Shown: piece after piece, positions 1-64,000 of the stretch
Layout of the letters: each line of letters starts with the position of its first letter
Numbering within the stretch: position 1 is the stretch's first letter
Source of the DNA: Bacteroidales bacterium
Lineage (GTDB): Bacteria > Bacteroidota > Bacteroidia > Bacteroidales > WRLA01
DNA: 64,000 bases
Assembly: GCA_963662905.2 (NCBI GenBank)
Contig: CAXXFD010000004.1
Span: 194,172 to 258,171, forward strand
Direction: 5' to 3'
Program-made: the position numbers and the translations under genes
Notes under the pieces: model-generated
The model's input: the letters and a program-made list of their open reading frames with translations, nothing else
Databases searched by the model: none
What the model was told of the DNA's origin: nothing

Positions 1-1454
1 AATGCCCGGCTGTCATCAGCATAGTATAAACCAAGCTTATAGAGCTGCATAATGCCCAGGTTTCCGCTTTTATCTACCCAATCATCGGAACCTGCATCCT
101 TTTTGTAAATACCGCCATCACATCCGCTGAAAACAGCCTGATTATGCGGATTATATGTAAGCATATGCTGATCGGCATGCACATAATCAATTTGCTGACG
201 TCCCTGCCAGTCGGCAGAATTTATCCAGTTCACTCCACCATCGGTTGACTTCCAGATATTCGCACCGCCGGCATAAAGTTCGTTTTCATCAAAAGGTGAT
301 GCCACAAAACCAATCATATAGTATCCAAAACCCTGATTATCATGCCCGTCAACATTATAGCCAATCAGGTTCAGCTGCTCATCGGCAATAGGCTCAAACC
401 AGCTCTCGCCACCGTCTGTAGATTTATAAAAACCATACATATCATTATTGGTGCTGCTGCTGCACAGCAAGTATATAAGCTCGGGATTTGCGGGTGTTGT
501 GGCAATACAAATCCTGTTGACTTCATAGCGGTTAAATCCTACGTCATTTACCGACATAAAAGTTTTCCCTCCATCATCCGACCTCCGGAAACGTGCTCCG
601 CCATTAGGGTTGAAAGTTGTTGCATAGACTACCGAATAATCTCCGGGCTTAAATGCAAGGTCTTTTACCCAGGAGTATCCTCCTACTCGTTCCCAGCTTT
701 CGCTGCCATCTTCCGAGCGGAAAATCCCTGCTTTGGTGGCCGCCAGCATAATATCCGGGTTTTCAGGGTTTATCAGGATTTCGCTCACCTGATTGCCATC
801 AAGCACTTCGAAATTCAGTCCGGTTACTTCCCAGCTGTATCCTCCATCAGTAGATTTAAGAATTCCAACGCTATAGGTCTCCCACCAGGTATCACGCGTA
901 CCGGTTGCCATAAAAAGCGTGTTCGCATCATTTGGGTGTACTTTCAGGTCGCTCACTCCAAGTGTAGGTAAATTATCGGTTAGGTTTATCCAGTGTGCGC
1001 CATCATCATATGTTTTCCATAAACCACCTGCAGGCGTGCCAATCCAGTATATATTTTCATCCGTTGGGTGAAAGGTAATACAATCGATACGGCCAATGCC
1101 TCCGGGACGGTCAAATGGCTGGCAATGGGGCACTTCACGGGGGCCAACTTCAGTCCAGTTGGCATAGGAAAATCCATTTCCGGAATTGCGTTGTGCCTTC
1201 TTCCATTCATCCCAGATGAGCTTATGCGGAATATGACCAGTTTCGTCCACTCTCCGGGAATAAAAATACTCCCAACGGGCAAACTTTTTCTTCAGGCGCG
1301 AAGATTCTAACTCAGGTTTTTCAAAGTGGTTCTCAAAAGCATCACGCATTTCATAAAATGAAGCCCCATGTTTCATTTGATCAGGAAAACGGTTTTGTGC
1401 TTTTATCGTGCAAAAAACACAAAGCAAAGAGGCAAGTATAAATATTCTCTTCAT
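1..1454 (-). CDS. Secreted BNR/Asp-box repeat beta-propeller protein (start present, 3' end runs off the left edge)
   Basis: Absent from the ORF track because it has no stop in the window. My hand translation of the reverse strand from ATG at 1454 stays open to position 1. It begins MKRIFILASLLCVFCTIKAQ (signal peptide). Asp-box S-x-D-x-G-x-x-W motifs recur: KSTDGGYSW, RSEDGSESW, RSDDGGKTF, KSTDGGESW, KSTDGGVNW. Confidence 0.75.
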   Translation of the reverse strand, partial: MKRIFILASLLCVFCTIKAQNRFPDQMKHGASFYEMRDAFENHFEKPELESSRLKKKFARWEYFYSRRVDETGHIPHKLIWDEWKKAQRNSGNGFSYANWTEVGPREVPHCQPFDRPGGIGRIDCITFHPTDENIYWIGTPAGGLWKTYDDGAHWINLTDNLPTLGVSDLKVHPNDANTLFMATGTRDTWWETYSVGILKSTDGGYSWEVTGLNFEVLDGNQVSEILINPENPDIMLAATKAGIFRSEDGSESWERVGGYSWVKDLAFKPGDYSVVYATTFNPNGGARFRRSDDGGKTFMSVNDVGFNRYEVNRICIATTPANPELIYLLCSSSTNNDMYGFYKSTDGGESWFEPIADEQLNLIGYNVDGHDNQGFGYYMIGFVASPFDENELYAGGANIWKSTDGGVNWINSADWQGRQQIDYVHADQHMLTYNPHNQAVFSGCDGGIYKKDAGSDDWVDKSGNLGIMQLYKLGLYYADDSRA

Positions 1455-1471
1455 GACAAAATTATTTTGTT

Positions 1472-2620
1472 TTATTTCTTAATTTTAAGTGCTTTACGTG
1501 TGCTTCGCTCTCCATTCAAGCTCAACTGAATAAAATACAGCCCTTCCTGCAAATATTCTGTACTCAGGCGTACTTTATACATTCCTTCTGCAAGTTTTTG
1601 GTCCAGGGGACGGGCGATGCATTTGCCTTCCCCGTTCAGTAGCTCAAGAACGACAGGCGCAGGCTCTTTAATAGCAAAATCAATTTCTGTATAATAATCA
1701 AAAGGATTGGGCCGGTTGTTGAGCGAATTGACGTTCTTCTTTTTTCCATTAACCCCTGTAATGAGTACATCCATTACATAAATATCAAAATTACCGTTGC
1801 GGGTAGAAGCAAAAGCGATTTTCCGCCCGTCTGGCGACCAATCCGGATGCGAATCAAAGGAAGGGTGGTCTGTTAATTGCCGGACTTCTTTTGTTTCCAA
1901 TGACATAATCCAGATGTCATGATTTCCGGAGCGTTCCGAAGCAAAGGCAATCATGCTTCCATCAGGCGACCAGCACACACGGTCATCGTTTGCGGGATGT
2001 TGTGTCAGCTGTTCAGGCGCACCACCTTTTGCCGGCACCATCCAGATATCGTAATTACCGCTGCGGTCGGAAGTAAAAGCAACATATTCACCCTTGGGTG
2101 ACCATGCCGGATGCCAGTTATCCGAACCGCTAACAAGTTGTTGAGCATCTCCTCCTTCAGCAGGCATCAGAAATATCTCAGAAGAAGATGCAAAGACAAT
2201 TTGTGTACCGTCGGGCGACCAGTCGGGATGGTTCTCGCTCAATGGCCAGGCAGTAAGCTCTTTGAATTCGTCTGTTTCCCTGTTGAAAACATATAAGTTA
2301 CAGGGGGCTTCATCCAATGGATACGCATCGAGCACAATACGGCTTCCATCAGGAGACCAGTTAAAAGACTGATCACCGTTTTTACAGAAATTCATTTGCT
2401 TAGGGTCGGCGCCCAATGCGGTCATGGTCCATATTCCCGTTTCTGTATCGCTTCTGGACGTATAAGCTAAAATTGATCCATCGGGCGACCATTTTGGGTG
2501 ATATTCATTTACGGGGCTACCGGTAAGGGCAACCGGTTGTGCCAAGCTTTGAAACATAAACACAAGCGTTACCATTACTAAGCAGAAACGCGATAATAAG
2601 TAATAAGGCATTGTTTTCAT
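1472..2620 (-). CDS. TolB-like PD40 beta-propeller repeat protein with T9SS C-terminal sorting domain
   Basis: At least six WSPDG(S/T/R) PD40 repeats, e.g. DWSPDGTQIVFAS and CWSPDGSMIAFASERSGNHDIWIM. The C-terminal ~80 aa (NRPNPFDYYTEIDF...GLYFIQLSLNGERSTRKALKIKK) look like a type-A T9SS CTD. The track start at 2668 is GTG; the ATG at 2620 gives the signal-peptide-like MKTMPYYLLSRFCLVMVTLVFMFQSLAQ. Confidence 0.8.
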   Translation of the reverse strand: MKTMPYYLLSRFCLVMVTLVFMFQSLAQPVALTGSPVNEYHPKWSPDGSILAYTSRSDTETGIWTMTALGADPKQMNFCKNGDQSFNWSPDGSRIVLDAYPLDEAPCNLYVFNRETDEFKELTAWPLSENHPDWSPDGTQIVFASSSEIFLMPAEGGDAQQLVSGSDNWHPAWSPKGEYVAFTSDRSGNYDIWMVPAKGGAPEQLTQHPANDDRVCWSPDGSMIAFASERSGNHDIWIMSLETKEVRQLTDHPSFDSHPDWSPDGRKIAFASTRNGNFDIYVMDVLITGVNGKKKNVNSLNNRPNPFDYYTEIDFAIKEPAPVVLELLNGEGKCIARPLDQKLAEGMYKVRLSTEYLQEGLYFIQLSLNGERSTRKALKIKK

Positions 2621-2833
2621 AAATTTTGGGGTTAATGCTACATTCAATGCAAAAACAATGTTTTGCACAATAAAAATACTGTGGGATTATAAATAGCTGA
2701 TCCGGAAATCGATGGATGGGCTGTTTTAGATTATCAACTTACGTTTTGGATTGATCTACCGGAAGTCAATCCGCTTGACTGCCTGAAAAATTCATTTGAA
2801 GCTATAGGAACCAGATAACGAAAACTATTCTGA

Positions 2834-3598
2834 TCACTTCCCCACAAAAGGCATCATATCCAGAAAAGCCTGGCGGCGCGATTTAGATAACGGAACGCTG
2901 TCTTCTGTATCCATAATGATATATCCCCCATCGGATTTTACATATTTTTTCACAAATTCGAGGTTGATCAGATGGGAATTATGTGGCCTGAAAAAAGGCC
3001 GACCCAATAGCAGCTCCTGAAATTCACCCAGGTTTTTGCTCATCAGGATTTCGCGCGAATCTTTGAGAAAAATGCGCGAATAACTCCCTTCGGCTTTTAT
3101 CCGGACAATGTCTGTTGCCTCAACAAATTCAATTCCATCCAATTGCGGCAGGCCAATTTTTGCCGGACGGCGGCTGTTCAGGTTTTCGAGCAGGGCGCTG
3201 AACTGTTTGCTAAAATTTTGTTTGTTCCGGATTACATCCGAAACTTTTTGCACAGCGGCCAGAAATTCTTTGATATTTATGGGCTTCAGTATATAATCGA
3301 CTGCGCTGAACTTAATTGCCTGAAGGGCATAATGATTATATGCCGTAATAAAAATCACATGAAAATCCACATCACCGAGCTGCTCGAGCAGGTTAAAACC
3401 TGTTCCATCCGGCATTTCCACATCCAGAAACAAAAGCTGCGGTTTTTTTTCTTCAATAATTTTCAGACCTCCATCCACAGAAAATGCTTTCCCTGCTACA
3501 TCAATATTTTCGCAGTATTCATCTATAAGTGAGGCTATAAAACTTACTGAATCCTGTTCATCGTCGATTATTATGGCTGAAATTTTATCCATGTTCAT
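2834..3598 (-). CDS. LytR/AlgR-family response regulator (receiver + LytTR DNA-binding domain)
   Basis: The receiver has IIDDE ... LLFLDVEMPDGTGF ... ITAY ... KP. The C-terminal LytTR-like region reads IVRIKAEGSYSRIFL ... FFRPHNSHLINLEFV. Its start overlaps the stop of the upstream kinase by 1 nt. Confidence 0.9.
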   Translation of the reverse strand: MNMDKISAIIIDDEQDSVSFIASLIDEYCENIDVAGKAFSVDGGLKIIEEKKPQLLFLDVEMPDGTGFNLLEQLGDVDFHVIFITAYNHYALQAIKFSAVDYILKPINIKEFLAAVQKVSDVIRNKQNFSKQFSALLENLNSRRPAKIGLPQLDGIEFVEATDIVRIKAEGSYSRIFLKDSREILMSKNLGEFQELLLGRPFFRPHNSHLINLEFVKKYVKSDGGYIIMDTEDSVPLSKSRRQAFLDMMPFVGK

Positions 3599-5523
3599 TA
3601 ATTTATTACAGGCATTATAATTACCACTTTTGTTCCAATGGGCCGCTTATTTGCGTCAAAAAGGTCGGTATAATTCACTTTTAAACGATGATCGAACTCA
3701 TCGCCCAGAATCTTGAGGCGCTCACGGGTCATGCTTGTGCCCATCGACTGGTGGTTGCGGCTTTTGAGGCGTTTGATTTCTTCGGCTTTTTCACGGCCAA
3801 TCCCATTGTCCTCCACAACACATTCAATGGTTCGGTAATCAAGCTGCTTTAGTTCGATCCGCAATTTCCCGTTTCCACTTAAAAAATGCAGCCCATGATT
3901 AATGGCATTCTCCACAAAGGGATGGATAATCATGCTCGGGATTTTCTGTTGCAGCACATCAATATCCTCATCAACAATAAGTTCCCAGTTAAATTTATTT
4001 TTAAAGCGCAACTGCTCCAATTCCACATAAAGCTTCAGGGCATCCAATTCATCTTTAATCGTGGTATATGTATTTTCTGAATTTTCGAGGCTTTTGCGAA
4101 TAAGCATGGCAAATTTGCTCATATAATCATTGGTCGCAATTTTATCGTTATTGTACATAAAGTACTGTATGGAATTCAAGGTATTGAACAAAAAATGCGG
4201 GTTCATTTGCTTGCGCAGATATTCCTGCCGTGCTTCCGAAACCTGCTTCTGCAACTGGCTCAGCTTTTGGCGTGAACGCAGCCGGTTTTGCCGGTAAAGC
4301 AGTACAATGATCACAATCACCAAAGCCGAGAAGGCAATTGAGGAATATAAGAGTATTTTGTTCATCCGGATATTCGCAGCCAGCACTTCCAGTTCCTTAT
4401 CTTTTTGCTCGGTTTGAAAGCGCGTACGTTCCTGCACATAAAGTTCACGATACTCCGAATTGCTGATCGAATCCAAAACCGCAGCATAGGCTTTCTGATA
4501 ACCGTATGCTTTCTGATAGTCGCCCAAAGAATCATAAACAGCTGACAAATAATAATTTGAAATTCTCAAAAGGTTTCTGTCCGGAGGTATGGTCATATGC
4601 TTCAGGCATTGATCCAGGCAAAACAATGCACTGTCGTATTGCTCCTGTTTCCAGTAATAAATCCCCAGATTGGCATAGGAATCGGACATTATCTGTTTCA
4701 TATTTGCCTTCGAGCTCAAAACAATACTTTCCCTGTAGTAATGAGCTCCTTCTTTGGTGTTTCCAAGCGTATTGCAAACCTGCCCAAGCTGATTATACAG
4801 CCAGGAAAGCTCGTAGGGCAAATTATATATCCTGATACTGCTGTCTTTACAAATGCCAATACATTTTTTGAGATAGTCCCGGGCAGTGAACTGATCATCG
4901 CGCCGGATGGCGTTTTGCGCATAGTACTGATATGTTCGGAAAATCCTATAACTGCTATCACCTTTCAAAGCCTCCATGAGCTTTTCGAGATATTGCCTAG
5001 CCAATTCATAATCATGGGTGATGCGGGCAATCGACTCAAGGCCCCAATAGGCTTCAGCAATATAATCGATATTGCCCGATTTTTCTGCCAGTACTTTCAT
5101 TTCCTCAAAGGAAAGACTGGCCTCGGAATAGCGCATCAGGTTTTTATTGAGCTGAGCAATATGATATGCCCTGCTCATCTGATAGACAAGGGACGAATCT
5201 GCGGGCATGTATTTTATTTCCTTATCGAGCATATAGGCTACGCTGTCGTACTCAGCTTTTCGAAAAAGCTGCCAGGCTTTGGCTACTGACAGCCGCCAGT
5301 TATTTTCGTAATTGTGCCCCAAGCGTATTGAATCGGCTATCCCAATCCATTTTGACAGCCTTTCATTGCAAAAACTATACTTTAATGCAGAATCACATGC
5401 CCCGCAATAGCTCAGTTTTTCTTCACCTGATATGGCATAAACTGCATTAAGCGAAAACATCGCAAGGAAAATCAATAGCATTTTGCTTTGGGCTTTAAAC
5501 TGTGTCAAAAAATGTCTGTTCAT
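3598..5523 (-). CDS. Sensor histidine kinase, LytS/YehU type, with long extracytoplasmic TPR-like region
   Basis: Domain order: signal/TM segment, ~350 aa of TPR-like helical repeats, one TM (LLYSSIAFSALVIVIIVLLY), a coiled coil, then the His_kinase motif NPHFLFNTLNSIQYF and an ATPase region (ENAINHG ... DNGIGR). Confidence 0.85.
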   Translation of the reverse strand: MNRHFLTQFKAQSKMLLIFLAMFSLNAVYAISGEEKLSYCGACDSALKYSFCNERLSKWIGIADSIRLGHNYENNWRLSVAKAWQLFRKAEYDSVAYMLDKEIKYMPADSSLVYQMSRAYHIAQLNKNLMRYSEASLSFEEMKVLAEKSGNIDYIAEAYWGLESIARITHDYELARQYLEKLMEALKGDSSYRIFRTYQYYAQNAIRRDDQFTARDYLKKCIGICKDSSIRIYNLPYELSWLYNQLGQVCNTLGNTKEGAHYYRESIVLSSKANMKQIMSDSYANLGIYYWKQEQYDSALFCLDQCLKHMTIPPDRNLLRISNYYLSAVYDSLGDYQKAYGYQKAYAAVLDSISNSEYRELYVQERTRFQTEQKDKELEVLAANIRMNKILLYSSIAFSALVIVIIVLLYRQNRLRSRQKLSQLQKQVSEARQEYLRKQMNPHFLFNTLNSIQYFMYNNDKIATNDYMSKFAMLIRKSLENSENTYTTIKDELDALKLYVELEQLRFKNKFNWELIVDEDIDVLQQKIPSMIIHPFVENAINHGLHFLSGNGKLRIELKQLDYRTIECVVEDNGIGREKAEEIKRLKSRNHQSMGTSMTRERLKILGDEFDHRLKVNYTDLFDANKRPIGTKVVIIMPVIN

Positions 5524-5780
5524 AAATAATTATACCTGGAGAATACCATTGCTCAAAGAAAATCATTTCCTGAATGTTTTTGGGTATCAAATTTACGAAT
5601 TAATCTATTGGGGCGATGGATGGGCCAATAGGGTTTATTGCTTAGGTTAATAAAAACCTATAGGTTTTGCACAAAATTCCGAATGGAATCATTTTATAAG
5701 TTAAGATTATCGCTATTTTATTGGTACTAACGTAAAAATTGCCTAATTTTCGGAAATTATTTCACAAAACCAATCCGGCC

Positions 5781-7664
5781 ATGAAGCGCATTTTTCATAA
5801 CCTTCATTTTTTGTGTGCATGTTTCTGTTTTTTTGCTGCCACACTCAATGCACAGAATAATAAATCAGCCGACAGTTTCATTTTAGGCGTAGTTGATTAT
5901 TGCGATTCCACAAAAATCAACAGCACTTATTATCCTGTAGTGCAGGAGATAGCACGTGTTACGGGAAAGGAAGCAAGCCTGGAAATATATCCCTACGACC
6001 GATTGAAATACGCATTAATGCATGATGAAATAGATATGGCCATATTCTCGCCCAATGCCTATATCGATGCCAAAAAAGAATTTGATGCCAATGGTTTTGC
6101 CGATATCGAGGCTTTCGCTTCACATATTGCAAATGGCCGCAAAGGATATTACGGTGTAATTGTCGTTTTTGACAGCACAGAAACATACACATTGTCCGGT
6201 CTTAAAGGGAAAAGGTTTATGTTTACGCATACACTTAGCACATCCGGTTACAAACTACCCTACAATGTCTTGATAAAAAACGGTATTGAGCCCAGTATGG
6301 ATTTCACCTCTGAGGAGCTTTTTTCGGGTTCCCATATTTTATCTATAAAAGCGCTTCAGGATGGAAAAACCGATGGTATTGCAACCTATATTGAAGCCCT
6401 TATTCAGGAGCCATCCATCGACACCTCCGACTTACGCATTTTGCATAAAACCGGCCTTATACCCTACAACGCATATGTTTTTGCTGCAGGAACAGATGAA
6501 AAAACACGCCGTCAGGTAAAAGATTTTATGTTTCATGCCCATGAAAACCTTGAGACATATAACCGTATTTTCAAAAATATCCTGGGCATAACGCAATGGT
6601 TTCCAATAGATGACAGCTTTTATAACGGCCTTAGGCCGCTCTGTGGCGTAAAACGCAACAAACCCAAAATCTATTTGCGCTACGACAAAACGAAAACAAG
6701 TCCGGATAACGACACCATCGAATTTTTGCTCCAACGTTGCCGCGAAGAACTTATGGGCGCAAACCGCTTTCAGGTATTGGAAAATCCCGTTTCGGATGCT
6801 GCTGATTCCATAATTTTTAAAATTTACCATCCCAAACAGAATACATACTCCATCTCGGCCTATCTCAACAATAAACTGCTTTTTAATCACGACCAGCCAA
6901 TAGATGCTATATCGGATTTCCCTCCTCTGTTTAAAAATAAAATACTCGGGGCATTTCCCGTAAAAACGCGTCTTGATTATGATGGGAAAAACCAATACTG
7001 GATAGTGCATTATGGCACAAACGATGGAATTACAGATGAATATACCTTTGAAATATCGGAAGGCCATTATAAAACACAATTGGAGTCAGACGCTTTTCAT
7101 TTGAATGAAAGCTTTACCGTACTGAAACCCCAAAAAGATAATAAACTCAGCAAAGGCGACCCGGTTACTATTCTGCACAAAGCAAATCAAGCAATTGATA
7201 CAACCACAAAAGAAGGATTATGGGACAACTTCTGGTCGAAACTGGATAATATCTGGGGTGTCATCGGACTACTGGCCGCACTCATCACAGCAGCAGCAGG
7301 CACTTTCTTTTCCTACCGAAAAAAGAAACGCTTCCGGCAGATGCTCCATCAAGCCAATCATATACTCAAAGAACATTTTGAAGGAAAAGAAATTGACAAA
7401 AACCTGAGCGAGCTCAAGCTGCAGATCAGCGAACTTTTTGAAAAACACTATATCAAAGAACAGCATTATCAGTTTTTAAAAGAGAAAATCAATGAAATTA
7501 AAGGGATAATCTCGCAACGTTCACAAATATCCGACTCCCTCAAAGTTGAAATAGAGCGTATTACCAGTGACGGCAAGATCACCGAAAAAGAATACAACCG
7601 CTTGATCAACCTTCTGGAACGTGAAGAAAAACGGCAGGGAAAGGCAAAAGAGCCCAAGCTTTAG
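5781..7664 (+). CDS. Membrane-anchored protein with a PhnD-like periplasmic substrate-binding domain, one TM helix and a cytoplasmic coiled coil
   Basis: The track start at 5739 is TTG; the ATG at 5781 gives MKRIFHNLHFLCACFCFFAATLNAQ. The N-terminal ~270 aa resemble PhnD/phosphonate-type binding proteins (FILGVV ... MAIFSPNAYI ... YYGVIVV ... FTHTLSTSGYKLP ... IPYNAYVF). A TM helix (IWGVIGLLAALITAAAGTFFSY) is followed by a K/E-rich coiled coil. There is no kinase or other output domain. Confidence 0.6.
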   Translation: MKRIFHNLHFLCACFCFFAATLNAQNNKSADSFILGVVDYCDSTKINSTYYPVVQEIARVTGKEASLEIYPYDRLKYALMHDEIDMAIFSPNAYIDAKKEFDANGFADIEAFASHIANGRKGYYGVIVVFDSTETYTLSGLKGKRFMFTHTLSTSGYKLPYNVLIKNGIEPSMDFTSEELFSGSHILSIKALQDGKTDGIATYIEALIQEPSIDTSDLRILHKTGLIPYNAYVFAAGTDEKTRRQVKDFMFHAHENLETYNRIFKNILGITQWFPIDDSFYNGLRPLCGVKRNKPKIYLRYDKTKTSPDNDTIEFLLQRCREELMGANRFQVLENPVSDAADSIIFKIYHPKQNTYSISAYLNNKLLFNHDQPIDAISDFPPLFKNKILGAFPVKTRLDYDGKNQYWIVHYGTNDGITDEYTFEISEGHYKTQLESDAFHLNESFTVLKPQKDNKLSKGDPVTILHKANQAIDTTTKEGLWDNFWSKLDNIWGVIGLLAALITAAAGTFFSYRKKKRFRQMLHQANHILKEHFEGKEIDKNLSELKLQISELFEKHYIKEQHYQFLKEKINEIKGIISQRSQISDSLKVEIERITSDGKITEKEYNRLINLLEREEKRQGKAKEPKL

Positions 7665-7753
7665 ATTTTATTTGTCCAGGACTACCAAAATCCGGACTTG
7701 CTTTTAGCAAGCTTTCAGGTCTGGTTATAAAGTATTTATAGCCAAAATCAGGC

Positions 7754-10150
7754 TTAAAACTCCACCATAATCCCAATCGTGGGTAAAACCTGTCCTGCCT
7801 GATTCGGAATGCTGCGAAGGATGTAATTTTCCGGGTTCGCCGGATCGATTACAGGAATGCCATCGGGATCCAGATTGGTCAGATAATCCTGTTCTGTAGC
7901 TTTGAAGTTGTAGAGGTTCTGGATATCAAGATAGAACATCAGCGACCATTTATCAAAGAAATATTGCTTATCGACACGCACATCCAGCTGGTGGAAATTA
8001 CCCAACCTCAGCGTATTCAGGCGGCCATAATCCAGATATGCCCTCCCCTGCGCATCCCAGTTGGCGCGGTTGGCGGATTTGAGCAAATCGTATGGCGTAT
8101 AGGGCGCACCACCCACAAAACGCCATTTTAAACCCACGTCCCAATTCCTTTTGAAGCCTTTGGTTACTGTAACATTCAAAAGGTGTTTATTGTCCCAGGA
8201 TGATGGAATATACTCCTCATCCGCCGATTGAAATTCGGAGCGCACAAAAGTATAGGAAACAATGATATTCAAACCCTCGAACATACGGTCGCGGGCCAGA
8301 ATTTCAAAACCATAGGCGCGTCCATCGGAAATACTGAGCACTTCTTCATCGCCAAAAACCCCGTAATCGGCGCCTTTATTGGCCAGCGCAATGCTGTCGG
8401 TAACCGAAAAAGGATAATCCTGATACCATTTGTAAAAGCCTTCAAGGCTGATTTTGGCATTCTCTGAAGGTAGAAATTCCAGTCCGGCAACGAGATGATT
8501 GGCGGCAATGTATTTGAGCTTGTTTTCCTTGTTCACCAGATCGCCTTCATTATCGCGGAAGCCGAGCGTAGTATAGGCGGGAAGCTGGTAATATCGCCCG
8601 GTATTGAAACTTATATTCCATTTCGGAGCCAAAGTATAGCTGGCCGAAAAACGTGGCGAAAGCTGGTTGAGCGGGTTGCTCATTTCGCTGGAATAATCGC
8701 TGATATCGGTACGCAAACCCAAGGAAAGCGTCAGTCGATCCTGAAGCATGCTGCGGCTCACTTGCCCAAAAGCTTCTGCACTAAAAAGGTTCAGCTTTGA
8801 ATTATAGTCAATGACCGTAAGTTTGTTGTTGATAACGCGTTTCTGATATGTTGAATTGGTGTATCTGGCATATTGTCCGCCGCCACCAAATCGGATTTTC
8901 CAGTTTCCGCTGTTCAGCAGGCGCTCATAACGAATTTTATTTTCGGCTTCATCCGAGGTATAATCCAGAATTTTATTGGCTTCGGAGCTTTCGTCATTGT
9001 CTTTGTATTTGTAACTGTTGTTGCGCAGCATATTGCGCGATGCCACCAACTGACTGAAACCGTTTTTGTGGAAATGCTTCCAGGAAATACCAACCGTATA
9101 GTTCCATTGGGTATTCACCGGAAGGTAGCCTAAAATATAGCGTTGATCGTCGTCCGGATTTTCAATGCCGGTATTGAGCTTAAAGTCATCGATTGCGCCC
9201 AGGCCAATAAAGCTGATGCGGTTTTTCTCGTTGACGCGCCAATCGTATTTCAATTGAAAATCATTATAGGTCGGCAAAAACGGCAATCCGATTGCATCGA
9301 ATAAAAATTGCAGGTAGGATCGACGGGCGGAAAAAAGAATCCCGCTATTTTCGCTGATGGGGCCATTGAGCGAAAGCGCCAAATCGCTGGCACCCAATGT
9401 TGCCCGCACATTCATCTTATCGCGGTTGGGCTCAATCTGCCGAAATTCGATAATGGAGCTCAAAGCATTACCACGGTTTGCAGGAAAAGCGCCCGAGTAA
9501 AACTCCACTTCGCGGATGAAATCCACATTGATAATCCCGTTAGGGCCACCGGAAGCACCTTGTGTAGCAAAGTGGTTTAGGTTGGGAATTTCGATGCCGT
9601 CGAGGTAAAAGGAGTTTTCTGAGGGACCACCACCACGCACAATAACATCATTACGGTAGGCCGGAGTGCTGGCTACGCCCGGAAGCGCCTGAATTACACG
9701 CGAAATATCGCGGTTGGAACCGGGATTCTTTTCGATTTCTTCGATTCCAAGTGTCCGCAAACTCACCGGGCTTTCCTCCTTTTTCAGGAAAGGATTGGCT
9801 TTAACCACAACCGCCTCTAATGCCACAGTAGTTTGATTCATAGGCACTTCAATATAAGCCACTTTGCTTTTTGTTACGAGAAAATCGCTTGTAATCTTTT
9901 TTTCGTAGCCCACCTGTGTGGCAGCAAGCCTGTGATAACCCACCGAAACTCCATCGATACGGAAATTTCCATCCAGATCGGTGGTTGCTCCGGTTTGCGT
10001 GCCCCAGACCAATACATTCGTAAAGGGCAGCGGTTCGTTTGTGTTTGCATCAAAAACCTTTCCGCTGATGCTTCCTGTTTGCGCATACAATCCTGATGCG
10101 CTTAAGATTAATATTAGGGTACTTAAAAATCCAATTTTCAAATTTTTCAT
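7754..10150 (-). CDS. TonB-dependent receptor with carboxypeptidase-regulatory-like N-terminal domain
   Basis: Signal peptide MKNLKIGFLSTLILILSASGLYAQ. CarboxypepD_reg-like start (GSISGKVFDANTNEPLPFTNVLV). Plug-like segment (SLRTLGIEEIEKNPGSNRDISRVIQALPGV). Long barrel ending in the aromatic ...GIMVEF. Confidence 0.85.
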   Translation of the reverse strand: MKNLKIGFLSTLILILSASGLYAQTGSISGKVFDANTNEPLPFTNVLVWGTQTGATTDLDGNFRIDGVSVGYHRLAATQVGYEKKITSDFLVTKSKVAYIEVPMNQTTVALEAVVVKANPFLKKEESPVSLRTLGIEEIEKNPGSNRDISRVIQALPGVASTPAYRNDVIVRGGGPSENSFYLDGIEIPNLNHFATQGASGGPNGIINVDFIREVEFYSGAFPANRGNALSSIIEFRQIEPNRDKMNVRATLGASDLALSLNGPISENSGILFSARRSYLQFLFDAIGLPFLPTYNDFQLKYDWRVNEKNRISFIGLGAIDDFKLNTGIENPDDDQRYILGYLPVNTQWNYTVGISWKHFHKNGFSQLVASRNMLRNNSYKYKDNDESSEANKILDYTSDEAENKIRYERLLNSGNWKIRFGGGGQYARYTNSTYQKRVINNKLTVIDYNSKLNLFSAEAFGQVSRSMLQDRLTLSLGLRTDISDYSSEMSNPLNQLSPRFSASYTLAPKWNISFNTGRYYQLPAYTTLGFRDNEGDLVNKENKLKYIAANHLVAGLEFLPSENAKISLEGFYKWYQDYPFSVTDSIALANKGADYGVFGDEEVLSISDGRAYGFEILARDRMFEGLNIIVSYTFVRSEFQSADEEYIPSSWDNKHLLNVTVTKGFKRNWDVGLKWRFVGGAPYTPYDLLKSANRANWDAQGRAYLDYGRLNTLRLGNFHQLDVRVDKQYFFDKWSLMFYLDIQNLYNFKATEQDYLTNLDPDGIPVIDPANPENYILRSIPNQAGQVLPTIGIMVEF

Positions 10151-10384
10151 TGTTCTGCTTTTTCTTATGCAAAGAACGACAGAAAACAGGTTTTGTTCAA
10201 CAATTTTTTTAAAAAATTAAACAAAACTCGTTTAATCTCTCATAGATTCCCCAGCCACTTTGTGGCCGCTTTAAGAAAGTGATTAAAATGATATCAGGAA
10301 AAATACAACAATTTTGAAGTATAACTCAAAAATAACATAATAATTTTGAGTTACACCTCAGAAATATTATAAGAATTTTGAGTT

Positions 10385-10558
10385 AGGCCCTTCGGCTTAC
10401 TTCGGCTACGCTCAGCACAGGCCGCTCAGGGGCCTTCAATTGTAGTTAAAATTAAAATCTAAGGCCCTCGAGCGGAGCCGAGAGGCCGATGTTAAAACAA
10501 AATCAAAGGCCCTTCGAACTGCCTGTAGGGAGCGGAGTCGAACTAAGTCGAGAGGCCG
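10385..10558. repeat. Three GC-rich hairpin-forming repeat units (10385..10435, 10461..10488, 10506..10558)
   Basis: Each unit starts (a)aggccc and ends gaggccg or ggggcct, so the termini are self-complementary. Units 2 and 3 share ggccct(t)cga...gagcggag(c/t)cga...gagaggccg. The region stands out as GC-rich within AT-rich spacer. Confidence 0.55.
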
Positions 10559-11847
10559 TTCTTATAAACCTCCAAAGCCCGGTTTCGCGCGAAACTGTGC
10601 TCTACCATGTGCTGGGGATATTCCAAGGAATCAAATTCGGGCAGGAATTGCCGGACATAATTTAATTCCGGGTCGAACTTTTTGAGCTGGGTGTGGGGAT
10701 TGAAAATCCGGAAATAAGGCGCGGCATCACAACCCGACCCGGCAGCCCATTGCCAGCCGCCATTGTTGGAAGCCAGCTCAAAATCAAGCAGATGCTGCGC
10801 AAACCAGGCTTCGCCCCAGCGCCAGTCGATCAAAAGGTGTTTCGTAAGAAAACTGGCGGTGAGCATGCGCACACGATTGTGCATAAAACCCGTTTGAAGC
10901 AATTCGCGCATTCCCGCATCCACCAATGGATAGCCGGTTTTTCCGTTTTTCCAAAGTTCAAAATCCGCTTCGGAATTACGCCAGGGAATTTGATCGTAAG
11001 CAGGCTTAAAAGATCGATGCTCCACATGGGGGAAATGCCATAAAATCATCTGATAAAATTCCCGCCAGATCAATTCGTTCACAAAAACATCGCTCACCGA
11101 AATCGAACAACGGTAAAGCAACCGGATTGAAACAGTTCCGAAACGCAAATGCACACCCAAGCGTGAGGTGTTTTGACCGAAAGGGATATCGCGCTTTTGG
11201 GCGTAATTACGGATGATTTCCGTATTGATTTCCGCCTCTGAATAACGGACATCCGTTTTCTCAAAACCGATTTCCTTCAAAGATGGAAAATGAAAAATTT
11301 CGGTTTTCAGGAAATTTTCGATATGCTGCTCCGAGGGGAATTTTGGCGGTGCGGCAGTCAGCGTAGATTTCCACATGCGCGCATAGGGAGTGAAAACTGT
11401 ATAGGGCTTGCCGTCTTTTTTCAGCACCTCATCTTTCTCAAAAATCACCTGATCTTTGTAAGAAGAAAAGCGGATTCCCCGTTCTTTTGCCCATTGCGCC
11501 ACTTCATCATCACGTTTGCGCGCATAAGGCTCGTAATCAGTATTACAAAAGATGCCCTGAACATTATAATTCGACACAAGTCCTTTAAAAACCTCCAGTG
11601 GCTTTCCAATTTTCACCAACAAATCTGAACCCGATTTTCTGACTTTTGCACGCAGGTTTTGCAGTGCCTGATGAATAAAATCTACTCTGCGGTCGGATCG
11701 GGACGGCAATTGATTCAGAATTTCCGTATCGAAAATGAAAAGTGGCAAAACCGAATCAGATTGGCTCAATGCCTGAAACAGACCGTGATTGTCATCGATA
11801 CGCAAATCGCGCCGAAACCAAAATATATGTACTCGCTTCTTCGTCAT
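10543..11847 (-). CDS. Cryptochrome/photolyase family protein (class I CPD photolyase or Cry-DASH type)
   Basis: The N-terminus reads IFWFRRDLRIDDNHGL. The FAD-binding C-terminal signature reads TGYPLVDAGMRELLQTGFMHNRVRM ... GGWQWAAGSGCDAAPYFRIFNP. Confidence 0.9.
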   Translation of the reverse strand: MTKKRVHIFWFRRDLRIDDNHGLFQALSQSDSVLPLFIFDTEILNQLPSRSDRRVDFIHQALQNLRAKVRKSGSDLLVKIGKPLEVFKGLVSNYNVQGIFCNTDYEPYARKRDDEVAQWAKERGIRFSSYKDQVIFEKDEVLKKDGKPYTVFTPYARMWKSTLTAAPPKFPSEQHIENFLKTEIFHFPSLKEIGFEKTDVRYSEAEINTEIIRNYAQKRDIPFGQNTSRLGVHLRFGTVSIRLLYRCSISVSDVFVNELIWREFYQMILWHFPHVEHRSFKPAYDQIPWRNSEADFELWKNGKTGYPLVDAGMRELLQTGFMHNRVRMLTASFLTKHLLIDWRWGEAWFAQHLLDFELASNNGGWQWAAGSGCDAAPYFRIFNPHTQLKKFDPELNYVRQFLPEFDSLEYPQHMVEHSFARNRALEVYKNGLST

Positions 11848-11906
11848 TACTGTTTTAGAACAAAATTAAGCGATTTATGTTGTTCCGTCAATTCCCAAAT
11901 TTATGG

Positions 11907-11914
11907 TAGTTTTG
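11907..11914 (+). promoter_or_regulatory. Bacteroidota -7 promoter box (TAnnTTTG)
   Basis: tagttttg lies 18 nt upstream of the ATG at 11932. This supports the short start of the CDF gene. Confidence 0.4.
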
Positions 11915-11931
11915 TGCGTATAATCTCGCAA

Positions 11932-12840
11932 ATGATGGAAGATAAACAAGCGGAAAATACAGTCCTAAGTTTAAAACAAAGCAATCGTTTTGTGCGGCAA
12001 CAAGGCTGGTTATCTCTGATTATCAACACATTTCTTTTTGTCGTAAAATATGCTGCCGGAATCAGTTCGGGTTCTGTTGCGCTGATTGCCGACGCCTGGC
12101 ATACGCTTTCCGACAGTTCCACTTCGGCGGTTTTGCTGATCAGTGCACGCATCAGCGAGAAACCTGCCGACAAGAAACACCCTTATGGCCACGGACGTTT
12201 TGAGCTTATTGCCTCCCTGATTATCGGGGTAATTCTGGGTGCCGTAGCCATGGAGTTTTTTATTGATGCCATTAAAAAATTCAACTCCCGTGAAACGGCA
12301 GATTTCAACACTTTTGCGATTGTTGCCACGATTGCTTCAGTGGTTTTCAAGGAGCTCCTCTCACAATACAGCTTTTGGGTATTCCGCAAAACAGGAAATA
12401 AAGCAGTAAAAGCCGACGGCTGGCATCACCGAAGCGATGCGATTTCGTCCTTGATTATTTTGGCCGGAATTCTCTTAAGCCCTTATGCCTGGTGGATTGA
12501 TGCCGCTTTGGGCGCGGTGGTTGCCATTATGCTGGCCTGGGTAACTTATACCATTATTTCGTCGGCTGTATCAGAGCTTTTGGGCGAAAAACCCAATGAA
12601 AAAGACATTAAAAAAATCAAGCAGATATGCCGTGATGTGAGCGGTATGGATGTGCTGCCCCACGATTTTCATGCCCACACCTATGGCCGGCATGTAGAGC
12701 TGGTTTTCCACATAAAACTTGATGGTAATTTAAGCTTATACAAAAGCCATGATATCGCAACAGCCATCGAAGAAGCGGTCGAAAAAGAGATGAAGGTGAA
12801 ACCGACGATACATTTTGAGCCGAGGCCGGAAAAATGGTAA
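11932..12840 (+). CDS. Cation diffusion facilitator (CDF) family metal efflux transporter
   Basis: Motifs: GSVALIADAWHTLSDS (TM2 metal site), HPYGHGRFE, DGWHHRSDA, and a C-terminal cytoplasmic domain. The track start at 11659 overlaps the photolyase gene and precedes the promoter box, so I use the ATG at 11932 (MMEDKQ...). Confidence 0.85.
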   Translation: MMEDKQAENTVLSLKQSNRFVRQQGWLSLIINTFLFVVKYAAGISSGSVALIADAWHTLSDSSTSAVLLISARISEKPADKKHPYGHGRFELIASLIIGVILGAVAMEFFIDAIKKFNSRETADFNTFAIVATIASVVFKELLSQYSFWVFRKTGNKAVKADGWHHRSDAISSLIILAGILLSPYAWWIDAALGAVVAIMLAWVTYTIISSAVSELLGEKPNEKDIKKIKQICRDVSGMDVLPHDFHAHTYGRHVELVFHIKLDGNLSLYKSHDIATAIEEAVEKEMKVKPTIHFEPRPEKW

Positions 12841-12841
12841 G
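12811..12841 (+). repeat. Direct repeat copy 1 (last 30 nt of the CDF gene including its stop codon)
   Basis: cattttgagccgaggccggaaaaatggtaag recurs at 15350..15380 with one mismatch. Confidence 0.85.
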
Positions 12842-12932
12842 CCACTTCACATTGGTTGTTTTATTATTCCGTTTCCTTTTAAAAATCATACAAAAATTTC
12901 ACAATAGGCTGTTTAAATCTGAATATTAACAG

Positions 12933-12940
12933 TAACTTTG
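12933..12940 (+). promoter_or_regulatory. Bacteroidota -7 promoter box (TAnnTTTG)
   Basis: taactttg lies 44 nt upstream of the ATG at 12984. Confidence 0.35.
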
Positions 12941-12983
12941 TTAACCGGCAAATCCTTCAGATTGAGAAATAAAACAGAATATC

Positions 12984-15296
12984 ATGAAGCAATGGATATT
13001 TATTTTGTCATTCATATTTATAGGGATTTTGTTAAAAGCTCAAAACATTCATTGGGTTAACCCTAAGCCAACTGGCCAGATTTTTAATAATATTGAATTT
13101 TTTAATGAAAATTCAGGCCTTATGAGCCAGATGGATGGAAAGGTTTTCCAGACCACAGACGGAGGCACGCAATGGGAGCTTTGTTTTGATAATAACGGAA
13201 CTTCAATCCGGCAGATTATTATGCTATCTGAATCTTGTGCCTGGCTGCTTCGCAACAAGAGGGAAATAATCGGAACCACAGATCAGGGCGACTCTTGGTT
13301 TAAGCTGTATAAGTCTCCGGATAGCCTGGAATTTGAGCGCATCAAAATGGTTTCTGAAACTGAAGCCTACGCAACAGTATCATGCATCAACACAGAATCG
13401 ACCTACTTAGGCAAAAGCAGGGATGGAGGGAAGAACTGGACATATAAAAATCTTAATAAGCTCTTAAATGACGGCTCTTCAATTTATGATTTTGCATTTA
13501 CCAATTTGGGGCAAGGCATTATCCTTACTGTTGAGACGAAGAGGATTTACAGGACTTTAGATACCTGCCAGACTTTTGAGTATCATAAATATAACCACGA
13601 TGAAACTTTTTATGCATGTACCAATAGCAGGCAGGGCGATTTCTTTGTAGTTGGTTCTAAAATTTTGAGGAATGAATCAGAACTTGGTTTAGCTGCTTAT
13701 GAATTCATTAACGCGTCAGAAATTGACTACTTGATTAGAAAATCTTCCGATACTGGAAAAACATGGCAGCTTTCATTTTATGACGAAAGTATTCCGCGCT
13801 TGAACTTTATTAAGTCTTTAGGGGATTCAACCCTATACGCTTATGGACGATGCATGGATAACCATTCTGATGAGGGTTGCCGCACCTTACCGCTTATAAG
13901 TTCAACTGATTGTGGAATTAGCTGGGAAATCTCACATACCCCCTATGATTTTCATGATAAAGGGTATTATTATCCTTGGGTCAGGGCCATTGGTATTAAA
14001 AGTAAAACTGAGGCTTTAGTATCTCTGAGTGGTACTAGTGTGAGCAATTACTATCCGGGCACTTCCTCAATGCTGATGCAGACGCAAAATGCACAAGAAT
14101 GGCTTACTCTTCCCGGAAATTTTATTGAGAAGATTAATAGTCTTGTTTTTTTTGATGAAAAACGTGTATTTAGTTCAGAGGATGTTTTGATAGGAAGCGA
14201 CCATTTAGGCAATAAAATTGACACTTTATTATTTAATGAAAATAAATATTTAGGGATAGCTGACCAAATTGATGACAAAAATGTCTGTTGGGCAAGAGGA
14301 AGGAACAGCTTAGGAGCCTTAATCACAAATGATGGAGGAAAAAGCTTTATTTCAGCTGACACCAATACTCTCTTCCATATCAAAGACATAAGCTGTCCAA
14401 CGCCAGAGGAAGCCTATTTCTTTCAATATGACATGGACAATGGTTTTAAAGCGAGTTTATATAAACTAATAGTTTCGGAAAGTCGGTTTTCAGAGATTAA
14501 CATTCCAAATAACCCAAACGGACTTTTGTGCATGATCTTTAAAGAGGATGCAGGATACTTATTTGGTAAATTCAATGACGAAGGGGGATTTTACAAAACA
14601 TTGGATGATGGTGAAAACTGGGTCTTTTATGGTCTGGGATTTGATGATCCTATTCGTTCAGCTACAGAAATAAATGATAGTTTAGTGGTAATTGAAGCCG
14701 GGCATTTTGACCCGCTTGCCTGGGCGTGGCAAACTGAATTCTGGTCTTTGAATTTGAATACCGGCTTATTGGAAGAAAACCTGTATTCTGGTATTGAATT
14801 AGGCCTGGTTATTGATTTCCTGGTAAATAATGAAAACGCTTATTTTGCTCTAAGCAGCAATGGTCTGTTTAAAAGTTTTGGGGATAACTCCTGGGAACAA
14901 ATGGGTATTTTGCCAGACCTTAAAGGTTTAACATTAGATCCCGACGGCTACCACGTATGGGCTTACGGATATTCCGGGCGTTTATTGTATATAGGCGATG
15001 GTTTGCCGGTTTTTGTGGAAACCAACGCCATTCAGGAGCCAGATTGGTTTCATTTGAGCTATATGCCTTCAACAAAAAATATTGAAATTTCGATAGAGAA
15101 CGCTTCATATTATGGAGAATGTATTTACCATATTTCAGATTTAAACGGAAGAATATTGCTCCAGAAGAGTATTAATTTACAGGACAAACCTGTTCGGTTT
15201 TCAATTAACACACAAAAATTTTGTCCGGGCATGTACCTATTTAGCATATATACCAAAAATCAGGTTTTCACCAAAAAAGTGGTCATTTCGGAGTAG
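12984..15296 (+). CDS. Secreted BNR/Asp-box (sortilin/Ycf48-like) beta-propeller protein with T9SS C-terminal sorting domain
   Basis: Signal peptide MKQWIFILSFIFIGILLKAQ. Asp-box motifs: TTDGGTQWE, TDQGDSWF, SRDGGKNWT, SSDTGKTWQ, STDCGISWE, TNDGGKSF. The C-terminal ~75 aa (NIEISIEN...GMYLFSIYTKNQVFTKKVVISE) are CTD-like. Confidence 0.75.
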   Translation: MKQWIFILSFIFIGILLKAQNIHWVNPKPTGQIFNNIEFFNENSGLMSQMDGKVFQTTDGGTQWELCFDNNGTSIRQIIMLSESCAWLLRNKREIIGTTDQGDSWFKLYKSPDSLEFERIKMVSETEAYATVSCINTESTYLGKSRDGGKNWTYKNLNKLLNDGSSIYDFAFTNLGQGIILTVETKRIYRTLDTCQTFEYHKYNHDETFYACTNSRQGDFFVVGSKILRNESELGLAAYEFINASEIDYLIRKSSDTGKTWQLSFYDESIPRLNFIKSLGDSTLYAYGRCMDNHSDEGCRTLPLISSTDCGISWEISHTPYDFHDKGYYYPWVRAIGIKSKTEALVSLSGTSVSNYYPGTSSMLMQTQNAQEWLTLPGNFIEKINSLVFFDEKRVFSSEDVLIGSDHLGNKIDTLLFNENKYLGIADQIDDKNVCWARGRNSLGALITNDGGKSFISADTNTLFHIKDISCPTPEEAYFFQYDMDNGFKASLYKLIVSESRFSEINIPNNPNGLLCMIFKEDAGYLFGKFNDEGGFYKTLDDGENWVFYGLGFDDPIRSATEINDSLVVIEAGHFDPLAWAWQTEFWSLNLNTGLLEENLYSGIELGLVIDFLVNNENAYFALSSNGLFKSFGDNSWEQMGILPDLKGLTLDPDGYHVWAYGYSGRLLYIGDGLPVFVETNAIQEPDWFHLSYMPSTKNIEISIENASYYGECIYHISDLNGRILLQKSINLQDKPVRFSINTQKFCPGMYLFSIYTKNQVFTKKVVISE

Positions 15297-15349
15297 CATT
15301 AATAATTCAGTTTTAACATCTGTCAGGAATGACAATCCTTTAGCCATTC

Positions 15350-15380
15350 ATTTTGAGCCGAGGCCGGAAAGATGGTAAGA
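15350..15380 (+). repeat. Direct repeat copy 2 of the CDF gene 3' end
   Basis: cattttgagccgaggccggaaagatggtaag matches 12811..12841 at 30/31 positions. The tag still reads HFEPRPE(R)W-stop. Confidence 0.85.
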
Positions 15381-15394
15381 AATAATTGCTGTTT

Positions 15395-15429
15395 ACTCAT
15401 CGGATGATTGGCAGTCATCCGATGAGTAG
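15395..15429. terminator. Perfect 14-bp stem hairpin between convergent genes (no clear U-tract)
   Basis: tactcatcggatga - ttggcag - tcatccgatgagta. Confidence 0.5.
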
Positions 15430-15446
15430 CTCATAAAATCAGGTTT

Positions 15447-18200
15447 TTACATCTTATCAAATTCCACATGCAGCCCACTGCCATTGCCGCCAAATTTATT
15501 CAGGCGATATTTCAGCGAAAACATCACAAAACGTCCGATGGAATTGGTTTTTTGTTCCATGAGGTAGTTCATTTCGCCCATACGGACCAGGTTGGTGTTT
15601 TTGTCGAGCAAATCAAAGGCGCGCAAAGACAGGATCAAACGCTTATTTTTGAGCATATAACGCCGTATTTCAGCACTGATCAATGGAATTTCCAATGGAT
15701 CGTCGAAGCTTTCGGCAGAATAGCTGCTGATATCTGCGGAAGCAGAAAAAAACCAGGAATCATTGGGCGTAAAGGAAATATCCGCAAAGCAGGAATAATT
15801 ATAATAGTTATTGTCCAAATCCTCCTGCACCGAATAGCGCGAATGTGTAATTTCGGCCGAAGCTCCAACACTTATGTCCCATTTTTCCTTTTTACGGTTC
15901 TCAAACCTCAGTTTCAGGCGGTGCGTCAGGTTGGTATTGATGTTTTCCACGGCATTTATGATGTTGATGCCCCTATTGTATTTTTCATTGAAGCGGATAT
16001 TCACTTTGAGCCCCAACTTGCGGATGTGGGTGGAATAGTCAAAGCTGGCTTCTGCCGTATAATCATCTTCCACATTAACAGGCTTGATGGTTTGCACCAG
16101 CTGCGCATCGATATTCCGCTCCCAGTTGAATTTGTCCCTGATATATGTTCCGTTCAGGCTGGCAAAAAAGGATGTAGATGAAAACTGATCAAAAATCAAC
16201 CAGTTAATGGCCATGCTGTGTGTTTGCTGCGGTTTCAGGTTGCGATTTCCAAAACGGATATGCAATGGGTTCAGGTAATTGCCTGTGGGCTGCAATAGCT
16301 CCACCGAGGGTATTTGCACCGAATGGGTATAATACACATTGATTTTGCGCGTAGTTCGATAATTATATTCCCATGAAAAAGATGGCTTAAGAAAGAGATA
16401 ATCCTGCTTTAAAGCATTTTCGTTCAGGAAATAATTTTCCGTCCTTCCATTTTGAAGCCCAAGACCAAATGAAAGTGTGGACAGTTCACCGGTCCGCCTT
16501 AATTTAAGAGCAGGTGTCAGCCATTGATGCGTGCTGCTAAAGTCGGGGCTCAGGGAGTCGATGACCTGCCTTGGATCCAGCGGAATGCCGTATTCCCTTT
16601 TAAAGTCTTCGTTTTCTGTTCCGGCACTAACCCCCGGCACAAGTACCAGTTTTCCGCTTATCGCCTGCAAAAGCGACAAACTTCCATTTGCATTGACTTT
16701 CTTTGTGTTATCATCCTGAAACTGGCTGTTCTTCTCCTGCGATGGCGGATTAAAATATTTTGTCTCATTATCCATCAGCCGGTCGGTTCCCGCATCAGAA
16801 TAAATGGCCTGAAAGCTGGTTTTTAAAACAGATTTTTTGCGGTTAAATTTATATTGCCAGAAGCCATTTGCACGCGCATTCAGACTATGGGATTTGTATT
16901 CCGAGCTTTGTTTCAAGGAGTTGATGATGCTGTCGGCATAAAAGCTTTCTGAGAATTGTGATCCCGGATTCTTTCCATGCGTCAGACCCAGCCTTGCATT
17001 AAACGAAATATTGTGTACAGAGTCGATACGCCGACGCAGGCCAAAGTTGACGCTATGCGTGAAGTTACGTTCCAAACTGGATGAAGTGCTCTGCTGTTTA
17101 TAAATGCCTTCTGATGTAAAATTCTGCGTAGTGGTTTGATCCTGCAGGTCTTTCTCCAGGCCACTCACCAGATAGCTCAAAAAAGTGCGGTTGTGTTTAT
17201 CGGTGGAATAAGAAAAATTCAAACCACCGGCACCCGAAGTGGTCAGTCCGGAAACCGGCTGTCCAAAATTGATCGGCACTGAATTATCGCCGCCAATGGT
17301 GATGGTCCCGCCACCGCCCATAATGGAAGAAAGTCCTCCGCTAAAACTCAGGTAATCGTTGAAAGAGAAGCCAAACTGGTTTACATTGTTCAGCATTCCC
17401 AGTGCAGCGAATTGCGTTTTATCTGAAAAGCGGTACGCCTTAAACGAACCTTCGTAATGGTCGTCGGTTCCGTAACCGGCTTCCACATCACCAAAAATAC
17501 CGTTTTTCTTTCCATCTTTCAAAACCAGGTTTACAGCTTTATTGCGCTGGCCATCGTCTATTCCGGTAAATTCGGCTTCATCGCTTTTTTTGTCGATCAC
17601 CTGCACTTTATCCAAAGCATCGGCAGGAAGGTTTTTAGTCGCCACTTTGGGATCATCTCCAAAAAATTCTTTTCCATCCACCAGCACTTCGTGTACTTCT
17701 TCGCCCAGTGCTTTGATATTTCCTGCACGGTCCACTTCCACACCGGGCAGTTTTCGCAGCAAGTCTTCAGCCACAGCATCCGGACGGGTTTTAAAAGCTC
17801 CGGCATCAAATTCGATGGTGTCTTTTTTAAATTTCATCGGGATGCGTTCCCCGACAATATCCACACCATCCAGTTTCATTTGCCTTTTTTTCATCATGAT
17901 GCTGCCCAGCTCTTCCCCTTCCGAAGCCGGAATATTCAGCGGCTTATAGAAGGTTTCGTAGCCCATAAAGGCCAGTTGCAATAAATAATCGCCTTGCTTT
18001 ATTTGTCGGATGCCAAAATTCCCTTCCGAATTGGAGATGCCATAAAACTGCAGTGTAGAATCTGCCGGATTGAGGAGCACCGCCGTTGCGTAAGGCAAAG
18101 GGCGGCCTTCTTCGTCGATGATGTTTCCATTAAGGCTGTACTGCTGGCCCAAAGCCAGTAAGGGCAGCAGCAAAGCCAGCCAGATGATTAGCCGTTTCAT
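15447..18200 (-). CDS. Outer-membrane beta-barrel protein (TonB-dependent-receptor-like, CarboxypepD_reg N-terminus)
   Basis: Signal peptide MKRLIIWLALLLPLLALGQQ. CarboxypepD_reg-like N-terminus (YSLNGNIIDEEGRPLPYATAVLL). Plug-like region (DLLRKLPGVEVDRAGNIKALGE). The remaining ~700 aa show alternating beta-strand character. Confidence 0.75.
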   Translation of the reverse strand: MKRLIIWLALLLPLLALGQQYSLNGNIIDEEGRPLPYATAVLLNPADSTLQFYGISNSEGNFGIRQIKQGDYLLQLAFMGYETFYKPLNIPASEGEELGSIMMKKRQMKLDGVDIVGERIPMKFKKDTIEFDAGAFKTRPDAVAEDLLRKLPGVEVDRAGNIKALGEEVHEVLVDGKEFFGDDPKVATKNLPADALDKVQVIDKKSDEAEFTGIDDGQRNKAVNLVLKDGKKNGIFGDVEAGYGTDDHYEGSFKAYRFSDKTQFAALGMLNNVNQFGFSFNDYLSFSGGLSSIMGGGGTITIGGDNSVPINFGQPVSGLTTSGAGGLNFSYSTDKHNRTFLSYLVSGLEKDLQDQTTTQNFTSEGIYKQQSTSSSLERNFTHSVNFGLRRRIDSVHNISFNARLGLTHGKNPGSQFSESFYADSIINSLKQSSEYKSHSLNARANGFWQYKFNRKKSVLKTSFQAIYSDAGTDRLMDNETKYFNPPSQEKNSQFQDDNTKKVNANGSLSLLQAISGKLVLVPGVSAGTENEDFKREYGIPLDPRQVIDSLSPDFSSTHQWLTPALKLRRTGELSTLSFGLGLQNGRTENYFLNENALKQDYLFLKPSFSWEYNYRTTRKINVYYTHSVQIPSVELLQPTGNYLNPLHIRFGNRNLKPQQTHSMAINWLIFDQFSSTSFFASLNGTYIRDKFNWERNIDAQLVQTIKPVNVEDDYTAEASFDYSTHIRKLGLKVNIRFNEKYNRGINIINAVENINTNLTHRLKLRFENRKKEKWDISVGASAEITHSRYSVQEDLDNNYYNYSCFADISFTPNDSWFFSASADISSYSAESFDDPLEIPLISAEIRRYMLKNKRLILSLRAFDLLDKNTNLVRMGEMNYLMEQKTNSIGRFVMFSLKYRLNKFGGNGSGLHVEFDKM

Positions 18201-18202
18201 AA

Positions 18203-18982
18203 TTACTGTCGGATTTCGATGACCGTCTGCACCTGTGTACCTTCACCCCCTTCTGCTCCCATTTCTTTCATTTTTTCTTTCACAATGGCATCATACTCGT
18301 CCGCTGTAACCTTCTTCCCCTTCTTTGGCTTCTTCAGGATGTCTTTGGACACTTTAGCCCGATCCATTTTTACTGCGGTTATGGTATGGTCACCATCATT
18401 AATATCTACCGCCAAAACCATACCCGGCAAACCGGCAAAATGTCCCGGACCCGATGCCACAGGAATTTCCGGGCTGAACCAAACCTTCACTTTTTCTCCT
18501 TTTTCATTTTCGTAAAAAGCTTCCATGCACTTCAGGCCGGAGATTTCGCGCGAATTGCCGGTGAATTTCCAGTTGTGCGTCTCAATATCGCCACTAATCA
18601 AAAAGCGCCGCCCCATAAACTCACGCTGCTCAATTTGTTGTTTCTTTTTAAAATCCGTAAACAATTTATTGTCAGGCTGCACCATTTGTACCTGAACCAT
18701 CGTGCCTTCAGCCTCCACCGCATGAACAGCGCCTTCATCTGCATCAGTTTCGGTATATTTCTCATAAAGAGCATAATCCGGATTAAAATAGAGCACTTTC
18801 CTGCTTTTCTGCTCCTTGGGCATCATATCGGCAAATTGCGCCGCATCGCCTTCCAGTTTGATATCCAGTTTTATTACTTCCTCATAAACAATGGAACCTT
18901 CGTTCATCGCTTGTGGCTCCTGTGAAAAAGCAGTGCAGGCTGTCCAAAAAATGGCAAAACCGATCATCATCATTTTCTTCAT
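18203..18982 (-). CDS. GLPGLI family protein
   Basis: It has a signal peptide and the family-defining motif in FAGLPGMVLAV. It lies 2 nt upstream of the barrel gene, which is the usual pairing in Bacteroidota. Confidence 0.7.
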   Translation of the reverse strand: MKKMMMIGFAIFWTACTAFSQEPQAMNEGSIVYEEVIKLDIKLEGDAAQFADMMPKEQKSRKVLYFNPDYALYEKYTETDADEGAVHAVEAEGTMVQVQMVQPDNKLFTDFKKKQQIEQREFMGRRFLISGDIETHNWKFTGNSREISGLKCMEAFYENEKGEKVKVWFSPEIPVASGPGHFAGLPGMVLAVDINDGDHTITAVKMDRAKVSKDILKKPKKGKKVTADEYDAIVKEKMKEMGAEGGEGTQVQTVIEIRQ

Positions 18983-19110
18983 AGCAATTTGTTTTTTGGG
19001 TTAAAATTGATTTGATGCAAAACTATCCTGCCAGCGCCTTTGTAAAGGTTAAGGAGAGGCAAATCAAGGTTAATTAAGGTTAATGATGTGGTTTACATGC
19101 TGAGTATGTG

Positions 19111-19118
19111 TACTTTTG
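19111..19118 (+). promoter_or_regulatory. Bacteroidota -7 promoter box (TAnnTTTG)
   Basis: tacttttg overlaps the track start at 19108. Translation therefore most likely begins at the ATG at 19129. Confidence 0.4.
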
Positions 19119-19128
19119 TACTATCGTG

Positions 19129-20616
19129 ATGAAGGTTCAAAAACATAAAAGCATTGCTGTGTTGATGATAATCAGCCAGATTTTACTAAGCGCATTTGTT
19201 ATCAGCTGGCTGAACAAACAATACAGCGAAGAGAAAAGGCTTTTGAAAAAAGAGCTGATCCGTATCTACGTTGCTTCGCGTGAGCAGGTATTGGATACAG
19301 TACTGATCCGCCAGGTGATTATGCCATCTCTTTCGGAAGACAGCATTACGAAAATGATTGATCCACTGCTGGGAATGACCGGACATAAGGTTTCGGATTC
19401 CATCGAAATGAATTTTTTCATTGACACGCGAGACAAAGATCACCCCCAGGCGCAAATGACCACAATCAGTCTCAATTCTGTACCTGATTCCATCCTGATT
19501 TCGGGATCAAAAGAAAAAGATGAAGCGTTCTTCCGTGGCCTAAATAACATTCTGGTGCGCAGCACAAAACTCTTTATGTTTGAAAGCTCCGATACTCTGG
19601 AAGCCGGTTCTACGCTCAAAGTGGTGCTCCGCGATATGATTGATTCGTCGCTTTTTATGCAGGCATTTGATAAAAAAATCGCCACGGAACAATCTGAGCT
19701 GAGCTATTCATGGGTTCGTATGAAACAAAATGACTCCCTTATTGAAAAGTCCGGGGAATTTTTAATTTATGAGCAGCTGAGCGACAAACTCCCTGCTGTG
19801 CGTCCGGAAAATTATCAGTGGCTTTTAATTGCCGCCATTTGGCCACAGCTTGTTTTTGCTTTGGTCCTTTTGCTCCTTACTGCGCTTTCTTTCTATCTGT
19901 CGTACATCAGCCTCAGGAAACAGGTGGCGCTCAATCACATCCGCAACGACTTTGTGAGCAACCTGACCCATGAGCTCAAGACACCGGTAGCAACGGTTAA
20001 GGTTGCCCTGGAATCCCTGCAGCGTTTTGACATTTTAAAAGACAAGGAGCGCACAGCAGAATATCTCGAAATGTCGTCCAAAGAAATTCAGCGGCTCGAC
20101 AGCCTGATATCCAAGGTACTAAACCATGTTCTACTGGAAGACAATTCCGGCCTGGTCAATCCGGAGCGATTCAAACTCAAAGAACTCACCGAAGAAGTTG
20201 TTGCCCGTTTTGCAGGCAGGACGGAAAACCTACAGGCCAAAATCAGCATCAATATTGAAGCGGGCATCTATTTGAGAGCCGACCGATTATTGTGCCAGGG
20301 CATCATACATAACTTACTGGACAACAGCCTGAAATACAGTGATAAAAACCCGGAAATAGAAATTTCCACACAGATATCCGGCAATAAAATCCTCATGGAA
20401 TTTAGCGACAACGGCCCCGGCATTCCCGAAAAACATTTGGGCAGGATCTTTGAAAAATTTTTCCGGGTACCTGCGTTTAACAAACATAATGTGAAAGGAC
20501 ATGGGCTGGGACTCAGCTATGTGGATCTGGTCATGAAAGCACATAAGGGAAAAGTACAGGTGCGGAACAGAAAACCACATGGCTGTATATTTACACTAGA
20601 ATTTCCGTCAGAATGA
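19129..20616 (+). CDS. Sensor histidine kinase (HisKA + HATPase_c)
   Basis: Two TM segments. H-box SNLTHELKTPVATV. N/G boxes HNLLDNSLKYS, DNGPGIP, GHGLGLSYV. The gene overlaps the downstream regulator by 4 nt. Confidence 0.85.
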   Translation: MKVQKHKSIAVLMIISQILLSAFVISWLNKQYSEEKRLLKKELIRIYVASREQVLDTVLIRQVIMPSLSEDSITKMIDPLLGMTGHKVSDSIEMNFFIDTRDKDHPQAQMTTISLNSVPDSILISGSKEKDEAFFRGLNNILVRSTKLFMFESSDTLEAGSTLKVVLRDMIDSSLFMQAFDKKIATEQSELSYSWVRMKQNDSLIEKSGEFLIYEQLSDKLPAVRPENYQWLLIAAIWPQLVFALVLLLLTALSFYLSYISLRKQVALNHIRNDFVSNLTHELKTPVATVKVALESLQRFDILKDKERTAEYLEMSSKEIQRLDSLISKVLNHVLLEDNSGLVNPERFKLKELTEEVVARFAGRTENLQAKISINIEAGIYLRADRLLCQGIIHNLLDNSLKYSDKNPEIEISTQISGNKILMEFSDNGPGIPEKHLGRIFEKFFRVPAFNKHNVKGHGLGLSYVDLVMKAHKGKVQVRNRKPHGCIFTLEFPSE

Positions 20617-21305
20617 AAAAGCAAAGCATCTACTATATCGAAGACGAGCCATATCTGGGAAAAATTGTGAAAGAAACCCTGGAAAAGGAAGGCTATGAAG
20701 TGATTTGGGAAACTGATGGCGCAAAGGTTTTAAACCGCTTGCACCAATGGAATCCCGATATCTGTGTGCTCGATATTATGCTGCCCAATCTGGATGGATA
20801 CACCCTTTGCAGGGAAATTAAAAAAATGAAACCCGGCCTGCCCGTGATTTTCCTGACCGCAAAAATAGAAACCAGCGATCTGGTCAAAGGTTTTGAAGCC
20901 GGCGGGAATGATTATATGCGCAAGCCATTCAGCATTGAAGAGCTGATGGTTCGCATTGAATATCACGCCAAAAGCAATGCTGGCCAGGTGGAAGAAAAGC
21001 TTGAAAATGAAATACAAATCGGGAAATACCGCCTGAAGCGGGGCTCCTATGAACTCATCACGCCAACAGATCAGATCCGCCTTTCCAACCGCGACATGGA
21101 AGTACTGGACACATTGGCAAGAAACCGGAATCATGTGACCGACCGCAAGGAGCTGCTTATGAAGGTCTGGGGCGATGATTCCTATTTCAATTCACGCACC
21201 CTGGATGTTTATATCCGCAAATTGCGCAAATATTTCCGCGAAGACGCCCGAATTGAGATTGTGACTTTGAAGGGAAAAGGTTATTTGTTTCGGGTGCCGG
21301 AATGA
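20613..21305 (+). CDS. OmpR/PhoB-family response regulator (receiver + winged helix)
   Basis: Receiver motifs YYIEDE ... VLDIMLPNLDGY ... LTAK ... KPF. The C-terminal trans_reg_C-like region reads LSNRDMEVLDTLA ... LDVYIRKLRKYF ... GKGYLF. Confidence 0.9.
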   Translation: MKKQSIYYIEDEPYLGKIVKETLEKEGYEVIWETDGAKVLNRLHQWNPDICVLDIMLPNLDGYTLCREIKKMKPGLPVIFLTAKIETSDLVKGFEAGGNDYMRKPFSIEELMVRIEYHAKSNAGQVEEKLENEIQIGKYRLKRGSYELITPTDQIRLSNRDMEVLDTLARNRNHVTDRKELLMKVWGDDSYFNSRTLDVYIRKLRKYFREDARIEIVTLKGKGYLFRVPE

Positions 21306-21499
21306 GCTGCTGTTTTTGTTGATATCCAATCACAGTGACTAAAGCAGTTGCAAGAAGAGGCAATTTCATCTCCTGAAGAAAGTTTAGAACTATAAAGACC
21401 TGCCGGAAATTCCGTATTGAACCAAATCGGTTAAACACAAAAATTGCCATAATGCACTTTTCCCTGCAAATCATTACCTTCGCAGCAGAATTTCAGACA

Positions 21500-22753
21500 A
21501 TGCAGGCAGAAATAAACAAAAAGAAGATATTTAATGATCCGGTTCATGGATTTATTTCCGTACCCGGAGATTTGATTTTCGATCTGGTCCAGCATCCATA
21601 TTTCCAGCGATTAAGACGCATTAAACAGCTGGGCATGACCCATTTGGTTTATCCGGGCGCATTGCACACGCGCTTTCAGCATGCCCTTGGCGCCATGCAC
21701 CTGATGCGCCGCGCCATCGAAGTACTGAAATTAAAAGGCCAGCAGGTAAGCGATGAAGAAGCGGAAGCGGCCTGCATTGCGATTCTCCTGCACGACATCG
21801 GCCATGGCCCCTTTTCGCATGCACTCGAAAACACCATCATAAAAAATACCTCCCACGAAGAAATCAGCCTGTTGATGATGCAGCGCCTCAATGAAGAATT
21901 TGAAGGCAAACTGCAATTGGCCATTGAGATTTTTAAAGGAGATTATCCAAAACGCTTCCTGCATCAACTGGTGAGCGGACAGCTTGACGTGGACCGTCTC
22001 GATTATCTGAAACGCGACAGTTTTTTCACCGGAGTGTCCGAAGGAGTAATCGGCACCGAGCGCATCATCAGTATGCTGGATGTGCGTGATGACGAACTGG
22101 TGGTAGAAGCCAAAGGCATTTACAGCATCGAAAATTTCCTGGTCTCCCGCCGGATTATGTACTGGCAGGTCTATCTCCACAAAACCTCACTATCTGCAGA
22201 ACACCTGCTGATGCACACCCTCGACCATGCACGAAAGCTCAGCCGGGGCGGGCATGAACTTTTTGCCACACCTGCATTGAGCTGGTTCCTTCAGAAAGAT
22301 CCCGGGTCTTTGGATTTTCATAATAATCCCGAAGTACTGGATCATTTCGCGGCCCTGGACGATTTCGATATTTTCACCGCTTTGAAAGTCTGGTCATCAC
22401 ATACGGATAAGCTTCTGAGCATAATGGCCGGCAAACTGACCAAACGTAAATTGCTCCGCATTGAATTTCTCGGCAAAAAACCCAAAAAAGACCAGCTCCA
22501 ACCGCTGATTCAAAAAGTTCAGGAGTTCTTTGAACTCAATACCGACGAAGCGCAGGAACTGGTCATCAGCGAAAAAATCTCCAACCACACCTACGATCCG
22601 CGCCAGGGCACCATTAAAATCCTGAACAAACGCGGCGAAGTAAGCGAACTCGATCAGGCCTCCGGCGATTTTGATACACGCGCACTGGCACGCAGCCATA
22701 CCAAACATTTTTTGTTGTATCCGAAGGAGATTGGACGGTTTGAGATGGATTAG
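21500..22753 (+). CDS. HD-domain phosphohydrolase (dGTPase/SAMHD1-like, COG1078 type)
   Basis: Motifs: FQRLRRIKQLG ... TRFQHALGAMHL ... LLHDIGHGPFSH ... DVDRLDYLKRDSFFTG. A near-consensus -7 box (taccttcg) precedes the ATG at 21500, so I prefer that start over 21452. Confidence 0.8.
   Translation: MQAEINKKKIFNDPVHGFISVPGDLIFDLVQHPYFQRLRRIKQLGMTHLVYPGALHTRFQHALGAMHLMRRAIEVLKLKGQQVSDEEAEAACIAILLHDIGHGPFSHALENTIIKNTSHEEISLLMMQRLNEEFEGKLQLAIEIFKGDYPKRFLHQLVSGQLDVDRLDYLKRDSFFTGVSEGVIGTERIISMLDVRDDELVVEAKGIYSIENFLVSRRIMYWQVYLHKTSLSAEHLLMHTLDHARKLSRGGHELFATPALSWFLQKDPGSLDFHNNPEVLDHFAALDDFDIFTALKVWSSHTDKLLSIMAGKLTKRKLLRIEFLGKKPKKDQLQPLIQKVQEFFELNTDEAQELVISEKISNHTYDPRQGTIKILNKRGEVSELDQASGDFDTRALARSHTKHFLLYPKEIGRFEMD
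22651..22697 (+). repeat. Direct repeat copy 1 (inside the 3' end of the HD gene)
   Basis: cgatcaggcctccggcgattttgatacacgcgcactggcacgcagcc recurs at 23388..23434 with one mismatch. Confidence 0.9.
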
Positions 22754-22824
22754 AGACCACTAAAAATCCTTATAATTAACCAATCCATAAAATAAATTCT
22801 AAAGAGTTTTAAACCAATATTAAG

Positions 22825-22832
22825 TAGCTTTG
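22825..22832 (+). promoter_or_regulatory. Bacteroidota -7 promoter box (TAnnTTTG) for the TA pair
   Basis: tagctttg lies 17 nt upstream of the ATG at 22849. Confidence 0.4.
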
Positions 22833-22848
22833 CATAAAACAATATCCC

Positions 22849-23082
22849 ATGAATATTCAAGCGGAAAAATTAGACTTAATTGAGTGGATATCAAAAATAA
22901 ATGACAGTTCACTCATTAGCAAACTAAGACAAATAAAAGAAGATTATTCCCAATCGAAAGACTGGTGGGAATGCCTGAAAAAAGAAGAAATAGATTCCAT
23001 AAACCGAGGTTTAAAAGACTTTGAAGAAGGCAGGATTCATTCGCACGAAACAGCACGTAAGGTTTATGAAAAATACTTATAG
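22849..23082 (+). CDS. Putative antitoxin of a type II TA pair
   Basis: A 77-aa acidic/helical protein placed immediately upstream of a RelE/ParE-like ORF and overlapping it by 17 nt. No family was recognised from the sequence alone. Confidence 0.55.
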   Translation: MNIQAEKLDLIEWISKINDSSLISKLRQIKEDYSQSKDWWECLKKEEIDSINRGLKDFEEGRIHSHETARKVYEKYL

Positions 23083-23371
23083 ACTGATTTGGTCTGATGA
23101 AGCGCTAAATAATTTGAAGGAAATTATTAATTATCTCGAGAACAATTGGACAAAAAGGGAAATCAAAAAATTTGCTCAACTTTTGGATAAACAGCTTAGT
23201 CTGGTTGAGAAGAACCCCTTCCTTTTTGCCATAAGTGATAAATCTAATGGGCTCAGGAAATCGGTTCTTTCAAAACAAACCACAATTTATTACCGAATTA
23301 CTGAGCGTGAAATTAGGATTATAACATTGTTCGACAACAGGCAAAACCCTAACAAACTGCTAAACAAATAG
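23066..23371 (+). CDS. Type II toxin, RelE/ParE family
   Basis: The ATG at 23066 gives a 101-aa protein: MKNTYRLIWSDEALNNLKEIINYL ... KSVLSKQTTIYYRITEREIRIITLFDNRQNP. This is the typical ParE/RelE layout in Bacteroidota. The track start at 23021 is an upstream extension. Confidence 0.75.
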   Translation: MKNTYRLIWSDEALNNLKEIINYLENNWTKREIKKFAQLLDKQLSLVEKNPFLFAISDKSNGLRKSVLSKQTTIYYRITEREIRIITLFDNRQNPNKLLNK

Positions 23372-23387
23372 CAAGAAATTAATATCC

Positions 23388-23434
23388 CGATCAGGCCTCC
23401 GGCGATTTTGATACACGCGCACCGGCACGCAGCC
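23388..23434 (+). repeat. Direct repeat copy 2 of the HD gene 3' segment
   Basis: Matches 22651..22697 at 46/47 positions (t to c at the 35th base). Confidence 0.9.
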
Positions 23435-23501
23435 CTGCTTTTTTTATTCTAAACCACTCATTAGCAATGAATTACATTATACGCTTCGCATGCGCATATG
23501 T

Positions 23502-25160
23502 TCAATCATGAAAAATCAAAAAAGGTCCCGGCTTACTGTACTCCACCGCCTGCGTGGTATCCGAATTCTTGCAGCCCTGTACATCCGTAACCTCCACAAT
23601 TACGCTCAGCGTAGTGTCCGCATAAAAGCTGGTGTCTGTTGAGCCGTTTTGCCAGAGGTAGGATTGAAAATCCCCCGGCCAGAGGTTTGCGCCATAGCCT
23701 TCGCAAAAACCGGTATCGGTTGGCAGGAGCGGAACAGGCAAAGGATGGATAAGGATTTCCTGCACTGTGGTGTCGTTCAGGCTGTTGTTATAGCCAATTA
23801 CACTGACCTGATAAGCTCCGGTATCTTCATAAATATGATAAGGAAAAAAGGAATCCGAATAATTGGCCAAACCGCTGGCCGGATCGCCAAAATCCCAGAA
23901 AACAGAATCCTGGGAGGCAGTATCTGTAATGGCAAAGAAGGTGGTGTCCCCAATACAATGGCCTTCCCATGTGAAATTTGCAGGGTTGAAAAAGGATTGG
24001 ATGAAGGCGGGGAGGCCGAGGCGGCTTAGGTGTGTATTTGAACCATCATCCAAATAAACGGCGGTGTCTATGAAATTACATGCCATACCGAGGGAATCCG
24101 GAAATTCGATCAAACTGAGATATGGACAAGAATTCCGGGAAACATACATGCGCATGTCCGGTCCCATTTGCAGGGCGCCAAAATACCTGGTTGTACCCGG
24201 AATGTCAGCAATTTCAACTACAGAATTGACAATGCTTGTTGAGTCCCCGCTGCTTAAATCATATTGGTATATTTTGTTCCCCAAAGGCATATGATAGTTA
24301 AAGGAAGCCACATAAAGTATTTGCCCATTAGGTGAAAATTCGATTCCATAGGGAAAATAAACAGGGTCAATATACAAACTGACCGGATTGCTTGCTGTTC
24401 CTTGGGCATTGTCAAAATCAAAAAGCTGAACGAATTGCCCTTCATTCGCTACCATGGCCAATTTATCACCCTGAACGGAAGTTTTCATATATCCGCCCAC
24501 ATTAGTTCCCGGGCCTGTGTTGATTGCCCCAGCTGAACTGCTTACCGGAAGGCTATGCAAAGAATCAGAATCTACCAAAAAAGCATCAAAAGTATTGGTA
24601 TTCCATAAATGCGTAATAACCCAAATGGAGGAATTGTTTGCATGGGCAACAGCCGTGACCATTTCCTGTACCGGCCCGGCAAGGAAAATATTTTTTTCTG
24701 CTGTGATATTGCCTAAACCATTATCAAGGTGCATATTAACAACTGAATAGCATAAACCGATGGGGTCGATAAGAAATGGTGCGGTAAAAAGATAAAAGAT
24801 ACTATCGTTCCCGGGAGCAGGGACAATAATGGCCGACATAGTAGCAGATGGGTTCCCATTCAGGTTTTGCCCGTTGGGCATGGTATCATGAGCCGCATTC
24901 CAAACCGTTAATCCATCGGTATAAAACAAAAGGTTCCCTTCTTTATCTGAAATACTGGCACAACCTTCCCATTGGTTGATTTGCCCATCAAAAACTGCTT
25001 GAGGACTACCATCAGGTGTGTTGAAGGTAATACCGGCATGATGCCCAAAATACCAGTTATTGGCCTGTTTGTTTTGGGCAAGTAGCACAAAAGGCAACAA
25101 AAGGCAGGATATTATGAAAATTATTTGGCGCAAATGTTTTTGTTTTGGATTCCAATACAA
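23502..25160 (-). CDS. Secreted beta-propeller/Ig-like protein with the N-terminus typical of T9SS type-B cargo; no C-terminal sorting domain visible (possibly truncated)
   Basis: Signal peptide, then QNKQANNWYFGHHAGITFN, the usual opening of gliding-motility-type C-terminal-domain proteins. The ORF ends ...VEYSKPGPFLIFHD straight after an Ig-like module, with no recognisable CTD. Confidence 0.5.
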   Translation of the reverse strand: MYWNPKQKHLRQIIFIISCLLLPFVLLAQNKQANNWYFGHHAGITFNTPDGSPQAVFDGQINQWEGCASISDKEGNLLFYTDGLTVWNAAHDTMPNGQNLNGNPSATMSAIIVPAPGNDSIFYLFTAPFLIDPIGLCYSVVNMHLDNGLGNITAEKNIFLAGPVQEMVTAVAHANNSSIWVITHLWNTNTFDAFLVDSDSLHSLPVSSSAGAINTGPGTNVGGYMKTSVQGDKLAMVANEGQFVQLFDFDNAQGTASNPVSLYIDPVYFPYGIEFSPNGQILYVASFNYHMPLGNKIYQYDLSSGDSTSIVNSVVEIADIPGTTRYFGALQMGPDMRMYVSRNSCPYLSLIEFPDSLGMACNFIDTAVYLDDGSNTHLSRLGLPAFIQSFFNPANFTWEGHCIGDTTFFAITDTASQDSVFWDFGDPASGLANYSDSFFPYHIYEDTGAYQVSVIGYNNSLNDTTVQEILIHPLPVPLLPTDTGFCEGYGANLWPGDFQSYLWQNGSTDTSFYADTTLSVIVEVTDVQGCKNSDTTQAVEYSKPGPFLIFHD

Positions 25161-25289
25161 ATATAGTACGTTTTATTTATGAGAAAAATTAAATTTTTGA
25201 GGTGACCAAATAAACTCTTATATTGTTGTCCAAACTTTGACTAAAAATTAATCAAAATGGAATTTTGAGGAGAGAATATCATAGAATTT

Positions 25290-25451
25290 ATGGATAAGTT
25301 TCCTGACGACTTGTCCTGCCAGTCCTATCTTGCTGATATTAAATGACCTGAAGGGTTTACATGCAAAAAATGTGGCCACCAGAAATTTACTGTTAGAAAA
25401 AAGAACCTGGCCAGAGACTGTAACAAGTGTCACCACGTTGAGAGCCCAACT
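25290..25451 (+). pseudogene. IS1595-family transposase remnant, fragment 1 (zinc-ribbon N-terminus)
   Basis: Hand translation: MDKFPDDLSCQSYLADIK*PEGFTCKKCGHQKFTVRKKNLARDCNKCHHVESPT. An in-frame TGA sits where the family has W. The fragment is cut off by the IS21-family insertion at 25452. Confidence 0.7.
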
Positions 25452-25540
25452 GCATATTCCGGTCATACTGACCCACCAATCCGGTGATATTGACCCGTCT
25501 GATTCGTAAAGTTTTTAAAGAACGCGATTGCCTGACAATA

Positions 25541-26260
25541 TTACCTAATTTTTCTTAAACTATCTCCTTTTAATTCAATTCTGTGGGAAGTGTGTACCAA
25601 ACGATCTAATATTGCATCGGCAATAGTAGCTTCACCAATGATATCGAACCAGCTTGCCACAGGTAGCTGACTGACAATAATTGTTGATTTCCGGGCATGG
25701 CGGTCTTCTATAATCTCCATAAAATCAATTTGTTGCTTTTGTTCCAGCCGTGCCATTCCAAAGTCGTCCAGTATGAGCAGGTCTGTTTTGGCCGTGGTTT
25801 CAAAAAATTTAAAGGCCGTTCCTTCAAGGCGTGCAATTTTAATTTTTTTCAGCAGCTTTTGCATGTTATAGTAGGCTACTTTATATCCCTGCAGGCATGC
25901 CTGGTGCCCCAAAGCCGAGGCCAGGAAGCTTTTCCCGCATCCGGTTGGGCCGGTGACCAATATGGACTGGCCTTTTTGCAGGTAATTGCCCGTGGCCAGA
26001 CTTGCCAGCAGGTCTTTGCCAAGCCCCCGGGCCTGGTCTGTGCTGACTTCCTGCAATGCCGCCTGGTATCGGAAGCGTGCGTTTCTCTGCAGCCGTTCAA
26101 AACGGTTCTGTTCGCGTTGTTGCTTTTCTGCTTCAAGGAGTATTTTCATGCCCTCCCCAAAGCTCAGCTCGTTTAGCCTGCCTGATTCCATCAATGCCTG
26201 CCATGCGGAGGACATCCCGTTTAAGCGCAAGCTTTTAAGTTGTGGTTCTATTTGCATCAT
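25541..26260 (-). CDS. istB: IS21-family helper ATPase IstB
   Basis: Walker A TGPTGCGKSF and Walker B LLILDDFG, 239 aa, directly downstream of istA. Confidence 0.9.
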   Translation of the reverse strand: MMQIEPQLKSLRLNGMSSAWQALMESGRLNELSFGEGMKILLEAEKQQREQNRFERLQRNARFRYQAALQEVSTDQARGLGKDLLASLATGNYLQKGQSILVTGPTGCGKSFLASALGHQACLQGYKVAYYNMQKLLKKIKIARLEGTAFKFFETTAKTDLLILDDFGMARLEQKQQIDFMEIIEDRHARKSTIIVSQLPVASWFDIIGEATIADAILDRLVHTSHRIELKGDSLRKIR

Positions 26261-26264
26261 AATA

Positions 26265-27836
26265 TCAGATATTAAGGGTTAACTGTTGTTGTGTATAATA
26301 ATCTTTGCCCCGTATATTGCCGTGCCTGGGAAGGGCTTTTTGTGGCGCATTGTTTTGTTGGCCAGCAGTTTTGTTTGTGAGTATGTTGGATATAAAGCGG
26401 TAAGTAAACACTTCATTGTCAATTGCCATGCGGCAGGCAGATTCAAAAGCAGCCTTATCGCTTGTACGGCAAAGCCTCAGCAGCCCGTCGCAGCTTTTGT
26501 AGAGCTGTTCTGCATAGCGGTCAGTGCGGCCGAACATCAATATAAAGAGCCTGTGCAGATCCTGGCTGAGTTCCATGGCTCTATCAAGATAGTACTGTGG
26601 GCTGCGCGCAAGGTGGTGTTTGTGGGCGGGGCATAAATGTTCCTTACAGGTAGAGTATCCGCCCTGTTTGTAATTGCGCAGGTGCGCCGCTATAAGCTTT
26701 TGCCCCAAATATATATCCACGGTATTGCGGGTATAGATAACCTTGGCCTGTTGGCCGATATGTTGATAAGGCACACTGTAGTAATGCTTGTCACGGCCAA
26801 GGTAAATGTGGTTGTTTTGTGCCACTTTGAGCGAGCAGTAATATTTTTGCTCATAGGGCTGCCGTGGAAGGGGCGCCAGTTTGTTCTTTTCATCTGCAAG
26901 GAAACGCTCCTGGCGGCACCATGGCTTTTGCTGCATACGGGTCTGGTTGTGCTGTTCTACCTTAGTTGCTATTGCGCCGTTTAGCTCATCAAGGCTAAAA
27001 AACACCTGGTTTCTGAGTTTTGCAAAAACGCGCTGGTAGACCAGTTTTACCTGGTTCTCCACAAGGGCTTTGTCTTTGGGCTTATATGCCCTGGCAGGAA
27101 CTACGGTACAGCCATAGTGGTTGGCAAAATCTTCCATACTGCGGTTGATATCGGGCTCATAGCGGTCTGCCTGGTCAACAGATGCTTTGAGGTTGTCGCT
27201 TACCAGTGCCTGTGGTGCTCCGCCCAGATGTTCCAAACAGCGCCTTAGGGCATAAAGGAAGTCCTGGCTGCTTTGGCTGGGCACTGCAATGGCAAAGCCA
27301 TAATCGGAATAGGGCAGGCAGGCTACAAAAACCTGACAGCTGATCAGCTCGCCTGTCTTTGGGTCGGTATAGCAAATGGTCTTGCCTGTAAAGTCCACAA
27401 AAAGCTTCTCAGCGGGTTTGTGGTGCAAAACCATGGATGGCTTTTTAGCCGACAGGTACTGGGAGAGATGGTAGCAGAACTGGGTCTTGCCATATGGCTT
27501 AGCTGTGGTTTCTTTGTATTCCTCCCATAGCAAAAGGCGCGTTACGCCTGTTTTTTGCAATTCCCGGGCATAGTGACCAAGCCTGTCTTTAAGGTACTGG
27601 TAACGTTCATCCTTATAAGCAGGGCTGCCTGCATGGAAGAGCGCTTCCAGTTCAGGGTCTTCGAGCTTTAGCAGCTGAGCGGTGCTCTGGCTAAGCGCAC
27701 CTGCTTTCTTTAAATAGCTCTTTACTGTGTTTTTGCTTATGCCAAGGTTACGGGCAATAGTCCTGTGTTTATTACCCTGCTTGTGCATCCTCAATAATTG
27801 TTTTATCTGACTCATGGGTTTGGGTTTACCGGCCAT
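26265..27836 (-). CDS. istA: IS21-family transposase IstA
   Basis: N-terminal HTH (IARNLGISKNTVKSYL) followed by a DDE core region, 523 aa, in the typical istA-istB arrangement. Confidence 0.9.
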   Translation of the reverse strand: MAGKPKPMSQIKQLLRMHKQGNKHRTIARNLGISKNTVKSYLKKAGALSQSTAQLLKLEDPELEALFHAGSPAYKDERYQYLKDRLGHYARELQKTGVTRLLLWEEYKETTAKPYGKTQFCYHLSQYLSAKKPSMVLHHKPAEKLFVDFTGKTICYTDPKTGELISCQVFVACLPYSDYGFAIAVPSQSSQDFLYALRRCLEHLGGAPQALVSDNLKASVDQADRYEPDINRSMEDFANHYGCTVVPARAYKPKDKALVENQVKLVYQRVFAKLRNQVFFSLDELNGAIATKVEQHNQTRMQQKPWCRQERFLADEKNKLAPLPRQPYEQKYYCSLKVAQNNHIYLGRDKHYYSVPYQHIGQQAKVIYTRNTVDIYLGQKLIAAHLRNYKQGGYSTCKEHLCPAHKHHLARSPQYYLDRAMELSQDLHRLFILMFGRTDRYAEQLYKSCDGLLRLCRTSDKAAFESACRMAIDNEVFTYRFISNILTNKTAGQQNNAPQKALPRHGNIRGKDYYTQQQLTLNI

Positions 27837-27899
27837 CGCATTCTTTGTGTTGGTTATAGCTGGCTAATACCGAAACTTCACGAAAAAGTGACAAAAAAA

Positions 27900-28170
27900 G
27901 GTCAATATACTCCGGAATTATATTGTGCCCCTCTCTAAAGTGGGTCAACATGCTCCGGAATTCAGCCAGCGCTCCACTGAAAGTGGGTCAACATGCTCCG
28001 GTTTTCTCCATCCTTGTCTCATGAAAAAGGGTCAACATGCTCCGGATTTGGTTGCTTGAAGTGCCTTCTCCCGTTTTAGGGGGGTCAGTATCCGCCGGAT
28101 TGGCAGTCTTTGATGGCTTTTTATTGCTGTTTATTTCAGCCGGTCGGGTGGGTCAGCTTAGTCCGGAATA
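27900..28170. repeat. Array of six subterminal repeats at the istA-proximal IS21 end (presumed transposase binding sites)
   Basis: The motif ggtca(a/g)NNtNNtccgg(a) starts at 27900, 27942, 27985, 28029, 28082 and 28149. Three copies are identical (gggtcaacatgctccgg). Two inverted copies lie at the other end (25467..25497). Confidence 0.7.
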
Positions 28171-28174
28171 TCCA

Positions 28175-28430
28175 CCCAACAGAAGGAACTTTGTTTCACA
28201 GGGTTCGTTTTGGCTTGCGCAAGGCATTCGGCATTGCTTTTTGAGATGAGCGCAACCATAAAAGGACTTTCGGTCACACAAGTTTCCAAACGCTATCAAA
28301 TTGGCCATACCACTGCATGTACATTTATGCACAAAGTACGTACAGCCATGAAAAGCACAAAAACCATCCAATTGAAGGCGATGCACAGGTAGATGGGTTT
28401 GTGTTTGGAGGGAAAGAGAATCTAAAGCTA
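28175..28430 (+). pseudogene. IS1595-family transposase remnant, fragment 2
   Basis: Continues fragment 1 in frame across the removed IS21 (..SPT|EGTLFHRVRFGLRKAFGIAF*). It needs two frameshifts to read ..MSATIKGLSVTQVSKRYQIGHTTACTFMHKVRTAMK.. and then ..GDAQVDGFVFGGKENLK. Confidence 0.65.
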
Positions 28431-29547
28431 GTGTTATAATTATTAAGTTAATTAACTAATATTTTATTATCTTTGCCACATGGCAAGAATAGGAAAACCC
28501 ATCCAGATAACAACGGAAGAGAAGGCAGAGCTTCTTTCCATGAGCCGTTCACACAAACTTGAAAAACGTTACGTTGAGCGTGCCGAGATAATTATATTAT
28601 CCGATCAAGGTTTATTGATGAGTGAAATAGTAGAGCAAACAGGGCTTAGTAGACCTGTAGTAAATAAATGGAGACAACGCTTTCGCGAGCAAGGTATTAC
28701 AGGTTTGAAGGATGCTTACCGAAGTGGAAAACCAAAGGTTATCACTGCAGAACAACAGGCTATGGTAATTGAGAAAGCCTGCACAAAGCCAGATGACGGA
28801 TACACTAACTGGTCTCAAGAACGTATCGCCAAAGAAGTAGGGATTAGCCAGTCTAAAGTATTTCAGATTCTTAAACAAGCAGACATAAAGCCACATAAAA
28901 TTGAGTATTGGTGCGGCAAGTCAAAAGACCCAGAGTTTGAAGAAAAAATGACCAACATTGTTGGGCTTTACATGTCGCCACCAGAAAACGCTTTGGTTAT
29001 TTGTGTTGACGAAAAAACTCAAATACAGGCACTCGATAGAACTCAGCCAGAGTTGCCATTACGGCCAGGAAATCCGAAAAGACAAACAGCCACCTACAAA
29101 CGCAACGGAACTGTTTCGTTAATTGCGGCACTTGCAGTGCATACAGGTGAAGTAACAGCCAAAACAATTAAATCAAATAATGCAGAAAACTTCTTAAAGT
29201 TCTTAAAATCACTTGATAGGAAATACCGAAACAAAAAGCTTCACATAATTGCAGACAACCTTTCGGTACATAAACATAAAGACGTTAAGGAGTGGCTGAA
29301 AGGAAAAAGGAAAATCACATTGCACTTCACCCCAACGTATTCTTCTTGGTTGAATCAAGTTGAGATATGGTTCAATATATTAACAAAGGATGTTGTAAAA
29401 GGAGGTGTTTGGAAATCATCAGAACAATTGGCTTCTCAACTTATTGAATACGTGAAAACATACAATGAGACACGTGCTAAGCCCTTTCGATGGACTTATA
29501 CTGGTGATGCATTGAAAATTAGTTAACTTATTAAATAATTAATACAC
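28431..29547 (+). mobile_element. IS630-family insertion sequence (1117 bp), apparently intact
   Basis: Imperfect terminal inverted repeats: gtgttataattatt... and the reverse complement of ...aataattaatacac. TA target duplication at 28429..28430 and 29548..29549. One DDE transposase ORF, with an internal -7 box tatctttg at 28468..28475. Confidence 0.8.
28480..29526 (+). CDS. IS630-family DDE transposase
   Basis: The N-terminus has HTH motifs. The DDE_3-type core reads VICVDEKTQIQAL ... HIIADNLSVHKH ... TPTYSSWLNQVEIWF. Confidence 0.9.
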   Translation: MARIGKPIQITTEEKAELLSMSRSHKLEKRYVERAEIIILSDQGLLMSEIVEQTGLSRPVVNKWRQRFREQGITGLKDAYRSGKPKVITAEQQAMVIEKACTKPDDGYTNWSQERIAKEVGISQSKVFQILKQADIKPHKIEYWCGKSKDPEFEEKMTNIVGLYMSPPENALVICVDEKTQIQALDRTQPELPLRPGNPKRQTATYKRNGTVSLIAALAVHTGEVTAKTIKSNNAENFLKFLKSLDRKYRNKKLHIIADNLSVHKHKDVKEWLKGKRKITLHFTPTYSSWLNQVEIWFNILTKDVVKGGVWKSSEQLASQLIEYVKTYNETRAKPFRWTYTGDALKIS

Positions 29548-29640
29548 TAGGCAGAAGCAAAGACAGCAAAAAGAAGTAAATCTGCGGAGCTGTTGAGTTA
29601 ACAGAAGAAGGAAAAGTGTGTAATTTAGCCCTGTACTAAA
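29548..29640 (+). pseudogene. IS1595-family transposase remnant, fragment 3 (short; the rest of the gene is missing)
   Basis: Joining across the IS630 reads GGKENLKLGRSKDSKKK*, then ..AVELTEEGKV.. in another frame. This resembles the region after the GG(K/R) motif of IS1595 transposases. No DDE core follows. Confidence 0.35.
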
Positions 29641-29722
29641 AATGGGGAGCCTACAGTTTCAGGCTGAAAACCGTAATTGTTGAAAACTTTTCTGGAAATG
29701 ATCTATTATGAAGGACTGGAAA

Positions 29723-29749
29723 CAAAAAACCCAGCGCATTGGCCGGGTT
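29723..29749 (-). terminator. Rho-independent terminator of the Rhs operon
   Basis: The minus strand reads AACCCGGCCAATGCGCTGGGTTTTTTG: a GC-rich stem followed by a T-run, 27 nt downstream of the last operon gene. Confidence 0.55.
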
Positions 29750-29775
29750 CTATTGGTATTTATTTACGTCGCATC

Positions 29776-30219
29776 TCACTTTCGATCTTGTAAGTTTTGA
29801 CTATCACTCAAAATCGGGTTCGTTAAAACGTCTTGAACATAACCTGTAGATTGAAAGGTAATAATCCCCTTATCTGTTTCGATTGTATAATCCCATAATA
29901 TCATCTTCCCATTAGGGGTTGCTCGTTTATTATCCCTTGTAATTTCCAGTATGGATAGGCATATAGAATTATTAAAGTCAATATCTATTTTTAAATTAAG
30001 TACATTATTAAATATTAAATTACATTTTGATACCCAAAATTGGTAACTGCTTTCTTTACTCCTTTCCCATTTAAAAATATAATCAATATCTAATGATAAT
30101 TCAAGATTATCCCATGGAAACTTCATAGAATAAAGACTTGCATCATGCCAACCCATTTCTTTAAAATCAGCATCAGTCCATTTGTTTTTAACTTGTAAGG
30201 TAGTCATACTAATTCCCAT
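29776..30219 (-). CDS. Candidate cognate immunity protein for the Rhs C-terminal toxin
   Basis: A small (143-147 aa) ORF with no signal peptide. It overlaps the Rhs stop by 11 nt, or starts 1 nt after the stop if the ATG at 30207 is used. It is AT-rich like the toxin tip. No known family was recognised. Confidence 0.55.
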   Translation of the reverse strand: MGISMTTLQVKNKWTDADFKEMGWHDASLYSMKFPWDNLELSLDIDYIFKWERSKESSYQFWVSKCNLIFNNVLNLKIDIDFNNSICLSILEITRDNKRATPNGKMILWDYTIETDKGIITFQSTGYVQDVLTNPILSDSQNLQDRK

Positions 30220-33200
30220 TCCTTTTATCCAATACTTTTTTTACAGTTCTAATGTCTTGCTGATTCATTGGTTCAACGGTTTTTCTATCCTTATTCCAAT
30301 GAGTCTGTCCTGTTTCTGGATTTGTATTCTTATTTGAATATTGCTTGTGCGGTGTCTCTACTCCTTTATGTGTTGCTCCATCCAGATCATAATGAACTTT
30401 CTTATTTGGTGTCTCTACTGTTACCGAGTTTTTACCATCATTAAGATTCGTCTTAACATCTAAGGCTTGCTCTTTAATACTTGGGCTTTTTGCTAACTTC
30501 TCACTACCTTCTTTAAGCATTTTCTCACCACCTTCTTTGGCTAACTTCTTACCCCCTTGCTGAATAACGTCATCAACACCAGTAATCACGGGAACACCTG
30601 TAACTTCTTCAACTGTTGTTTCAACAACTTCTATGGCAACATATGTAGCAACAGCTTGAATACCGTAAAGAGCAATAGCAAAAGCCCCTACCATTGCAGT
30701 TCCAACAGCCGCCGCACCAATTGCATTCTTTTTAATATCATGCTTAGTGATATGCCCTTTCTTTTGCGAATCAGCATACAACTGGCCATAAACCCAAGGA
30801 GGATCATCAACAACAGTTCCGTCCGGGTCAATAAACCTGATTGGATTGTTTAAAGTATAATTGTAAGGAGACCAATTAAAATATAAATGCGCCATCGGGT
30901 CAACAACATACCATCTGCCAACTGAAGGATCATAAAACCTCGCCCCATAATCGTACCAGTTTAATCCAAAATCATCCTGCAGTTCCTTGCCGTTGTATTT
31001 ATATTTGTTTTCAGGGCTGGCATCGCTATAACTCAAACCGGCAATATTCATCCCAAATGGATAATAAGCGTCTTTCTGCAAAACCGTTCCGTTTTGGCTG
31101 AGGGTAACACGTGTATTGCCCAGGTGGTCTTTGAGGTAATATTGGTAATCAAATCCTCCGTTTTCCCGTGGCACCAGCCTTCCTTCGGCATGTTGCACAA
31201 ACTGCAGGTTGCCGTCGGAATAAACGAAGCTGCCACAATAATCAGTTGCCGGTCCGGGCATATAGCCTGTGGCGTATGTGGTTTTTTGCAGCTTCCTGCC
31301 CAACGCATCATATGCATAGAAAATATGCTTCATTTCGTCCTGCTCCAAATCAATTTGATCGGGTAAATTTAGGTAATTATAGCTTACGCCCGAAATTTGT
31401 TTGTTTTTGTCCAGTGTCATATTGCCGTTATCGTCATATGCGTATTCACCCTGTTGCAGGAATGAGCCATTGTCCGTAAAGCCGTTGAGCTGTGCTGACT
31501 GGGCTGTTATGTCGTTCACGGCAATAAGCTGGTTACCGGAATAGCTGTAATCCATTTGGTCGATAATGCCATTAGCGGAAGTCTGGGCAAAATCCCCCCG
31601 GCGTTTCAACGAAAGGATATTTCCGTTGCGGTCATAGGTATATGCCGTACTGTATTTGTTGTTTATATTGTATGTGGCTGATTCGATGCGGTTTATATCG
31701 TCATAATAGTACTGATAGGCCGACAGTTCGGGATACATTGCGCTTTTCCAGCGTATGGAAGCAATATTTCCGTTAAACTGAGGTGCAGTAGCATTTGTAT
31801 TGTATTCCAATTGGCAGGCAAAGGCGTCGTTTACTGTCTGATCTGCTTTATTGATGCCCGTGAGCCATCCCCGGATATTATAGGTGTAATCAATATTTTG
31901 CAGGCAACCGCTTGATGAAACATGGAGCTTTTTGATCCGTAAACGGTTCAGGTCATCATACCTGTTGGTATAGAGGTTAACTGTGTCTGCCCCGTTAACA
32001 GAATGCAGGTGGCGTGTTATATTGCCCAGGTGATCGTATTCAAAACGCTCGGCAATTTCAATGGGTGTTGCATTTTGCCCTGCCTGATGGCTTTCTTTGG
32101 CAATCAGTACCTGTCCTGTATAGTTGGTTTTGTTGGAAATAATATCCAATCCTTCCAGGTGGTTGTCCTTTACGGTTTGGATCAGATGTCCGTATTTATT
32201 GTAATAATCAACCTGCAGCATATTGCCGTTCAAAGGCACAGTGCTGTTGTTAGGTATTATTGAAGTGCGTGTCCCGGTCTGGAGCCCTTTTACCTCATTG
32301 GTATTTGGCAAAGCAAAATCCAGGTGGCTGCTTCGGAAGGCATAATCGTTTGTATATGCAGAAAGCTGGAGGAAATCATAATTGTCATAATAATTGATGG
32401 TACCAATAAAATCAGATTGACACAGTGAAGGGTATGCGTTATTGGTATAACCGTAATCAGAATTTGGGTCATAAGATTCGTACGCAGCGGCAGCATCAAT
32501 ATATACCTGCATTTGCTCTGGTGTTTGCGGTGCGGGGAATTGGTGGATACCACTGATAATTTCCCTGTTATGGGCATCGTATTTTTTAAACATCCATTGG
32601 TTTCGAAGCCGCAGTTCACCATCCTGGATCAATACGGGAAGGTCGCGTTCGTTATATAGCATAAAAACTGCCTTTGCCCCGGGCAATTTCTTAAGTGTCA
32701 TGCGGTTTAATTTGTCATAATCATAGTAATAGCAAAGCTGGTCTATATCAGTATTGGTTTCATAAGTACCCAATGTTGTATTGCTTTGGCTGAACAAAGC
32801 ATCAGCTTTTGGTGGCACAACATAGCGGAGCATACCATAATCATCATAAACATAGTAAGTGCTTAGCCATTGCCCGTCATTTTGCATCCTTTTTAGGATA
32901 AGTTCGCCAAATTGATTTTTAAATTCAATGCTTTTATTGCCGTTTTCGTCTTCAGCATATACACCCTGAAGGTTGTTTGGGCTATAAGCCCCTTCATATA
33001 TCAGTTCATCATTAACATTGACTTTATAGTATTTAATATTATCACTGCTTAGGTTGGTCACATAATTAAATTCCTGAACATGGCCTCCCTGAATTTGCCA
33101 ATCGGAACCGGGGGCAGATTGTTCCATTATACGGTTTAAGGGGGATCCGTCATATTCTTTTTCAGCAAAAGGGAACTGGCCGTCCTGTTGGTTTGAGAAT

Positions 33201-33793
33201 GTTGCGTAAAAGCCTTTGGCTTCTGTGGCAGCATCGGTTCTCAGCCCTCCCGGGCCATAATCCGGGTGTTCCTGATTTATGGCATAGGGCAAAAACTCTT
33301 TGCTCATTCTCCCAAATCCGTCGTATTCAATATTCTGTATGATATCAGCTCCTGATGCAGCCCCTTTCACAACTACATTTTGTATTTCACGCCCCAGTCC
33401 GTCATAATAAACGATCTCTTCATGCCAGTCTTTTTCATAATCAATGGCATTATGGACCGGGCTTAGTGTTGTGGCATTGTTTCCAATAGGGGTGTAGTGC
33501 CGTATGTAATTGTAATTAAAATCTCCATCTGTTACTGCCTGCCCCCCGTTATAAGCCAGTACCGGGTCAATAAAAGCATGGAGGTTAGATCCATTTGCCA
33601 GAGCTGTATATCCCGGTGTAAAATGCAAGGATTTCCTGGCTTTTTCTATGGCATTTTCGTATTGTGGCAGCTCCCTGTCATCCCAGCCATCTGGAGGGAT
33701 CTGGGCAAATACAGATGAGTTTCCAATAACTAAAACGGCAATTATAAATAGGGTTATTTGGGATTTCATTTTATGCTTGTTTATCAATTTCAT
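30209..33793 (-). CDS. RHS/YD-repeat protein with RHS-associated core and a variable C-terminal toxin domain; Sec signal peptide
   Basis: Signal peptide (KSQITLFIIAVLVIGNSSVFAQ). A Bacteroidota-type N-terminal region (DFNYNYIRHYTP) recalled as DUF6443-like. Many YD repeats (YYDGLGRE, YDGFGRM, YVYDDYGMLRY, YDKLNRM, YDHLGNI, YDDLNRL, YDRNGNI, YDDNGNM, YDALGRK). Core: NWYDYGARFYDPSVGRWYVVDP...YNYTLNNPIRFIDPDGT. Confidence 0.9.
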   Translation of the reverse strand: MKLINKHKMKSQITLFIIAVLVIGNSSVFAQIPPDGWDDRELPQYENAIEKARKSLHFTPGYTALANGSNLHAFIDPVLAYNGGQAVTDGDFNYNYIRHYTPIGNNATTLSPVHNAIDYEKDWHEEIVYYDGLGREIQNVVVKGAASGADIIQNIEYDGFGRMSKEFLPYAINQEHPDYGPGGLRTDAATEAKGFYATFSNQQDGQFPFAEKEYDGSPLNRIMEQSAPGSDWQIQGGHVQEFNYVTNLSSDNIKYYKVNVNDELIYEGAYSPNNLQGVYAEDENGNKSIEFKNQFGELILKRMQNDGQWLSTYYVYDDYGMLRYVVPPKADALFSQSNTTLGTYETNTDIDQLCYYYDYDKLNRMTLKKLPGAKAVFMLYNERDLPVLIQDGELRLRNQWMFKKYDAHNREIISGIHQFPAPQTPEQMQVYIDAAAAYESYDPNSDYGYTNNAYPSLCQSDFIGTINYYDNYDFLQLSAYTNDYAFRSSHLDFALPNTNEVKGLQTGTRTSIIPNNSTVPLNGNMLQVDYYNKYGHLIQTVKDNHLEGLDIISNKTNYTGQVLIAKESHQAGQNATPIEIAERFEYDHLGNITRHLHSVNGADTVNLYTNRYDDLNRLRIKKLHVSSSGCLQNIDYTYNIRGWLTGINKADQTVNDAFACQLEYNTNATAPQFNGNIASIRWKSAMYPELSAYQYYYDDINRIESATYNINNKYSTAYTYDRNGNILSLKRRGDFAQTSANGIIDQMDYSYSGNQLIAVNDITAQSAQLNGFTDNGSFLQQGEYAYDDNGNMTLDKNKQISGVSYNYLNLPDQIDLEQDEMKHIFYAYDALGRKLQKTTYATGYMPGPATDYCGSFVYSDGNLQFVQHAEGRLVPRENGGFDYQYYLKDHLGNTRVTLSQNGTVLQKDAYYPFGMNIAGLSYSDASPENKYKYNGKELQDDFGLNWYDYGARFYDPSVGRWYVVDPMAHLYFNWSPYNYTLNNPIRFIDPDGTVVDDPPWVYGQLYADSQKKGHITKHDIKKNAIGAAAVGTAMVGAFAIALYGIQAVATYVAIEVVETTVEEVTGVPVITGVDDVIQQGGKKLAKEGGEKMLKEGSEKLAKSPSIKEQALDVKTNLNDGKNSVTVETPNKKVHYDLDGATHKGVETPHKQYSNKNTNPETGQTHWNKDRKTVEPMNQQDIRTVKKVLDKRNGN
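30212..30814 (-). other. Rhs C-terminal polymorphic toxin tip (201 aa after the DPDGT core boundary)
   Basis: Starts VVDDPPWVYG. Contains a ~35-aa hydrophobic stretch (AIGAAAVGTAMVGAFAIALYGIQAVATYVAIEVV), a K/E-rich linker, and a terminal ~75-aa His-rich module (KKVHYDLDGATHKGVETPHKQYSNKNTNPETGQTHWNKDRKTVEP). The DNA turns visibly AT-richer at the boundary. Confidence 0.7.
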
Positions 33794-33795
33794 GG

Positions 33796-36700
33796 TTATT
33801 GATTCTTATAATGATACTCCAGGTGTTTCTGTTTTTTAAGCTCTTCGTCCATAATGCTTTGAAGCCTGCCTGCCATATCGTATGTATAAAAAGAAATACG
33901 GTTTTTGGGGTCAGTGCCGGAGGTGATTCCTATGAGGGGCTTATGTGTATATGTTTGGATCATTGCATTTTTCATGCTTTGTTGTGCACGCAAGGCTGTA
34001 TTGAAGTTTTTCCAAATGCCCTGTTTCATGGTATTATTGGCAATATCATGCATATCGGCAACAAGTTCATGGATGTTGGCATAGCCGGAAGGGATTGACG
34101 CAGCAACAGCAGCACTGAGGGTAGGGTAATCAACGTTGGAGGCCTCAACAACAACACATGTTTGGTTGTATGACCATATTACACTTTTGGTCGGCTCACT
34201 TCGCATTTTGTATTGCAGAACATTGCCCTTATCGTCATAATCATCAAATTCAATATATGGATCAGGTGCAGATCCGGGACCTTTTTTGAAAATATATTTG
34301 CCCAACTGCAATAACCCGTCATCATCCATATTATATTCAATAATATCTGAATACATGCCTTGCCTATTCCTTAGTTTTTCAACTTTGATTGGAATGTTAA
34401 CTCGGTTCTGCGCAAAAAGCTCACTGCGGTATGGTGTATTAACCTGTTCGGGATATAGATATGTTTTCTGTAACCTATTGTCTCCGGTCTCTGTTGTTTC
34501 CTTTTTCAGTAAGAGGTCACTGCGCACCGTATTGGTATAATACTCCTTTGTTGTTGTTGTAACTACAGCTTCTCCATCTTTATAGTCTGTAGTAATTATC
34601 TTTGAAGGCCTGGTTTGTCCGCTATAGATGGGGTAATAGGCTCCAATATGCTGTTGTTTTAATCTTAAAACATAGCTTGTAGATTCCCAAATCAACAATT
34701 TATAAAAAGCGGTTCTAAAACCATAGAATATTTCGGATCGGTAAAAATCATATTCCCGATCTATTGTTTTGATTATATTATTATTTTCGTTGTAGAAAAC
34801 TTCCCTAATTATTGAGCCATTTCTCGGTTCTTCTTTATTCCTATAAGAGGGTGGAGTGACATAATCTCTATAATTAAATGGGGTTATATCAGGATAATTT
34901 ACATAATGAATCTCTTGCTTCCCATTATACTCGGCCAAAAAACGATCTCTAATTGTAACAACATCATACCCAACAATATCTCCAGAACCAAATAGAGATG
35001 AAGTCTTAAGATTATTATTATTGGAAAGCCAACAATTAAAGAAATATCTACCTCCTGTATTCCAATATGAAATAGGAGGATTTGCGCAATTTAAGCGCAG
35101 GATGGAAAAATTATATTCTGCAAATGGTTTCGTTTTTGACAGGTTCTTTCCCCCGGAATACTCAAAGCTCTTTTCTGTATAAGAATTGTATCCGTCTGCA
35201 TAATTTAATATCTGTCTTATCCTAAGACCGTTCCCATGTGTTATGGAGTTTTCAGTATCATTAAAATCCGGGAAATAGCCTTTTTGCGGATAAGTGTTTG
35301 GATATGCATTTAATTCATACTCAAAAAGAGTTCGCCCCCCTGTAGGATAGACAATCTGTCTGAGTATAGACGCTTGGGTGAAACTTAATTTGGCTGAATG
35401 ATTGTTTCCATTGTTTAATGGGACTTCCTCTCTATAGCCTTTAAATCTTGATATATTAGGAATTAAGCTATTATTATTTGTTTCACCATTAAAATAACCC
35501 CAATAATCAACAGCAAATGAATTCTTTTTTGGTAAATTGACATCCCAATAAACAAAAGAATATGCAGGTTTGCCCAACTCTCTAATTGAATCTAGTTTTA
35601 ATCTATGTGTTAAAAATGTTTCTGGCAAATCATCAATTTGCACATCATAAGTGTTTCCCTGACTGATGCCCTCAAAATAGCTATAGAAGAAATCAATGGA
35701 TTTAATTATAGTTCGATTCAAATTTATAATATCGATACTAGAAAGTTTTTTTCCATTTTTATCTAATCGTTCATTATTTTTATTAAAGACAACTGTGCCT
35801 CCGGAAAAATTAATAGAATCAAGATAGGCATCCTGCTGACGTGTAAAAGTCCAAGAATTAAAGAGCCTCCAATGAGTTTCAAGAGATTCTTGATTGTAGT
35901 ATCGCGGGTATGGTGCACATGAGGGATGATCTACACGATTATATTGACTAAATTGAATTGCTGTAATAGGACTTTCCATATAATTATCCAGATATCTGTA
36001 ATGCCATGTTTGTCCTAAAGCTGTAAGATTAAATTTTTCAGGCGTTCTTGAATAGTTGAAATTTATTGACCTTTCATTTGGGGTTATAATTTCTGTTAGG
36101 AGCCACATTCTTGAAGTAACCTGATTAGGGCCAAACGGGGAACAGCTTCCTCCATAGCCTTGAGAGTAGCTTCGCGCGTCACGGATTGTTTCTACGCATT
36201 CCTCAAAATGATATGATACGCCATTATCCAAAGTTATTTTCCATGCAAACGGCATACTGCCGGTCTTGGTAATTTTACAAGTTGTGTTGTTTAATATATG
36301 AATTGTGCTTTCATTTTCAAAATCAATTAGGAATTCAATTGTTTGACCTAAAAATATTGCTTTAAACACATCAGGTTCAGAATCGGTTTTATTAATATAA
36401 TTCGGATAATCATTACAGTCCTGTGAATCAAATAGGCATGGTTTATGATTATTATAATAATTTCCATCCTCAGGAACGTATCCATCAGTAAAATGCCAAT
36501 AAGAATAGTGATCTAAAGAAATTTCATCGTTTGAAGGGGTATAGCCAGTGGCTGGAGCACTATTGGGATAGTCATATGGCCATGGAAACTGTGCGGGTTC
36601 ACTATAATAAGGAGTAGAAGCGTGATAGTCCGGTAGTATTTTTTCCACATTGCCATCTAAATCATCTTTATCGTTGATAATTTGTATTATACTTCCAAAA

Positions 36701-37008
36701 TTTATATCCCATCCAAGTCCAGTCCAGCTTGCTTCGTCCGTAACCTTTATTCCTCCTGAATGATACCGAAGCTCAATAGGCACTTCAATACTTGGATACT
36801 TAATATTATATAAAGGCACAGAAATGTTTGGGACACCTGTGTATGCATCAACAGGTATCTCACCATATTTCAGAAAGCTGTAAGCTTGTGGAGAGACAGG
36901 GGATGTTTTGGGCACATAGTAATCGTCAATGGTTTGAGCAGAGGTAATTCCATTAAGGCCTATACTGATGCAGGTCAGTATGAAGTATTTATATATTATG
37001 TGTTTCAT
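33796..37008 (-). CDS. Large secreted protein with SpvB/TcB-N-terminal-like motif and a terminal YD repeat; function unknown
   Basis: Signal peptide MKHIIYKYFILTCISIGLNGITSAQ. The stretch PVDAYTGVPNISVPLYNIKYPSIEVPIELRYHSGGIKVTDEASWTGLGWDINFGSI follows the pattern TG-x4-S-x-P-L ... L-x-Y-x-SG ... G-x-GW seen at the start of SpvB/TcB proteins. The last 35 aa contain FYTYDMAGRLQSI. The stop lies 2 nt from the Rhs start. Confidence 0.5.
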   Translation of the reverse strand: MKHIIYKYFILTCISIGLNGITSAQTIDDYYVPKTSPVSPQAYSFLKYGEIPVDAYTGVPNISVPLYNIKYPSIEVPIELRYHSGGIKVTDEASWTGLGWDINFGSIIQIINDKDDLDGNVEKILPDYHASTPYYSEPAQFPWPYDYPNSAPATGYTPSNDEISLDHYSYWHFTDGYVPEDGNYYNNHKPCLFDSQDCNDYPNYINKTDSEPDVFKAIFLGQTIEFLIDFENESTIHILNNTTCKITKTGSMPFAWKITLDNGVSYHFEECVETIRDARSYSQGYGGSCSPFGPNQVTSRMWLLTEIITPNERSINFNYSRTPEKFNLTALGQTWHYRYLDNYMESPITAIQFSQYNRVDHPSCAPYPRYYNQESLETHWRLFNSWTFTRQQDAYLDSINFSGGTVVFNKNNERLDKNGKKLSSIDIINLNRTIIKSIDFFYSYFEGISQGNTYDVQIDDLPETFLTHRLKLDSIRELGKPAYSFVYWDVNLPKKNSFAVDYWGYFNGETNNNSLIPNISRFKGYREEVPLNNGNNHSAKLSFTQASILRQIVYPTGGRTLFEYELNAYPNTYPQKGYFPDFNDTENSITHGNGLRIRQILNYADGYNSYTEKSFEYSGGKNLSKTKPFAEYNFSILRLNCANPPISYWNTGGRYFFNCWLSNNNNLKTSSLFGSGDIVGYDVVTIRDRFLAEYNGKQEIHYVNYPDITPFNYRDYVTPPSYRNKEEPRNGSIIREVFYNENNNIIKTIDREYDFYRSEIFYGFRTAFYKLLIWESTSYVLRLKQQHIGAYYPIYSGQTRPSKIITTDYKDGEAVVTTTTKEYYTNTVRSDLLLKKETTETGDNRLQKTYLYPEQVNTPYRSELFAQNRVNIPIKVEKLRNRQGMYSDIIEYNMDDDGLLQLGKYIFKKGPGSAPDPYIEFDDYDDKGNVLQYKMRSEPTKSVIWSYNQTCVVVEASNVDYPTLSAAVAASIPSGYANIHELVADMHDIANNTMKQGIWKNFNTALRAQQSMKNAMIQTYTHKPLIGITSGTDPKNRISFYTYDMAGRLQSIMDEELKKQKHLEYHYKNQ

Positions 37009-37028
37009 TGGTTCAGAAATTCAATCAA

Positions 37029-39083
37029 TTATTTTTTAACAATTTTAATAATATGAGTTTGCTCATCAATATTGATTTTTAAAGTGTACAAACCTGTATT
37101 CAAGTTGGTCAACCTTAGCTGTCTTCTAAAAATAAAGCCGTCTGTAACTGCCTTTTCACTGTAAATTATTTGTCCCAGGGTTGAGTAGATTTCGATAACA
37201 ATGGGCTGCTTATGCTCCGTGTTTTTTGCAACCTCTATATTTAACCAATCCTCAACAGGGTTAGGGTAGGCATTGATACGTAATTCTGTTTTTGAGCGAT
37301 CATGGACATTGATAAGGATTTCATCAGTACTTTCACAATTATTATAATCAGTAGTAAATACTGAGAGTTTATGAATCCCAGGGGTTAAGCTATTTGCCTC
37401 AATGCTTATATTTTTTGTTTCCTCTCCAGAACTCCATATGTATGTTTTAAAACCACCCAGAACTTCAACCTGGGCTATTTCATCCCTATATAGCTCAATA
37501 TCACCACCGAGCTTTGGTTTTCTCAAAGGTTCAACAATAGCCATAACAGTGTCTAGTGCTTCACAACCTCTTGTACTAACAACTTTTATCGTAATCATCT
37601 GAGTTGAATCAGCTATATAGGAATTGCTTCCTTGGACGCCGTTCCATAAATATCGGCTAAAGGAGGAATCAACCTTGATTTTTATAGGTTCACCGCAAAG
37701 TGAATATAGTTCATTTTGAGAAAGAAGGTCTTTATACATACTGCAATCCAAGAGCCTGGAAGCATAATAGTTTTCGCCCGGGGCAAAATCGGACTGATTA
37801 TCGAAAATTCGAATGGAATTGCTGAAATTGCCATTAACAAATATTGTTTGCTCATCATATATCATGGCATGGCGAATGAAATTTGAGTTCGAGTCACCAA
37901 TGGGCTCTATTTGCTCCAAGATCCCTTTTCCGTCCAGCTTGGCCAAAAAGGCATCTGTTGACAGATTTTGAGATTCAATTTGCCAGTCATCAATGTCAAT
38001 TTTCCCTATAAATGAACCTCCGATAATTAATCTATCCCTACCTGGGTCATAGTCCATTGTTTTTGGATAATCATTGGCAATTCCCCCAAAAGAATTTATC
38101 CACTTAAGTCGGTAAGATGAATCAACCCCAGCAATAAACACATCATTCATTCCATTAGAAATTATGGCCTTGCCCCCGAAGCTAATTTCATCCTGAAATG
38201 ATCCAATGGCGATAAAACCGTCTTTAGTGAAAGCAATGTCGACGATTTCGTCGTCGTAATCCCCGCCAAACAGAAAAGCGGAAATATTGTCCGACTGTAT
38301 TTTTGATGGATCTAATTCCAAGACAATTCCGTCTCTCATTCCTTTGCTGCTAAATAATTGATTGTTAACAGTGACCTTATCCTTAAAAGCCCCTCCAAGA
38401 ATAATATTTTGATTAGGAGCTGTTTTAATAAAGTTTAGCTCAAAAAACCTGCTTTCCAGTCCGCAACTGTCAAAAACAAGGCCTGTTTCATCAAGGAAAT
38501 AAATCCGATATAGCTTTTTATTGTTATCATTAGGTTTAAATGACCTAAGCTCCGCTGCAATTACTGTGCTATCTCCCTGGGCAAATGTTCCTTGAACAAA
38601 TGAATATTTCGGATACTCTATGAACCTTTTAAAATTACCATTTTTAGTCAGCATTAGCTCAAAAGACCTTATTGACTTTGAATGCGAAAGCTTTCTTCCG
38701 TTAAATTCAATAGTTCCACGGAAAGAACCATATAATATGATTGTTTCTTCTGACTGATTTACAGTTAAACTATTGATATGACAAAACTTATCACTTAATA
38801 CGTTTTGCGCCCAAAGCTCAATTCCGGAACTGTCTAATTTTTTTATATAAGAAACTAATGAAGACTCCTTAAAAGCAAGGTTTATTTTATTGGTATCAAT
38901 TATTTGTTTAACTCCCGTTAAATAGGTGCATGATGATTTATCAAGGTAAGCGTCCGATATACTTTGAACACCAATTTCTTTTGAATTTAGCATCCACTCA
39001 ACGGATGTACCTTGGGCTGCTGTAAAAGAGATAGGAGCCAATATGCTCAGGGCAAATAAAAAGAGCTGGAATTGACGTGTCAT
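37029..39083 (-). CDS. SBBP-like beta-propeller repeat protein with Ig-like modules and T9SS C-terminal sorting domain
   Basis: Has a signal peptide. Repeats of the type GG..D....I....DG.I.IGSF.....FGG......G..D.FIA resemble SBBP repeats. The C-terminus INAYPNPVEDWLNIEV...GLYTLKINIDEQTHIIKIVKK is a type-A CTD. Confidence 0.65.
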   Translation of the reverse strand: MTRQFQLFLFALSILAPISFTAAQGTSVEWMLNSKEIGVQSISDAYLDKSSCTYLTGVKQIIDTNKINLAFKESSLVSYIKKLDSSGIELWAQNVLSDKFCHINSLTVNQSEETIILYGSFRGTIEFNGRKLSHSKSIRSFELMLTKNGNFKRFIEYPKYSFVQGTFAQGDSTVIAAELRSFKPNDNNKKLYRIYFLDETGLVFDSCGLESRFFELNFIKTAPNQNIILGGAFKDKVTVNNQLFSSKGMRDGIVLELDPSKIQSDNISAFLFGGDYDDEIVDIAFTKDGFIAIGSFQDEISFGGKAIISNGMNDVFIAGVDSSYRLKWINSFGGIANDYPKTMDYDPGRDRLIIGGSFIGKIDIDDWQIESQNLSTDAFLAKLDGKGILEQIEPIGDSNSNFIRHAMIYDEQTIFVNGNFSNSIRIFDNQSDFAPGENYYASRLLDCSMYKDLLSQNELYSLCGEPIKIKVDSSFSRYLWNGVQGSNSYIADSTQMITIKVVSTRGCEALDTVMAIVEPLRKPKLGGDIELYRDEIAQVEVLGGFKTYIWSSGEETKNISIEANSLTPGIHKLSVFTTDYNNCESTDEILINVHDRSKTELRINAYPNPVEDWLNIEVAKNTEHKQPIVIEIYSTLGQIIYSEKAVTDGFIFRRQLRLTNLNTGLYTLKINIDEQTHIIKIVKK

Positions 39084-39095
39084 CTTTTATTTCTT

Positions 39096-40760
39096 TTAGT
39101 TTGCTATTTTTTCAGAGAGCTTGTTCAAGTCTTCCTGCTGCCGGATGATGAGCTTTTGCTGTTCATCAATCTGCTTCTGCTGCTTAATCACATAAAGCGT
39201 CAGCTCTTCAATTTTCTGCAAGAGTTTGGCATCCATTTGCCCTACATTGATGCCTTCTTCGGCAACCTGATCAGCTGAAGGGATATCAGGAAGGTGTTTG
39301 TGTTCCTTTATGTAAGATTCCACTTCATGGAGGGGGCGCAGTTTGTAGTTATCCGCGAATACGAAATCGCTCCATTCGGTTAATAACTTAACCCATAGTT
39401 CAGTGGCCATGATTCCACCGTTGACGTAGAGTTTGGCCGTGTTGGCATCATCAATAAAGGTTTGTCTTTCGCCAGGAGTAGATAGCCCTATACCCACAGC
39501 ATTGTTGCTTTTAACTAGTAGGCCTTCTGAGGCGATAAGGTTACCTTTATGGTCAACAGCGGAAAACCTATTCAAGGTAATGAAATTCGGATCTGCCAAA
39601 TCAGTAACACGCAAATCACCATTCACATGCAGTTGTGTTTCAGGCAACTCAGTTCCGACCCCAATTTTACCTTCTTCATCGGAGATAAAAAGGGCGTAGT
39701 TGAGTTCTACTTCTCCCGGGGCTGCTTCTAAACTTCTAATTGGTTTCCAAAAATTCAAACCATCGGATTCATATTTAATACCCCAACGGCCATTTGGGTT
39801 TTCCGGATCACCATAATTATCAAATAATAGGGAACTATTAGGCGTGTTTATAAGTATTTTTCCGTTTACATGAAGATCTTGTAAAGGTCTAATAGCGTTT
39901 ATTCCTACATTTCCGGTTTGGTTCTGGATAAACAAATGTACCCTGCGGTCAACAATATTTAATGTAGGGTCATCACCAACACCACCAGAGCCCCCTCCTG
40001 TTGTTCCGTAAACAGGTTCAAAAAACCTTAAGCCTTTGTTTAATTGGTAATCTACGCCCCAACTTACTTCTCCGTCTTGGGGTGTAGCGTTAAAAAATAC
40101 AGCTTTGTTTTCCCCGGTTACACAAATATTCCCGGCTACATCCAGTTTGAAATGCGGTATTTTATTTCCAATTCCCACAAAGCCAATATCTGTCGGCACA
40201 TCATTCCCTTTAACATAAATAGCTGGCGTTATGCTCCCCGCAGCAAAAGCAAGACTGTAGGGCTCAAATGTTTCAGTACCAAAACCTAAGGCGATAGAAT
40301 GATGGGCTGAAGAACCTGTCACAAGGTTTGCTCCCAATGCTGCACTATATTCACCTCTTAATTGTAAGTCTTTGCCCAGTCCCAATGTCCACAAATTGAA
40401 GGATGTATTATTGAATCCCAACAACATAGTGTTTTCAGTGTTATCGGCAGATTCATTATATGAACCAAAAAGAAAAGACTGTGGAGTACGTGTGCCGGCA
40501 ATATTGTTATTTCCTAATAAAACCGAATTGCCCGAATTGCTTGGTATATAGTTATTATATCCAATACCAATACTGTGACTTCCATTAACCTCACTATTAA
40601 CGCCAAGGCCAAAAGCACTGAGTCCGGTAACTGTGGCGCCATTAAATGCTGTATTTGAGCTGCTAGATGTGCCGCAATTAAAGCATTGAGATTTAGCCAA
40701 TAAATGACAGAGAATAAAGCTTATGGCTAAGCAAGTTATTAAAAGCTGTTTGTTTTTCAT
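39096..40760 (-). CDS. Secreted tail-fibre-like / adhesin-head-like protein with C-terminal coiled coil
   Basis: Has a signal peptide. The N-terminal third has short G/N/S-rich repeats like trimeric-adhesin heads (SIGIGYNN, VLLGNNNIAG, MLLGFNN, SAALGANLVTG, SIALGFG). The motif (K/H/Y)(L/V)xV(A/N)G recurs (FKLDVAGNI, LHVNGKI, LHVNGDL, LYVNGGI). The C-terminus reads WSDFVFADNYKLRPLHEVESYIKEHKHLPDIPSA...LLQKIEELTLYVIKQQKQIDEQQKLI. Confidence 0.55.
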   Translation of the reverse strand: MKNKQLLITCLAISFILCHLLAKSQCFNCGTSSSSNTAFNGATVTGLSAFGLGVNSEVNGSHSIGIGYNNYIPSNSGNSVLLGNNNIAGTRTPQSFLFGSYNESADNTENTMLLGFNNTSFNLWTLGLGKDLQLRGEYSAALGANLVTGSSAHHSIALGFGTETFEPYSLAFAAGSITPAIYVKGNDVPTDIGFVGIGNKIPHFKLDVAGNICVTGENKAVFFNATPQDGEVSWGVDYQLNKGLRFFEPVYGTTGGGSGGVGDDPTLNIVDRRVHLFIQNQTGNVGINAIRPLQDLHVNGKILINTPNSSLLFDNYGDPENPNGRWGIKYESDGLNFWKPIRSLEAAPGEVELNYALFISDEEGKIGVGTELPETQLHVNGDLRVTDLADPNFITLNRFSAVDHKGNLIASEGLLVKSNNAVGIGLSTPGERQTFIDDANTAKLYVNGGIMATELWVKLLTEWSDFVFADNYKLRPLHEVESYIKEHKHLPDIPSADQVAEEGINVGQMDAKLLQKIEELTLYVIKQQKQIDEQQKLIIRQQEDLNKLSEKIAN

Positions 40761-40956
40761 TTTGTTTTTTATGTTTGAATATTATTACTATTTTTGTCGT
40801 GAAAGAAATTAATGTGTTGCTTATTGATTTTTATATTAATACCATAAGCCCTTAAAAGGTTACCCATTTTCGGAAAAAATTTTAAAAAAAATTTAGTTTC
40901 TGGTGTAAGTGGTTGATTATGTGAAATTTTATTAAATAATTTTTTAAAACACATTA

Positions 40957-42981
40957 ATGATGAAAAAGAATATACTCATCGTATTTTGGCTGTTTTCAGC
41001 CTTTTTTTGGGATTCGTATGCCCAAACCGTATTCTTAGAAGACTTTAGTAAAGGGGATTCCTCGCTTGAAGGCTGGGAAGTTGGCCCCAACGATTATCCT
41101 GTATTTTCGGAATATCGTATTGCAAATACAGCCTTATGCAAACGCGAAGCACCGGAGTTTAATCTGTATTATTGTGGCAAAGAAACACATAAAGGCAACT
41201 CTGGTGAGTATTATGGTGATGGAATTGATTTGATCTCCCCGCAATTTGATTTTTCGCAATATGATGAGCTCAACCTATCTGTTGACCTATATTATTTGCC
41301 AGATCTGGTCTGGATAGTTTATCAGCTCTATTTTATTGTTGAAACGCGTAATAATTTTACAGAGGATTGGGTTGAACTTTTTCACTATAAGTATGAGTAT
41401 GGGACTAAGGATTTAGAACCACCATTTAACCTAATAATGGCTCTTGATTCATCAATGTTCAAAAAAGAAGGATTTCAAATTAAATTAAGGCTTTCTAGTA
41501 ATGTGGGCTGGATGTCATACAGTAATAACTGGTTTAATATTGACAATATCCATATTTATCAACCTGATCAGCATGACCTTGGTTTTTTTACGGATTATCC
41601 GGATGTCCATATGGAGAAGGATTCCGTATTTATACCCAGGGTATTTGTCAGGAACAACGGGCTAATGAATACCGAAGGACAGGTAAACTGTCAGATAAAA
41701 GAGTTTCAGACTGGCGACTTAATTTATAATGAAACTGTTGGCACAACTGAGCCTGGATCACTGGATACTGTAAGCCTTCATTTCCCTCCTTTTGTTGTTC
41801 CTTACAGCAACAATCTCTATGATGTTGAATATCAGCTTATGTGTACGGGTGATGTCAATATCGATGATAATAATGCTTCATTTAAAATTGATTCCTATAC
41901 AAGTTTGTATCATAATATATTAAGTATCAATGTTTTGTATTCAACAGAGTTTTTGGAATCCGGATATAATATGATGGTACCGTATATCATTGACTTGCCT
42001 GATGTATTGGAGGAATATGATGATATAAAGGAAGCTATCCCCAGATGTCAAGTGGCTAACTATATATATGATGATGTACCGGATTCACTAGATACACAAA
42101 CTGCAATGGCATTTTTACATAGTATTGATGCGGACTTTGAAGCGGGAGGACCTTCTCCGAACTTAATTCCTCATATTCCTGCATGGATTTTCCTTCCTGG
42201 CAACAATATATATCCTGTACACTCTTGTTTTACGTATCCTAATGATCCAAGCACAGACTATATCATAATAATTGATGAGTTGGCACAGCACGCCAGGAGT
42301 GCATTTTCATTGGATATTTTTGGTACCCATTCCGGCCTGGATTATAGTATCATGGTCGAACTCACCCCCAAAGCCCCAATCGTAAATGAATATTTAAAAT
42401 TACATACGGTAATCACACGCTCCCATGTGCCGTCTAATGCCAATCCGGAAATACCAGATCGGTACCGCGTTGAATTCTTCGACGACGTAGTCCAAATGGC
42501 CCTGCCCGATACCAACGGCATTGCTTTTTCCATGGACGGATCAGAGACCAGCGCCAAGCAATGGGAAATGTCATTCAGTTTAAAGGATTTCTGGGATCCG
42601 GAGCAGGTGAAGGTTGTAACTTATGTTCAGGATACATTTACCTACGACATCCTGCAGTGCCGTGCTGTGCCCCTGCAAAACCTTTGGGGCGTAGGAATGG
42701 AAGAAGAAGCGCAAATGCCTGCAGAAAGCGTCCTTATCAGTCCCAATCCGGCAAAAGACATGCTTTATGCGCAGCTCATGCTGGAAATGCCGGCCAATGT
42801 GGATTTCCGCCTTTTTGATATCAATGGCCGCGATCTGGGCATCCTGAAAAGAAGCTTCCTCGGTGCAGGCAACCACAAAGTGCAGATCAGTGTACCGAAG
42901 CACATAAAAACAGGCATCTACATCCTGCAAACAGAAACAGAGCGTGAGCTTTATTCGCAGAAACTGAATATTGTGCGGTAA
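40957..42981 (+). CDS. T9SS-secreted protein (choice-of-anchor-J-like N-terminus, Omp28-related-like region, type-A CTD)
   Basis: Signal peptide MMKKNILIVFWLFSAFFWDSYAQ. Then FLEDFSKGDSSLEGWEV. A later motif VKVVTYVQDTFTYDILQCRAV is recalled from Omp28-related proteins. The C-terminus SPNPAKDMLYAQL...GIYILQTETERELYSQKLNIVR is CTD-like. Confidence 0.55.
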   Translation: MMKKNILIVFWLFSAFFWDSYAQTVFLEDFSKGDSSLEGWEVGPNDYPVFSEYRIANTALCKREAPEFNLYYCGKETHKGNSGEYYGDGIDLISPQFDFSQYDELNLSVDLYYLPDLVWIVYQLYFIVETRNNFTEDWVELFHYKYEYGTKDLEPPFNLIMALDSSMFKKEGFQIKLRLSSNVGWMSYSNNWFNIDNIHIYQPDQHDLGFFTDYPDVHMEKDSVFIPRVFVRNNGLMNTEGQVNCQIKEFQTGDLIYNETVGTTEPGSLDTVSLHFPPFVVPYSNNLYDVEYQLMCTGDVNIDDNNASFKIDSYTSLYHNILSINVLYSTEFLESGYNMMVPYIIDLPDVLEEYDDIKEAIPRCQVANYIYDDVPDSLDTQTAMAFLHSIDADFEAGGPSPNLIPHIPAWIFLPGNNIYPVHSCFTYPNDPSTDYIIIIDELAQHARSAFSLDIFGTHSGLDYSIMVELTPKAPIVNEYLKLHTVITRSHVPSNANPEIPDRYRVEFFDDVVQMALPDTNGIAFSMDGSETSAKQWEMSFSLKDFWDPEQVKVVTYVQDTFTYDILQCRAVPLQNLWGVGMEEEAQMPAESVLISPNPAKDMLYAQLMLEMPANVDFRLFDINGRDLGILKRSFLGAGNHKVQISVPKHIKTGIYILQTETERELYSQKLNIVR

Positions 42982-42996
42982 TTCTTTTATTAAACG

Positions 42997-43036
42997 AAAA
43001 CCCAAAAGGCACGACGCATCGCACCTTTTGGGTTTT
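42997..43036. terminator. Bidirectional hairpin terminator between convergent genes
   Basis: aaaacccaaaagg - 14-nt loop - ccttttgggtttt. The 13-bp stem has A/T runs on both sides. Confidence 0.65.
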
Positions 43037-43064
43037 CTCATTCCATATCGCCCCCGGTTTTCCC

Positions 43065-43475
43065 CTACTTCACTTCATAAGCCTTCTCCTGAAAAGCTTC
43101 GGGCGTATCTTCTTCGTCGTATTTTGAAGGGCATTTGAGCAGGAGGCTGCTGGCGAGCACTTCATCGCCATTGGCTTTGGCAACGATGACCACCTGCTCC
43201 GATTTCTCAAAATCCTGTGGCTTGGCATCGTAATAAACCACTTTTTTCTCCTGGCCGTTCTGGTCGATCATATAAAACGAAAACCGATCGGGTTGCAGGG
43301 GATTAAACTCAATGGGTTTTTCGGTGTTGAGGCTACCGATGACGTGAAATTCCTGCTGTGGATGCTTTTCCAGTGCTTCAAAATTTGCATAAGTGCTGGA
43401 ATCGCCAAAAGTACTGATCACTACGCCCAGCGTCACAACCAGCATAATCAGCAATATAATGTGCATTTTTTTCAT
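43065..43475 (-). CDS. ccmE: Cytochrome c maturation heme chaperone CcmE, CxxxY variant
   Basis: N-terminal membrane anchor, an OB-fold-like body (EFHVIGSL ... VVYYDAKPQDFEKSEQVVIVAK), and KCPSKY where canonical CcmE has HxxxY. Confidence 0.8.
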   Translation of the reverse strand: MKKMHIILLIMLVVTLGVVISTFGDSSTYANFEALEKHPQQEFHVIGSLNTEKPIEFNPLQPDRFSFYMIDQNGQEKKVVYYDAKPQDFEKSEQVVIVAKANGDEVLASSLLLKCPSKYDEEDTPEAFQEKAYEVK

Positions 43476-43630
43476 GAGGATGCATTTTTTTGTGCCACGT
43501 CCAGTTCTGATTGCCGGTTTTCCATCTTCTTAATCCGGCGCTCCATCAGGAACAAAAAAACGTACAATCCGATCAGGATTACGGCCAGCACGGCCACAAC
43601 CACCATTATTTTTCCATCCGTTTCAAACAT
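43472..43630 (-). CDS. ccmD: CcmD-like small membrane protein (52 aa; below the ORF-track size cutoff)
   Basis: Hand translation: MFETDGKIMVVVAVLAVILIGLYVFLFLMERRIKKMENRQSELDVAQKNASS. It has one TM helix followed by a basic patch. ATGA overlap with ccmE and an 8-nt overlap with the ccmC stop. Confidence 0.6.
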   Translation of the reverse strand: MFETDGKIMVVVAVLAVILIGLYVFLFLMERRIKKMENRQSELDVAQKNASS

Positions 43631-44291
43631 TTTCGTCCAGTTTTTCCTGAAGTTTCCGCATACGGGACCTCAGATTGGTTATCCACACGCCAAGCAAAAT
43701 CCAGCCGACAATTGCCGGATAGAACACCAGGCGCATATTATTGTCGAGCCCGCCGACATCGAGCCCGGGGCTACCGTCCTTTCCGGGATGCAGCGATCCT
43801 TCCGAGAGCCGCGGCAATATCCCGATAAAGACAATAAAAAGCACAAACGCAAAAATATTATAGACCGCACTCAGCCGTGCCTTTTTGTGTTCGTCTTCGA
43901 GCGATCCGCGCAAAATAAAATAGGCAAAATAGATCAGCATTCCTGTTGCAGCACCGTTGAGCTGCGGGTCTTTCACCCAGAAATCGCCCCAGGTAAAACG
44001 CGCCCAAAGCATTCCGGTAAGTATGCCCAGCATGCCAAAAACCAAACCTGAGCGTGCTGCTTCAACGGAAAGCAGGTCGTGTTTGATTTGGAAACCGGAC
44101 AGATACCTGATGCTGTTGACAAAAGAAACCGCCATTAACACAATCATGGTAAACCACATACATACATGGAAAAAGAGGTTTCGGATGGTTTGGTGAATGA
44201 TGGGAAGTTCGGGCACTTTAATGGTAAAACCCGCCACAACCGCATAAAGCAACAAAATCAGAGAAAGTATTTTCCACCAGTGTTTTTTCAT
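43623..44291 (-). CDS. ccmC: Heme exporter/cytochrome c assembly protein CcmC
   Basis: A polytopic membrane protein with the Trp-rich WWD-like loop ARFTWGDFWVKDPQLNG. Confidence 0.8.
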   Translation of the reverse strand: MKKHWWKILSLILLLYAVVAGFTIKVPELPIIHQTIRNLFFHVCMWFTMIVLMAVSFVNSIRYLSGFQIKHDLLSVEAARSGLVFGMLGILTGMLWARFTWGDFWVKDPQLNGAATGMLIYFAYFILRGSLEDEHKKARLSAVYNIFAFVLFIVFIGILPRLSEGSLHPGKDGSPGLDVGGLDNNMRLVFYPAIVGWILLGVWITNLRSRMRKLQEKLDENV

Positions 44292-44294
44292 AAG

Positions 44295-44951
44295 CTAATC
44301 GCGCCAGAGATATGGAAATAAAATAAAAGCCAGCACCACAGAAATGGCAGTGAGCAGGATTAGAACAAGGCAGATGCCCCAAATGTTTACCAGCTCCTGC
44401 ATTCCCAGCGACATGGCCGAAAGTTTCATCAAGCTGAGCAGCATGGGCAGCATCAGCGGAAAGCTCAAAATGGCCATTAAAGCAAAATTATTGCCCGAAC
44501 GTGCCGATATAGCCGAAACCATAGTAAGTATGCTGCTGAAGCCCAATGCGCCCAATAAAAGCGCAAGGATGAAAAGCGGCATATGCACTACCAGGTTTCC
44601 CATAAACATCAGGAAAACCACGAAGCCCACAAAAGCCAGCGCCAGGATCAAAGCCGAATTGTAGATTATTTTGCTGAGCACGATGGCCCGCGCCGAAGCC
44701 ATCATATAAAAGTAGAGATAGCGTGCATCGCTGTCCTGCACAAAACTTTTGGCCACGGCATTCAGGCTGGCAAAGAGAATGATGATCCAGAAAAGAGCAT
44801 TCCAGGTTTCGGCCTGAATAATCTGCCCAAAAGAAAGGTAGCAAACAAAAACGGTACTGACCACATAGAGCAACAGCCCTGCAACAGCAAAGCGCTGCCG
44901 CATCTCCAGCTGCCATTCTTTTTTAATCAGTATGCTTATTTGTTGCCACAT
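44295..44951 (-). CDS. ccmB: Heme exporter membrane protein CcmB
   Basis: About 218 aa with about 6 TM segments, immediately upstream of ccmC. The ATG at 44951 (MWQQISILIKKEW) lies 4 nt after the upstream stop; the track start at 45005 would overlap the upstream gene. Confidence 0.7.
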   Translation of the reverse strand: MWQQISILIKKEWQLEMRQRFAVAGLLLYVVSTVFVCYLSFGQIIQAETWNALFWIIILFASLNAVAKSFVQDSDARYLYFYMMASARAIVLSKIIYNSALILALAFVGFVVFLMFMGNLVVHMPLFILALLLGALGFSSILTMVSAISARSGNNFALMAILSFPLMLPMLLSLMKLSAMSLGMQELVNIWGICLVLILLTAISVVLAFILFPYLWRD

Positions 44952-44955
44952 AATC

Positions 44956-46161
44956 TTACTCTGTATTCTCGCGTTGTTCGGCATTCTTATACTTGGTATC
45001 CTCACTGATTTTCATAGCAGTATCTTCGGAACCATCGGTATAAAAGTGCTTGCGCAGGGTTATGTGCTTTTTGGCAAAACTCGCGCCCACACTATCGTGC
45101 AATTTACGCATTTTTGGATTAAAATCACCAACCCATGAAAGTTCAATTTCTTTGTATTGCGGTTTGCGCTTCATGGTTTCGTTCATATGCCAAAACAGGC
45201 CGCTTTCAACGCCATAGCGCTGATATTGCGGCACAACGCCCATAATAGTAATGCGTGTACGGTTGATGACTTTATTTTTGATGCGCCACCACAGGCGTAA
45301 TTTGTTCAGCAGGTTCAGCTTACCGTTAAAAGGTTTGATGGCCTGATTGAGATCGGGGAACATAATTTCAAAAGCTACGGGTTCGCCTTCGTGATAGGCA
45401 TACCAGATCAGTTCCGGATCCATCACAGCTTTGGCATCTTTCATCTCGCGGATGACCACCTCACGGTTGATGGGCGTGAAATTCTCATGAAACTTCCAGG
45501 CTTCATTATAGATGTAGATAAAATCGTCCACGAATTTTTCCACATTATTAAAATCGAAATGCTTGTACTCAAATTTATTTTTGCTCAGCAGCCATTCGGC
45601 GATTTTCCAGAAGCGCTCCGGGAAAGGTTTGGTGAGGTCGAGGTGGTTGGTTACCTGCTCGAAGAAGGAACGGAAACCATATTCTTCAAAAAAGGACACA
45701 TAATATTCGGGATTATAGGACATTCCATAACCGGCCTGCATAAAACCATCCACCAGCAAGCCCCAGAAATTATCGTTTTCACCGAAATTTATCGGGCCGT
45801 CCATGGCTTCCATGCCGCGCTCTGCCAGCCAGTCTTTTGCCGTATCAAATAATTTAAACGCAGCCTCTTTATCGTTGATCACTTCAAAGAAACCCATTCC
45901 GCCGGTGGGCTGGTTGTAGTTATAGGCTTTGGCTTTATTGATGAATGCCGCCACGCGACCGATGAGCTGCCCGGCATCATTGCGCAAAACCCAGCGTGTA
46001 GCTTCGCCTTTTTTGAAAAACACATTTTTTTTCGGATCAAAAACCGCCTCGACGGTCATATCGAGCGGACAAACAAAATTTGGATCGTCTTTATAGATGA
46101 TACGCGCTACATCAAGGAAGTCCTGCGCGTCTTTGCGGCTCTTTACTTCAGTTAATTTCAT
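44956..46161 (-). CDS. Conserved hypothetical protein (possibly a GNAT-fold acyltransferase); not an ABC ATPase
   Basis: A 401-aa soluble protein with no Walker A/B motifs. I have only a weak recollection of similar ~400-aa Bacteroidota proteins annotated as GNAT family. Confidence 0.35.
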   Translation of the reverse strand: MKLTEVKSRKDAQDFLDVARIIYKDDPNFVCPLDMTVEAVFDPKKNVFFKKGEATRWVLRNDAGQLIGRVAAFINKAKAYNYNQPTGGMGFFEVINDKEAAFKLFDTAKDWLAERGMEAMDGPINFGENDNFWGLLVDGFMQAGYGMSYNPEYYVSFFEEYGFRSFFEQVTNHLDLTKPFPERFWKIAEWLLSKNKFEYKHFDFNNVEKFVDDFIYIYNEAWKFHENFTPINREVVIREMKDAKAVMDPELIWYAYHEGEPVAFEIMFPDLNQAIKPFNGKLNLLNKLRLWWRIKNKVINRTRITIMGVVPQYQRYGVESGLFWHMNETMKRKPQYKEIELSWVGDFNPKMRKLHDSVGASFAKKHITLRKHFYTDGSEDTAMKISEDTKYKNAEQRENTE

Positions 46162-46520
46162 AAGCAGTTAGCAGTTGATGGATCATAAAACAGTGTTCAG
46201 CAAAAATACTTAATTTTCTTTGCAATAAACTTTAGAACAATTGATTTTCAAGCTAGTGAAAATTGTGATATTACCCAATTTATACAAAACTTCTTCAAAA
46301 AAAGCATTTCAAGCTGTTATTTTTTACTTCAGATTTGCTGAAAAACCCTTTTTCTTCACAAAAAAAACTGTGGAGCAAAAAATTTTTCACAGGCAATCGG
46401 ACTCACAAAAATATTGATTTTTGAACGTTTGCCACAGAAAACCAGTAAGTATGGAATTAAAGCACCTATTTGTATCTATTCTAAATTAATTTCGAGCAAA
46501 ATGACTTTTTGGAAAAAGCC

Positions 46521-46528
46521 TACCTTTG
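46521..46528 (+). promoter_or_regulatory. Candidate -7 promoter box (TAnnTTTG) for the sdh/frd operon
   Basis: tacctttg lies about 100 nt upstream of the ATG at 46630. Confidence 0.3.
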
Positions 46529-46629
46529 TCCTTATTGTTCATATCTAATAATCTCGATACGAAAATTTTAGAATACGATCAGTAAATTACTGCGCAGACA
46601 ATAACCCGATTTAGTTCTGATAAACAAAA

Positions 46630-47319
46630 ATGATTATGAGTAACAAAGGATTTCATCAGGCCTCGATCACCAAAAAAATCATTATGGCCGTTGCAGGTTT
46701 ATTTTTGGTTGCTTTTTTGGTGGTACACCTGGCCATCAACTTGTTTATACTGCCCATTTCAGAAGAACACGTGGCAGTATTTGAAGAAGCCGTTCACTTC
46801 ATGACAAGCAATCCACTGATAAAAATCATGGAGATTGTGCTATTTGGCGGCTTCATCCTTCATGCCCTTTACGGCATCATCCTGCAGCTGCAAAACTGGG
46901 CTGCACGTCCGAAGCGCTACAAAGTCAGCGGCACTTCAGAGGAGACTTTCCTCTCGCGCTACATGATCCACACCGGACTGATCATTTTCACCTTTCTGGT
47001 GATCCATTTCATCAACTTTTATTTTGTAAAGCTGGGATGGACCGATGCGCCAACAGGTGTAAATGCCGTCAGGGACAATCATGATTTTTATAATATGGCT
47101 GTAAACCTCTTCAGCAACAGCACCTATTCGATTATTTATATCGTGCTTTTGCTTTTCCTCGGTTTCCACCTCTATCATGCTTTCCAGTCGGCATTCCAGA
47201 CGCTGGGGTTGACACACAGCAAATACACGCCCGCCATCAAGCTGATCGGCACTATATATACCATTCTTGTTACACTGGGTTTTATAAGCATCCCACTGTA
47301 TTTTTTAATTAACGCTTAG
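46630..47319 (+). CDS. sdhC: Succinate dehydrogenase/fumarate reductase cytochrome b subunit (Bacteroidota/b558 type)
   Basis: A five-TM protein with conserved His in the TM helices ([31 protein letters not shown]). First gene of the CAB operon. Confidence 0.85.
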
Positions 47320-47348
47320 TTTTTGAACCCCTAAAACGACCGTTCAAC

Positions 47349-49283
47349 ATGACAAAACTGGATTCAAAAATACCTCAAGGCCACATAGCTCAAAAGTGGA
47401 CCAATTATAAAGCCGAACAAAAACTGGTTAACCCTGCCAACAAACGTAAACTCGACATTATCGTTGTTGGAACAGGACTGGCCGGAGCTGCTGCTGCAGC
47501 AAGTTTTGGTGAGCTGGGTTTTAACGTAAAGAACTTCTGCATTCAGGACAGCCCGCGCCGTGCGCACAGTATTGCAGCACAAGGCGGTATCAATGCCGCC
47601 AAAAACTATCCGAATGATGGCGACAGCATTTACAGGCTGTTTTATGATACCGTAAAAGGCGGCGATTACCGAGCCCGTGAAGCCAATGTATATCGTTTGG
47701 CCGAAGTCAGCAACGACATCATCGACCAGTGTGTGGCACAAGGCGTTCCTTTTGCACGCGAATACAGCGGATACCTCGATAACCGCTCATTTGGCGGTGC
47801 GCAGGTTAGCCGTACATTTTACGCTCGGGGCCAAACCGGACAGCAGCTCCTTTTAGGCGCTTATGGCGCATTGAGCAAAGAAATTGACCGTGGACATGTA
47901 GAGATGTTCACCCGCGAAGAAATGATGGACGTGGTGATTATTGATGGCCGTGCACGCGGCATCATCACACGCAACCTGGTTACCGGGGAACTCAAACGCT
48001 ATTTCGCACATGCAGTAGTTATTGCTACCGGCGGATACGGCAATGTTTTCTTCCTCTCCACCAATGCAATGGGATCAAACGGCACAGCCGCATGGAAAAG
48101 CCATAAAAAAGGCGCTTATTTCGGAAATCCCTGCTTTGTGCAGATCCACCCGACCTGTATCCCTGTCCATGGCGATTATCAGTCGAAGCTTACGCTGATG
48201 AGTGAAAGTCTTCGTAATGACGGGCGCATCTGGGTGCCAAAGAAAAAGGAAGATGCCGAAAAAATCCGCAAAGGCCAGCTGAGTCCAACCGATTTGAAAG
48301 AAGAAGACCGTGATTACTATCTTGAGCGCCGTTATCCCGCATTCGGAAACCTCGTGCCCCGCGATGTGGCATCACGTGCTGCCAAAGAACGCTGCGATGC
48401 CGGATTTGGCGTGGGAACAGGACTGGCGGTTTATCTCGATTTCAAGCACGCCATCGAACGCCTCGGCAAAGATGTGATTGAAGCACGCTATGGAAACCTT
48501 TTCCAGATGTACGAAAAAATTACGGCCGAAAACCCTTATGAAACTCCAATGATGATCTATCCCGCCATTCACTATTCAATGGGCGGCCTGTGGGTAGATT
48601 ACGAACTGCAAACTACCATCCCCGGACTTTTCGCTGCCGGTGAAGCCAATTTCTCCGACCACGGCGCCAACCGCCTCGGAGCTTCCGCGCTGATGCAAGG
48701 ATTGGCCGATGGCTATTTTGTACTTCCATATACGATTCAAAACTACCTTGCCGACCAGATTTCCATCCCGGCAATCCCAACCGACCATCCCGAATTTGAA
48801 AAATCAGAAAAAGAAGTCGATGCGCTGCTGAAAAAGCTCATGGGAATCAAGGGAAGCAAAACCGTAGACCATTTCCACAAAAAACTTGGCCACATTATGT
48901 GGGACAAAGTAGGTATGGCGCGGAACGGAAAAGCCCTGAAAGAAGCCATTGAAGAAATCAAAGTATTGCGCGAAGAATTCTGGAAGGATGTAAAAATCCC
49001 CGGAACGCTCGACGGTATGAATACCGAGCTTGAAAAAGCCGTTCGTGTTGCCGACTTCCTGGAGCTGGGCGAACTCATGGCCAAAGACGCGCTGCACCGC
49101 GAAGAAAGCTGTGGCGGCCACTTCCGCGAAGAATACCAGACCGGTGAAGGCGAAGCGCTGCGTAACGACAAAGACTTTACTTATGCTGCCGCATGGGAGT
49201 TTAAAGATGGCGATTACGTACTGCACAAAGAAGACCTGAACTATGAATATATTGAGGTAAAAACCCGAAACTACAAATCATAG
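47349..49283 (+). CDS. sdhA: Fumarate reductase/succinate dehydrogenase flavoprotein subunit
   Basis: FAD-binding motif [15 protein letters not shown]. Covalent-FAD His context [14 protein letters not shown]. Active-site region HPT ... RNDGRIW, and [10 protein letters not shown]. Confidence 0.95.
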
Positions 49284-49348
49284 GGGCTGTTTGCCGCTTG
49301 TAATTTTATGTAATCCGGAGGGCAACACCTCCACAAAACAAGCACGAT

Positions 49349-50104
49349 ATGGATTTTACATTAAAAGTTTGGAGACAAAAAAACGCAGCCGATAAAGGCC
49401 GCTTCGAATCATATCCGCTCAGTGGTATTTCCGCTGACGCTTCATTTCTCGAAATGATGGACATCCTCAACGAGCAACTCGTTGAAAAAGGCGAAGAGCC
49501 CATTGCATTTGACCATGATTGCCGCGAAGGAATCTGCGGGATGTGCAGCCTCTACATCAACGGAAGGCCACACGGCCCCGATGAAGGCATCACCACCTGC
49601 CAGATGCATATGCGCCGTTTCACCGACGGACAAACCATTACCATCGAGCCCTGGCGCGCAAAGCCGTTCCCGGTAATCAAAGACCTGATTGTGGACCGCA
49701 CCGCCTTTGATGAAATAATCCGCGCCGGCGGTTATACTTCCGCTTCAACCGGCGGCGTACCCGATGCCAATGCCATTCCCATCAATAAGGAAGATGCCGA
49801 CCTGGCCATGGATGCCGCAGCATGTATCGGTTGTGGCGCTTGTGTGGCTTCCTGCAAAAATGCTTCGGCCATGCTTTTTGTTTCGGCAAAAGTGAGCCAG
49901 TTTGCATTGCTGCCACAAGGTAAAGTGGAAGCGCAGGAACGCGTTCAGCGCATGGTTGCGAAAATGGACGAGCTTGGATTTGGCAATTGCACCAATACCT
50001 ATGCATGCGAAGCAGAGTGCCCGAAAAACATCCACCGCAGCAATATTGCACGCATGAACCGCGAGTTTATTGCAGCAGGTTTTTGCGCATCCAAGAAAAA
50101 ATAG
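49349..50104 (+). CDS. sdhB: Succinate dehydrogenase/fumarate reductase iron-sulfur subunit
   Basis: 2Fe-2S Cys cluster [10 protein letters not shown] ... C. Ferredoxin-type clusters [11 protein letters not shown] and [12 protein letters not shown]. Confidence 0.95.
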
Positions 50105-50129
50105 ATACTCCAACATCTCAATAAAACGC

Positions 50130-50162
50130 AAGCCGGAACCTGATGGGTTTCGGCTTTTTTGA
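50130..50162 (+). terminator. Rho-independent terminator of the sdh/frd operon
   Basis: aagccggaacc - tgatg - ggtttcggctt followed by tttttt. Confidence 0.65.
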
Positions 50163-50249
50163 TGTTGGTTTTAAAGGATGTAAGCTCTTTTGGGTTTCCT
50201 TTATTAGTATTTGGGAGGAGGGTCCAAAACACAATTTCCGGTAATTGGA

Positions 50250-50620
50250 GTGGAGGGTTGAGTTCCCTCGAGCTCAATGCTCAGGAAGATGCTCCATTGT
50301 GGAATTCCCGGGAATGGGGGTTTAGGGCTTTGAAATGAGAGGGCGGTAGCATCATTGAGTTCCCTCGCTTTGTGCTCGGGAAGGCGCTCCATACTACAAT
50401 TTCCTATAATTGTGAATGGAGCGTCCTTTCGACGAGCGCAGTGAGGAGAAACCCCAAAATCCCCCAACACCATTCCCCTCTAATTGTAATTTTGATTCTG
50501 ATTTAGAGGGCGGTAGCATCATTGAGTTCCCTCGCTTTGTGCTCGGGAGGACGCTCAATTGTGGAATTATAGAAAATTGTATTATGGGCGTCCTTTCGAC
50601 GAACTTAGTGAGGAGCAACT
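50250..50620. repeat. Cluster of hairpin-forming intergenic repeats, including two tandem units with a 167-bp period
   Basis: The units starting at 50338 and 50505 share 45 identical leading nt (agagggcggtagcatcattgagttccctcgctttgtgctcggga). Both share a second block (ggagcgtcctttcgacgagcgcagtgaggag / gggcgtcctttcgacgaacttagtgaggag). A diverged third copy lies at 50252..50306. A 12-bp palindrome attcccgggaat lies at 50304..50315. Confidence 0.6.
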
Positions 50621-50669
50621 CAAAAATCCGACAAGCCAATATTAATAAAACCAATCGGTTACACCGGAT

Positions 50670-50948
50670 TTAAGAAACCGGACTAATGCGGCCAATGGCA
50701 CAGCTCAAGACGGATTTGGCTTTATGGCCTATACTTCCTTCATCGAGCGGTGGATATCCCAGTCCGCTCATAATACGGACAATATGGTGGTCACTGATTT
50801 TTTCTTCATCATAAGAAACAGTTACAGAAGACTCTGAAAAATTAATATCTACCTCACTTACACCTTCTTCCGACATCAGTTTTCGGGTAATTGTATTTGC
50901 GCAGCCCCGGCAACGCAGGTTGTCTATTTGAAAAGCTGTTGAATTCAT
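50670..50948 (-). CDS. Heavy-metal-associated (HMA) domain protein, CopZ-like
   Basis: MNSTAFQIDNLRCRGCANTITRKL has CxxC in the usual HMA position, with a ferredoxin-like length. The alternative upstream ATG at 50984 adds 12 aa. Confidence 0.7.
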   Translation of the reverse strand: MNSTAFQIDNLRCRGCANTITRKLMSEEGVSEVDINFSESSVTVSYDEEKISDHHIVRIMSGLGYPPLDEGSIGHKAKSVLSCAIGRISPVS

Positions 50949-51038
50949 CTTTATTGGGTTTTTCTTTGCTATAAATTTACCCATAAAAACAATTTGTCTT
51001 TATGTTTGCGCAGGGCTTAACAAAAATTTCACATTAGA

Positions 51039-53300
51039 TCAGAAAGGATATCCCAGCGCTACATTCAAAATCAGGTTGTTTTTTCTCCAGGACGATTTTC
51101 CCAGGGCAATATCATCAATTACCCAGCCATTGTTTTTTTCGATCCAGGGTTTGCGCAGGGGGAAGGCAAAATCAAAACGGAGCAGGAGGAAACTGAAATC
51201 GAGGCGGAATCCTGTTCCTGCGCCCACTGCGAGTTCTTTGTAAAAGCTGTCAAAATGGAAACGTGCATCTTCGCCTTGTCCGTCATTGATCATCCAGATA
51301 TTGCCTGCATCCACAAAAAATGCCCCTTTAAGGAATCCGGCAATGGGAAAACGATACTCGGCATTGAGCTCCAGTTTTACTTCACCGGTTTGGTTGTTGG
51401 TAATCTGGTCTTCGGCTTCTTCGGGCGGCGTGAGGGTTCCCGGCCCGATGGAGCGGGCATAAAAAGCGCGCAGCCCGTCCGGCCCTCCGGAATAAAACTG
51501 CCTGATATAGGGCAAAGCATCTGAATTTCCATAGGGGATTCCGGCGCCATTAAAAAAGCGCAAAGCCAGTCTGCTTTTGCCGGGTTTGCCAATATAATAG
51601 CGGAAATCGGCCTCATAACGGAAATACTGAGAGAAGGGCTGGCCTGCAAAAGTATAATAACCGCTATCGCTCTTTTGGGCGCCCAGCACATCCGACATCA
51701 ACGAAAAAAGATTTCCGGCAAATTCCGTTTTCACCGAAGCATAATAATTGCTTTGCAAAGCGGCATCGCTAAAATTATTAATCACAATTTTATACCATCC
51801 TGCCGGGATGAACTGTTCTTCAAAACTCTGCCGCATATATGGATTTTCTATCATAATGGAATCGAGCTGCGCTGATGTTTCCAGGAGTTTCACATAAGTC
51901 AGCTCAAAAGGAGAGAAATAATGTCCGAGGCTTTTTTTCCGGCTGATGCGGTACACCAAGGAGGTTTTGCCGGAAGCAATGGTGTAAACCCCTACCCTGT
52001 CCTGCATTTTCCCGCCAAGCTGAAGGCTTGTGGTCACATCCGAAGTGCGGTCGCCACTCAAACTATGAAAAGGGAAAAACCGTGGAAAAGCCAGCTCTGA
52101 ATTCAAACCGATAGAGTAAAAATACTCATCCCTATTCCCGATCTGCATCTGATACTGGGCATCTAATTGAATACTAAGAACTTCTGCGCCTCCAAAAATA
52201 TTTCTTTGTGTTAATCCCAGATTTACCCCGGGACCGGTATAATTATTTGTAGCGGTACTGAAATCAACACTGGCGTTGAAGCTGAGCGGATAACGGGAAA
52301 CCAGATCAAAATGCACATCCAGCGAATCCGTATTTTCAAAACGATTGATTGAAGGCTTCACATAGCGCAAAATACCCAGGGACGAAAGCTTATCATAAGT
52401 CTGCTTATAGTTATGTTTGCTGTAAACGGCTCCCGGTTCAATAAAATTCCGGCGCAGCAGCACTTCCGGGCGCAGGAAGCCATCTGTAATAATCGTTGTT
52501 GCGCCAAAACGGAGCGTATCATTCGATGGATCGGCCGGTTTGTAGGTTGCATTCAAGATCAGTTTACGGAAATAATATTTACGAAAAGCCATTTCCGGCG
52601 TTTCCGGATTGATCATCAGCTGTAAAGCGACATTTCGGCTGCCCAGCGAACTATCGGCTGCAAAAAACAAATAATTATCAGAGAAATAATAATAGCCCGA
52701 CGATTGCAAAGCGGAAGCAATGCGTTCCCGTTCGTCCTGCAAAGCGCTTAAACGGTAAATATCTCCTTTCTTCAAACTTGTATTGCGCAGCACCACTTTT
52801 AAAACACTGTCATCCAGCGGTGTAACAGCAGGCCATACAATACTGTCGATATGGTAAGGCTGCAGGCCGGAAGCAGTATAGAACACTTTGGCGGTTCTTT
52901 TTTGTTTCTCCACAGAGGCCGAAACTTCCGCATTAAAATATCCATCATGAAACAAATGGTTTTGCATCACTGCGGCAACTTGTTGGGGATCAAAATCTGA
53001 CAGCAGAACAGTTTTTTGTCCAAAAGTCTTGCGGATCCATTTTCGGATGGGGCCTTTCACCGAATCCCCGATGCTCTGATAAACCCACAATTGGGGGCGC
53101 ATGCCAAAAAGGCTGGAATTGGGCTCAGGTGTCAACACTTCCTCCATAATTTTTTCGGCTTTCCGGCTTTCTTTTTCCGTTTCAGGGATTTCTATTGTTC
53201 CGCTGGTGTAGAGGAATTCCCCTTCCGGGATTTTGCGCAGACCTGTGCATGATGAAAGAAAGGCAAGGATCAACATTAAATAAAATATCTTATTTTTCAT
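51039..53300 (-). CDS. tamA: BamA/TamA-family outer membrane protein (translocation and assembly module)
   Basis: Lipoprotein-like signal (LSSCTG), POTRA-like N-terminal region, and an Omp85-type barrel ending ...LNVALGYPF. It overlaps the end of the tamB-like gene by 11 nt. Confidence 0.75.
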   Translation of the reverse strand: MKNKIFYLMLILAFLSSCTGLRKIPEGEFLYTSGTIEIPETEKESRKAEKIMEEVLTPEPNSSLFGMRPQLWVYQSIGDSVKGPIRKWIRKTFGQKTVLLSDFDPQQVAAVMQNHLFHDGYFNAEVSASVEKQKRTAKVFYTASGLQPYHIDSIVWPAVTPLDDSVLKVVLRNTSLKKGDIYRLSALQDERERIASALQSSGYYYFSDNYLFFAADSSLGSRNVALQLMINPETPEMAFRKYYFRKLILNATYKPADPSNDTLRFGATTIITDGFLRPEVLLRRNFIEPGAVYSKHNYKQTYDKLSSLGILRYVKPSINRFENTDSLDVHFDLVSRYPLSFNASVDFSTATNNYTGPGVNLGLTQRNIFGGAEVLSIQLDAQYQMQIGNRDEYFYSIGLNSELAFPRFFPFHSLSGDRTSDVTTSLQLGGKMQDRVGVYTIASGKTSLVYRISRKKSLGHYFSPFELTYVKLLETSAQLDSIMIENPYMRQSFEEQFIPAGWYKIVINNFSDAALQSNYYASVKTEFAGNLFSLMSDVLGAQKSDSGYYTFAGQPFSQYFRYEADFRYYIGKPGKSRLALRFFNGAGIPYGNSDALPYIRQFYSGGPDGLRAFYARSIGPGTLTPPEEAEDQITNNQTGEVKLELNAEYRFPIAGFLKGAFFVDAGNIWMINDGQGEDARFHFDSFYKELAVGAGTGFRLDFSFLLLRFDFAFPLRKPWIEKNNGWVIDDIALGKSSWRKNNLILNVALGYPF

Positions 53301-56300
53301 CTTTTGCCTCCTTCCTCTTTTTTAGCATAAACTCCTTTTCATACATCAGCGAAAGCCCTGTTTGGTCGATAGAACCATCGATCAGGTCCCAGCTGTTTTC
53401 GCGATACGCTTTGATGCGGAAACGCCCGTCGGGAGTAAGGTCGTAAATAACGGCATAATTTCCGGCCAGCTCATTTACCCCTTCCTGGCGTGCCGTTTCA
53501 TTATCGCTCAAAGCGAAATTTTCCCCTACTTTCACCTGCAGGCGATCATTGAAAAAGCGTTTGCTCACATTGAGCTCGAGCTGTGTTGCCGCATCGCCAC
53601 CGCCTTCGGATGCAGCATAATCTTCGAGGTTCATTTCGATATCCACTCCTTTGAGGAATCGTCCCGACAGGCGCTCCAACTGACTGTTCATCAATCCATT
53701 TACGCTGCTAAGTGCCACATCACGCGCCATAGCGGATGCCGGATCGTTCCCGCCCGAAGCATCCGAAAGGAAGCTGTTGAACACCAAAACGCCAAAGACT
53801 TGTTTGTTCAGCTCGTCCGCATTGCCATCGCGGTTGAGTTCCTGCACGTAGGCATCCACATCAGGAAACTGCGAACGGTATTCCTTGTCCATACTCAGGC
53901 CAAAGGAAATCTGTGGCTCCAGCATACTGCCCTTCATGTAGAGCATCACTGTAAATGGAATTTTCTGGCGATAGCGCTGTTTTTGTGCTTCGGATAATTG
54001 CGAAACCTGGGTCAGTATCAAATTTAAAGGCGAAACCCGTGTGCTGTATTTCGTTCCGATATCCATATTGGCATCGGATGGCGAGCCATACCAATTGATA
54101 TAACTTCCCGGGATTACATCAAATTTTTTGCGTACCAGATTGTAAAAAGACATGCGGTAAAATCCGGAAGAAACTTCATAGCGGCCGGCCATGCGTATGC
54201 TTCCGTCGCGGTTCATATCAAGATCCAGGTCGGCATCACCGCGGATTTCGATATAATCTTCGGAAGAAAAATCGGCATAAAGCCGAAAAACAGCCTCTTT
54301 ATCTACTTTGATATTGCTTTGGATTTTCAAGCCGCGGAAACCACTTTTCACAACCACGCTGTCCTTTTTTAATTCCAGGACTTTATTGCCGGGCAGTTGG
54401 GGCACAAATTCCACCACACCCTCATCATCGACCATATTAAGCCGGTCCGGGGCATAGATATAGGTAAAATCGGAGCCTTTGTTCAGCTTAAGCTCAGCCA
54501 CAGCTACCGGTTCATCCAGGCTGCCACTGATGTTCAGTTTCACATCGGCATTAACATGGCCGTAATAAGGCAGATCGGTTTTGCGCTCTGTATTTACGAA
54601 AGTAAATTGCTTGGCATCCATCTGGAAATCAAGCTTCAAGCTTGTATCATTCTCAGGTTTCACAATCCCTCCGTTGATGTGGATCCTCTGCCCTGCTTCA
54701 TCTTCGAGCTGAAAATCATCGAACTGCAGGGTGTTCCTGTCGAATTTAATTTTCTCGTTGCCAAGGCGGTAAGTCGTGTTGAGCGCTGCCAGGCGGATAG
54801 AAGCCTCACTGAAATGAACCTGCCCCTGCAGATCATTTGCATCTTTAAAAGAAAGATGAGCGAGCAATTCCCCTCCGGCTTTGGGAATGTCATTGGGCAT
54901 AAACACAGGCAATGCCGATAAATCAAAACGCTTCAGATCTGCATCAAGCTGGAATTTATCGCTTGAATAGAACGCATTTGCCGTCATATCAAAATATTCC
55001 CCATCGGCGACGGCTGTGATTTTTTGCCCCCCATCTTCCGGAAAAAGGGATGCAGAAAGATTGAGTGGCGGCAAGTCCTGATAAACCACATCTTTGAGTT
55101 TCAGTTCGATGATGCGGGCAGTATCATCAGCCATTTTAAAATCCAGATCCATTTTTGCATCAAAAGGCAAAGCTCCTGTTTCGCCCTTGAAAGCAGATAA
55201 TAAATTATCCAGATCAAAATCCCTGATCAACAACTCATTGTGCAGGCTGTCTTTTTGAAATTCCAGTTTTTCCTTTTGATGCACCAATTGCATGGCAGCT
55301 CTTTGGATTCCACTTGAATCAAAAACCAGATAATTCCGGTCTTCATTTTTCTCCCAGGATTTCCCTGCGATAATCAAGCTGTCCAATGCGAGGTGCCAGA
55401 CCATATTTTTTTGACTTCCTTTGATTTGTATATCCAGGTCGGGCACAGTATCTCCGAGTTTGAAGCCCGCATGAAGCGTGGAATCTTTGAAACTCATTTC
55501 CCAATTCAGCGGTCCTGCATTAATGGTATCATAGGATATTTGAGCGAACTGCAATCCGGAAAAAATGCGCATACTATCGAGGCTCAGATCCAGCCGCATA
55601 TCGCTCAGCCTCAATTTATCATATTCCAGAACCGGCATGCTTGCAGTAATTTCAAAATGCTGATCTTGCTCCCTGTAAGCCATATTAATCCCACTGAATT
55701 CGGCCTGTTTTAAATCGGGCAGGAAATAATCGCGGACAGGAGAAGTACCATGCAACTGAATACTTGCAGTACATTCCGTTTCGCCGGGTTCACGATCGTA
55801 AAGCCCATGCAAATAATCCTGATAAAAATCCTGCAAAGATTGCAGCAAGACTTCAGGTTTTCGGTTGGCTTCAAGGGACACATTTAAAATACCGGACGTA
55901 ATTTTCAGATCGGAAAGTGTATCAGAGCTCAAAAAACGGGCCTCGAAAGGAGCAAGCTCAAAGCGCTTATTATCAACCCACAAACCCGAATTATAAATAT
56001 CAATCCCGGCTGTTTGCGTGCCTAATGTATCGCTCCAGCTCATCTTACAATTACCCCAGATGGAAGGCAATGGGCGGTCATGGAAATAATCCAGGCGAAC
56101 ATCCTTTATCGCTAATTCTGCATCGGCATTATATTGGTTGCCACTTGCAGTAATGATTAAATCAGCATACTCTGAAAAAGTTTGCAATTGCAGTTTTCCC
56201 CAACTATTTTCCCAATTAGCACGCAAGATCAGGCTGTCGAAATCTGCCCTGCGGTATGAAATATCGGAAAAACTGCACTTCAAATCTGCTGTGGCGGTTG

Positions 56301-58128
56301 GCAGATCAAAGCCTGCGCCTTTCAATTGCATATCCATGTTCATCCCGGAAAGGGAATCTATTTGCAGGAGCTCTTGCAAATCAAATCCTTTTAAGGAAAG
56401 ATTGGCTTCATAAGCATACAAACTATCTATTTTCCCGTCCAAATGCAGGTTTCCCAAATTGGTCAGCAATGCAATATCTGTTTTTCCCTTTAACGAATCA
56501 AGCTGTATTTCCATCTGGAAATCAATTTTTTCCGGTATATTGATATCCGGAACCAATTTCTGAACGATAATTGCAGCGGTGGTATTTTCCTTGTATTTGA
56601 AGTTCAGGTTAAGATGACCGGAAGGCATACTGTCGTAAAAATATCGTTCAATGCCAGCCGAAGCCTGAAGGTTCAAAAAGTTCCCGATCCGGGCATTAAG
56701 ACTATCCAAAACGAAGTCACCTCCTGAAGCATTGGCCTGAATATCAAACATCAACGGCTCTTTTTCAGCTAAAATCCAGTAATCTTCCGGAATATATCTT
56801 GCCAGAACAAGCGGCAATGTACCCTCCAGTTTCAAGGAAGTTTGAAGTGGCATAAATACCAGCGAATCGACAGGAAGTGGAAAATGCGCTTTGGATTCAG
56901 CGCGTGCAGAAAGCACAAGATTTTTTGTTTCCAAATGCACATCCTGAAGTAAAAGCTGATCATGATTAAACTTCAGTTCCGCCAGCAAAGACTGCAAGGA
57001 AATACTATCGGCCTGAAAATCCTGAGCATTGATTTCCAAATCATTATGCACATCATTAAAAACTACATTATTTATGTGGAGTGATCCCAATGAATAACTT
57101 TGCTGCAAGCCGGATTGATGAAGTTTTAGGCGGCTTTGCAAAAAAGACAGATCGGCGCATGCCACATCCCAGCCCACATCAAAACCCGGTTTCAGATAAA
57201 ACACCGATGAATCCGAAACCACAGTGGCAGCGCTATCAGCAGTTCTGAGGTACATATTGAAGTGCAGGTCATTATTATTTAAATGTTCCAGCTGCACACT
57301 TTGGCTTGCCAGATTAAAATTCAGTTTTTGTATTTCCAAAGCCCGGTTTGAGATATGCATCAGGGTATCGCCCGCTCTCATTTGCACATAAGAAATATTT
57401 TTCAAACCAATCAATTTACTGTGGGCTGTAAGGAAGGTCTGGGATGAAGGTGCATCATCGGATTGCGTATCTTTTTCCATTTTCAGGGAGGTCAAGAAAA
57501 CATCCAGCCCGTCAAGTTGTATTTCATCATTTTGCACCTTTAGGGAATCCAGGGAAAGTGATGTGGCACCGCAATGGAAATCATGCAAATGGGCACGGAA
57601 ATCAAGTTCCGATGTGGTATAGGAAAACCGGATATTTTTTAAATCCAGAGAGGCAATGTGCAGGAGAAGATTGTTTTTTTGCTGATCCTGCTGTTTGTTT
57701 TTTGAATCATCCTCATCAGCGGAAGCAAAAACCTCTATAAGGTTTAAAACGCCTGAAGGATTGGTTTTCATATTCACCTGCACAGCAGCCAACTGCACAT
57801 TTCCAGCCTCCAGCGAGCCGTGCATCAGAGGCCATAAAGCCAGTCCTGCACGGATTTTCCCTGCATTGATGAGGGTGTCTTTTTGAGAACCGGTTAGCAG
57901 GACATCATCCAGTTTTACTTTTAATGGAAAGCCCAAATGCAGCGATCCAATCGAGATTTGCCCGTTTATCTGTGCATTGATTTCCTTGCTAACTTTTTCA
58001 ACAACAACACTTTGAACAAAAGGCACATACAAAAGAGCCACAAGTAAAACCACGATACTGAGCAAAGAGCCCAAAAAGTAAGCTGCAATACGCAAAATCC
58101 TCCGTCCTATTTTTTTTAATTTGCTCAA
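53290..58128 (-). CDS. tamB: TamB-like translocation and assembly module protein
   Basis: 1612 aa with a single N-terminal TM anchor (ILRIAAYFLGSLLSIVVLLVALLYVPF) and a long beta-rich body. It is paired with a TamA-like gene downstream. Confidence 0.75.
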   Translation of the reverse strand: MSKLKKIGRRILRIAAYFLGSLLSIVVLLVALLYVPFVQSVVVEKVSKEINAQINGQISIGSLHLGFPLKVKLDDVLLTGSQKDTLINAGKIRAGLALWPLMHGSLEAGNVQLAAVQVNMKTNPSGVLNLIEVFASADEDDSKNKQQDQQKNNLLLHIASLDLKNIRFSYTTSELDFRAHLHDFHCGATSLSLDSLKVQNDEIQLDGLDVFLTSLKMEKDTQSDDAPSSQTFLTAHSKLIGLKNISYVQMRAGDTLMHISNRALEIQKLNFNLASQSVQLEHLNNNDLHFNMYLRTADSAATVVSDSSVFYLKPGFDVGWDVACADLSFLQSRLKLHQSGLQQSYSLGSLHINNVVFNDVHNDLEINAQDFQADSISLQSLLAELKFNHDQLLLQDVHLETKNLVLSARAESKAHFPLPVDSLVFMPLQTSLKLEGTLPLVLARYIPEDYWILAEKEPLMFDIQANASGGDFVLDSLNARIGNFLNLQASAGIERYFYDSMPSGHLNLNFKYKENTTAAIIVQKLVPDINIPEKIDFQMEIQLDSLKGKTDIALLTNLGNLHLDGKIDSLYAYEANLSLKGFDLQELLQIDSLSGMNMDMQLKGAGFDLPTATADLKCSFSDISYRRADFDSLILRANWENSWGKLQLQTFSEYADLIITASGNQYNADAELAIKDVRLDYFHDRPLPSIWGNCKMSWSDTLGTQTAGIDIYNSGLWVDNKRFELAPFEARFLSSDTLSDLKITSGILNVSLEANRKPEVLLQSLQDFYQDYLHGLYDREPGETECTASIQLHGTSPVRDYFLPDLKQAEFSGINMAYREQDQHFEITASMPVLEYDKLRLSDMRLDLSLDSMRIFSGLQFAQISYDTINAGPLNWEMSFKDSTLHAGFKLGDTVPDLDIQIKGSQKNMVWHLALDSLIIAGKSWEKNEDRNYLVFDSSGIQRAAMQLVHQKEKLEFQKDSLHNELLIRDFDLDNLLSAFKGETGALPFDAKMDLDFKMADDTARIIELKLKDVVYQDLPPLNLSASLFPEDGGQKITAVADGEYFDMTANAFYSSDKFQLDADLKRFDLSALPVFMPNDIPKAGGELLAHLSFKDANDLQGQVHFSEASIRLAALNTTYRLGNEKIKFDRNTLQFDDFQLEDEAGQRIHINGGIVKPENDTSLKLDFQMDAKQFTFVNTERKTDLPYYGHVNADVKLNISGSLDEPVAVAELKLNKGSDFTYIYAPDRLNMVDDEGVVEFVPQLPGNKVLELKKDSVVVKSGFRGLKIQSNIKVDKEAVFRLYADFSSEDYIEIRGDADLDLDMNRDGSIRMAGRYEVSSGFYRMSFYNLVRKKFDVIPGSYINWYGSPSDANMDIGTKYSTRVSPLNLILTQVSQLSEAQKQRYRQKIPFTVMLYMKGSMLEPQISFGLSMDKEYRSQFPDVDAYVQELNRDGNADELNKQVFGVLVFNSFLSDASGGNDPASAMARDVALSSVNGLMNSQLERLSGRFLKGVDIEMNLEDYAASEGGGDAATQLELNVSKRFFNDRLQVKVGENFALSDNETARQEGVNELAGNYAVIYDLTPDGRFRIKAYRENSWDLIDGSIDQTGLSLMYEKEFMLKKRKEAKDEK

Positions 58129-58137
58129 ATCCCCGTA

Positions 58138-58926
58138 TCAAAAATTATTCTGTTGTTCCTGACCTGTTTCGATTTCCAATCCGTCATAAGCCAGATGGAC
58201 TCCTTCGGGCAGCTCTTTTTCTACATCCTCATGACATCCCAGTCGGTGCGAAATATGTGTCAGAAAAGCCCTTTCAGGTTTGACCTTTTGGATCACATCC
58301 AGCGCCTCCGGCAAAGAAAAATGAGAAATATGAGGCTCTTTCCGCAATGCGTTAATAATCAGTATATCAAGATTTTCCAAAGATTTCATACTTTCTTCCG
58401 GAATATATTTTGCGTCTGTGATATAGGCCATTTTTCCAATGCGAAAGCCCAAAACCGGAAGCTTATGGTGCAGCACTCCAATTGGAAGAATGGACCTACC
58501 GCAGCAGTGAAATTCCTCTCCGGCAGCTATCGAATGTAATTGAAATTCGGGCACTCCGGGGTATTTCACATCAGCGAAAGCATAATGAAAATCTCGTCGG
58601 ATATCATGCTGCACATCCTTTCGGGCATATACATCAACAGGTTTTTGCATCAGGTAATTGTATGCCCGCAAATCGTCCAGGCCGCCGATATGGTCTTTAT
58701 GTCCATGTGTAATCAAAACAGCTTCAACACTTTTCAGTTTATGCCGAAGCATCTGTGCGCGGAAATCAGGTCCGGTATCGATGACAATATTTTTATCATC
58801 CTGCTGTATCCAGATGGAGGAACGCAGGCGCTTGTCCCGCTCGTCTGCTGAAGTGCAAACCGGGCAATCGCACCCAATTACAGGTACGCCATGCGATGTT
58901 CCACTGCCTAAAAATGTTATTTTCAC
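58138..58926 (-). CDS. MBL-fold metallo-hydrolase (PhnP/ElaC-like)
   Basis: ITFLGSGTSHGVP ... VLITHGHKDHIGGLDDL, which contains the HxHxDH motif. Confidence 0.85.
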   Translation of the reverse strand: MKITFLGSGTSHGVPVIGCDCPVCTSADERDKRLRSSIWIQQDDKNIVIDTGPDFRAQMLRHKLKSVEAVLITHGHKDHIGGLDDLRAYNYLMQKPVDVYARKDVQHDIRRDFHYAFADVKYPGVPEFQLHSIAAGEEFHCCGRSILPIGVLHHKLPVLGFRIGKMAYITDAKYIPEESMKSLENLDILIINALRKEPHISHFSLPEALDVIQKVKPERAFLTHISHRLGCHEDVEKELPEGVHLAYDGLEIETGQEQQNNF

Positions 58927-59115
58927 AAAATTTTAATTCAATGCGCAATTTAGTAAATTATCCTGCCATACAGCTAAACGAAAAAGCCGGAAACAAATTT
59001 TATTGGTTCAGGGCAACGAAATCGAATAATTTCCCGTATTTTTACGAATCAAAAAGGCTGATTAGCCTGCCCGGGTCATTTATTTTTATATTCGCCTGAA
59101 AACAAATTATTAAGA

Positions 59116-59673
59116 TTGGGAATCATTACCAACATAAAACTGAATTATGCCGCACAACAGCTCAGCCGCATTAAAAAAAAGCGCAAAAGAGCACGTGGCC
59201 TGCTCCGTTTCGACGAAGCCAAAAGTATTTTAATCGTTTTTAGCTGGAAAAACCAAGCCGCTTTTGAGCATCTCCAGAAAGTTGTTAAGGAAATGAAAAA
59301 AGAATGCCCTTCGGCTTCCATTCACTATTTATGCCACTTCCGGCAAAAAGCCAAAAACATTCCGGAAAGCCTTCAAAAGGAAGACTTCATCCACCTGAGC
59401 AAAAGCGATGTAAACTGGCTCGGCACACCAAAAAAAGATTTTCTGAACAGTTTCCTGAAAAAAGATTTTGATATACTGGTCGATTTTACCTTTGTTGATT
59501 TCCCGGAGCTGCTTTTCGCAGTTGGCGCAGCAAATTGCCGATTGAAAACCGGACCGGATATTTCGGGCAGAAACAAATATTACGACCTGATGATCGCCAT
59601 TCGCGAAGGAGAACATCTGCGCGATTTTGCCGCAAACCTGATTCACTACCTTAAAGTATTTAAAAGCAAATAA
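59116..59673 (+). CDS. Hypothetical protein (TTG start in the track; start uncertain)
   Basis: A 185-aa ORF with coding-like composition, co-directional with and 2 nt upstream of dapA. No motif was recognised. Confidence 0.4.
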   Translation: MGIITNIKLNYAAQQLSRIKKKRKRARGLLRFDEAKSILIVFSWKNQAAFEHLQKVVKEMKKECPSASIHYLCHFRQKAKNIPESLQKEDFIHLSKSDVNWLGTPKKDFLNSFLKKDFDILVDFTFVDFPELLFAVGAANCRLKTGPDISGRNKYYDLMIAIREGEHLRDFAANLIHYLKVFKSK

Positions 59674-59675
59674 TT

Positions 59676-60551
59676 ATGACAACAAGTTTTAAAGGAACCG
59701 GAATAGCAATCATCACTCCTTTCAAAAAAGATAAAAGCATTGATTTCGAATCACTTGAAAAGATTATTGAATATAATATCTCCGGCGGCACTGATTTTAT
59801 TGTGGTGCACGGAACTACAGCAGAGGCCGCTACACAAACATCCGAAGAAAAAAAAGCCGTGCGCGAATTCGTGCTTGAAAAGGTGAACGGACGTCTGCCT
59901 CTGGCTGTTGGTATGGGCGGAAACGACACGGCGAATCTGATCGTTTCACTGAAAACCACAGATTTAACGGGCTTCGACGCCATTCTTTCCGTTGCGCCTT
60001 ATTACAATAAGCCCACACAAGGCGGGATGATTGCTCACTTTGAAGCAGTCGCCGATTACAGCCCCCTGCCTGTCATTATTTATAATGTACCCGGACGTAC
60101 CGGAGCAAACATTAAAGCGGAAACATGCCTGAAACTTGCAGCGCATAAAAATATTATCGCCGTAAAAGAAGCCAGTGGCAATCTGGAACAAATCATGGAA
60201 ATCATCCGCAAAAAACCGGAAGGATTTTCTGTACTTTCGGGTGATGACCTGCTTACTTTCCCGATGATTGCACTCGGCGCTGACGGTGTAATATCTGTCG
60301 CAGCACAAGCCGCCCCGGAACTTTTCTCGGGCATGGTAAAAGATGCGCTGGCCAGCAAAAACAAAGAAGCCGCAGAAAAGCATTATAAATTGATGCCGTA
60401 TATGCAGTACCTTTTTGCAGATGGAAACCCGGCAGGAATCAAAGCAGCCCTGGCCGCCCGTGGCCTTTGCGAAAACATTCTGCGCCTGCCGCTCATCCCG
60501 GCCAATGAGCAGGTTTGCACTGAAATTGAAAAATTAATCCCCAACCTATAG
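59676..60551 (+). CDS. dapA: 4-hydroxy-tetrahydrodipicolinate synthase
   Basis: GTGIAIITPF ... GTDFIVVHGTTAEA ... YYNKPTQ ... IYNVPGRTG ... IIAVKEASGN. This covers the conserved GTTGE-like, Y-N-x-P and catalytic K regions. Confidence 0.95.
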   Translation: MTTSFKGTGIAIITPFKKDKSIDFESLEKIIEYNISGGTDFIVVHGTTAEAATQTSEEKKAVREFVLEKVNGRLPLAVGMGGNDTANLIVSLKTTDLTGFDAILSVAPYYNKPTQGGMIAHFEAVADYSPLPVIIYNVPGRTGANIKAETCLKLAAHKNIIAVKEASGNLEQIMEIIRKKPEGFSVLSGDDLLTFPMIALGADGVISVAAQAAPELFSGMVKDALASKNKEAAEKHYKLMPYMQYLFADGNPAGIKAALAARGLCENILRLPLIPANEQVCTEIEKLIPNL

Positions 60552-60555
60552 CCCC

Positions 60556-62229
60556 ATGAAAAAAAGCTTCTTCCTCCTGATTCTGATGGCCTTTGCTTTT
60601 CAAACTACTTTTTCGCAAAATTCCGGCAATCAGTTTACAAAAGATGAATTATTGCAACGAAAAGAAATTTGTTTCAGTTTCCAATCGACGGATCGGGAAC
60701 TCATCGCAGCGCTCAATAAAATCATCATCCTTGAAGAAGCAAAAGGTACAGAAGCGCGATTTTTCGCATACGCGACGCAGGAAGGCTATCAAAAGTTCCT
60801 CGATTTTGGTTTGCAACACCAAATTGAAGTTCCGCCATCGCTGCGCCGCCCGGCAAAAATGACAACTTCCACGCGTACTGATTACGATTGGGACGCCTAT
60901 CCAACTTATGAAGCTTATGTAGCCATGATGGAGCAATTCGCCTCTGATTATCCCAACCTTTGCTCGCTTTATGAAATCGGAAGCTCGGTGGAAGGCCGCC
61001 GCATCATTGCAGCGCGCCTGCATGCGCCCAATTATGGGGGCAAACGCTCTAATGTGCTTTATACAGGACAAATGCATGGCGATGAGCTGGTTTGCTATAT
61101 TTTGCAGTTACGCCTGATCGATCATCTACTGAGCAATTACGGTAATGATGAACGGATTACACGACTTTTAGATGAACAGGTGATTTATATTAATCCACTG
61201 GCCAATCCCGACGGAACATATGCCGGAGGCAATTCAACGGTAAATGGGGCGACCCGAACCAATGCCAATGGCGTGGATCTGAACCGCAATTTCCCGGATC
61301 CGATCACCGGCCCGCATCCCGATGGCAACGACTGGCAGCCCGAAACGGTGGCCTTTATGCAACTGGCCGAAGATATTCAATTTACACTTTCGGCCAACAC
61401 CCATTCCGGAGCAGAAGTAGTAAATTATCCCTGGGATTCGTGGAATGGCTATACCGCCGATGATGCCTGGTGGGTAGATATTTCGCGGGCATATGCCGAT
61501 GCCGCACAGGAAAACAGCCCGGCAGGATATTTCACAGACCTCAACAATGGCATTACGCATGGCTACTCCTGGTATTCCACTCACGGCAGCCGTCAGGATT
61601 ATATGAACTTTTTTGCCGCTTGCCGCGAAGCCACAATTGAGCAATCAACCGTAAAACTCCTTCCCGCCGAATTACTCCCTGATTATTGGGAATACAACCG
61701 CGAAGCCCTGCTCAACTATCTCGATTACGGGCTGATGGGCGTAAAAGGCATGGCGGTGGACAGCATCAGCCGCGAGCCGCTCAAAGCCCGGATTTTTATC
61801 AAAAATTACGATAAAGACAGCTCGTGGGTTTATTGCGACCCGGCAGACGGATGGTTTTTCCGCCTGCTCAATCCCGGAAGCTATGAATTCATGTGCAGCT
61901 ATCCCGCTTATACCACACAAACCAAAACAGTAACAGTTGCTAAAGGGGAATACAGTTTTCTGGAGTTTGAAATGACTCTTTCCGGAACCGGAATTGAAAA
62001 TCCTGATAATGAATCGTTTTCCGTTTATTCTATCGGGAACAAAATTGAACTGGATTATGCAGCAAGTGCAGCAATCAATCTTTTTGACCTGAGCGGGCGC
62101 ATGATCAACTCATGGAACCATTTGGGAGGCAAGGCGGCTTTTGATCCGGGCAATATCCCGGAAGGAATTTATCTGATCCGAATCAGCAGCAATGAAAAGC
62201 ACTACAGCCGCAAACTGCTTATCCGATAG
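60556..62229 (+). CDS. M14-family zinc carboxypeptidase with T9SS C-terminal sorting domain
   Basis: Has a signal peptide. Zinc site: YTGQMHGDELV (HxxE) and the later NTHSGAEV. Also NANGVDLNRNFP. A CarboxypepD_reg-like module (GVKGMAVDSISREPLKARIFI) is followed by a CTD (EGIYLIRISSNEKHYSRKLLIR). Confidence 0.85.
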   Translation: MKKSFFLLILMAFAFQTTFSQNSGNQFTKDELLQRKEICFSFQSTDRELIAALNKIIILEEAKGTEARFFAYATQEGYQKFLDFGLQHQIEVPPSLRRPAKMTTSTRTDYDWDAYPTYEAYVAMMEQFASDYPNLCSLYEIGSSVEGRRIIAARLHAPNYGGKRSNVLYTGQMHGDELVCYILQLRLIDHLLSNYGNDERITRLLDEQVIYINPLANPDGTYAGGNSTVNGATRTNANGVDLNRNFPDPITGPHPDGNDWQPETVAFMQLAEDIQFTLSANTHSGAEVVNYPWDSWNGYTADDAWWVDISRAYADAAQENSPAGYFTDLNNGITHGYSWYSTHGSRQDYMNFFAACREATIEQSTVKLLPAELLPDYWEYNREALLNYLDYGLMGVKGMAVDSISREPLKARIFIKNYDKDSSWVYCDPADGWFFRLLNPGSYEFMCSYPAYTTQTKTVTVAKGEYSFLEFEMTLSGTGIENPDNESFSVYSIGNKIELDYAASAAINLFDLSGRMINSWNHLGGKAAFDPGNIPEGIYLIRISSNEKHYSRKLLIR

Positions 62230-62821
62230 ATTTACTGATTTTCAACACATCATCCATTACCGCTTCAATCTGCGGCAGGATTAATTGCTCACCATCATTT
62301 CGGATGATCCAATCGCATAATGGCGCTTTCTTTTCTTCCGGCCATTGGTGAGCCATGCGTTTGCGGATTTCCTCTTCCGGCATTCCGTCCCGTTTAAGCA
62401 CACGTTTCAGGCGAATATCTTCCGGAGCACTTACCAGGATAATTTTATCGAATTTCTTGTCAAATCCGCTTTCAAAGAGAATAGCTGCCTCATGCAGGAC
62501 AAAAGGCTCAGATTGATAATGTTCCAGCCAGCGATCAAAATCCTGCTCCACCAAACGGTGCACAATGGAATTCAGTTTTGCGAGCTTATTTTTATCTGAG
62601 AAAACGATGGCTGCGAGTTTTTTGCGGTCGATCAGCAATCCGGAATCCTCCATAATATCGTCCCCGAAAGTTTCACGAACTTCCTGAATTGTGCCCTCAT
62701 CATCCATCAGGAAGCGGGCACGGATATCCGCATAATAAACCGGAACACCGAGCCGGGAAAACTGCCTGCAAATGAACGACTTCCCGCTACCTATATTTCC
62801 GGTGACGCCAATTTTGAGCAT
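62219..62821 (-). CDS. coaE: Dephospho-CoA kinase
   Basis: P-loop IGVTGNIGSGKSF, 200 aa, with the typical CoaE layout. Confidence 0.9.
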   Translation of the reverse strand: MLKIGVTGNIGSGKSFICRQFSRLGVPVYYADIRARFLMDDEGTIQEVRETFGDDIMEDSGLLIDRKKLAAIVFSDKNKLAKLNSIVHRLVEQDFDRWLEHYQSEPFVLHEAAILFESGFDKKFDKIILVSAPEDIRLKRVLKRDGMPEEEIRKRMAHQWPEEKKAPLCDWIIRNDGEQLILPQIEAVMDDVLKISKSIG

Positions 62822-63831
62822 TATTTCCTGATTTGAAGGTATTCGACAATTTCAGGTTCCATGCGGAGGTTTTTTACAAAATCCGGCTTTCTCATCACCT
62901 TCAGGCGCGCAAAACCGGCTTCTCCCGATTCCTGCTTTGCTTTTTCGGCAGCAATCAGGAACATAGTCCCATCCACTCGTTTATAATCACGGAACGACAC
63001 CTGACAAAAAAGGTTCACCTTATCGGGGAAAAAGCGATAATACTCCACGGAATCGATTTCGGCCGGATGGATATCCACCTCCAGCCGTACTTCGGTAAAC
63101 TGCTCCACCGGAACCGTAACCTGCACGGAATCGGAGCTCATCTCCAGCGGATGTTCCAAAGCATAATGGATTAAAGGAAGTTTCACCTGCACGCTATCGT
63201 TGATTTGCCCAAACTGACAGGCAGTACTTTGCACAAAATCAATGGTATCCAAAACCGATTGAAGTCCTTTCAACACGATGCTGTCGGGCTTTAACAAAAC
63301 AGGACCGCTCAGCCAAAACTGCCGGTCGAGGGTAAATTCAATCGGAGCCTTTACAGGAACTTTTTTTTGCATTTTCTTACGGAAGCGGAAGAACAAGGTA
63401 TCGGGGCTTAGGCCGGTCAGTTCATCCGAAAGTTTGAGTTGTCTGGCAATACTTGTTGCATAGGGGGCTGTCAGAAGATAACCCGTGAAATCACCATTTG
63501 ACCTTTGAATCAGTTTTATATCGCGCACATCAATGGTCACATTGCGCTCAAGCGAAAAAAAATCAAGCTCGGCCAAATCATAGCCTTGCCCACGAACCCT
63601 GAGAAGCAAATGATCTTCGGGTTTATTCATCAAAATTTTATCGGCAGGCAAGCCACTGATCTGCAATTTGTAGTCAACCGTACTATAATATTCCCGGTTA
63701 AGGCTCATCAGTAACCATACAAAAGCGGAAATGAGCAGGCAGACCAAAAAAAGAGAAAGCTGATCCCTCGCGGCTTTATCGTGGGGATTGAGCATCCCCC
63801 TAATCTGCTGCATGAGCTCAGCTCTCTTCAT
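62821..63831 (-). CDS. YbbR-like domain-containing membrane protein
   Basis: One N-terminal TM helix (LFLVCLLISAFVWLLMSL) followed by repeated beta-rich modules. It sits between yajC and coaE, as in other Bacteroidota. Confidence 0.6.
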   Translation of the reverse strand: MKRAELMQQIRGMLNPHDKAARDQLSLFLVCLLISAFVWLLMSLNREYYSTVDYKLQISGLPADKILMNKPEDHLLLRVRGQGYDLAELDFFSLERNVTIDVRDIKLIQRSNGDFTGYLLTAPYATSIARQLKLSDELTGLSPDTLFFRFRKKMQKKVPVKAPIEFTLDRQFWLSGPVLLKPDSIVLKGLQSVLDTIDFVQSTACQFGQINDSVQVKLPLIHYALEHPLEMSSDSVQVTVPVEQFTEVRLEVDIHPAEIDSVEYYRFFPDKVNLFCQVSFRDYKRVDGTMFLIAAEKAKQESGEAGFARLKVMRKPDFVKNLRMEPEIVEYLQIRK

Positions 63832-63845
63832 GATGAATTGTTATT

Positions 63846-64000
63846 TTATTTCTTTTGATTCATCTGAGCATCAACGCCACCCATTGAAACGGCAGAGCGT
63901 TCCACCTTCAGGCGACCCTGTCCTTCGGTTTCGAGGATAATGGCAGTTTCCATAATTTCAAGGATTTTCCCATGGATTCCTCCGATAGTCACTACTTTAT
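63846..64000 (-). CDS. yajC: Preprotein translocase subunit YajC (C-terminal part; start lies beyond the right edge)
   Basis: Absent from the ORF track. Hand translation of the reverse strand: ..KVVTIGGIHGKILEIMETAIILETEGQGRLKVERSAVSMGGVDAQMNQKK*. Confidence 0.7.
   Translation of the reverse strand, partial: KVVTIGGIHGKILEIMETAIILETEGQGRLKVERSAVSMGGVDAQMNQKK

Follow-up and report, generated by a model that had tools for sequence, protein, structure and literature searches.

How did a toxin–antitoxin (TA) pair without a recombinase of its own come to lie behind the HD gene of a Bacteroidales genome, between two copies of a short piece of that gene? The window, by which we mean the whole stretch of 64,000 nucleotides that was analysed, carries on the plus strand a housekeeping-type gene for an HD-domain phosphohydrolase (21497..22753, dGTPase-like; Pfam HD and HD_assoc_2). 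Its open reading frame (21452-22753) opens at 21452, and comparison with the outgroup orthologue places the probable start at 21497. We compared the present genome (G000, 5.36 Mb) with three genomes of the same genus (G001, G002, and G003) and with an outgroup (G004); the HD orthologues are 97–99% identical in the same-genus genomes and 68% identical in amino acids in the outgroup. The first repeat copy (22651..22697, plus strand) lies within the HD gene, in frame, and codes for LDQASGDFDTRALARS; it starts 100 nt and ends 53 nt upstream of the stop codon, and it is identical at 47/47 positions in all three same-genus genomes. The second (23388..23434, plus strand) is an isolated extra copy of this internal piece, begins 737 nt after the start of the first, and matches it at 46 of 47 positions here and at 47/47 in G002. 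A preliminary description had pointed out this recurrence with its single mismatch, and had taken it for the footprint of Campbell-type or site-specific integration of a small circular cassette carrying a copy of the target gene end.

The unit between the repeats holds the HD tail, a −7 box, an antitoxin candidate, and a toxin, and nothing else; this content, the overlapping gene pair included, is as had been described. The upstream region of the cassette that is common to G002 (22790..22848, plus strand) contains a −7 box of the Bacteroidota type, TAGCTTTG (22825-22832, plus strand), 16 nt upstream of the ATG. The antitoxin candidate (22849..23082, plus strand, 77 aa) is an open reading frame directly upstream of the toxin gene; it has no relatives in Pfam, NCBIfam, or PDB and belongs to no described family, such as ParD, RelB, or Phd. 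The toxin gene (23066..23371, plus strand, 101 aa) is co-oriented and overlaps the antitoxin gene by 17 nt. Its product falls in the ParE/RelE superfamily (PF05016, 31.0 bits against a cut-off of 23), its best solved relative is the ParE protein 5cw7_B (E 6e-4, PDB), the RelE_StbE profile scores under its own cut-off, and an exact-protein look-up returned no record. The insert is 0.68 kb (679 nt) of AT-rich DNA, with a GC content of 31–34% against 45–51% in the flanks. The TA unit is predicted to be a self-contained addiction module of foreign composition with its own promoter.

Comparison with the relatives shows that the pair was gained and not lost. In G001 and G003 the repeat occurs once, the insert is absent, and the HD stop is followed by 38 nt and then by a perfect palindrome that forms a strong bidirectional terminator. 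In the outgroup the HD gene is followed by ccmE, and a search of G001, G003, and G004 found no TA pair anywhere in these genomes. G002 carries the same insertion with the same structure. The occupied allele is without the left arm of the terminator, therefore the empty alleles cannot derive from it, and the TA insertion is therefore a gain. The empty site that had been anticipated in relatives was accordingly found in part: three genomes do lack the TA pair, but the empty allele is not a single repeat copy in register with the flanks, as the 51–57 nt between the repeat and the insertion point are unduplicated and 37–43 nt of the target (the spacer and the left arm and loop of the terminator) are absent at the occupied site.

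The four-genome alignment fixes both junctions. The native HD tail is kept after the first repeat (22698..22748, plus strand), and identity to the empty alleles stops at 22748 (GAGATGG). The next segment (22749..22789, plus strand) is a left insert edge specific to G000; it gives the HD gene the last two bases of its final codon and its stop (GAT TAG), and the HD protein ends in FEMD instead of FEMG. No alignment is possible between this edge and that of G002, which is 165 nt long, therefore at least one further event took place. The sequence after the stop in G000 and G002, when read as a diverged native spacer, which would set the break at the base of the hairpin, gave no significant match. 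On the right, a 16-nt spacer (23372..23387, plus strand) separates the toxin stop from the second repeat, the junction ATATCC/CGATCAGG is sharp, and the borders of this repeat carry no diverged extension. Its last 7 nt (23428-23434, CGCAGCC) are also part of the right arm of the ancestral terminator and form a microhomology junction. What is left of this bidirectional terminator is the right arm and the T-run (23428..23448, no strand assigned), and the hairpin is lost: the fold has −32.4 kcal/mol and a z-score of −7.3 in the empty allele, while the z-score is about 0 in the occupied alleles. The second repeat does not make a new terminator, as the fold of 23372-23450 is not significant against shuffles (z 0.19). 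Beyond it lies the convergent gene of a PKD/T9SS-type surface protein (23502..25160, minus strand), 96% identical to the G002 allele and the first gene of a variable island that extends from HD to ccm, so that the TA insertion site is the edge of this island. Through the insertion, the HD gene and this convergent gene lost their common terminator.

This order of parts differs from that of a plain Campbell product. A single crossover at the 47-mer is expected to leave the native HD tail, the stop, and the terminator behind the second repeat. At the TA locus it is the first repeat that has the HD tail behind it, and the second is joined only to the right arm of the terminator via CGCAGCC. The locus as the plain product of one 47-mer crossover is not supported. 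The joint of the second repeat is a 7-nt microhomology, part of the target is missing, and an extra illegitimate step is needed. Of the integration footprint proposed in the preliminary description, the true insertion without a recombinase holds, and the geometry, with the native tail after the first repeat, does not. A Campbell step also does not explain how the gene end and the cassette first became adjacent.

The reading that we favour, with about even chances of being right, is that the ParE/RelE module was inserted right behind the HD stop by an insertion with long target duplication that involved no recombinase. We infer the following order of events. About 104 nt of the target, from 22651 through the stop codon plus 1 nt, would first have been duplicated, by a single crossover of a circular molecule made of gene end and cassette, which host recombination would have produced, or by an equivalent route. 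A deletion of ~101 nt between two CGCAGCC heptamers, beside the perfect palindrome, would then have removed the spacer, the left terminator arm, and the final ~57 nt of the distal copy, so that a lone 47-mer came to abut the right arm of the terminator. The finished structure would lastly have moved among lineages of the genus by recombination. For this last step, we found that the HD gene of G000 resembles those of G003 and G001 up to 22714, and that its cassette and right flank are 96% identical to G002 versus 90–93% to the other genomes, which suggests that the finished structure was passed between lineages. No allele with the full 104-nt duplication occurs among the four sister genomes. 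This history of two steps requires a secondary deletion, and the junction is explained by a single event as well.

The other cassettes of the genome bear on the first step. Cassette 2 (12808..15379, plus strand) consists of 34-nt repeats (12808-12841 and 15346-15379, 32/34 identity) around a gene for a 770-aa BNR protein with a T9SS tail (12984-15296), and it is real, as had been claimed for about this place. The repeat comprises the last codons of a CDF gene, its stop, and 1 nt; the site is occupied in G001, with repeats identical at 34/34 positions, and holds exactly one copy in G002 and G003. Cassette 2 is a clean insertion with long target duplication and an exact fit to the footprint that the preliminary description had ascribed to both loci. 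Its protein has six distant paralogues within G000, and no homologue was found outside G000 in 150 genomes of the order. The recurrence of this architecture extends through the genome, in which about 10–11 more recombinase-less cassettes lie between unique repeats of 28–129 nt, a number that comes from a scan selecting for repeats and is therefore no evidence that most gene gain takes this route. Their cargo includes Abi, RhuM, ATPases, and surface proteins. For 8 of these further cassettes at least one sister genome has a one-copy site, and the duplications at such sites are contiguous, in register, and without loss of target. At two sites the extra copy is longer by a diverged but in-frame stretch of the gene end (27 nt at 63% identity beside an identical 44-nt core; DYV/DYI), which points to a crossover between gene ends and not to fresh copying. 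Three-copy repeat arrays at sites of G001, considered as repeated integration, proved to be a single ancestral insert that has undergone a partial tandem duplication internally and has received an IS, and the candidates C1:709382, C2:177212, and C2:983814 were dropped since IS or REP sequences are involved.

The TA family recurs beyond the genus. Related TA units at 72–77% nucleotide identity occur at ~16 other Bacteroidota loci in unrelated contexts, and weaker matches at ~20 further loci. The homology among loci is confined to the interval from 33 nt before the ATG to the toxin stop, its upstream start lying between −33 and 0. The antitoxin candidate is always paired with the toxin in ~30 other Bacteroidota loci, and the two are kept together in G002, G017, G018, L045, L048, and L062. 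Judged by this distribution, the TA unit is mobile. A donor with the TA pair behind an HD gene was not found, as none of 80 TA loci has an HD gene nearby. Long duplications flank the TA family at three of 29 loci, versus 1–2% of random positions. At L062 the duplications are of ~150 nt; at L045 the TA unit lies between 107-nt repeats of the 3' part of an RND gene, and a tail and a stop of its own lie behind each repeat copy. By analogy, L045 would represent the full structure that we postulate as the intermediate at the HD site.

A one-step event could also have produced the locus, and we consider this unlikely though worth setting out. It would be a repair, of the MMBIR or synthesis-dependent MMEJ type, at the palindromic terminator after cleavage or fork stalling, in which the repeat is made de novo: the right end anneals, by way of the 7-nt CGCAGCC, at a point 100 nt upstream in the HD gene and is extended by 47 nt, this patch joins a captured TA module, and the other end of the module joins behind the HD stop. 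The palindrome of the empty site is very strong, the second repeat ends in just the 7-nt microhomology of the right hairpin arm, the sequence lost is exactly the left arm, the loop, and the spacer, and both the sharp borders of this repeat and the lack of an intermediate allele among the sister genomes are what such a repair would leave. Against it stand the remaining cassettes with a sister one-copy site, whose duplications involve no target loss, and the diverged gene-end copies at two sites, which are impossible by fresh copying. We also know of no case in bacteria where foreign DNA was captured after synthesis of a templated 47-nt patch, and our search of the literature on double illegitimate recombination found nothing directly usable. 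A wider form of the idea seems to us doubtful. In it the 47-mer would record directly how the whole class of insertions with long target duplication comes about: at a palindromic terminator, a break or stalled fork is repaired by microhomology-primed copying from a little way upstream, which makes the duplication, and by the capture of foreign DNA. If true, the class would be a side effect of the host's repair of breaks at terminators and not of an element-encoded or site-specific activity.

Site-specific integration is a quite improbable source of the repeats. The 47-mers would then be the attL and attR sites of a tyrosine-recombinase element that has decayed to the TA pair, in the manner of a CIME remnant retained through addiction, or of a non-autonomous cassette that an integrase encoded elsewhere moved in trans. 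TA modules typically outlast the rest of a decaying element and are its final survivors. Gene 3' ends are frequent targets of integrative elements, which bring a surrogate end. The CIME concept has been reviewed (PMC5704250). The genome-wide search for recombinases that the preliminary description had called for found 15 PF00589 matches over the family cut-off in G000, plus one below it, and no serine recombinase. Two intact integrase elements of G000, one with a 60-nt repeat at a tRNA 3' end and one with a 25-nt repeat, each carry their integrase. At the TA locus, however, there is no recombinase reading frame inside the repeat-flanked unit, as had been stated, no match to PF00589 or PF00239 in the window, and neither an integrase fragment at the unit nor a tyrosine recombinase between HD and ccm in G000–G003. 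The intact TA pair accounts fully for the interval between the repeats, the geometry is wrong for att sites, with the native tail after the first repeat and nothing after the second, and the right junction of the second repeat is a microhomology joint and no att border. Among the twelve cassette repeats we saw no common motif, nor any terminal motif or inverted repeats at the cassette ends, and therefore one integrase cannot serve them all. The claim of site-specific integration is not borne out.

That the 47-mer is unrelated to the insertion is refuted and next to impossible: a chance match is contradicted by two matches at up to three mismatches in the window versus 0.00 expected (100 dinucleotide shuffles), an assembly artefact by the same structure in the independent assembly of G002, a dispersed repeat family, which had been named as a possible refutation, by the lack of a third copy in the whole 5.36-Mb genome, and a regulatory element by the lack of Rfam families (window 11–26 kb and related loci) and of a significant fold. 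The repeat core GGCGATTTTGATACACGCGCAC has 0 matches in metagenome contigs.

The insertion with long target duplication, which we favour, has a consequence for the host gene. Recombination between the two 47-mers would swap the last 18 residues of the HD protein, and the TA pair is therefore locked in; the insertion has made its loss costly to the HD gene.

How does the locus compare with known systems? With type II ParDE/RelBE modules it shares a toxin of the ParE/RelE fold, a small overlapping partner gene upstream, and its own promoter, and it differs in the antitoxin candidate, whose sequence places it outside the described families. Integron cassettes and CALINs are likewise small, often TA-bearing, and without mobility genes of their own, and the TA relative L048 sits within a repeat-separated cassette array; here, in contrast, the repeat is host coding sequence, there is no IntI or other integrase nearby, and no attC-like structure is present, the fold of 23372-23450 being within the range of shuffled sequences (z 0.19). 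CIMEs and decayed integrative elements (PMC5704250) also have direct repeats of a gene's 3' part around cargo without an integrase, and the gene-end copy on the element side can be a diverged orthologue, as at C2:948826 in G000, but our locus has no cognate integrase at the site in four genomes, no common core, and the wrong geometry. The minimal mobile elements of Neisseria (PMC1797815, PMC3787668) are alternative cassettes between conserved genes that spread by homologous recombination, which fits the lineage discordance and the position of the TA pair at the edge of the HD..ccm island, although in Neisseria a flanking duplication is neither needed nor created.

The TA locus matches, as another example, the published insertion with long target duplication (Nobusato et al. 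2000, Gene 259:99; Furuta, Abe & Kobayashi 2010, NAR 38:2428, PMC2853133), in which a small "selfish" gene unit without a mobility gene lies between unique direct repeats. The 2010 study defines an insert of <20 kb without transposase, integrase, or other mobile element, and a unique direct repeat of >30 bp that is single in a related genome with the flanks in register (PMC2853133). Our insert has 679 nt and only the TA pair, and its repeat of 47 nt occurs twice in the genome; cassette 2 and some ten more cassettes of G000 match the definition in full. The differences at the TA locus are a right repeat that is trimmed and not contiguous with the insertion point, the 37–43 nt of lost target with the 7-nt joint, and the cargo. 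The repeats of the class often overlap the 3' end of a neighbouring gene (by 15 and 2 bp in the H. influenzae cases), the original cargo is a restriction-modification unit, and the mechanism was left unsolved (PMC2853133). A ParE/RelE pair in place of restriction-modification genes concerns the scope of the description and not the footprint. It does mean that the drive for insertion that the authors suggested, DNA breakage by the cargo, cannot apply, and a cargo that does not cut DNA, together with the diverged orthologous gene ends, argues for host recombination, and not the cargo, as the agent. Publications on the class go back to 2000, give no mechanism, and concern restriction-modification genes only. 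For work on it this genus is a compact natural system: its four sister genomes are near-complete, its dozen polymorphic cassettes differ in cargo, most of these have a one-copy site in a sister genome, and the aberrant TA junction records an illegitimate step.

Two 47-mers that differ at one base, R1 (22651-22697) and R2 (23388-23434), lie 737 nt apart. They are the only copies in the window with up to three mismatches allowed (none in 100 shuffles), and no third copy exists in the whole assembly (G000; 5.36 Mb, four contigs C1–C4, the window being C4:194172-258171). R1 is an internal, in-frame part of an HD-domain phosphohydrolase gene (Pfam HD and HD_assoc_2), 100 nt to 53 nt ahead of its stop codon. 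After the HD tail, we found between the repeats a -7 box (TAGCTTTG, 22825-22832), a 77-aa ORF of no described family (22849-23082) and, overlapping it, the 101-aa ORF of its partner, a ParE/RelE-superfamily toxin (23066-23371; PF05016 31 bits, cut-off 23; PDB ParE 5cw7, E 6e-4). The repeat-flanked unit holds no recombinase, and G+C is 31–34% in the insert vs 45–51% in both flanks. The sequence, shuffles, ORFs and profile matches thus bear out the preliminary description of a near-perfect 47-nt repeat around a 737-bp unit with only an HD tail, a -7 box and an overlapping antitoxin/toxin (TA) pair; a dispersed-repeat family, which it had named as a finding that would speak against insertion, was looked for genome-wide and only the two copies were found.

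The relatives compared were four sister genomes, G001–G003 from the same genus and the more distant G004. In G003 and G001, the HD gene aligns at 99% and 98% identity, respectively, up to window 22748 and alignment resumes from 23428, with just 43–44 nt between the two parts. This empty site reads HD...GAGATGGGATAA-ACAATACGGAAATATAAAAAAGTAGGGCTGCGATGCATCGCAGCCCTACTTTTTTTT: after the stop codon and a short spacer comes a bidirectional terminator, a perfect palindrome (-32.4 kcal/mol, z -7.3) that HD has in common with the convergent downstream gene. G004 has ccmE directly after HD, and no copy of this TA occurs anywhere in G001, G003 or G004. G002 is occupied: its TA pair is identical to that of G000 at 510/523 nt and its right-hand structure is the same, the HD piece recurring there at 47/47 identity with CTAC TT.. 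behind it. Both the left arm and the loop of the terminator are absent from the occupied alleles. The empty alleles therefore cannot derive from them, and the TA at the HD locus is a gain and not a loss.

At the right junction, R2 ends in CGCAGCC, the heptamer that also opens the right arm of the ancestral hairpin, so that the join is a 7-nt microhomology. The missing 37–43 nt are the spacer, left arm and loop, and folding of the occupied allele gave no significant hairpin after the insertion on either strand. The expected TA-free site is present in relatives, but it is out of register, as this much of the target is gone. At the left edge, the native sequence of G002 extends one base past the stop codon. 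Next come 165 nt, about 100 of which belong to a dispersed MITE/REP-like repeat (>50 copies per genome). In G000 the native sequence ends at 22748; a 41-nt segment, alignable neither with G002 nor with the native spacer, supplies the last HD codon and the stop (GAT TAG), and the two alleles are collinear from 22790 on. The MITE/REP-like repeat in G002 (L004:1384-1481) is ~85–100 nt long, contains CCCGAAACTTCG and has more than 50 copies in each of G000–G003 and at least 24 in G004. The overall order is HD5'-R-tail-[insert]-R-right arm. Since the tail, stop and terminator do not stand behind the second R, this structure is not the product of one crossover at R. Of the Campbell-type or site-specific integration proposed earlier, the recombinase-less insert with its repeats is real, but the tail follows R1, the joint at R2 is a microhomology and no integrase is nearby.

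The best reading, to which we give about an even chance, has three steps. A ~104-nt duplication, from 22651 to stop+1, would have arisen as at other G000 cassettes; a ~101-nt deletion would have followed between two CGCAGCC heptamers beside the palindrome; and recombination would then have spread the TA structure. The main rival is that one repair event at the palindrome left a 47-nt templated patch; it would also place the right junction at the hairpin, and we consider it unlikely. A TA pair of the same family in a Bacteroidetes MAG (JABMQA010000641.1, L045:1060-1960) lies between 107-nt repeats of an RND transporter gene's 3' part; the copies differ in eight codons, five synonymously, and each has its own distinct tail and stop behind it. 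By analogy, this arrangement would be the complete structure that the three-step reading postulates as a lost intermediate of the HD locus. Less probable again is that the 47-mers are an att pair made by an integrase that has decayed or was served in trans. The recombinase search suggested earlier found 15 PF00589 matches over the family cut-off and one below in G000, all outside the stretch from HD to the ccm cluster, no serine recombinase in G000, and no tyrosine recombinase in that stretch in any of G000–G003. Chance or artefact is excluded as the source of the repeat.

HD and the ccm cluster are neighbours (0 kb) in G004, 5.6–8.4 kb apart in G001–G003 and about 20 kb apart in G000; the stretch between them is thus a variable island (22754-43059), with the TA at its left edge. 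SNPs group the G000 HD gene with those of G003/G001 as far as 22714 or beyond, whereas for the cassette and right flank the nearest match is G002 (96% vs 90–93%), indicating that the cassette passed between lineages by recombination; the left exchange point would lie in the final ~35 nt of HD or exactly at the junction. With the terminator shared by HD and the convergent PKD/T9SS-type gene lost, read-through into and across the TA is likely, and the HD protein would now end in ..FEMD* in place of ..FEMG*. If R1 and R2 recombined, the last 18 residues of HD would give way to 26 unrelated ones, so simple TA loss would now be costly. The convergent gene (23502-25160) has a second, 97% identical copy on another contig (C3:2377568-2379226), and its 3' ~520 nt are common to several paralogues in each genome, making it a likely recombination substrate. 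Upstream of HD there is a synteny break (21305-21446): the CDF/TonB/HK/RR block (11.6–21.3 kb) adjoins HD in G000 only, G001 and G003 have different sequence there, and G002 has it ~5 kb downstream of the ccm cluster.

About 16 further Bacteroidota loci, with unrelated surroundings, carry relatives of the TA at 72–77% nt identity, and about 20 others match more weakly. Homology extends only from about ATG-33 to the toxin stop, and none of these loci has an HD gene beside the TA. Tight flanking repeats were found at 3/29 TA loci vs 1–2% of random G000 positions. Public look-ups, of the repeat core in metagenome contigs and of the exact toxin protein, found nothing. The closest toxin relative (86% aa) lies in a small-cassette array of a Lewinellaceae MAG (JACJYM010000009.1; G157, L048:1-3770), whose units are a HigBA-like pair, a 147-aa ORF and a ParE pair. 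Between them stands a ~414-nt repeat without an Rfam match, of which that genome has about 25 copies, full or half; the two halves are also found apart, on either side of ~760-nt cargo, and the array may be an undescribed cassette platform.

A genome-wide search for similar cassettes, also proposed in the preliminary description, used unique two-copy direct repeats (22–150 nt, >=90% identity, 150 nt–20 kb apart, dissimilar flanks) and gave 25 matches in G000, a scan that selects for repeats and covers repeat-flanked insertions only. Two are classical integrase elements, one with a 60-nt repeat at the 3' end of a tRNA, the other with a 25-nt repeat. About twelve, both window cassettes included, are 0.7–2.5-kb inserts of one or two genes between 28–129-nt repeats. 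The second window cassette, said to share this architecture, is of a clean type (repeats 12808-12841 and 15346-15379); G001 carries it with repeats 34/34 identical, and in each of G002 and G003 the repeat occurs just once. The ten further cassettes, all recombinase-less with unique repeats, are C2:948826-950594, C3:318854-320231, C2:462488-463755, C3:296617-297832, C4:182838-184062, C3:1281444-1282840, C3:1301205-1302147, C3:2070538-2071332, C4:583132-583921 and C1:361929-363690. Besides the ParE pair and BNR/T9SS protein of the window, the cargo comprises Abi_2, RhuM, AAA_14-DUF4143, two ATPase_2 proteins, an HTH_3 protein and lipoproteins, which is typical accessory or defence material. When a concatenate of predicted empty sites was queried against G001–G004, eight cassettes had contiguous one-copy sites, including 7/10 of the further ones in at least one sister genome, and the presence pattern varied from cassette to cassette.

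The G000 cassette repeats share no motif, and several end 0–5 nt past a stop codon. Two sites have an extra copy that runs on into a diverged, in-frame form of the gene end: INFDIGGSII.. vs native IRFEIDGSNI.. at C2:948826 (27 nt at 63% identity beside a 44-nt identical core) and DYI vs DYV at C3:318854. This is the pattern that a crossover between two orthologous gene ends, not fresh target copying, would leave. The data argue that such duplications originate independently of DNA cleavage by the cargo and that at least some repeat copies would come from a second, diverged gene end. Three further observations concern the same genome. A perfect palindromic REP/terminator element at 15394-15429 (CTCATCGGATGA...TCATCCGATGAG), present dozens of times in each of G001–G003, is the native CDF gene terminator, now displaced behind the second cassette. 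A MazE/MazF-like pair lies between 67-nt direct repeats beside an IS66-family end (C2:177212-178239), a site not cleanly resolved because its left flank is multi-copy. Two large CRISPR-like arrays lie at C2 ~18.6–25 kb and C4 ~553.9–573 kb, one with a 37-nt repeat (CTCAAAGAGTAACATCCAGAAAAACAAGGATTAAGAC) and the other, about 19 kb long, with a 29-nt repeat (ATTTCAATTCCTCATGGTCTGATTGGATG).

Insertion with long target duplication has been defined by a mobility-gene-free insert of <20 kb, a unique repeat of >30 bp and a relative whose site is empty (Furuta et al. 2010, PMC2853133). The second cassette shows all of these features. The TA locus shows every one but an in-register empty site, and on its sequence we would file it under the same class.

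What the first reader, a model, noticed from the sequence alone, without database searches (positions are those of the whole stretch)
29776..40760. Five-gene Rhs toxin operon with Sec signals and a T9SS cargo, a TcB-like partner, and no T6SS, TcA or CdiB component
Five same-strand ORFs are packed with gaps of 12, 20 and 2 nt plus one overlap. A terminator follows at 29723..29749, so this reads as one operon. In order the genes encode a tail-fibre-like coiled-coil protein, an SBBP-propeller T9SS cargo, a 1070-aa protein with an SpvB/TcB-like opening and a terminal YD repeat, a 1194-aa RHS-core toxin, and a small cytoplasmic immunity candidate. All four large proteins have classical N-terminal signal peptides. 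From established knowledge, Rhs toxins are delivered as T6SS PAAR/VgrG cargo (no signal peptide), as TcB-TcC cocoons injected by TcA, or as wall-anchored proteins in Gram-positives. None of these fits here: the window has no Hcp/VgrG/PAAR, no TcA, and an outer membrane must still be crossed after Sec export. My inference is that the two large RHS-type proteins form a BC-like shell in the periplasm or on the surface. The T9SS cargo and the fibre-like protein might then supply surface anchoring and target binding. I do not know of such a delivery route having been characterised.
Basis: partly seen in the sequence, partly recalled or inferred. Interest (0 to 1): 0.85.

Follow-up and report, generated by a model that had tools for sequence, protein, structure and literature searches.

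The report
Split Rhs toxin cocoon in Bacteroidota
This is a real five-gene operon whose two large Sec-exported proteins look like the two halves (TcB and TcC) of an insecticidal-toxin "cocoon" but have no injector, and it belongs to a very common, experimentally untouched toxin system of Bacteroidota whose route out of the cell is unknown.

Summary
In detail: five minus-strand ORFs at the stated coordinates, a terminator hairpin, four Sec-type signal peptides, and no T6SS, TcA or CdiB gene among 35 window ORFs scanned.

The core is the pair g3 (1070 aa) and g4 (1194 aa: DUF6443, RHS core, Ntox24 toxin).
- Of 64 related g3 genes with enough downstream sequence, 60 are followed by a DUF6443-Rhs gene. 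Two loci of one MAG carry in-frame g3::g4 fusions.
- The AlphaFold model of g3 superposes best on TcB, and the g4 model on TcC or TcB-TcC. Neither fits closed T6SS Rhs cages well.
- The g3 N-terminal region has about 11,000 relatives at the 50%-identity cluster level.

The other genes are facultative. A T9SS-CTD neighbour (as g2) flanks about 40% of related loci and a g1-type fibre about 17%. All five families co-occur in only 2 of 48 fully flanked loci (plus L018). g5 is the likely immunity gene.

A TcB/TcC-like two-chain cocoon is well supported but not shown directly. Outer-membrane crossing is unresolved: T9SS piggy-backing, vesicles or lysis. Two papers had already noted Rhs/T9SS-cargo adjacency (P. 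gingivalis, Apibacter), and I found no functional study. It is a new variant of a known kind, of moderately high interest.

The parts
39096..40760 (-). g1: Sec-exported trimeric fibre-like adhesin (554 aa). It has a variable N-terminal part with YadA-head-like repeats, GNVGIG-type beta-helix repeats, a conserved C-terminal domain and a terminal coiled coil.
   Evidence: ORF. Signal peptide. The family profile A4 hits Bdellovibrio MAT fibres 8ond, 8oml and 8ojn at E 3.3e-12 to 1e-7. Weak PHROG tail-fibre hit. YadA_head E 0.0057.
39099..39440 (-). Conserved C-terminal domain of g1 (residues 441-554, consensus WPDYVF..YKL....E.E.YI..N.HLP.IPSA). It is shared by fibre genes with very different N-terminal heads.
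   Evidence: 33 ORFs in related loci match it. Alignment A4 invariant columns. Heads vary (Laminin_G_3, Sialidase N, CBM96, T4 gp36). 324 database hits, one named Peptidase S74 domain protein by UniRef. The SDxxxK catalytic spacing of S74 is not present.
37029..39083 (-). g2: T9SS cargo protein (684 aa) with a signal peptide, a probable beta-propeller and a type A C-terminal sorting domain.
   Evidence: Family profile A3 hits the CylK beta-propeller at E 6.6e-42 and solved T9SS CTDs. Por_Secre_tail is present in 16/16 relatives, with DUF5122, SBBP or PQQ propeller hits in some.
37032..37268 (-). Type A T9SS C-terminal sorting domain of g2 (residues 606-684).
   Evidence: PF18962 E 1.1e-11 (45.2 bits, cut-off 27). 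TIGR04183 E 7.7e-10 (38.6 bits, cut-off 23)..
33796..37008 (-). g3: Sec-exported TcB-like half-shell protein (1070 aa). Residues ~33-530 form an SpvB-N-like region and residues ~540-1070 form an Rhs/YD beta-spiral. No beta-propeller was detected. The boundaries are inferred.
   Evidence: AF2 pLDDT 83.4, pTM 0.87. Foldseek gives 47 hits, almost all Rhs/YD-shell proteins. The best TM-scores are to TcB (YenB 0.38, TcdB2-TccC3 0.34-0.38), against 0.11-0.18 for T6SS Rhs cores. SpvB N-domain 6p0x scores E 4.4e-5. There is no Pfam propeller hit at E<=10 and no profile similarity to the g2 propeller. The N-terminal 580 aa has 11,075 relatives at E<=1e-10.
30209..33793 (-). g4: Sec-exported TcC-like Rhs polymorphic toxin (1194 aa).
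   Evidence: AF2 pLDDT 77.9. Foldseek: TcdB2-TccC3 TMq 0.50, rmsd 5.5-5.8 A. TcC chains give TMt 0.65-0.69. T6SS Rhs cores give TMq 0.14-0.35, rmsd 14-33 A. The best PDB sequence hit is YenC2, E 1.9e-8.
33059..33442 (-). DUF6443 domain of g4 (residues 118-245). In the natural fusions this is the point that joins directly to the C-terminus of g3.
   Evidence: PF20041 E 6.5e-36. Fusion junction in L012: g3C ends at 1276 and DUF6443 starts at 1280.
30818..31066 (-). Rhs-associated core with the aspartyl autoprotease motif (RFYDPSVGRW ... PIRFIDPDG, ending at residue 992).
   Evidence: TIGR03696 E 1.5e-16. R952, D965, P984, D989 and G992 are invariant in 63 relatives. Motif position.
30212..30817 (-). 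Polymorphic C-terminal toxin region of g4 (residues 993-1194). It holds a hydrophobic Gly-rich segment at 1024-1057 (window 30623-30724) and an Ntox24 domain at 1130-1171 (window 30281-30406).
   Evidence: Ntox24 PF15529 E 2.9e-8, 34.3 bits against a cut-off of 24. AF2 predicts the region disordered. Relatives carry other toxin Pfams after the same core. The hydrophobic segment is present in 1 of 90 relatives.
29776..30219 (-). g5: small cytoplasmic protein (147 aa), the candidate cognate immunity protein.
   Evidence: It has no signal peptide and no family. It overlaps the g4 stop by 11 nt. A homologue (E 5e-7) in L094 directly follows an orphan Ntox24-like fragment.
29726..29751 (-). Intrinsic-terminator-like hairpin with a T-run, 25 nt after g5.
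   Evidence: 10 pairs, 5 of them GC, tail TTGTTTCC.

Best explanation
The locus encodes a Sec-dependent polymorphic Rhs toxin system typical of Bacteroidota. Its core is a two-chain, TcB/TcC-like cocoon.

Proposed mechanism:
- g3 and g4 are each exported to the periplasm by cleavable signal peptides.
- g3 is an SpvB-N-like domain plus a partial Rhs spiral and has no propeller. Its C-terminus abuts the DUF6443 region of g4, so the two spirals close one shell.
- The Rhs-core aspartyl protease of g4 cuts after residue ~992. This leaves the ~200-residue toxin (a hydrophobic segment plus an Ntox24 putative nuclease) unfolded inside the shell.
- g5 protects the producer's cytoplasm. That implies the targets are bacteria, including kin.
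- The shell must then reach the surface. My preferred route is that it binds the beta-propeller of g2 and is carried and anchored through the T9SS by g2's type A sorting domain. In this view g2 supplies in trans the propeller that TcB carries in cis.
- The trimeric fibre g1 then binds the target cell.

Status of each step:
- Shown: gene structure, domains, signal-peptide features, pair conservation, natural fusions and fold resemblance.
- Inferred: the physical g3-g4 complex, encapsulation, T9SS piggy-backing, the fibre's targeting role and g5 immunity.
For: Pairing.
- 60 of 64 g3-like genes with enough downstream DNA are followed by a same-strand DUF6443-Rhs gene. 44 of these lie within 150 bp, and 2 more loci are g3-g3-g4 tandems.
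- The reverse test gave 2 of 2: the Pedobacter schmidteae and Flavobacterium sp. B183 DUF6443 Rhs genes are each preceded by a g3-like gene.

Fusions. L012 (2414 aa) and L005 (1823 aa) join the g3 C-terminus directly to DUF6443, with the g4 signal peptide lost.

Folds.
- g3 fits TcB best: TMq 0.34-0.38, against 0.11-0.18 for T6SS Rhs cores.
- g4 fits TcC or TcB-TcC best: TMt 0.65-0.69, rmsd 5.5-8 A, against rmsd 14-33 A for T6SS Rhs cores.

Catalytic core. The core residues are invariant in 63 relatives.

Sec export. Signal peptides are conserved in all four families.

Accessory proteins.
- A T9SS-CTD gene lies next to g3 or between g3 and g4 in 19 of 48 fully flanked loci. All 16 aligned g2 relatives carry the CTD.
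- Fibre genes with swapped heads, in arrays of up to nine, lie upstream of g3.

Immunity. The g5-like and Ntox24-like pair recurs in L094.

Literature. Independent genomic notes link Rhs genes and T9SS cargo genes in P. gingivalis, where they are the genes most induced during surface translocation, and in Apibacter.
Against: - There is no direct evidence of a g3-g4 complex.
- TM-scores of g3 to TcB are below 0.5.
- 23 of 48 fully flanked loci have neither a recognisable T9SS-CTD gene nor a fibre gene next to the pair. L009, from a MAG labelled Bacteroides, has only g3 and g4. T9SS coupling therefore cannot be obligatory, unless partners are encoded elsewhere.
- From my own knowledge of Tc structures, a folded BC-size cocoon (~250 kDa) may be too large for the T9SS translocon.
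- g5 matches no known immunity family, including the Imm50/Imm53 families linked to Ntox24 by Zhang et al. 2012.
- No promoter of the Bacteroidota TAnnTTTG type was found upstream of g1, so the single-operon reading rests on spacing alone.
Confidence: 0.6

Rival explanations
1. Same BC-like cocoon, but without T9SS involvement. The complex stays periplasmic and is released in outer-membrane vesicles or by lysis. g2 and g1 are merely co-located surface proteins, or they act only as adhesins.
For: About half of related loci (23 of 48) lack an adjacent CTD or fibre gene. The pair occurs in a locus from a MAG labelled Bacteroides with no CTD neighbour (L009). Neither g3 nor g4 carries a CTD. From my own knowledge, classical Tc toxins are released by lysis-type systems.
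Against: A CTD-propeller gene sits immediately upstream of g3, or between g3 and g4, in 19 of 48 loci and in several orders. That is hard to explain as chance. Sec export followed by a CTD adaptor is the normal T9SS logic. In P. gingivalis the Rhs locus and T9SS genes are co-induced.
Confidence: 0.22
2. g4 is a self-sufficient Sec-exported Rhs toxin that closes its own cage, with DUF6443 as the plug. g3 is a separate YD-repeat accessory such as an adhesin, chaperone or receptor-binding subunit.
For: The mature g4 up to the cleavage site is ~960 aa, close to the ~1020-1050 residues of single-chain T6SS Rhs cores listed. g3 and g4 show no profile similarity to each other.
Against: The g4 model superposes on open TcC half-shells (TMt 0.65-0.69) and poorly on closed cages (rmsd 14-33 A). 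The fusions place g3's last YD repeats in direct continuity with DUF6443. g3 is itself an Rhs-shell fold, closest to TcB.
Confidence: 0.12
3. A classical Tc (ABC) toxin whose TcA injector is encoded elsewhere, aimed at eukaryotic cells.
For: The folds are TcB/TcC-like. One Bacteroidota symbiont (Amoebophilus) is reported to have TcA/B/C homologues.
Against: There is no TcA in the window. No ORF of 1200 aa or more other than g3/g4-like lies in any of 97 related loci. No TcA-docking propeller was detected in g3. Signal peptides are present, and from my own knowledge TcB and TcC lack them. A cytoplasmic immunity-type gene and orphan toxin/immunity cassettes point to bacterial targets.
Confidence: 0.04
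4. A T6SS (T6SSiii) effector delivered by a system encoded elsewhere.
For: Rhs toxins are common T6SS cargo, and some Bacteroidota have a T6SS.
Against: Cleavable signal peptides are conserved on g3 and g4 across loci. There is no PAAR, VgrG or DUF4150-type domain. No T6SS gene lies in the window. Steele & Moran reached the same conclusion for the Apibacter homologues.
Confidence: 0.02

Closest known systems
Tc toxin BC subcomplex (TcB-TcC, e.g. YenB-YenC2, TcdB2-TccC3)
   Same: Two adjacent genes, sometimes naturally fused. The first has an SpvB-like N-terminus plus a partial Rhs spiral. The second has an Rhs spiral, an aspartyl-protease core and a hypervariable toxin. These are the best structural matches for both proteins.
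   Different: There is no TcA in the window or in 97 related loci. No in-cis beta-propeller gate was detected in g3. Both chains carry Sec signal peptides. The split point is shifted: g3 is shorter than TcB and g4 longer than TcC. An immunity gene and orphan cassettes indicate antibacterial rather than insecticidal use. The system is restricted, as far as seen, to Bacteroidota.
T6SS-associated Rhs effectors (RhsA, Tse5, Rhs1-Tre23)
   Same: Rhs cage, the same autoproteolytic core motif, a polymorphic C-terminal toxin with a downstream immunity gene, and an interbacterial role.
   Different: Those are single-chain closed cages with PAAR/VgrG-binding N-termini and no signal peptide. Here there are two chains with Sec signals, DUF6443 instead of PAAR, and a poor global fit (TMq 0.11-0.35).
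Bacterial teneurin-like proteins (TLPs; Raoelijaona et al. 2026, PMC13018210) and Gram-positive WapA
   Same: Sec-exported, presumably surface-displayed Rhs/YD shells that hold a toxin. A beta-propeller (NHL) is associated with the shell. The delivery step is unknown.
   Different: TLPs are single chains with FN-plug + NHL + shell. They were reported in six phyla, not including Bacteroidota. The structural fit here is low (TMq 0.10-0.24). In this system the propeller is on a separate T9SS cargo protein.
Rhs/T9SS-cargo loci noted in Porphyromonas gingivalis 381 (PGN_1816-1825) and Apibacter spp.
   Same: A Bacteroidota Rhs gene with SpvB/TcdB-type partners next to a type A sorting-domain gene. 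This is probably the same kind of system. A T9SS link was proposed in both papers.
   Different: Those reports are genomic or transcriptomic notes only. They do not describe a split-cocoon model, fusions, family size or fibre genes. Direct homology of PGN_1817/1818 to g2/g4 was not tested here.
Bdellovibrio MAT fibres and phage tail fibres (for g1)
   Same: Signal peptide, GNVGIG-type trimeric beta-helix repeats (profile E 3.3e-12) and swappable binding heads. In the literature these are surface adhesins for prey recognition (PMC10769870).
   Different: In g1 the conserved module is C-terminal and lacks the S74 SDxxxK motif. In MATs the variable tip is C-terminal. The link to an Rhs cocoon is new.

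Membership tests
Rhs/YD polymorphic toxin (g4) | Rhs/YD-repeat shell | tested here: met
   Foldseek E 1e-28 to 1e-32 against Rhs shells. The Pfam RHS_repeat hit itself is only E 8.6e-4, below cut-off.
Rhs/YD polymorphic toxin (g4) | Rhs-associated core with a PxxxxDPxG aspartyl autoprotease motif | tested here: met
   TIGR03696 scores 60.6 bits against a cut-off of 32.5. The motif ends at residue 992, and R952/D965/D989 are invariant. Cleavage itself was not testable.
Rhs/YD polymorphic toxin (g4) | Variable C-terminal toxin followed by a cognate immunity gene | tested here: inconclusive
   Ntox24 is above cut-off, and relatives carry other toxins. g5 is assigned by position and by one recurrence of the pair in L094. 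It matches no immunity family.
Tc toxin BC subcomplex | TcB-type subunit with an SpvB N-terminal domain and a partial Rhs shell | tested here: inconclusive
   The best global TM-scores are to YenB and TcdB2 (0.34-0.38). The SpvB N-domain scores E 4.4e-5, TMt 0.40. Pfam SpvB does not hit the window protein and is only faint in one homologue. The profile hit to YenB scores E 0.14.
Tc toxin BC subcomplex | TcC-type subunit: Rhs half-shell, protease core and hypervariable region | tested here: met
   TMt to YenC2, TccC2 and RHS2 is 0.65-0.69. The sequence hit to YenC2 scores E 1.9e-8.
Tc toxin BC subcomplex | B and C genes adjacent or fused, forming one cocoon | tested here: inconclusive
   Adjacency holds in 60-62 of 64 loci, and two natural fusions exist. 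The single cocoon itself was not testable because no multimer prediction was available.
Tc toxin BC subcomplex | Beta-propeller gate in TcB that docks on TcA | tested here: inconclusive
   There is no propeller Pfam hit at E<=10 and no profile similarity to the g2 propeller. The length budget and long strands argue against a propeller. Model coordinates could not be inspected.
Tc (ABC) holotoxin | TcA pentameric injector | tested here: not met
   No TcA lies in the window. No non-g3/g4 ORF of 1200 aa or more lies in 97 related loci. The rest of the genome was not available.
T6SS Rhs effector | PAAR/VgrG-interacting N-terminus, no Sec signal, T6SS genes | tested here: not met
   No such domains were found. 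The signal peptide is conserved. No T6SS gene lies in the window.
T9SS type A cargo (g2) | N-terminal Sec signal plus a C-terminal type A sorting domain | tested here: met
   PF18962 scores 45.2 bits (cut-off 27) and TIGR04183 scores 38.6 bits (cut-off 23). Signal peptide. Actual secretion is not testable with these tools.
Contact-dependent inhibition CdiA/CdiB | TpsB transporter and FHA-repeat exoprotein | tested here: not met
   No such families were found among the 35 ORFs scanned.
Bacterial teneurin-like protein | FN-plug + NHL propeller + YD shell in one chain | tested here: not met
   The system is two chains. TM-scores to 9ifo and to teneurins are 0.10-0.27. There is no NHL hit.
MAT / tail-fibre-like trimeric adhesin (g1) | Trimeric beta-helix repeat region | tested here: met
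   The family profile hits 8ond at E 3.3e-12 and 8oml at E 3.8e-9. This is sequence-level evidence only.
MAT / tail-fibre-like trimeric adhesin (g1) | S74 intramolecular chaperone with an SDxxxK motif | tested here: not met
   No PF13884 hit at E<=10. The window has S464-D465 but no Lys at +5, and the family consensus is WPD.

The most novel reading that the evidence does not exclude
Bacteroidota have a dedicated contact-dependent toxin delivery route that is Sec- and T9SS-coupled. A two-chain TcB/TcC-like Rhs cocoon assembles in the periplasm. It is exported and surface-anchored by piggy-backing on a CTD-bearing beta-propeller, which replaces TcB's in-cis gate. It is then aimed at competitors by interchangeable trimeric fibres. 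This would be a functional analogue of Tc toxins or CDI without TcA, T6SS or TpsB. The g3 N-terminal region alone has over 11,000 relatives at the 50%-identity cluster level.
Probability: 0.3. Interest if true: 0.85.

Novelty: new variant of a known kind. Interest (0 to 1): 0.62.

Why it matters
Rhs toxins are understood as T6SS cargo, Tc cocoons or Gram-positive wall proteins. How a Sec-exported Rhs toxin leaves a diderm cell and enters a target is unknown.

This locus belongs to a very large Bacteroidota family: about 11,000 relatives of the g3 N-terminal region at the 50%-identity cluster level. Relatives are found in gut, oral, soil and marine taxa.

If the two chains do form a BC-like cocoon that uses the T9SS, or vesicles, instead of TcA, that would have three consequences:
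- It would define a major unstudied interbacterial weapon of a dominant phylum.
- It would add a function to the T9SS.
- It would give a natural TcA-independent cocoon for comparison with engineered Tc delivery systems.

The window offers a compact version with all accessory parts, which suits experiments.

Tried and rejected
- Source genome. Exact look-ups of the window proteins and of the 96%-identical relative failed. Neither the organism nor the rest of its genome (T9SS, T6SS, TcA) could be examined. The cluster look-up only shows a 595-kb NCBI/ENA contig.
- Pfam and NCBIfam gave nothing for g3 or g5, even at E<=10. PHROGs gave nothing for g3, g5 or ORF 23502-25160.
- Profile comparisons. 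g3 against g4 and g3 against the g2 propeller were both insignificant. They neither relate the two Rhs halves by sequence nor reveal a hidden propeller.
- Promoter. No TAnnTTTG motif lies in the 196 bp upstream of g1. The sigma-70 scan is at background level, 53 sites found against 47 expected.
- The hydrophobic segment in the g4 toxin is not a family-wide translocation element. Only 1 of 90 relatives has one.
- The divergent T9SS protein at 40957-42981 is not a sixth member. It does not recur in 97 loci.
- Literature. 'DUF6443' appears in no paper and 'DUF5977' only in an adhesin survey. The TcB/TcC/Bacteroid* searches returned mostly noise.
- Multimer prediction and inspection of model coordinates were not possible with the tools.

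Full report
**1. What is in the sequence**

- g1, 39096-40760, 554 aa
- g2, 37029-39083, 684 aa
- g3, 33796-37008, 1070 aa
- g4, 30209-33793, 1194 aa
- g5, 29776-30219, 147 aa

The gaps are 12, 20 and 2 nt, followed by an 11-nt overlap. A hairpin with a T-run lies 25 nt after g5, at 29751..29726.

The cluster has 35-42% G+C, against about 39-50% for the rest of the window. Two insertion sequences follow it directly: an IS630-type transposase at 28480-29526 and IS21 istA/istB at 25541-27836. It therefore looks like an acquired island.

I found no promoter of the Bacteroidota type upstream of g1. The single-operon reading rests on gene spacing and the single terminator.

**2. The products**

g4 is an Rhs polymorphic toxin.
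- It carries DUF6443 (E 6.5e-36), the Rhs-associated core TIGR03696 (E 1.5e-16) and an Ntox24 toxin domain (E 2.9e-8). All three are above the curated cut-offs.
- The core motif RFYDPSVGRW...PIRFIDPDG ends at residue 992. R952, D965 and D989 are invariant in 63 relatives.

g2 carries a type A T9SS sorting domain.
- Pfam does not detect a propeller in the window protein.
- A profile of 16 relatives hits the CylK beta-propeller at E 6.6e-42, and some relatives hit SBBP or DUF5122.

g1 is a fibre-like adhesin.
- Its family profile hits the solved Bdellovibrio MAT trimeric fibres at E 3.3e-12. Those fibres are surface adhesins used to recognise prey (PMC10769870).
- Relatives of g1 share a conserved ~110-aa C-terminal domain. 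Their N-terminal heads are very different: lectin-like, sialidase-N, CBM96 or T4 gp36.

g3 has no Pfam family. g5 has no family and no signal peptide.

All four large proteins have typical signal peptides, and so do their relatives elsewhere.

Pfam scans of 35 window ORFs found no T6SS, TcA or TpsB/CdiB component. They did find three further T9SS cargo proteins. The host is therefore a T9SS-bearing member of Bacteroidota.

**3. The core is the g3-g4 pair**

Sequence searches:
- g3 relatives are named RHS/YD/DUF5977 proteins, and every named source organism is a member of Bacteroidota.
- The family-specific N-terminal 580 residues of g3 find 11,075 representatives at E<=1e-10 among 1.84 billion 50%-identity clusters.
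- g4 relatives all carry DUF6443, with varied toxin domains. There were at least 1616 hits from a capped candidate list.

I fetched 97 related loci and annotated them with iterated HMMs built from the window proteins.
- Of 64 g3-like genes with at least 3.5 kb downstream (or fused), 60 are followed by a same-strand DUF6443-Rhs gene. 44 of these lie within 150 bp.
- Two more loci are g3-g3-g4 tandems.
- In the reverse direction, two DUF6443 Rhs genes chosen from isolate genomes are each preceded by a g3-like gene.

Two loci of one Flavobacteriales MAG encode natural fusions (L012, 2414 aa; L005, 1823 aa). In L012 the last YD repeats of g3 run straight into DUF6443, and the g4 signal peptide is deleted. 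This is Rosetta-stone evidence that the g3 C-terminus and the g4 DUF6443 region are physically contiguous.

**4. Structure**

g3:
- The AlphaFold2 model has pLDDT 83.4 and pTM 0.87.
- It gives 47 PDB matches at E<=1e-3, almost all of them Rhs/YD-shell proteins.
- The best global fits are TcB proteins: YenB TMq 0.38 and TcdB2-TccC3 TMq 0.34-0.38.
- T6SS Rhs cages score 0.11-0.18 and teneurins about 0.1.
- The SpvB N-terminal domain also matches (E 4.4e-5, TMt 0.40).

g4:
- The model has pLDDT 77.9, and the toxin region is disordered.
- It superposes on TcdB2-TccC3 at rmsd 5.5-5.8 A (TMq 0.50) and on isolated TcC chains at TMt 0.65-0.69.
- Closed T6SS Rhs cages fit at rmsd 14-33 A.

By global geometry, then, g3 resembles TcB and g4 resembles TcC.

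I found no sign of the TcB beta-propeller in g3. I could not inspect model coordinates, so this remains inconclusive.

No ORF of 1200 aa or more other than g3/g4-like lies in any of the 97 loci. A TcA-sized partner is therefore not part of the module.

**5. The accessory genes are facultative**

Among 48 loci with both flanks available:
- 17 have only a T9SS-CTD gene next to g3 or between g3 and g4
- 6 have only a g1-type fibre gene
- 2 have both (L002, L061; L018 also has the full set)
- 23 have neither

The gene order varies: g1-g3-g2-g4 elsewhere, against g1-g2-g3-g4 in this window. Some loci carry arrays of up to nine fibre genes (L021, L063). Seven loci have a different, unknown ~480-aa upstream gene. 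A locus from a MAG labelled Bacteroides has only the pair (L009).

The five-gene unit is thus one configuration of a modular system, not a fixed operon.

**6. Mechanism**

The best-supported reading is a Sec-exported, two-chain, BC-like cocoon.
- It encapsulates the autoproteolysed g4 toxin.
- g5 is the cytoplasmic immunity protein. A g5-like gene again follows an Ntox24-like fragment in an orphan cassette array in L094.
- The immunity gene and the orphan cassettes point to bacterial targets.

How the shell crosses the outer membrane is not shown. I favour, at roughly 0.3-0.45, that the CTD-bearing propeller binds the shell and carries or anchors it via the T9SS. It would then supply in trans the propeller that TcB, teneurins and teneurin-like proteins have in cis. 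The fibres would provide target adhesion. The main rival is vesicle- or lysis-mediated release without T9SS involvement. The loci that lack a CTD gene favour that rival.

T6SS delivery and a classical Tc holotoxin are unlikely. The reasons are the conserved signal peptides, the absence of PAAR, and the absence of TcA.

**7. What is known**

- Zhang et al. 2012 already listed a "TcdB/TcaC" export class (signal peptide, SpvB, propeller, RHS) that includes Bacteroidetes. They filed signal-peptide Rhs toxins under "T2SS".
- Moradali et al. 2019 found that the P. gingivalis 381 Rhs locus PGN_1816-1825 lies downstream of the T9SS cargo gene PGN_1817. It was the most induced locus during surface translocation, and they suggested a mechanistic link.
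- Steele & Moran 2021 noted that Apibacter Rhs proteins have SpvB/TcdB N-termini and lie next to type A sorting-domain genes. They concluded that these are probably T9SS-associated and not T6SS effectors.
- Bacterial teneurin-like proteins are a recently solved class of Sec-exported Rhs shells, but they were not reported in Bacteroidota.
- I found no paper with 'DUF6443' and no functional study.

**8. Verdict**

The BC-like interpretation is supported by all available indirect tests. The roles of g1 and g2, and the export route, remain hypotheses. The Rhs/T9SS-cargo adjacency was already in the literature.

The system is best described as a new variant of a known kind: a TcA-less, Sec-dependent, split Rhs cocoon with optional T9SS and fibre modules. 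It is widespread and uncharacterised. Interest 0.62.

Noticed in passing
window 25541-29526: Two insertion sequences lie directly downstream of the operon: IS21 istB/istA (25541-26260, 26265-27836, minus strand) and an IS630-type DDE_3 transposase (28480-29526, plus strand). The 34-42 kb stretch also has low G+C (0.35-0.39). Together these suggest a horizontally acquired island.
   Followed up: partly
window 23502-25160 (-): A 552-aa ORF with a TTG start has no Pfam or PHROG family. It is weakly similar to the g2 propeller region (E 2e-6). It has a strong homologue (E 5e-72) in L010 at 4118-6628, about 3 kb from a g3-like gene. It may be another accessory of such loci that the IS insertions separated from the operon.
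   Followed up: partly
window 30623-30724 (g4 residues 1024-1057): A Gly/Ala-rich hydrophobic, transmembrane-like segment (AIGAAAVGTAMVGAFAIALYGIQAVATYVAIEVV) lies between the Rhs cleavage site and the Ntox24 domain. Only 1 of 90 relatives has such a segment. It may help this particular toxin insert into or cross a membrane.
   Followed up: partly
window 40957-42981 (+): A divergently transcribed 674-aa T9SS type A cargo protein lies in the same low-GC stretch. Its N-terminal part has no family, and it does not recur next to g3/g4 in 97 related loci.
   Followed up: yes
L021 2134-9277; L063 23-8226: Tandem arrays of up to nine short fibre genes sit immediately upstream of a g3-like gene. They share the g1 C-terminal domain but have different N-terminal parts, and resemble a library of interchangeable receptor-binding proteins.
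   Followed up: partly
L019, L040, L049, L053, L057, L085, L096 (gene just upstream of g3): A distinct ~480-aa protein family without any Pfam match occupies the position upstream of g3 in seven loci. The g4 genes in these loci are unusually long (1461-1909 aa). It is an alternative accessory of unknown function.
   Followed up: partly
L094 12233-12795: An orphan cassette holds a 65-aa Ntox24-like fragment (E 0.018 to the g4 toxin). A g5-like gene (E 5e-7) overlaps it by 4 nt. The cassette sits in an array of Rhs-core fragments downstream of another g3-g4 pair.
   Followed up: yes
L026 3250-10328; L029 6302-13576: Two g3-like genes lie in tandem before a single DUF6443-Rhs gene. This suggests either alternative B-type partners for one C-type toxin or a three-chain assembly.
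   Followed up: no
window 12984-15296 (+), 60556-62229 (+), 1472-2668 (-): There are further T9SS-CTD proteins in the window: a BNR/sortilin-like protein and an M14 carboxypeptidase. A PD40 propeller protein also gives a weak CTD-HMM hit. Together they show that the host makes heavy use of the T9SS.
   Followed up: no
window 51039-58128 (-): A TamA-like Omp85/POTRA protein (753 aa) and a TamB-like protein (1612 aa) overlap by 11 nt. This is an outer-membrane assembly pair with no evident link to the toxin locus.
   Followed up: no

What the first reader, a model, noticed from the sequence alone, without database searches (positions are those of the whole stretch)
29776..30814. Unassigned 201-aa Rhs toxin tip with an internal hydrophobic segment, plus an overlapping immunity candidate
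The RHS core ends at PIRFIDPDGT, the conserved DPxG autoproteolysis boundary. The following 201 aa contain three parts: a ~35-aa Ala/Gly/Val-rich hydrophobic stretch, a Lys/Glu-rich linker, and a His-rich ~75-aa module (VHYDLDGATHKGVETPHKQ...THWNKDRK). I cannot assign this module to a named toxin family. The H..D / H-K-G / P-H pattern would be compatible with a small nuclease or RNase, but that is a guess. The DNA becomes markedly AT-richer exactly at the boundary and stays so through the 147-aa downstream ORF. This is the classic signature of a swapped toxin/immunity tip. The immunity candidate has no signal peptide, which suggests a cytoplasmic target.
Basis: partly seen in the sequence, partly recalled or inferred. 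Interest (0 to 1): 0.7.

Follow-up and report, generated by a model that had tools for sequence, protein, structure and literature searches.

The report
Rhs Ntox24 toxin tip with immunity gene
This is an ordinary swapped toxin/immunity cassette at the end of a Bacteroidota Rhs gene; the toxin belongs to a named but untested family (Ntox24), and its immunity protein belongs to a large unannotated family that folds like the immunity protein of a known small DNase toxin.

Summary
A 1194-aa Rhs protein (30209-33793, minus strand) ends its core at PIRFIDPDGT (aa 993). A 201-aa tip and a small downstream gene follow.

The last 92 aa match Pfam Ntox24 (PF15529) at 39 bits against a cut-off of 24. Ntox24 is a polymorphic-toxin domain predicted in 2012 to be an RNase; I found no experimental test of it.

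The cassette-swap reading is supported:
- A sister Rhs from another genome is 98.8% identical over aa 1-900 and unrelated in the tip.
- Third-codon-position GC falls from 0.44 in the core to 0.26 in the tip and 0.245 in the downstream gene.
- In 8 of 8 loci with a toxin at least 48% identical, a homolog of the downstream protein follows directly.

That protein has no Pfam or NCBIfam match, yet its family has about 1100 cluster representatives. Its AlphaFold model resembles only PIM7 (PDB 8OWU), the immunity protein of the Mg-dependent nuclease toxin PT7. It carries an invariant Asp on the predicted helix-to-strand loop; in PIM7 the corresponding loop carries the Asp that plugs the toxin's active site. 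Toxin-to-PT7 similarity is marginal (P about 0.03).

Best reading: a cytoplasm-acting nuclease toxin with its cognate immunity protein. It is a new member of a known kind, of modest interest.

The parts
30209..33793 (-). Rhs/YD-repeat polymorphic toxin gene, 1194 aa. It has a Sec-type signal peptide (aa 1-30), DUF6443 (aa 118-245), the repeat shell, the Rhs-associated core and the tip.
   Evidence: ORF. Pfam DUF6443 at 124 bits, and RHS_repeat at 20.1 bits, just under its cut-off of 22. NCBIfam TIGR03696 at 60.6 bits against a cut-off of 32.5.
30818..31066 (-). Rhs-associated core domain (aa 910-992), ending in the DPDGT autoproteolysis-type motif (aa 989-993, 30815-30829). Divergence from the sister Rhs starts here.
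   Evidence: Domain hit. Identity to P0233 is 90.7% over aa 901-954 and 43.6% over aa 955-993.
30623..30724 (-). Hydrophobic Ala/Gly/Val-rich pre-toxin segment (aa 1024-1057), of transmembrane-like hydropathy.
   Evidence: The 19-residue hydropathy mean is 1.5-2.0. P0011 shares the segment. Only about a third to a half of homologs have a comparable segment. No Pfam match.
30488..30559 (-). Lys/Glu/Gly-rich linker (aa 1079-1102, QGGKKLAKEGGEKMLKEGSEKLAK).
   Evidence: Read directly from the sequence. Similar KLAK-type stretches occur in the unrelated tip of P0233 and in the L043 toxin.
30212..30487 (-). Ntox24-family toxin domain (aa 1103-1194). The predicted fold is helix, four-stranded sheet, helix. 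H1149 is invariant. D1136, H1142, N1156, D1180 and R1182 are conserved in at least 90% of homologs.
   Evidence: Pfam PF15529 at 39.1 bits against 24. Alignments. AlphaFold mean pLDDT 94.8. pI 9.4.
29776..30207 (-). Cognate immunity gene, 143 aa (an alternative ATG at 30219 gives 147 aa). The protein is acidic and beta-rich, with an invariant MGWHD motif on the predicted helix-1 to strand-A loop.
   Evidence: Homologs and the family's conserved motifs. The family has 1110 representatives. AlphaFold pLDDT 89.8. Foldseek finds PIM7, PDB 8OWU chains D and E, with probability 1.00. It lies next to toxin homologs in 8 of 8 loci examined.
29726..29751 (-). Terminator-like hairpin plus T-run, 25 nt after the immunity stop codon.
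   Evidence: 10-pair stem followed by a T tract. This is a consensus scan only.

Best explanation
The Rhs protein is exported with a Sec signal peptide. Its 201-aa C-terminal tip is most likely cleaved at the DPDG motif by the Rhs-associated core and held inside the repeat shell (inferred from the family). The active part of the tip is a 92-aa basic Ntox24-family domain that acts in the cytoplasm of a competitor cell as a nuclease. It most likely uses the invariant His1149 together with Asp1136, His1142, Asn1156, Asp1180 and Arg1182. I lean slightly towards a metal-dependent nuclease like PT7 rather than the metal-independent RNase predicted in 2012, but the substrate is unresolved. The producer is protected by the adjacent 143-aa acidic immunity protein. 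This protein probably binds the toxin one-to-one and inserts the invariant Asp of its MGWHD loop into the active site, as PIM7 does with PT7. The hydrophobic segment and the Lys/Glu linker form a variable pre-toxin region. This region may help the toxin cross a membrane (speculative). The cassette (end of the core, tip and immunity gene) was acquired by recombination.
For: **Shown:**
- Ntox24 HMM hit above threshold.
- The 92-aa domain is conserved on Rhs and SpvB-type carriers in Bacteroidota and Gammaproteobacteria.
- Cassette swap against the sister Rhs, and a GC3 drop.
- The immunity homolog directly follows the toxin in 8 of 8 loci where the toxin is at least 48% identical. This includes a truncated toxin remnant in Aquimarina.
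- A 37%-identical toxin has a different partner.
- Toxin pI is 9.4 and immunity pI is 4.9. The immunity protein has no signal peptide.

**Supporting the mechanism:**
- The immunity model matches only PIM7: E 1.1e-2, probability 1.00, TM 0.50 to 0.63. The next hit has E 0.2 and TM below 0.2.
- In PIM7, D17 on the helix-1 to strand-A loop contacts the PT7 catalytic residues. The invariant MGWHD Asp here lies on the predicted loop between helix 1 and the first strand, and the best local profile alignment pairs it with PIM7's HYWDA.
- PT7 is an EDTA-sensitive DNase that also degrades rRNA.
- hhalign aligns TPH1149xQ..N.NP with PT7's DH47VHLYDENKNP, at P 0.013-0.03. In the control, 14 of 500 column shuffles reached the real score.
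- Zhang et al. 2012 predicted an RNase from a single conserved His and from the domain's use in toxin-antitoxin systems.
Against: - No experiment on any Ntox24 member was found.
- The toxin model has no significant structural match in the PDB or BFVD, and the PT7 chains are not among the top 50 PDB hits.
- PT7 does not hit the Pfam Ntox24 model.
- Profile similarity between the two immunity families is not significant: 28 of 300 and 68 of 300 shuffles reached the real score.
- Immunity folds can be shared by unrelated toxins, so the PIM7 match says little about the toxin's chemistry.
- D1138 and, in one homolog, D1136 and H1142 are not conserved.
- Only profile positions 45-87 of 91 of Ntox24 are matched.
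- Cleavage, export route and delivery are untested.
Confidence: 0.68

Rival explanations
1. The toxin is a metal-independent endoribonuclease that cuts rRNA, tRNA or mRNA, as originally predicted for Ntox24, and has no evolutionary link to PT7. The immunity protein merely shares a common beta-rich fold with PIM7.
For: Zhang et al. 2012 made this prediction from a single conserved His, the presence of the domain in toxin-antitoxin systems, and the analogy to colicin E3. Only one His (H1149) is invariant across 52 homologs. Neither the PDB search nor Pfam links the toxin to PT7.
Against: The prediction was never tested. The toxin-versus-PT7 profile alignment is better than 97% of shuffles and puts the invariant His on a PT7 catalytic His. 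The model showed no significant match to any solved structure, known RNases included.
Confidence: 0.22
2. The tip kills through its hydrophobic segment as a membrane-inserting or pore-forming toxin, and the C-terminal domain has an accessory role.
For: A 34-aa stretch has transmembrane-grade hydropathy. The unrelated sister tip also carries Gly/Ala-rich hydrophobic stretches.
Against: The hydrophobic stretch is absent or weak in about half of the homologs, whereas the 92-aa domain is conserved. The domain also occurs alone as 94-121-aa orphan genes, still paired with the immunity protein. The immunity protein is soluble, acidic and has no membrane segment, unlike immunity to pore formers.
Confidence: 0.05
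3. The cassette is a decaying or silent remnant next to insertion sequences and has no current function.
For: IS630-type and IS21 elements lie directly downstream. Orphan and truncated copies exist elsewhere.
Against: Both reading frames are intact and tightly coupled (1-nt spacer), with a terminator-like hairpin after them. All residues conserved in the family are present. The Rhs gene is full length.
Confidence: 0.05

Closest known systems
Ntox24 / 'polymorphic toxin type 24' (Pfam PF15529; Zhang et al. 2012, PMC3482391)
   Same: The HMM hit is above the gathering score. The domain sits at the C-terminus of an Rhs carrier, after a processing motif. It has one invariant His plus a conserved His and Tyr/Phe. 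An immunity gene lies immediately downstream.
   Different: Only the C-terminal half of the profile (positions 45-87 of 91) aligns. The predicted fold is helix, four strands, helix rather than 'all-beta'. The partner is neither Imm50 nor Imm53, the immunity families listed for Ntox24.
PT7/PIM7 of Bacillus cereus (PDB 8OWU; Nachmias et al., bioRxiv 10.1101/2021.10.19.465003)
   Same: The immunity proteins share a fold (Foldseek probability 1.00), and each has an Asp on the loop after helix 1. Both toxins are very small (78 and 92 aa) His/Asp domains placed after a Gly-rich pre-toxin region. The motif around the catalytic His looks similar (DHVHLYDENKNP against TPHKQYSNKNTNP).
   Different: There is no significant sequence or profile similarity for the immunity proteins, and only marginal similarity for the toxins. 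The PT7 chains did not appear among the top structural hits of the toxin model. PT7 lacks the C-terminal helix and is carried by LXG or PT-TG proteins of Firmicutes, not by Rhs.
Rhs/YD-shell toxins (T6SS Rhs effectors, Tc-toxin TcC subunits)
   Same: It has a repeat shell, an Rhs-associated core ending in DPxG, a variable C-terminal tip and a downstream immunity gene. Tips are exchanged by recombination.
   Different: The N-terminus is a Sec signal peptide plus DUF6443, not PAAR, VgrG-binding or prePAAR. The export and delivery route in Bacteroidota is unknown.
Membrane-entry regions of other contact-dependent toxins (CdiA-CT entry domains, prePAAR transmembrane helices, pre-toxin TG domains)
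   Same: A hydrophobic or Gly-rich segment is placed N-terminal to the catalytic toxin domain.
   Different: No sequence match to any of them: Pfam found nothing at E up to 5. The segment is variable among homologs, and its function here is purely inferred.

Membership tests
Ntox24 (PF15529) | Match to the family HMM above Pfam's gathering score | tested here: met
   39.1 bits (tip alone) and 34.3 bits (whole protein) against a cut-off of 24. Only profile positions 45-87 of 91 are covered.
Ntox24 (PF15529) | Conserved Tyr, His, His, with one universally conserved His (Zhang et al. 2012) | tested here: met
   In VHYDLDGATHKGVETPH, H1149 is invariant in 52 sequences, H1142 is at least 90% conserved, and the Tyr is Y or F. 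Mapping onto the Pfam seed columns was not checked directly.
Ntox24 (PF15529) | Partner immunity protein of family Imm50 or Imm53 | tested here: not met
   The 147-aa ORF, 24 family members (the 143-aa form among them) and 10 distant representatives had no match to Imm50, Imm53 or any other immunity family. The window protein had no Pfam hit at E up to 1.
Ntox24 (PF15529) | Endoribonuclease activity | not testable with these tools
   This is a prediction only. No experimental paper was found.
Rhs / YD-repeat polymorphic toxin | Rhs-associated core domain ending in a DPxG motif | tested here: met
   TIGR03696 at 60.6 bits against 32.5, over aa 910-992, followed by DPDGT.
Rhs / YD-repeat polymorphic toxin | Conserved body with a tip that varies between close relatives | tested here: met
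   P0233 is 98.8% identical over aa 1-900 and about 23% (background level) over the tip.
Rhs / YD-repeat polymorphic toxin | Autoproteolytic release and encapsulation of the tip | not testable with these tools
   Inferred from the motif only.
Toxin-immunity pair (polymorphic toxin system) | The immunity gene is co-inherited with the toxin type | tested here: met
   8 of 8 loci: the window, L001, L005, L006, L002-L004, L040, L041 and L043. A more distant toxin (L042) has another partner.
PT7 toxin family | Detectable homology to PT7, with catalytic D37, H47 and H73 | tested here: inconclusive
   hhalign gives P 0.013-0.03, and 14 of 500 shuffles reached the real score. H1149 aligns with H47 and an Asp with D37, but no equivalent of H73 is evident. 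PT7 chains are not in the top 50 Foldseek hits.
PIM7 immunity family | Same fold, with an active-site-plugging Asp on the helix-1 to strand-A loop | tested here: met
   Foldseek E 1.1e-2, probability 1.00, TM 0.50 (query-normalised) and 0.61-0.63 (target-normalised). The MGWHD Asp is invariant on the predicted loop after helix 1. The contact itself was not modelled.
PIM7 immunity family | Sequence or profile homology | tested here: not met
   hhalign gives P 0.04-0.14, and 28 of 300 and 68 of 300 shuffles reached the real score. A profile search of PDB sequences found nothing.

The most novel reading that the evidence does not exclude
Ntox24 toxins and the PT7 nucleases form one superfamily that shares a PIM7-like immunity fold. 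If so, the widespread Ntox24 domain would be a Mg-dependent DNase/rRNase rather than the metal-independent RNase assumed since 2012. The roughly 1100-cluster, unannotated MGWHD protein family would be its main immunity family. In addition, the hydrophobic pre-toxin segment would be a self-translocation device for Sec-exported, T6SS-independent Bacteroidota Rhs toxins.
Probability: 0.3. Interest if true: 0.55.

Novelty: new member of a known kind. Interest (0 to 1): 0.35.

Why it matters
The locus is a textbook Rhs toxin/immunity cassette, so it does not change how these systems are understood. Three modest points are useful:
- It assigns a named family to the tip.
- It defines a large immunity family that current domain libraries miss, which would improve annotation of Ntox24 loci.
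- It gives a testable lead that Ntox24 may work like the PT7 nuclease, by way of the shared immunity fold.

It is also a clean example of a signal-peptide/DUF6443 Rhs from Bacteroidota. The delivery route of that class is unknown, and no paper in the searched library mentions DUF6443.

Tried and rejected
- **PDB sequence searches.** The toxin as a single sequence found nothing. The toxin profile gave only a chance hit at E 0.74. The immunity profile found nothing.
- **Structural searches with the toxin model.** Foldseek against the PDB and BFVD gave nothing significant. The top hits (MRP1/2, KA1, PURA; TM about 0.33) were rejected as chance.
- **Domain libraries for the immunity family.** Pfam and NCBIfam gave no hits for the window protein, nor did Pfam for the close family members and distant representatives.
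- **PT7 and PIM7 against Pfam.** No hit to Ntox24 or to any immunity family.
- **Pre-toxin region against Pfam.** No PT-TG or other domain.
- **Profile-profile comparison of the immunity families.** Not significant.
- **Finding the window's own contig or organism.** Exact-protein look-ups found the proteins but gave no names, and the contig is not on record. The organism is inferred only as a T9SS-bearing member of the Bacteroidota, from Por_Secre_tail proteins and the closest homologs.
- **His-Me finger / HNH reading of the strand-strand-helix end of the domain.** Considered and rejected. The invariant His sits at the start of the first strand, not at its end, and no such structures were retrieved.
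- **First shuffle script.** It timed out and was rerun in parallel.
Full report
**1. What is there**

The minus strand carries a 1194-aa ORF at 30209-33793. Its features are:
- a Sec-type signal peptide, MKLINKHKMKSQITLFIIAVLVIGNSSVFAQ;
- DUF6443 at aa 118-245, 124 bits;
- a weak RHS_repeat hit;
- the Rhs-associated core TIGR03696 at aa 910-992, 60.6 bits against a cut-off of 32.5.

The core ends in PIRFIDPDGT at aa 993, where the last base of the Thr codon is 30815.
- a hydrophobic Ala/Gly/Val stretch at aa 1024-1057, with a 19-residue hydropathy mean of 1.5-2.0;
- a Lys/Glu/Gly linker;
- a His-bearing C-terminal module.

A 147-aa ORF follows at 29776-30219. Homolog alignment and the identical 143-aa database entry P0012 favour the ATG at 30207, 1 nt after the Rhs TAG stop. 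A terminator-like hairpin lies 25 nt after its stop codon.

**2. The tip is not unassigned**

Pfam Ntox24 (PF15529, 'Bacterial toxin 24') matches tip residues 136-178 at 39.1 bits against a gathering score of 24. Only profile positions 45-87 of 91 are covered.

Homolog searches returned 11 and then 48 proteins. Many are already labelled 'polymorphic toxin type 24'. They sit on Rhs or SpvB-type carriers, or are short orphan genes, and come from Bacteroidota (Chryseobacterium, Flavobacterium) and Gammaproteobacteria (Aliikangiella, Methylococcaceae).

The alignments define a 92-aa domain, SPSIKEQAL...KRNGN (aa 1103-1194). H1149 and T1147 are invariant across 52 sequences. D1136, L1137, G1139, H1142, P1148, N1156, D1180 and R1182 are conserved in at least 90%.

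Ntox24 was defined by Zhang et al. 2012. [quoted passage not shown] I found no experimental study of it.

**3. The cassette-swap reading holds, with a shifted breakpoint**

A sister Rhs from another genome, P0233 (1203 aa), compares as follows:

| Region of the window Rhs | Identity to P0233 |
|---|---|
| aa 1-900 | 98.8% |
| aa 901-954 | 90.7% |
| aa 955-993 | 43.6% |
| tip, aa 994-1194 | about 23% (background level) |

The exchanged unit therefore begins 40-90 aa upstream of DPDGT, inside the core, rather than at the motif.

Composition agrees. GC3 is 0.44 in the core, 0.26 in the tip and 0.245 in the immunity gene, and it starts falling around aa 920-980. Total GC falls more slowly because the pre-toxin region is rich in Ala and Gly codons.

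**4. The downstream gene is the cognate immunity gene**

It has 24 homologs in the first search. A profile search of cluster representatives finds 1110 at E up to 1e-3 and 705 at E up to 1e-10. Invariant motifs include F..MGWHD, DYIF.W, W and N[GK].

Neither Pfam nor NCBIfam matches the window protein, and Pfam matches none of 24 relatives or 10 distant representatives. It is therefore not Imm50 or Imm53 by this test.

Genomic linkage is strong:
- A toxin homolog is followed directly by an immunity homolog (45-57% identical) in Chryseobacterium L001, Aliikangiella L005, L006, Flavobacterium L040, Methylococcaceae L041 and metagenome L043.
- In Aquimarina the 'orphan' immunity gene is preceded by a truncated toxin remnant (...GVETPHVQKS...NQQDIRTVKK) beside a Y1 transposase.
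- A toxin only 37% identical (L042) has an unrelated partner.
- More distant 157-158-aa immunity relatives stand alone.

The toxin domain is basic (pI 9.4). The immunity protein is acidic (pI 4.9) and has no signal peptide.

**5. Structure**

The toxin domain models with high confidence (mean pLDDT 94.8). Its order is helix 5-15, strands 22-26, 30-35, 48-56 and 63-74, then helix 77-92. It has no significant match in the PDB (best E 0.065, TM 0.33) or in BFVD.

The immunity protein models at pLDDT 89.8 as one short helix followed by about nine strands. Its only meaningful PDB match is chains D and E of 8OWU. That entry is PIM7, the immunity protein of the Bacillus cereus polymorphic toxin PT7. 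The match has E 1.1e-2, probability 1.00, and TM 0.50 (query-normalised) and 0.61-0.63 (target-normalised). The next hit has E 0.2 and TM below 0.2.

**6. The PT7 lead**

PT7 is a 78-aa toxin with these reported properties:
- Its DNase activity is EDTA-sensitive, and a Mg2+ ion was modelled in its active site.
- D37A, H47A and H73A each abolish its toxicity in cells.
- It was later shown to degrade rRNA as well.
- PIM7 covers the catalytic pocket, with D17 on the helix-1 to strand-A loop making the salt bridges.

I recovered PT7 and PIM7 sequences from B. cereus plasmids and from 25 genomic loci. The PIM7 family has a conserved HYWDA motif containing D17. The immunity family here has an invariant MGWHD[AS] on the predicted loop after helix 1, and the best local profile alignment pairs the two motifs. 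Overall, however, that profile comparison is not significant: P 0.04-0.14, with 28 of 300 and 68 of 300 column shuffles reaching the real score.

For the toxins, hhalign aligns VTVE..VHYDLDG..THKGVETPHKQYSNKNTNP with FVHV..IRMRIDPP.DKVTKYDHVHLYDENKNP. This places H1149 on PT7 H47 and an Asp on D37. The P-value is 0.013-0.03, and 14 of 500 shuffles reached the real score.

Against the link, PT7 does not hit the Pfam Ntox24 model, and the PT7 chains are not among the top 50 structural hits of the toxin model. I therefore treat a PT7-Ntox24 relationship as a lead with a probability of about 0.3-0.4, not as a result.

**7. The hydrophobic segment**

It reaches transmembrane-grade hydropathy in the window, P0001 and P0004, and in a few short orphan genes (P0009, P0044, P0057, P0060) where the stretch lies at the very N-terminus. 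P0011 shares the window's segment by alignment. It is weak or absent in about half of the homologs. It has no Pfam match.

The unrelated tip of P0233 also has Gly/Ala-rich stretches and KLAK-type basic repeats. This fits a variable pre-toxin region. A role in membrane passage is plausible by analogy with the entry regions of other contact-dependent toxins, but it is untested.

The 92-aa domain occurs alone with the immunity gene. The segment is therefore not needed for toxicity or immunity specificity.

**8. Mechanism and verdict**

*Shown:*
- membership of the Rhs toxin class and of Ntox24;
- the cassette exchange;
- the toxin-immunity linkage;
- the PIM7-like fold of the immunity protein.

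*Inferred:*
- autoproteolysis at DPDG;
- a cytoplasmic nucleic-acid target;
- active-site plugging by the MGWHD Asp;
- any role of the hydrophobic segment.

The substrate (DNA or RNA) and the metal dependence remain open.

This is a new member of a known kind. Its 'unassigned' claim is refuted by a standard profile search. The residual novelty lies in the unannotated immunity family and the possible Ntox24-PT7 link.

**9. Context**

IS630-type and IS21 elements lie just downstream of the terminator. Upstream, a 1070-aa secreted protein with no Pfam match abuts the Rhs start. Two proteins with T9SS sorting domains lie nearby. This fits a member of the Bacteroidota, but the organism name could not be retrieved.

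Noticed in passing
window 33796-37008 (-): A 1070-aa protein with a signal peptide and no Pfam domain ends 3 nt before the Rhs start. It has low GC3 (0.30), like the tip. In the sister genome the same cluster is represented by 818-aa and 225-aa pieces (P0235, P0236), which suggests a split or frameshifted copy there. It could be a partner in Rhs export or delivery.
   Followed up: partly
window 25541-27836 (-) and 28480-29526 (+): IS21 (IstA and IstB) and an IS630-type DDE_3 transposase lie immediately downstream of the immunity gene's terminator-like hairpin. The IS21 element has a higher GC (about 0.5) than its surroundings. They may have replaced or interrupted an orphan cassette array.
   Followed up: partly
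window 37029-39083 (-) and 40957-42981 (+): Two proteins carry a type IX secretion C-terminal sorting domain (Por_Secre_tail). This points to a T9SS-bearing member of the Bacteroidota.
   Followed up: no
P0233 (sister Rhs, other genome), aa 994-1203: The alternative tip on an otherwise 98.8% identical Rhs is a Gly/Ala/Val-rich region followed by a Lys/Ser-rich low-complexity tail. It has no Pfam match, and its mode of action is unknown.
   Followed up: partly
L002 / L003 (Aquimarina), 5251-11627: Downstream of a DUF6443 Rhs lies an array of small cassettes separated by three copies of a 190-aa Y1 (IS200/IS605-type) transposase. One copy sits next to a toxin truncated just before GVETPH, while the immunity gene is kept intact.
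   Followed up: partly
L040 2501-2866 (Flavobacterium, P0045): This toxin homolog reads HFALQGATYKG where the family has HYDLDGATHKG, so it lacks the conserved Asp and His. It keeps TPH and is still paired with the immunity homolog. Either those residues are not catalytic or this copy is inactive.
   Followed up: no
L036 (Scandinavium) and L037 (Parachlamydiaceae): PT7 homologs outside the Firmicutes are followed by a different small protein (SFPDF motif, 120-126 aa) that has no Pfam match and no similarity to PIM7. This looks like an immunity switch within the PT7 family.
   Followed up: partly
L006 430-1364: The toxin ORF P0009 runs 30 aa past the usual end of the domain, and the immunity gene is called from an internal Met at MGWHD (124 aa). 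This looks like a lost stop codon or a frameshift at the junction.
   Followed up: no
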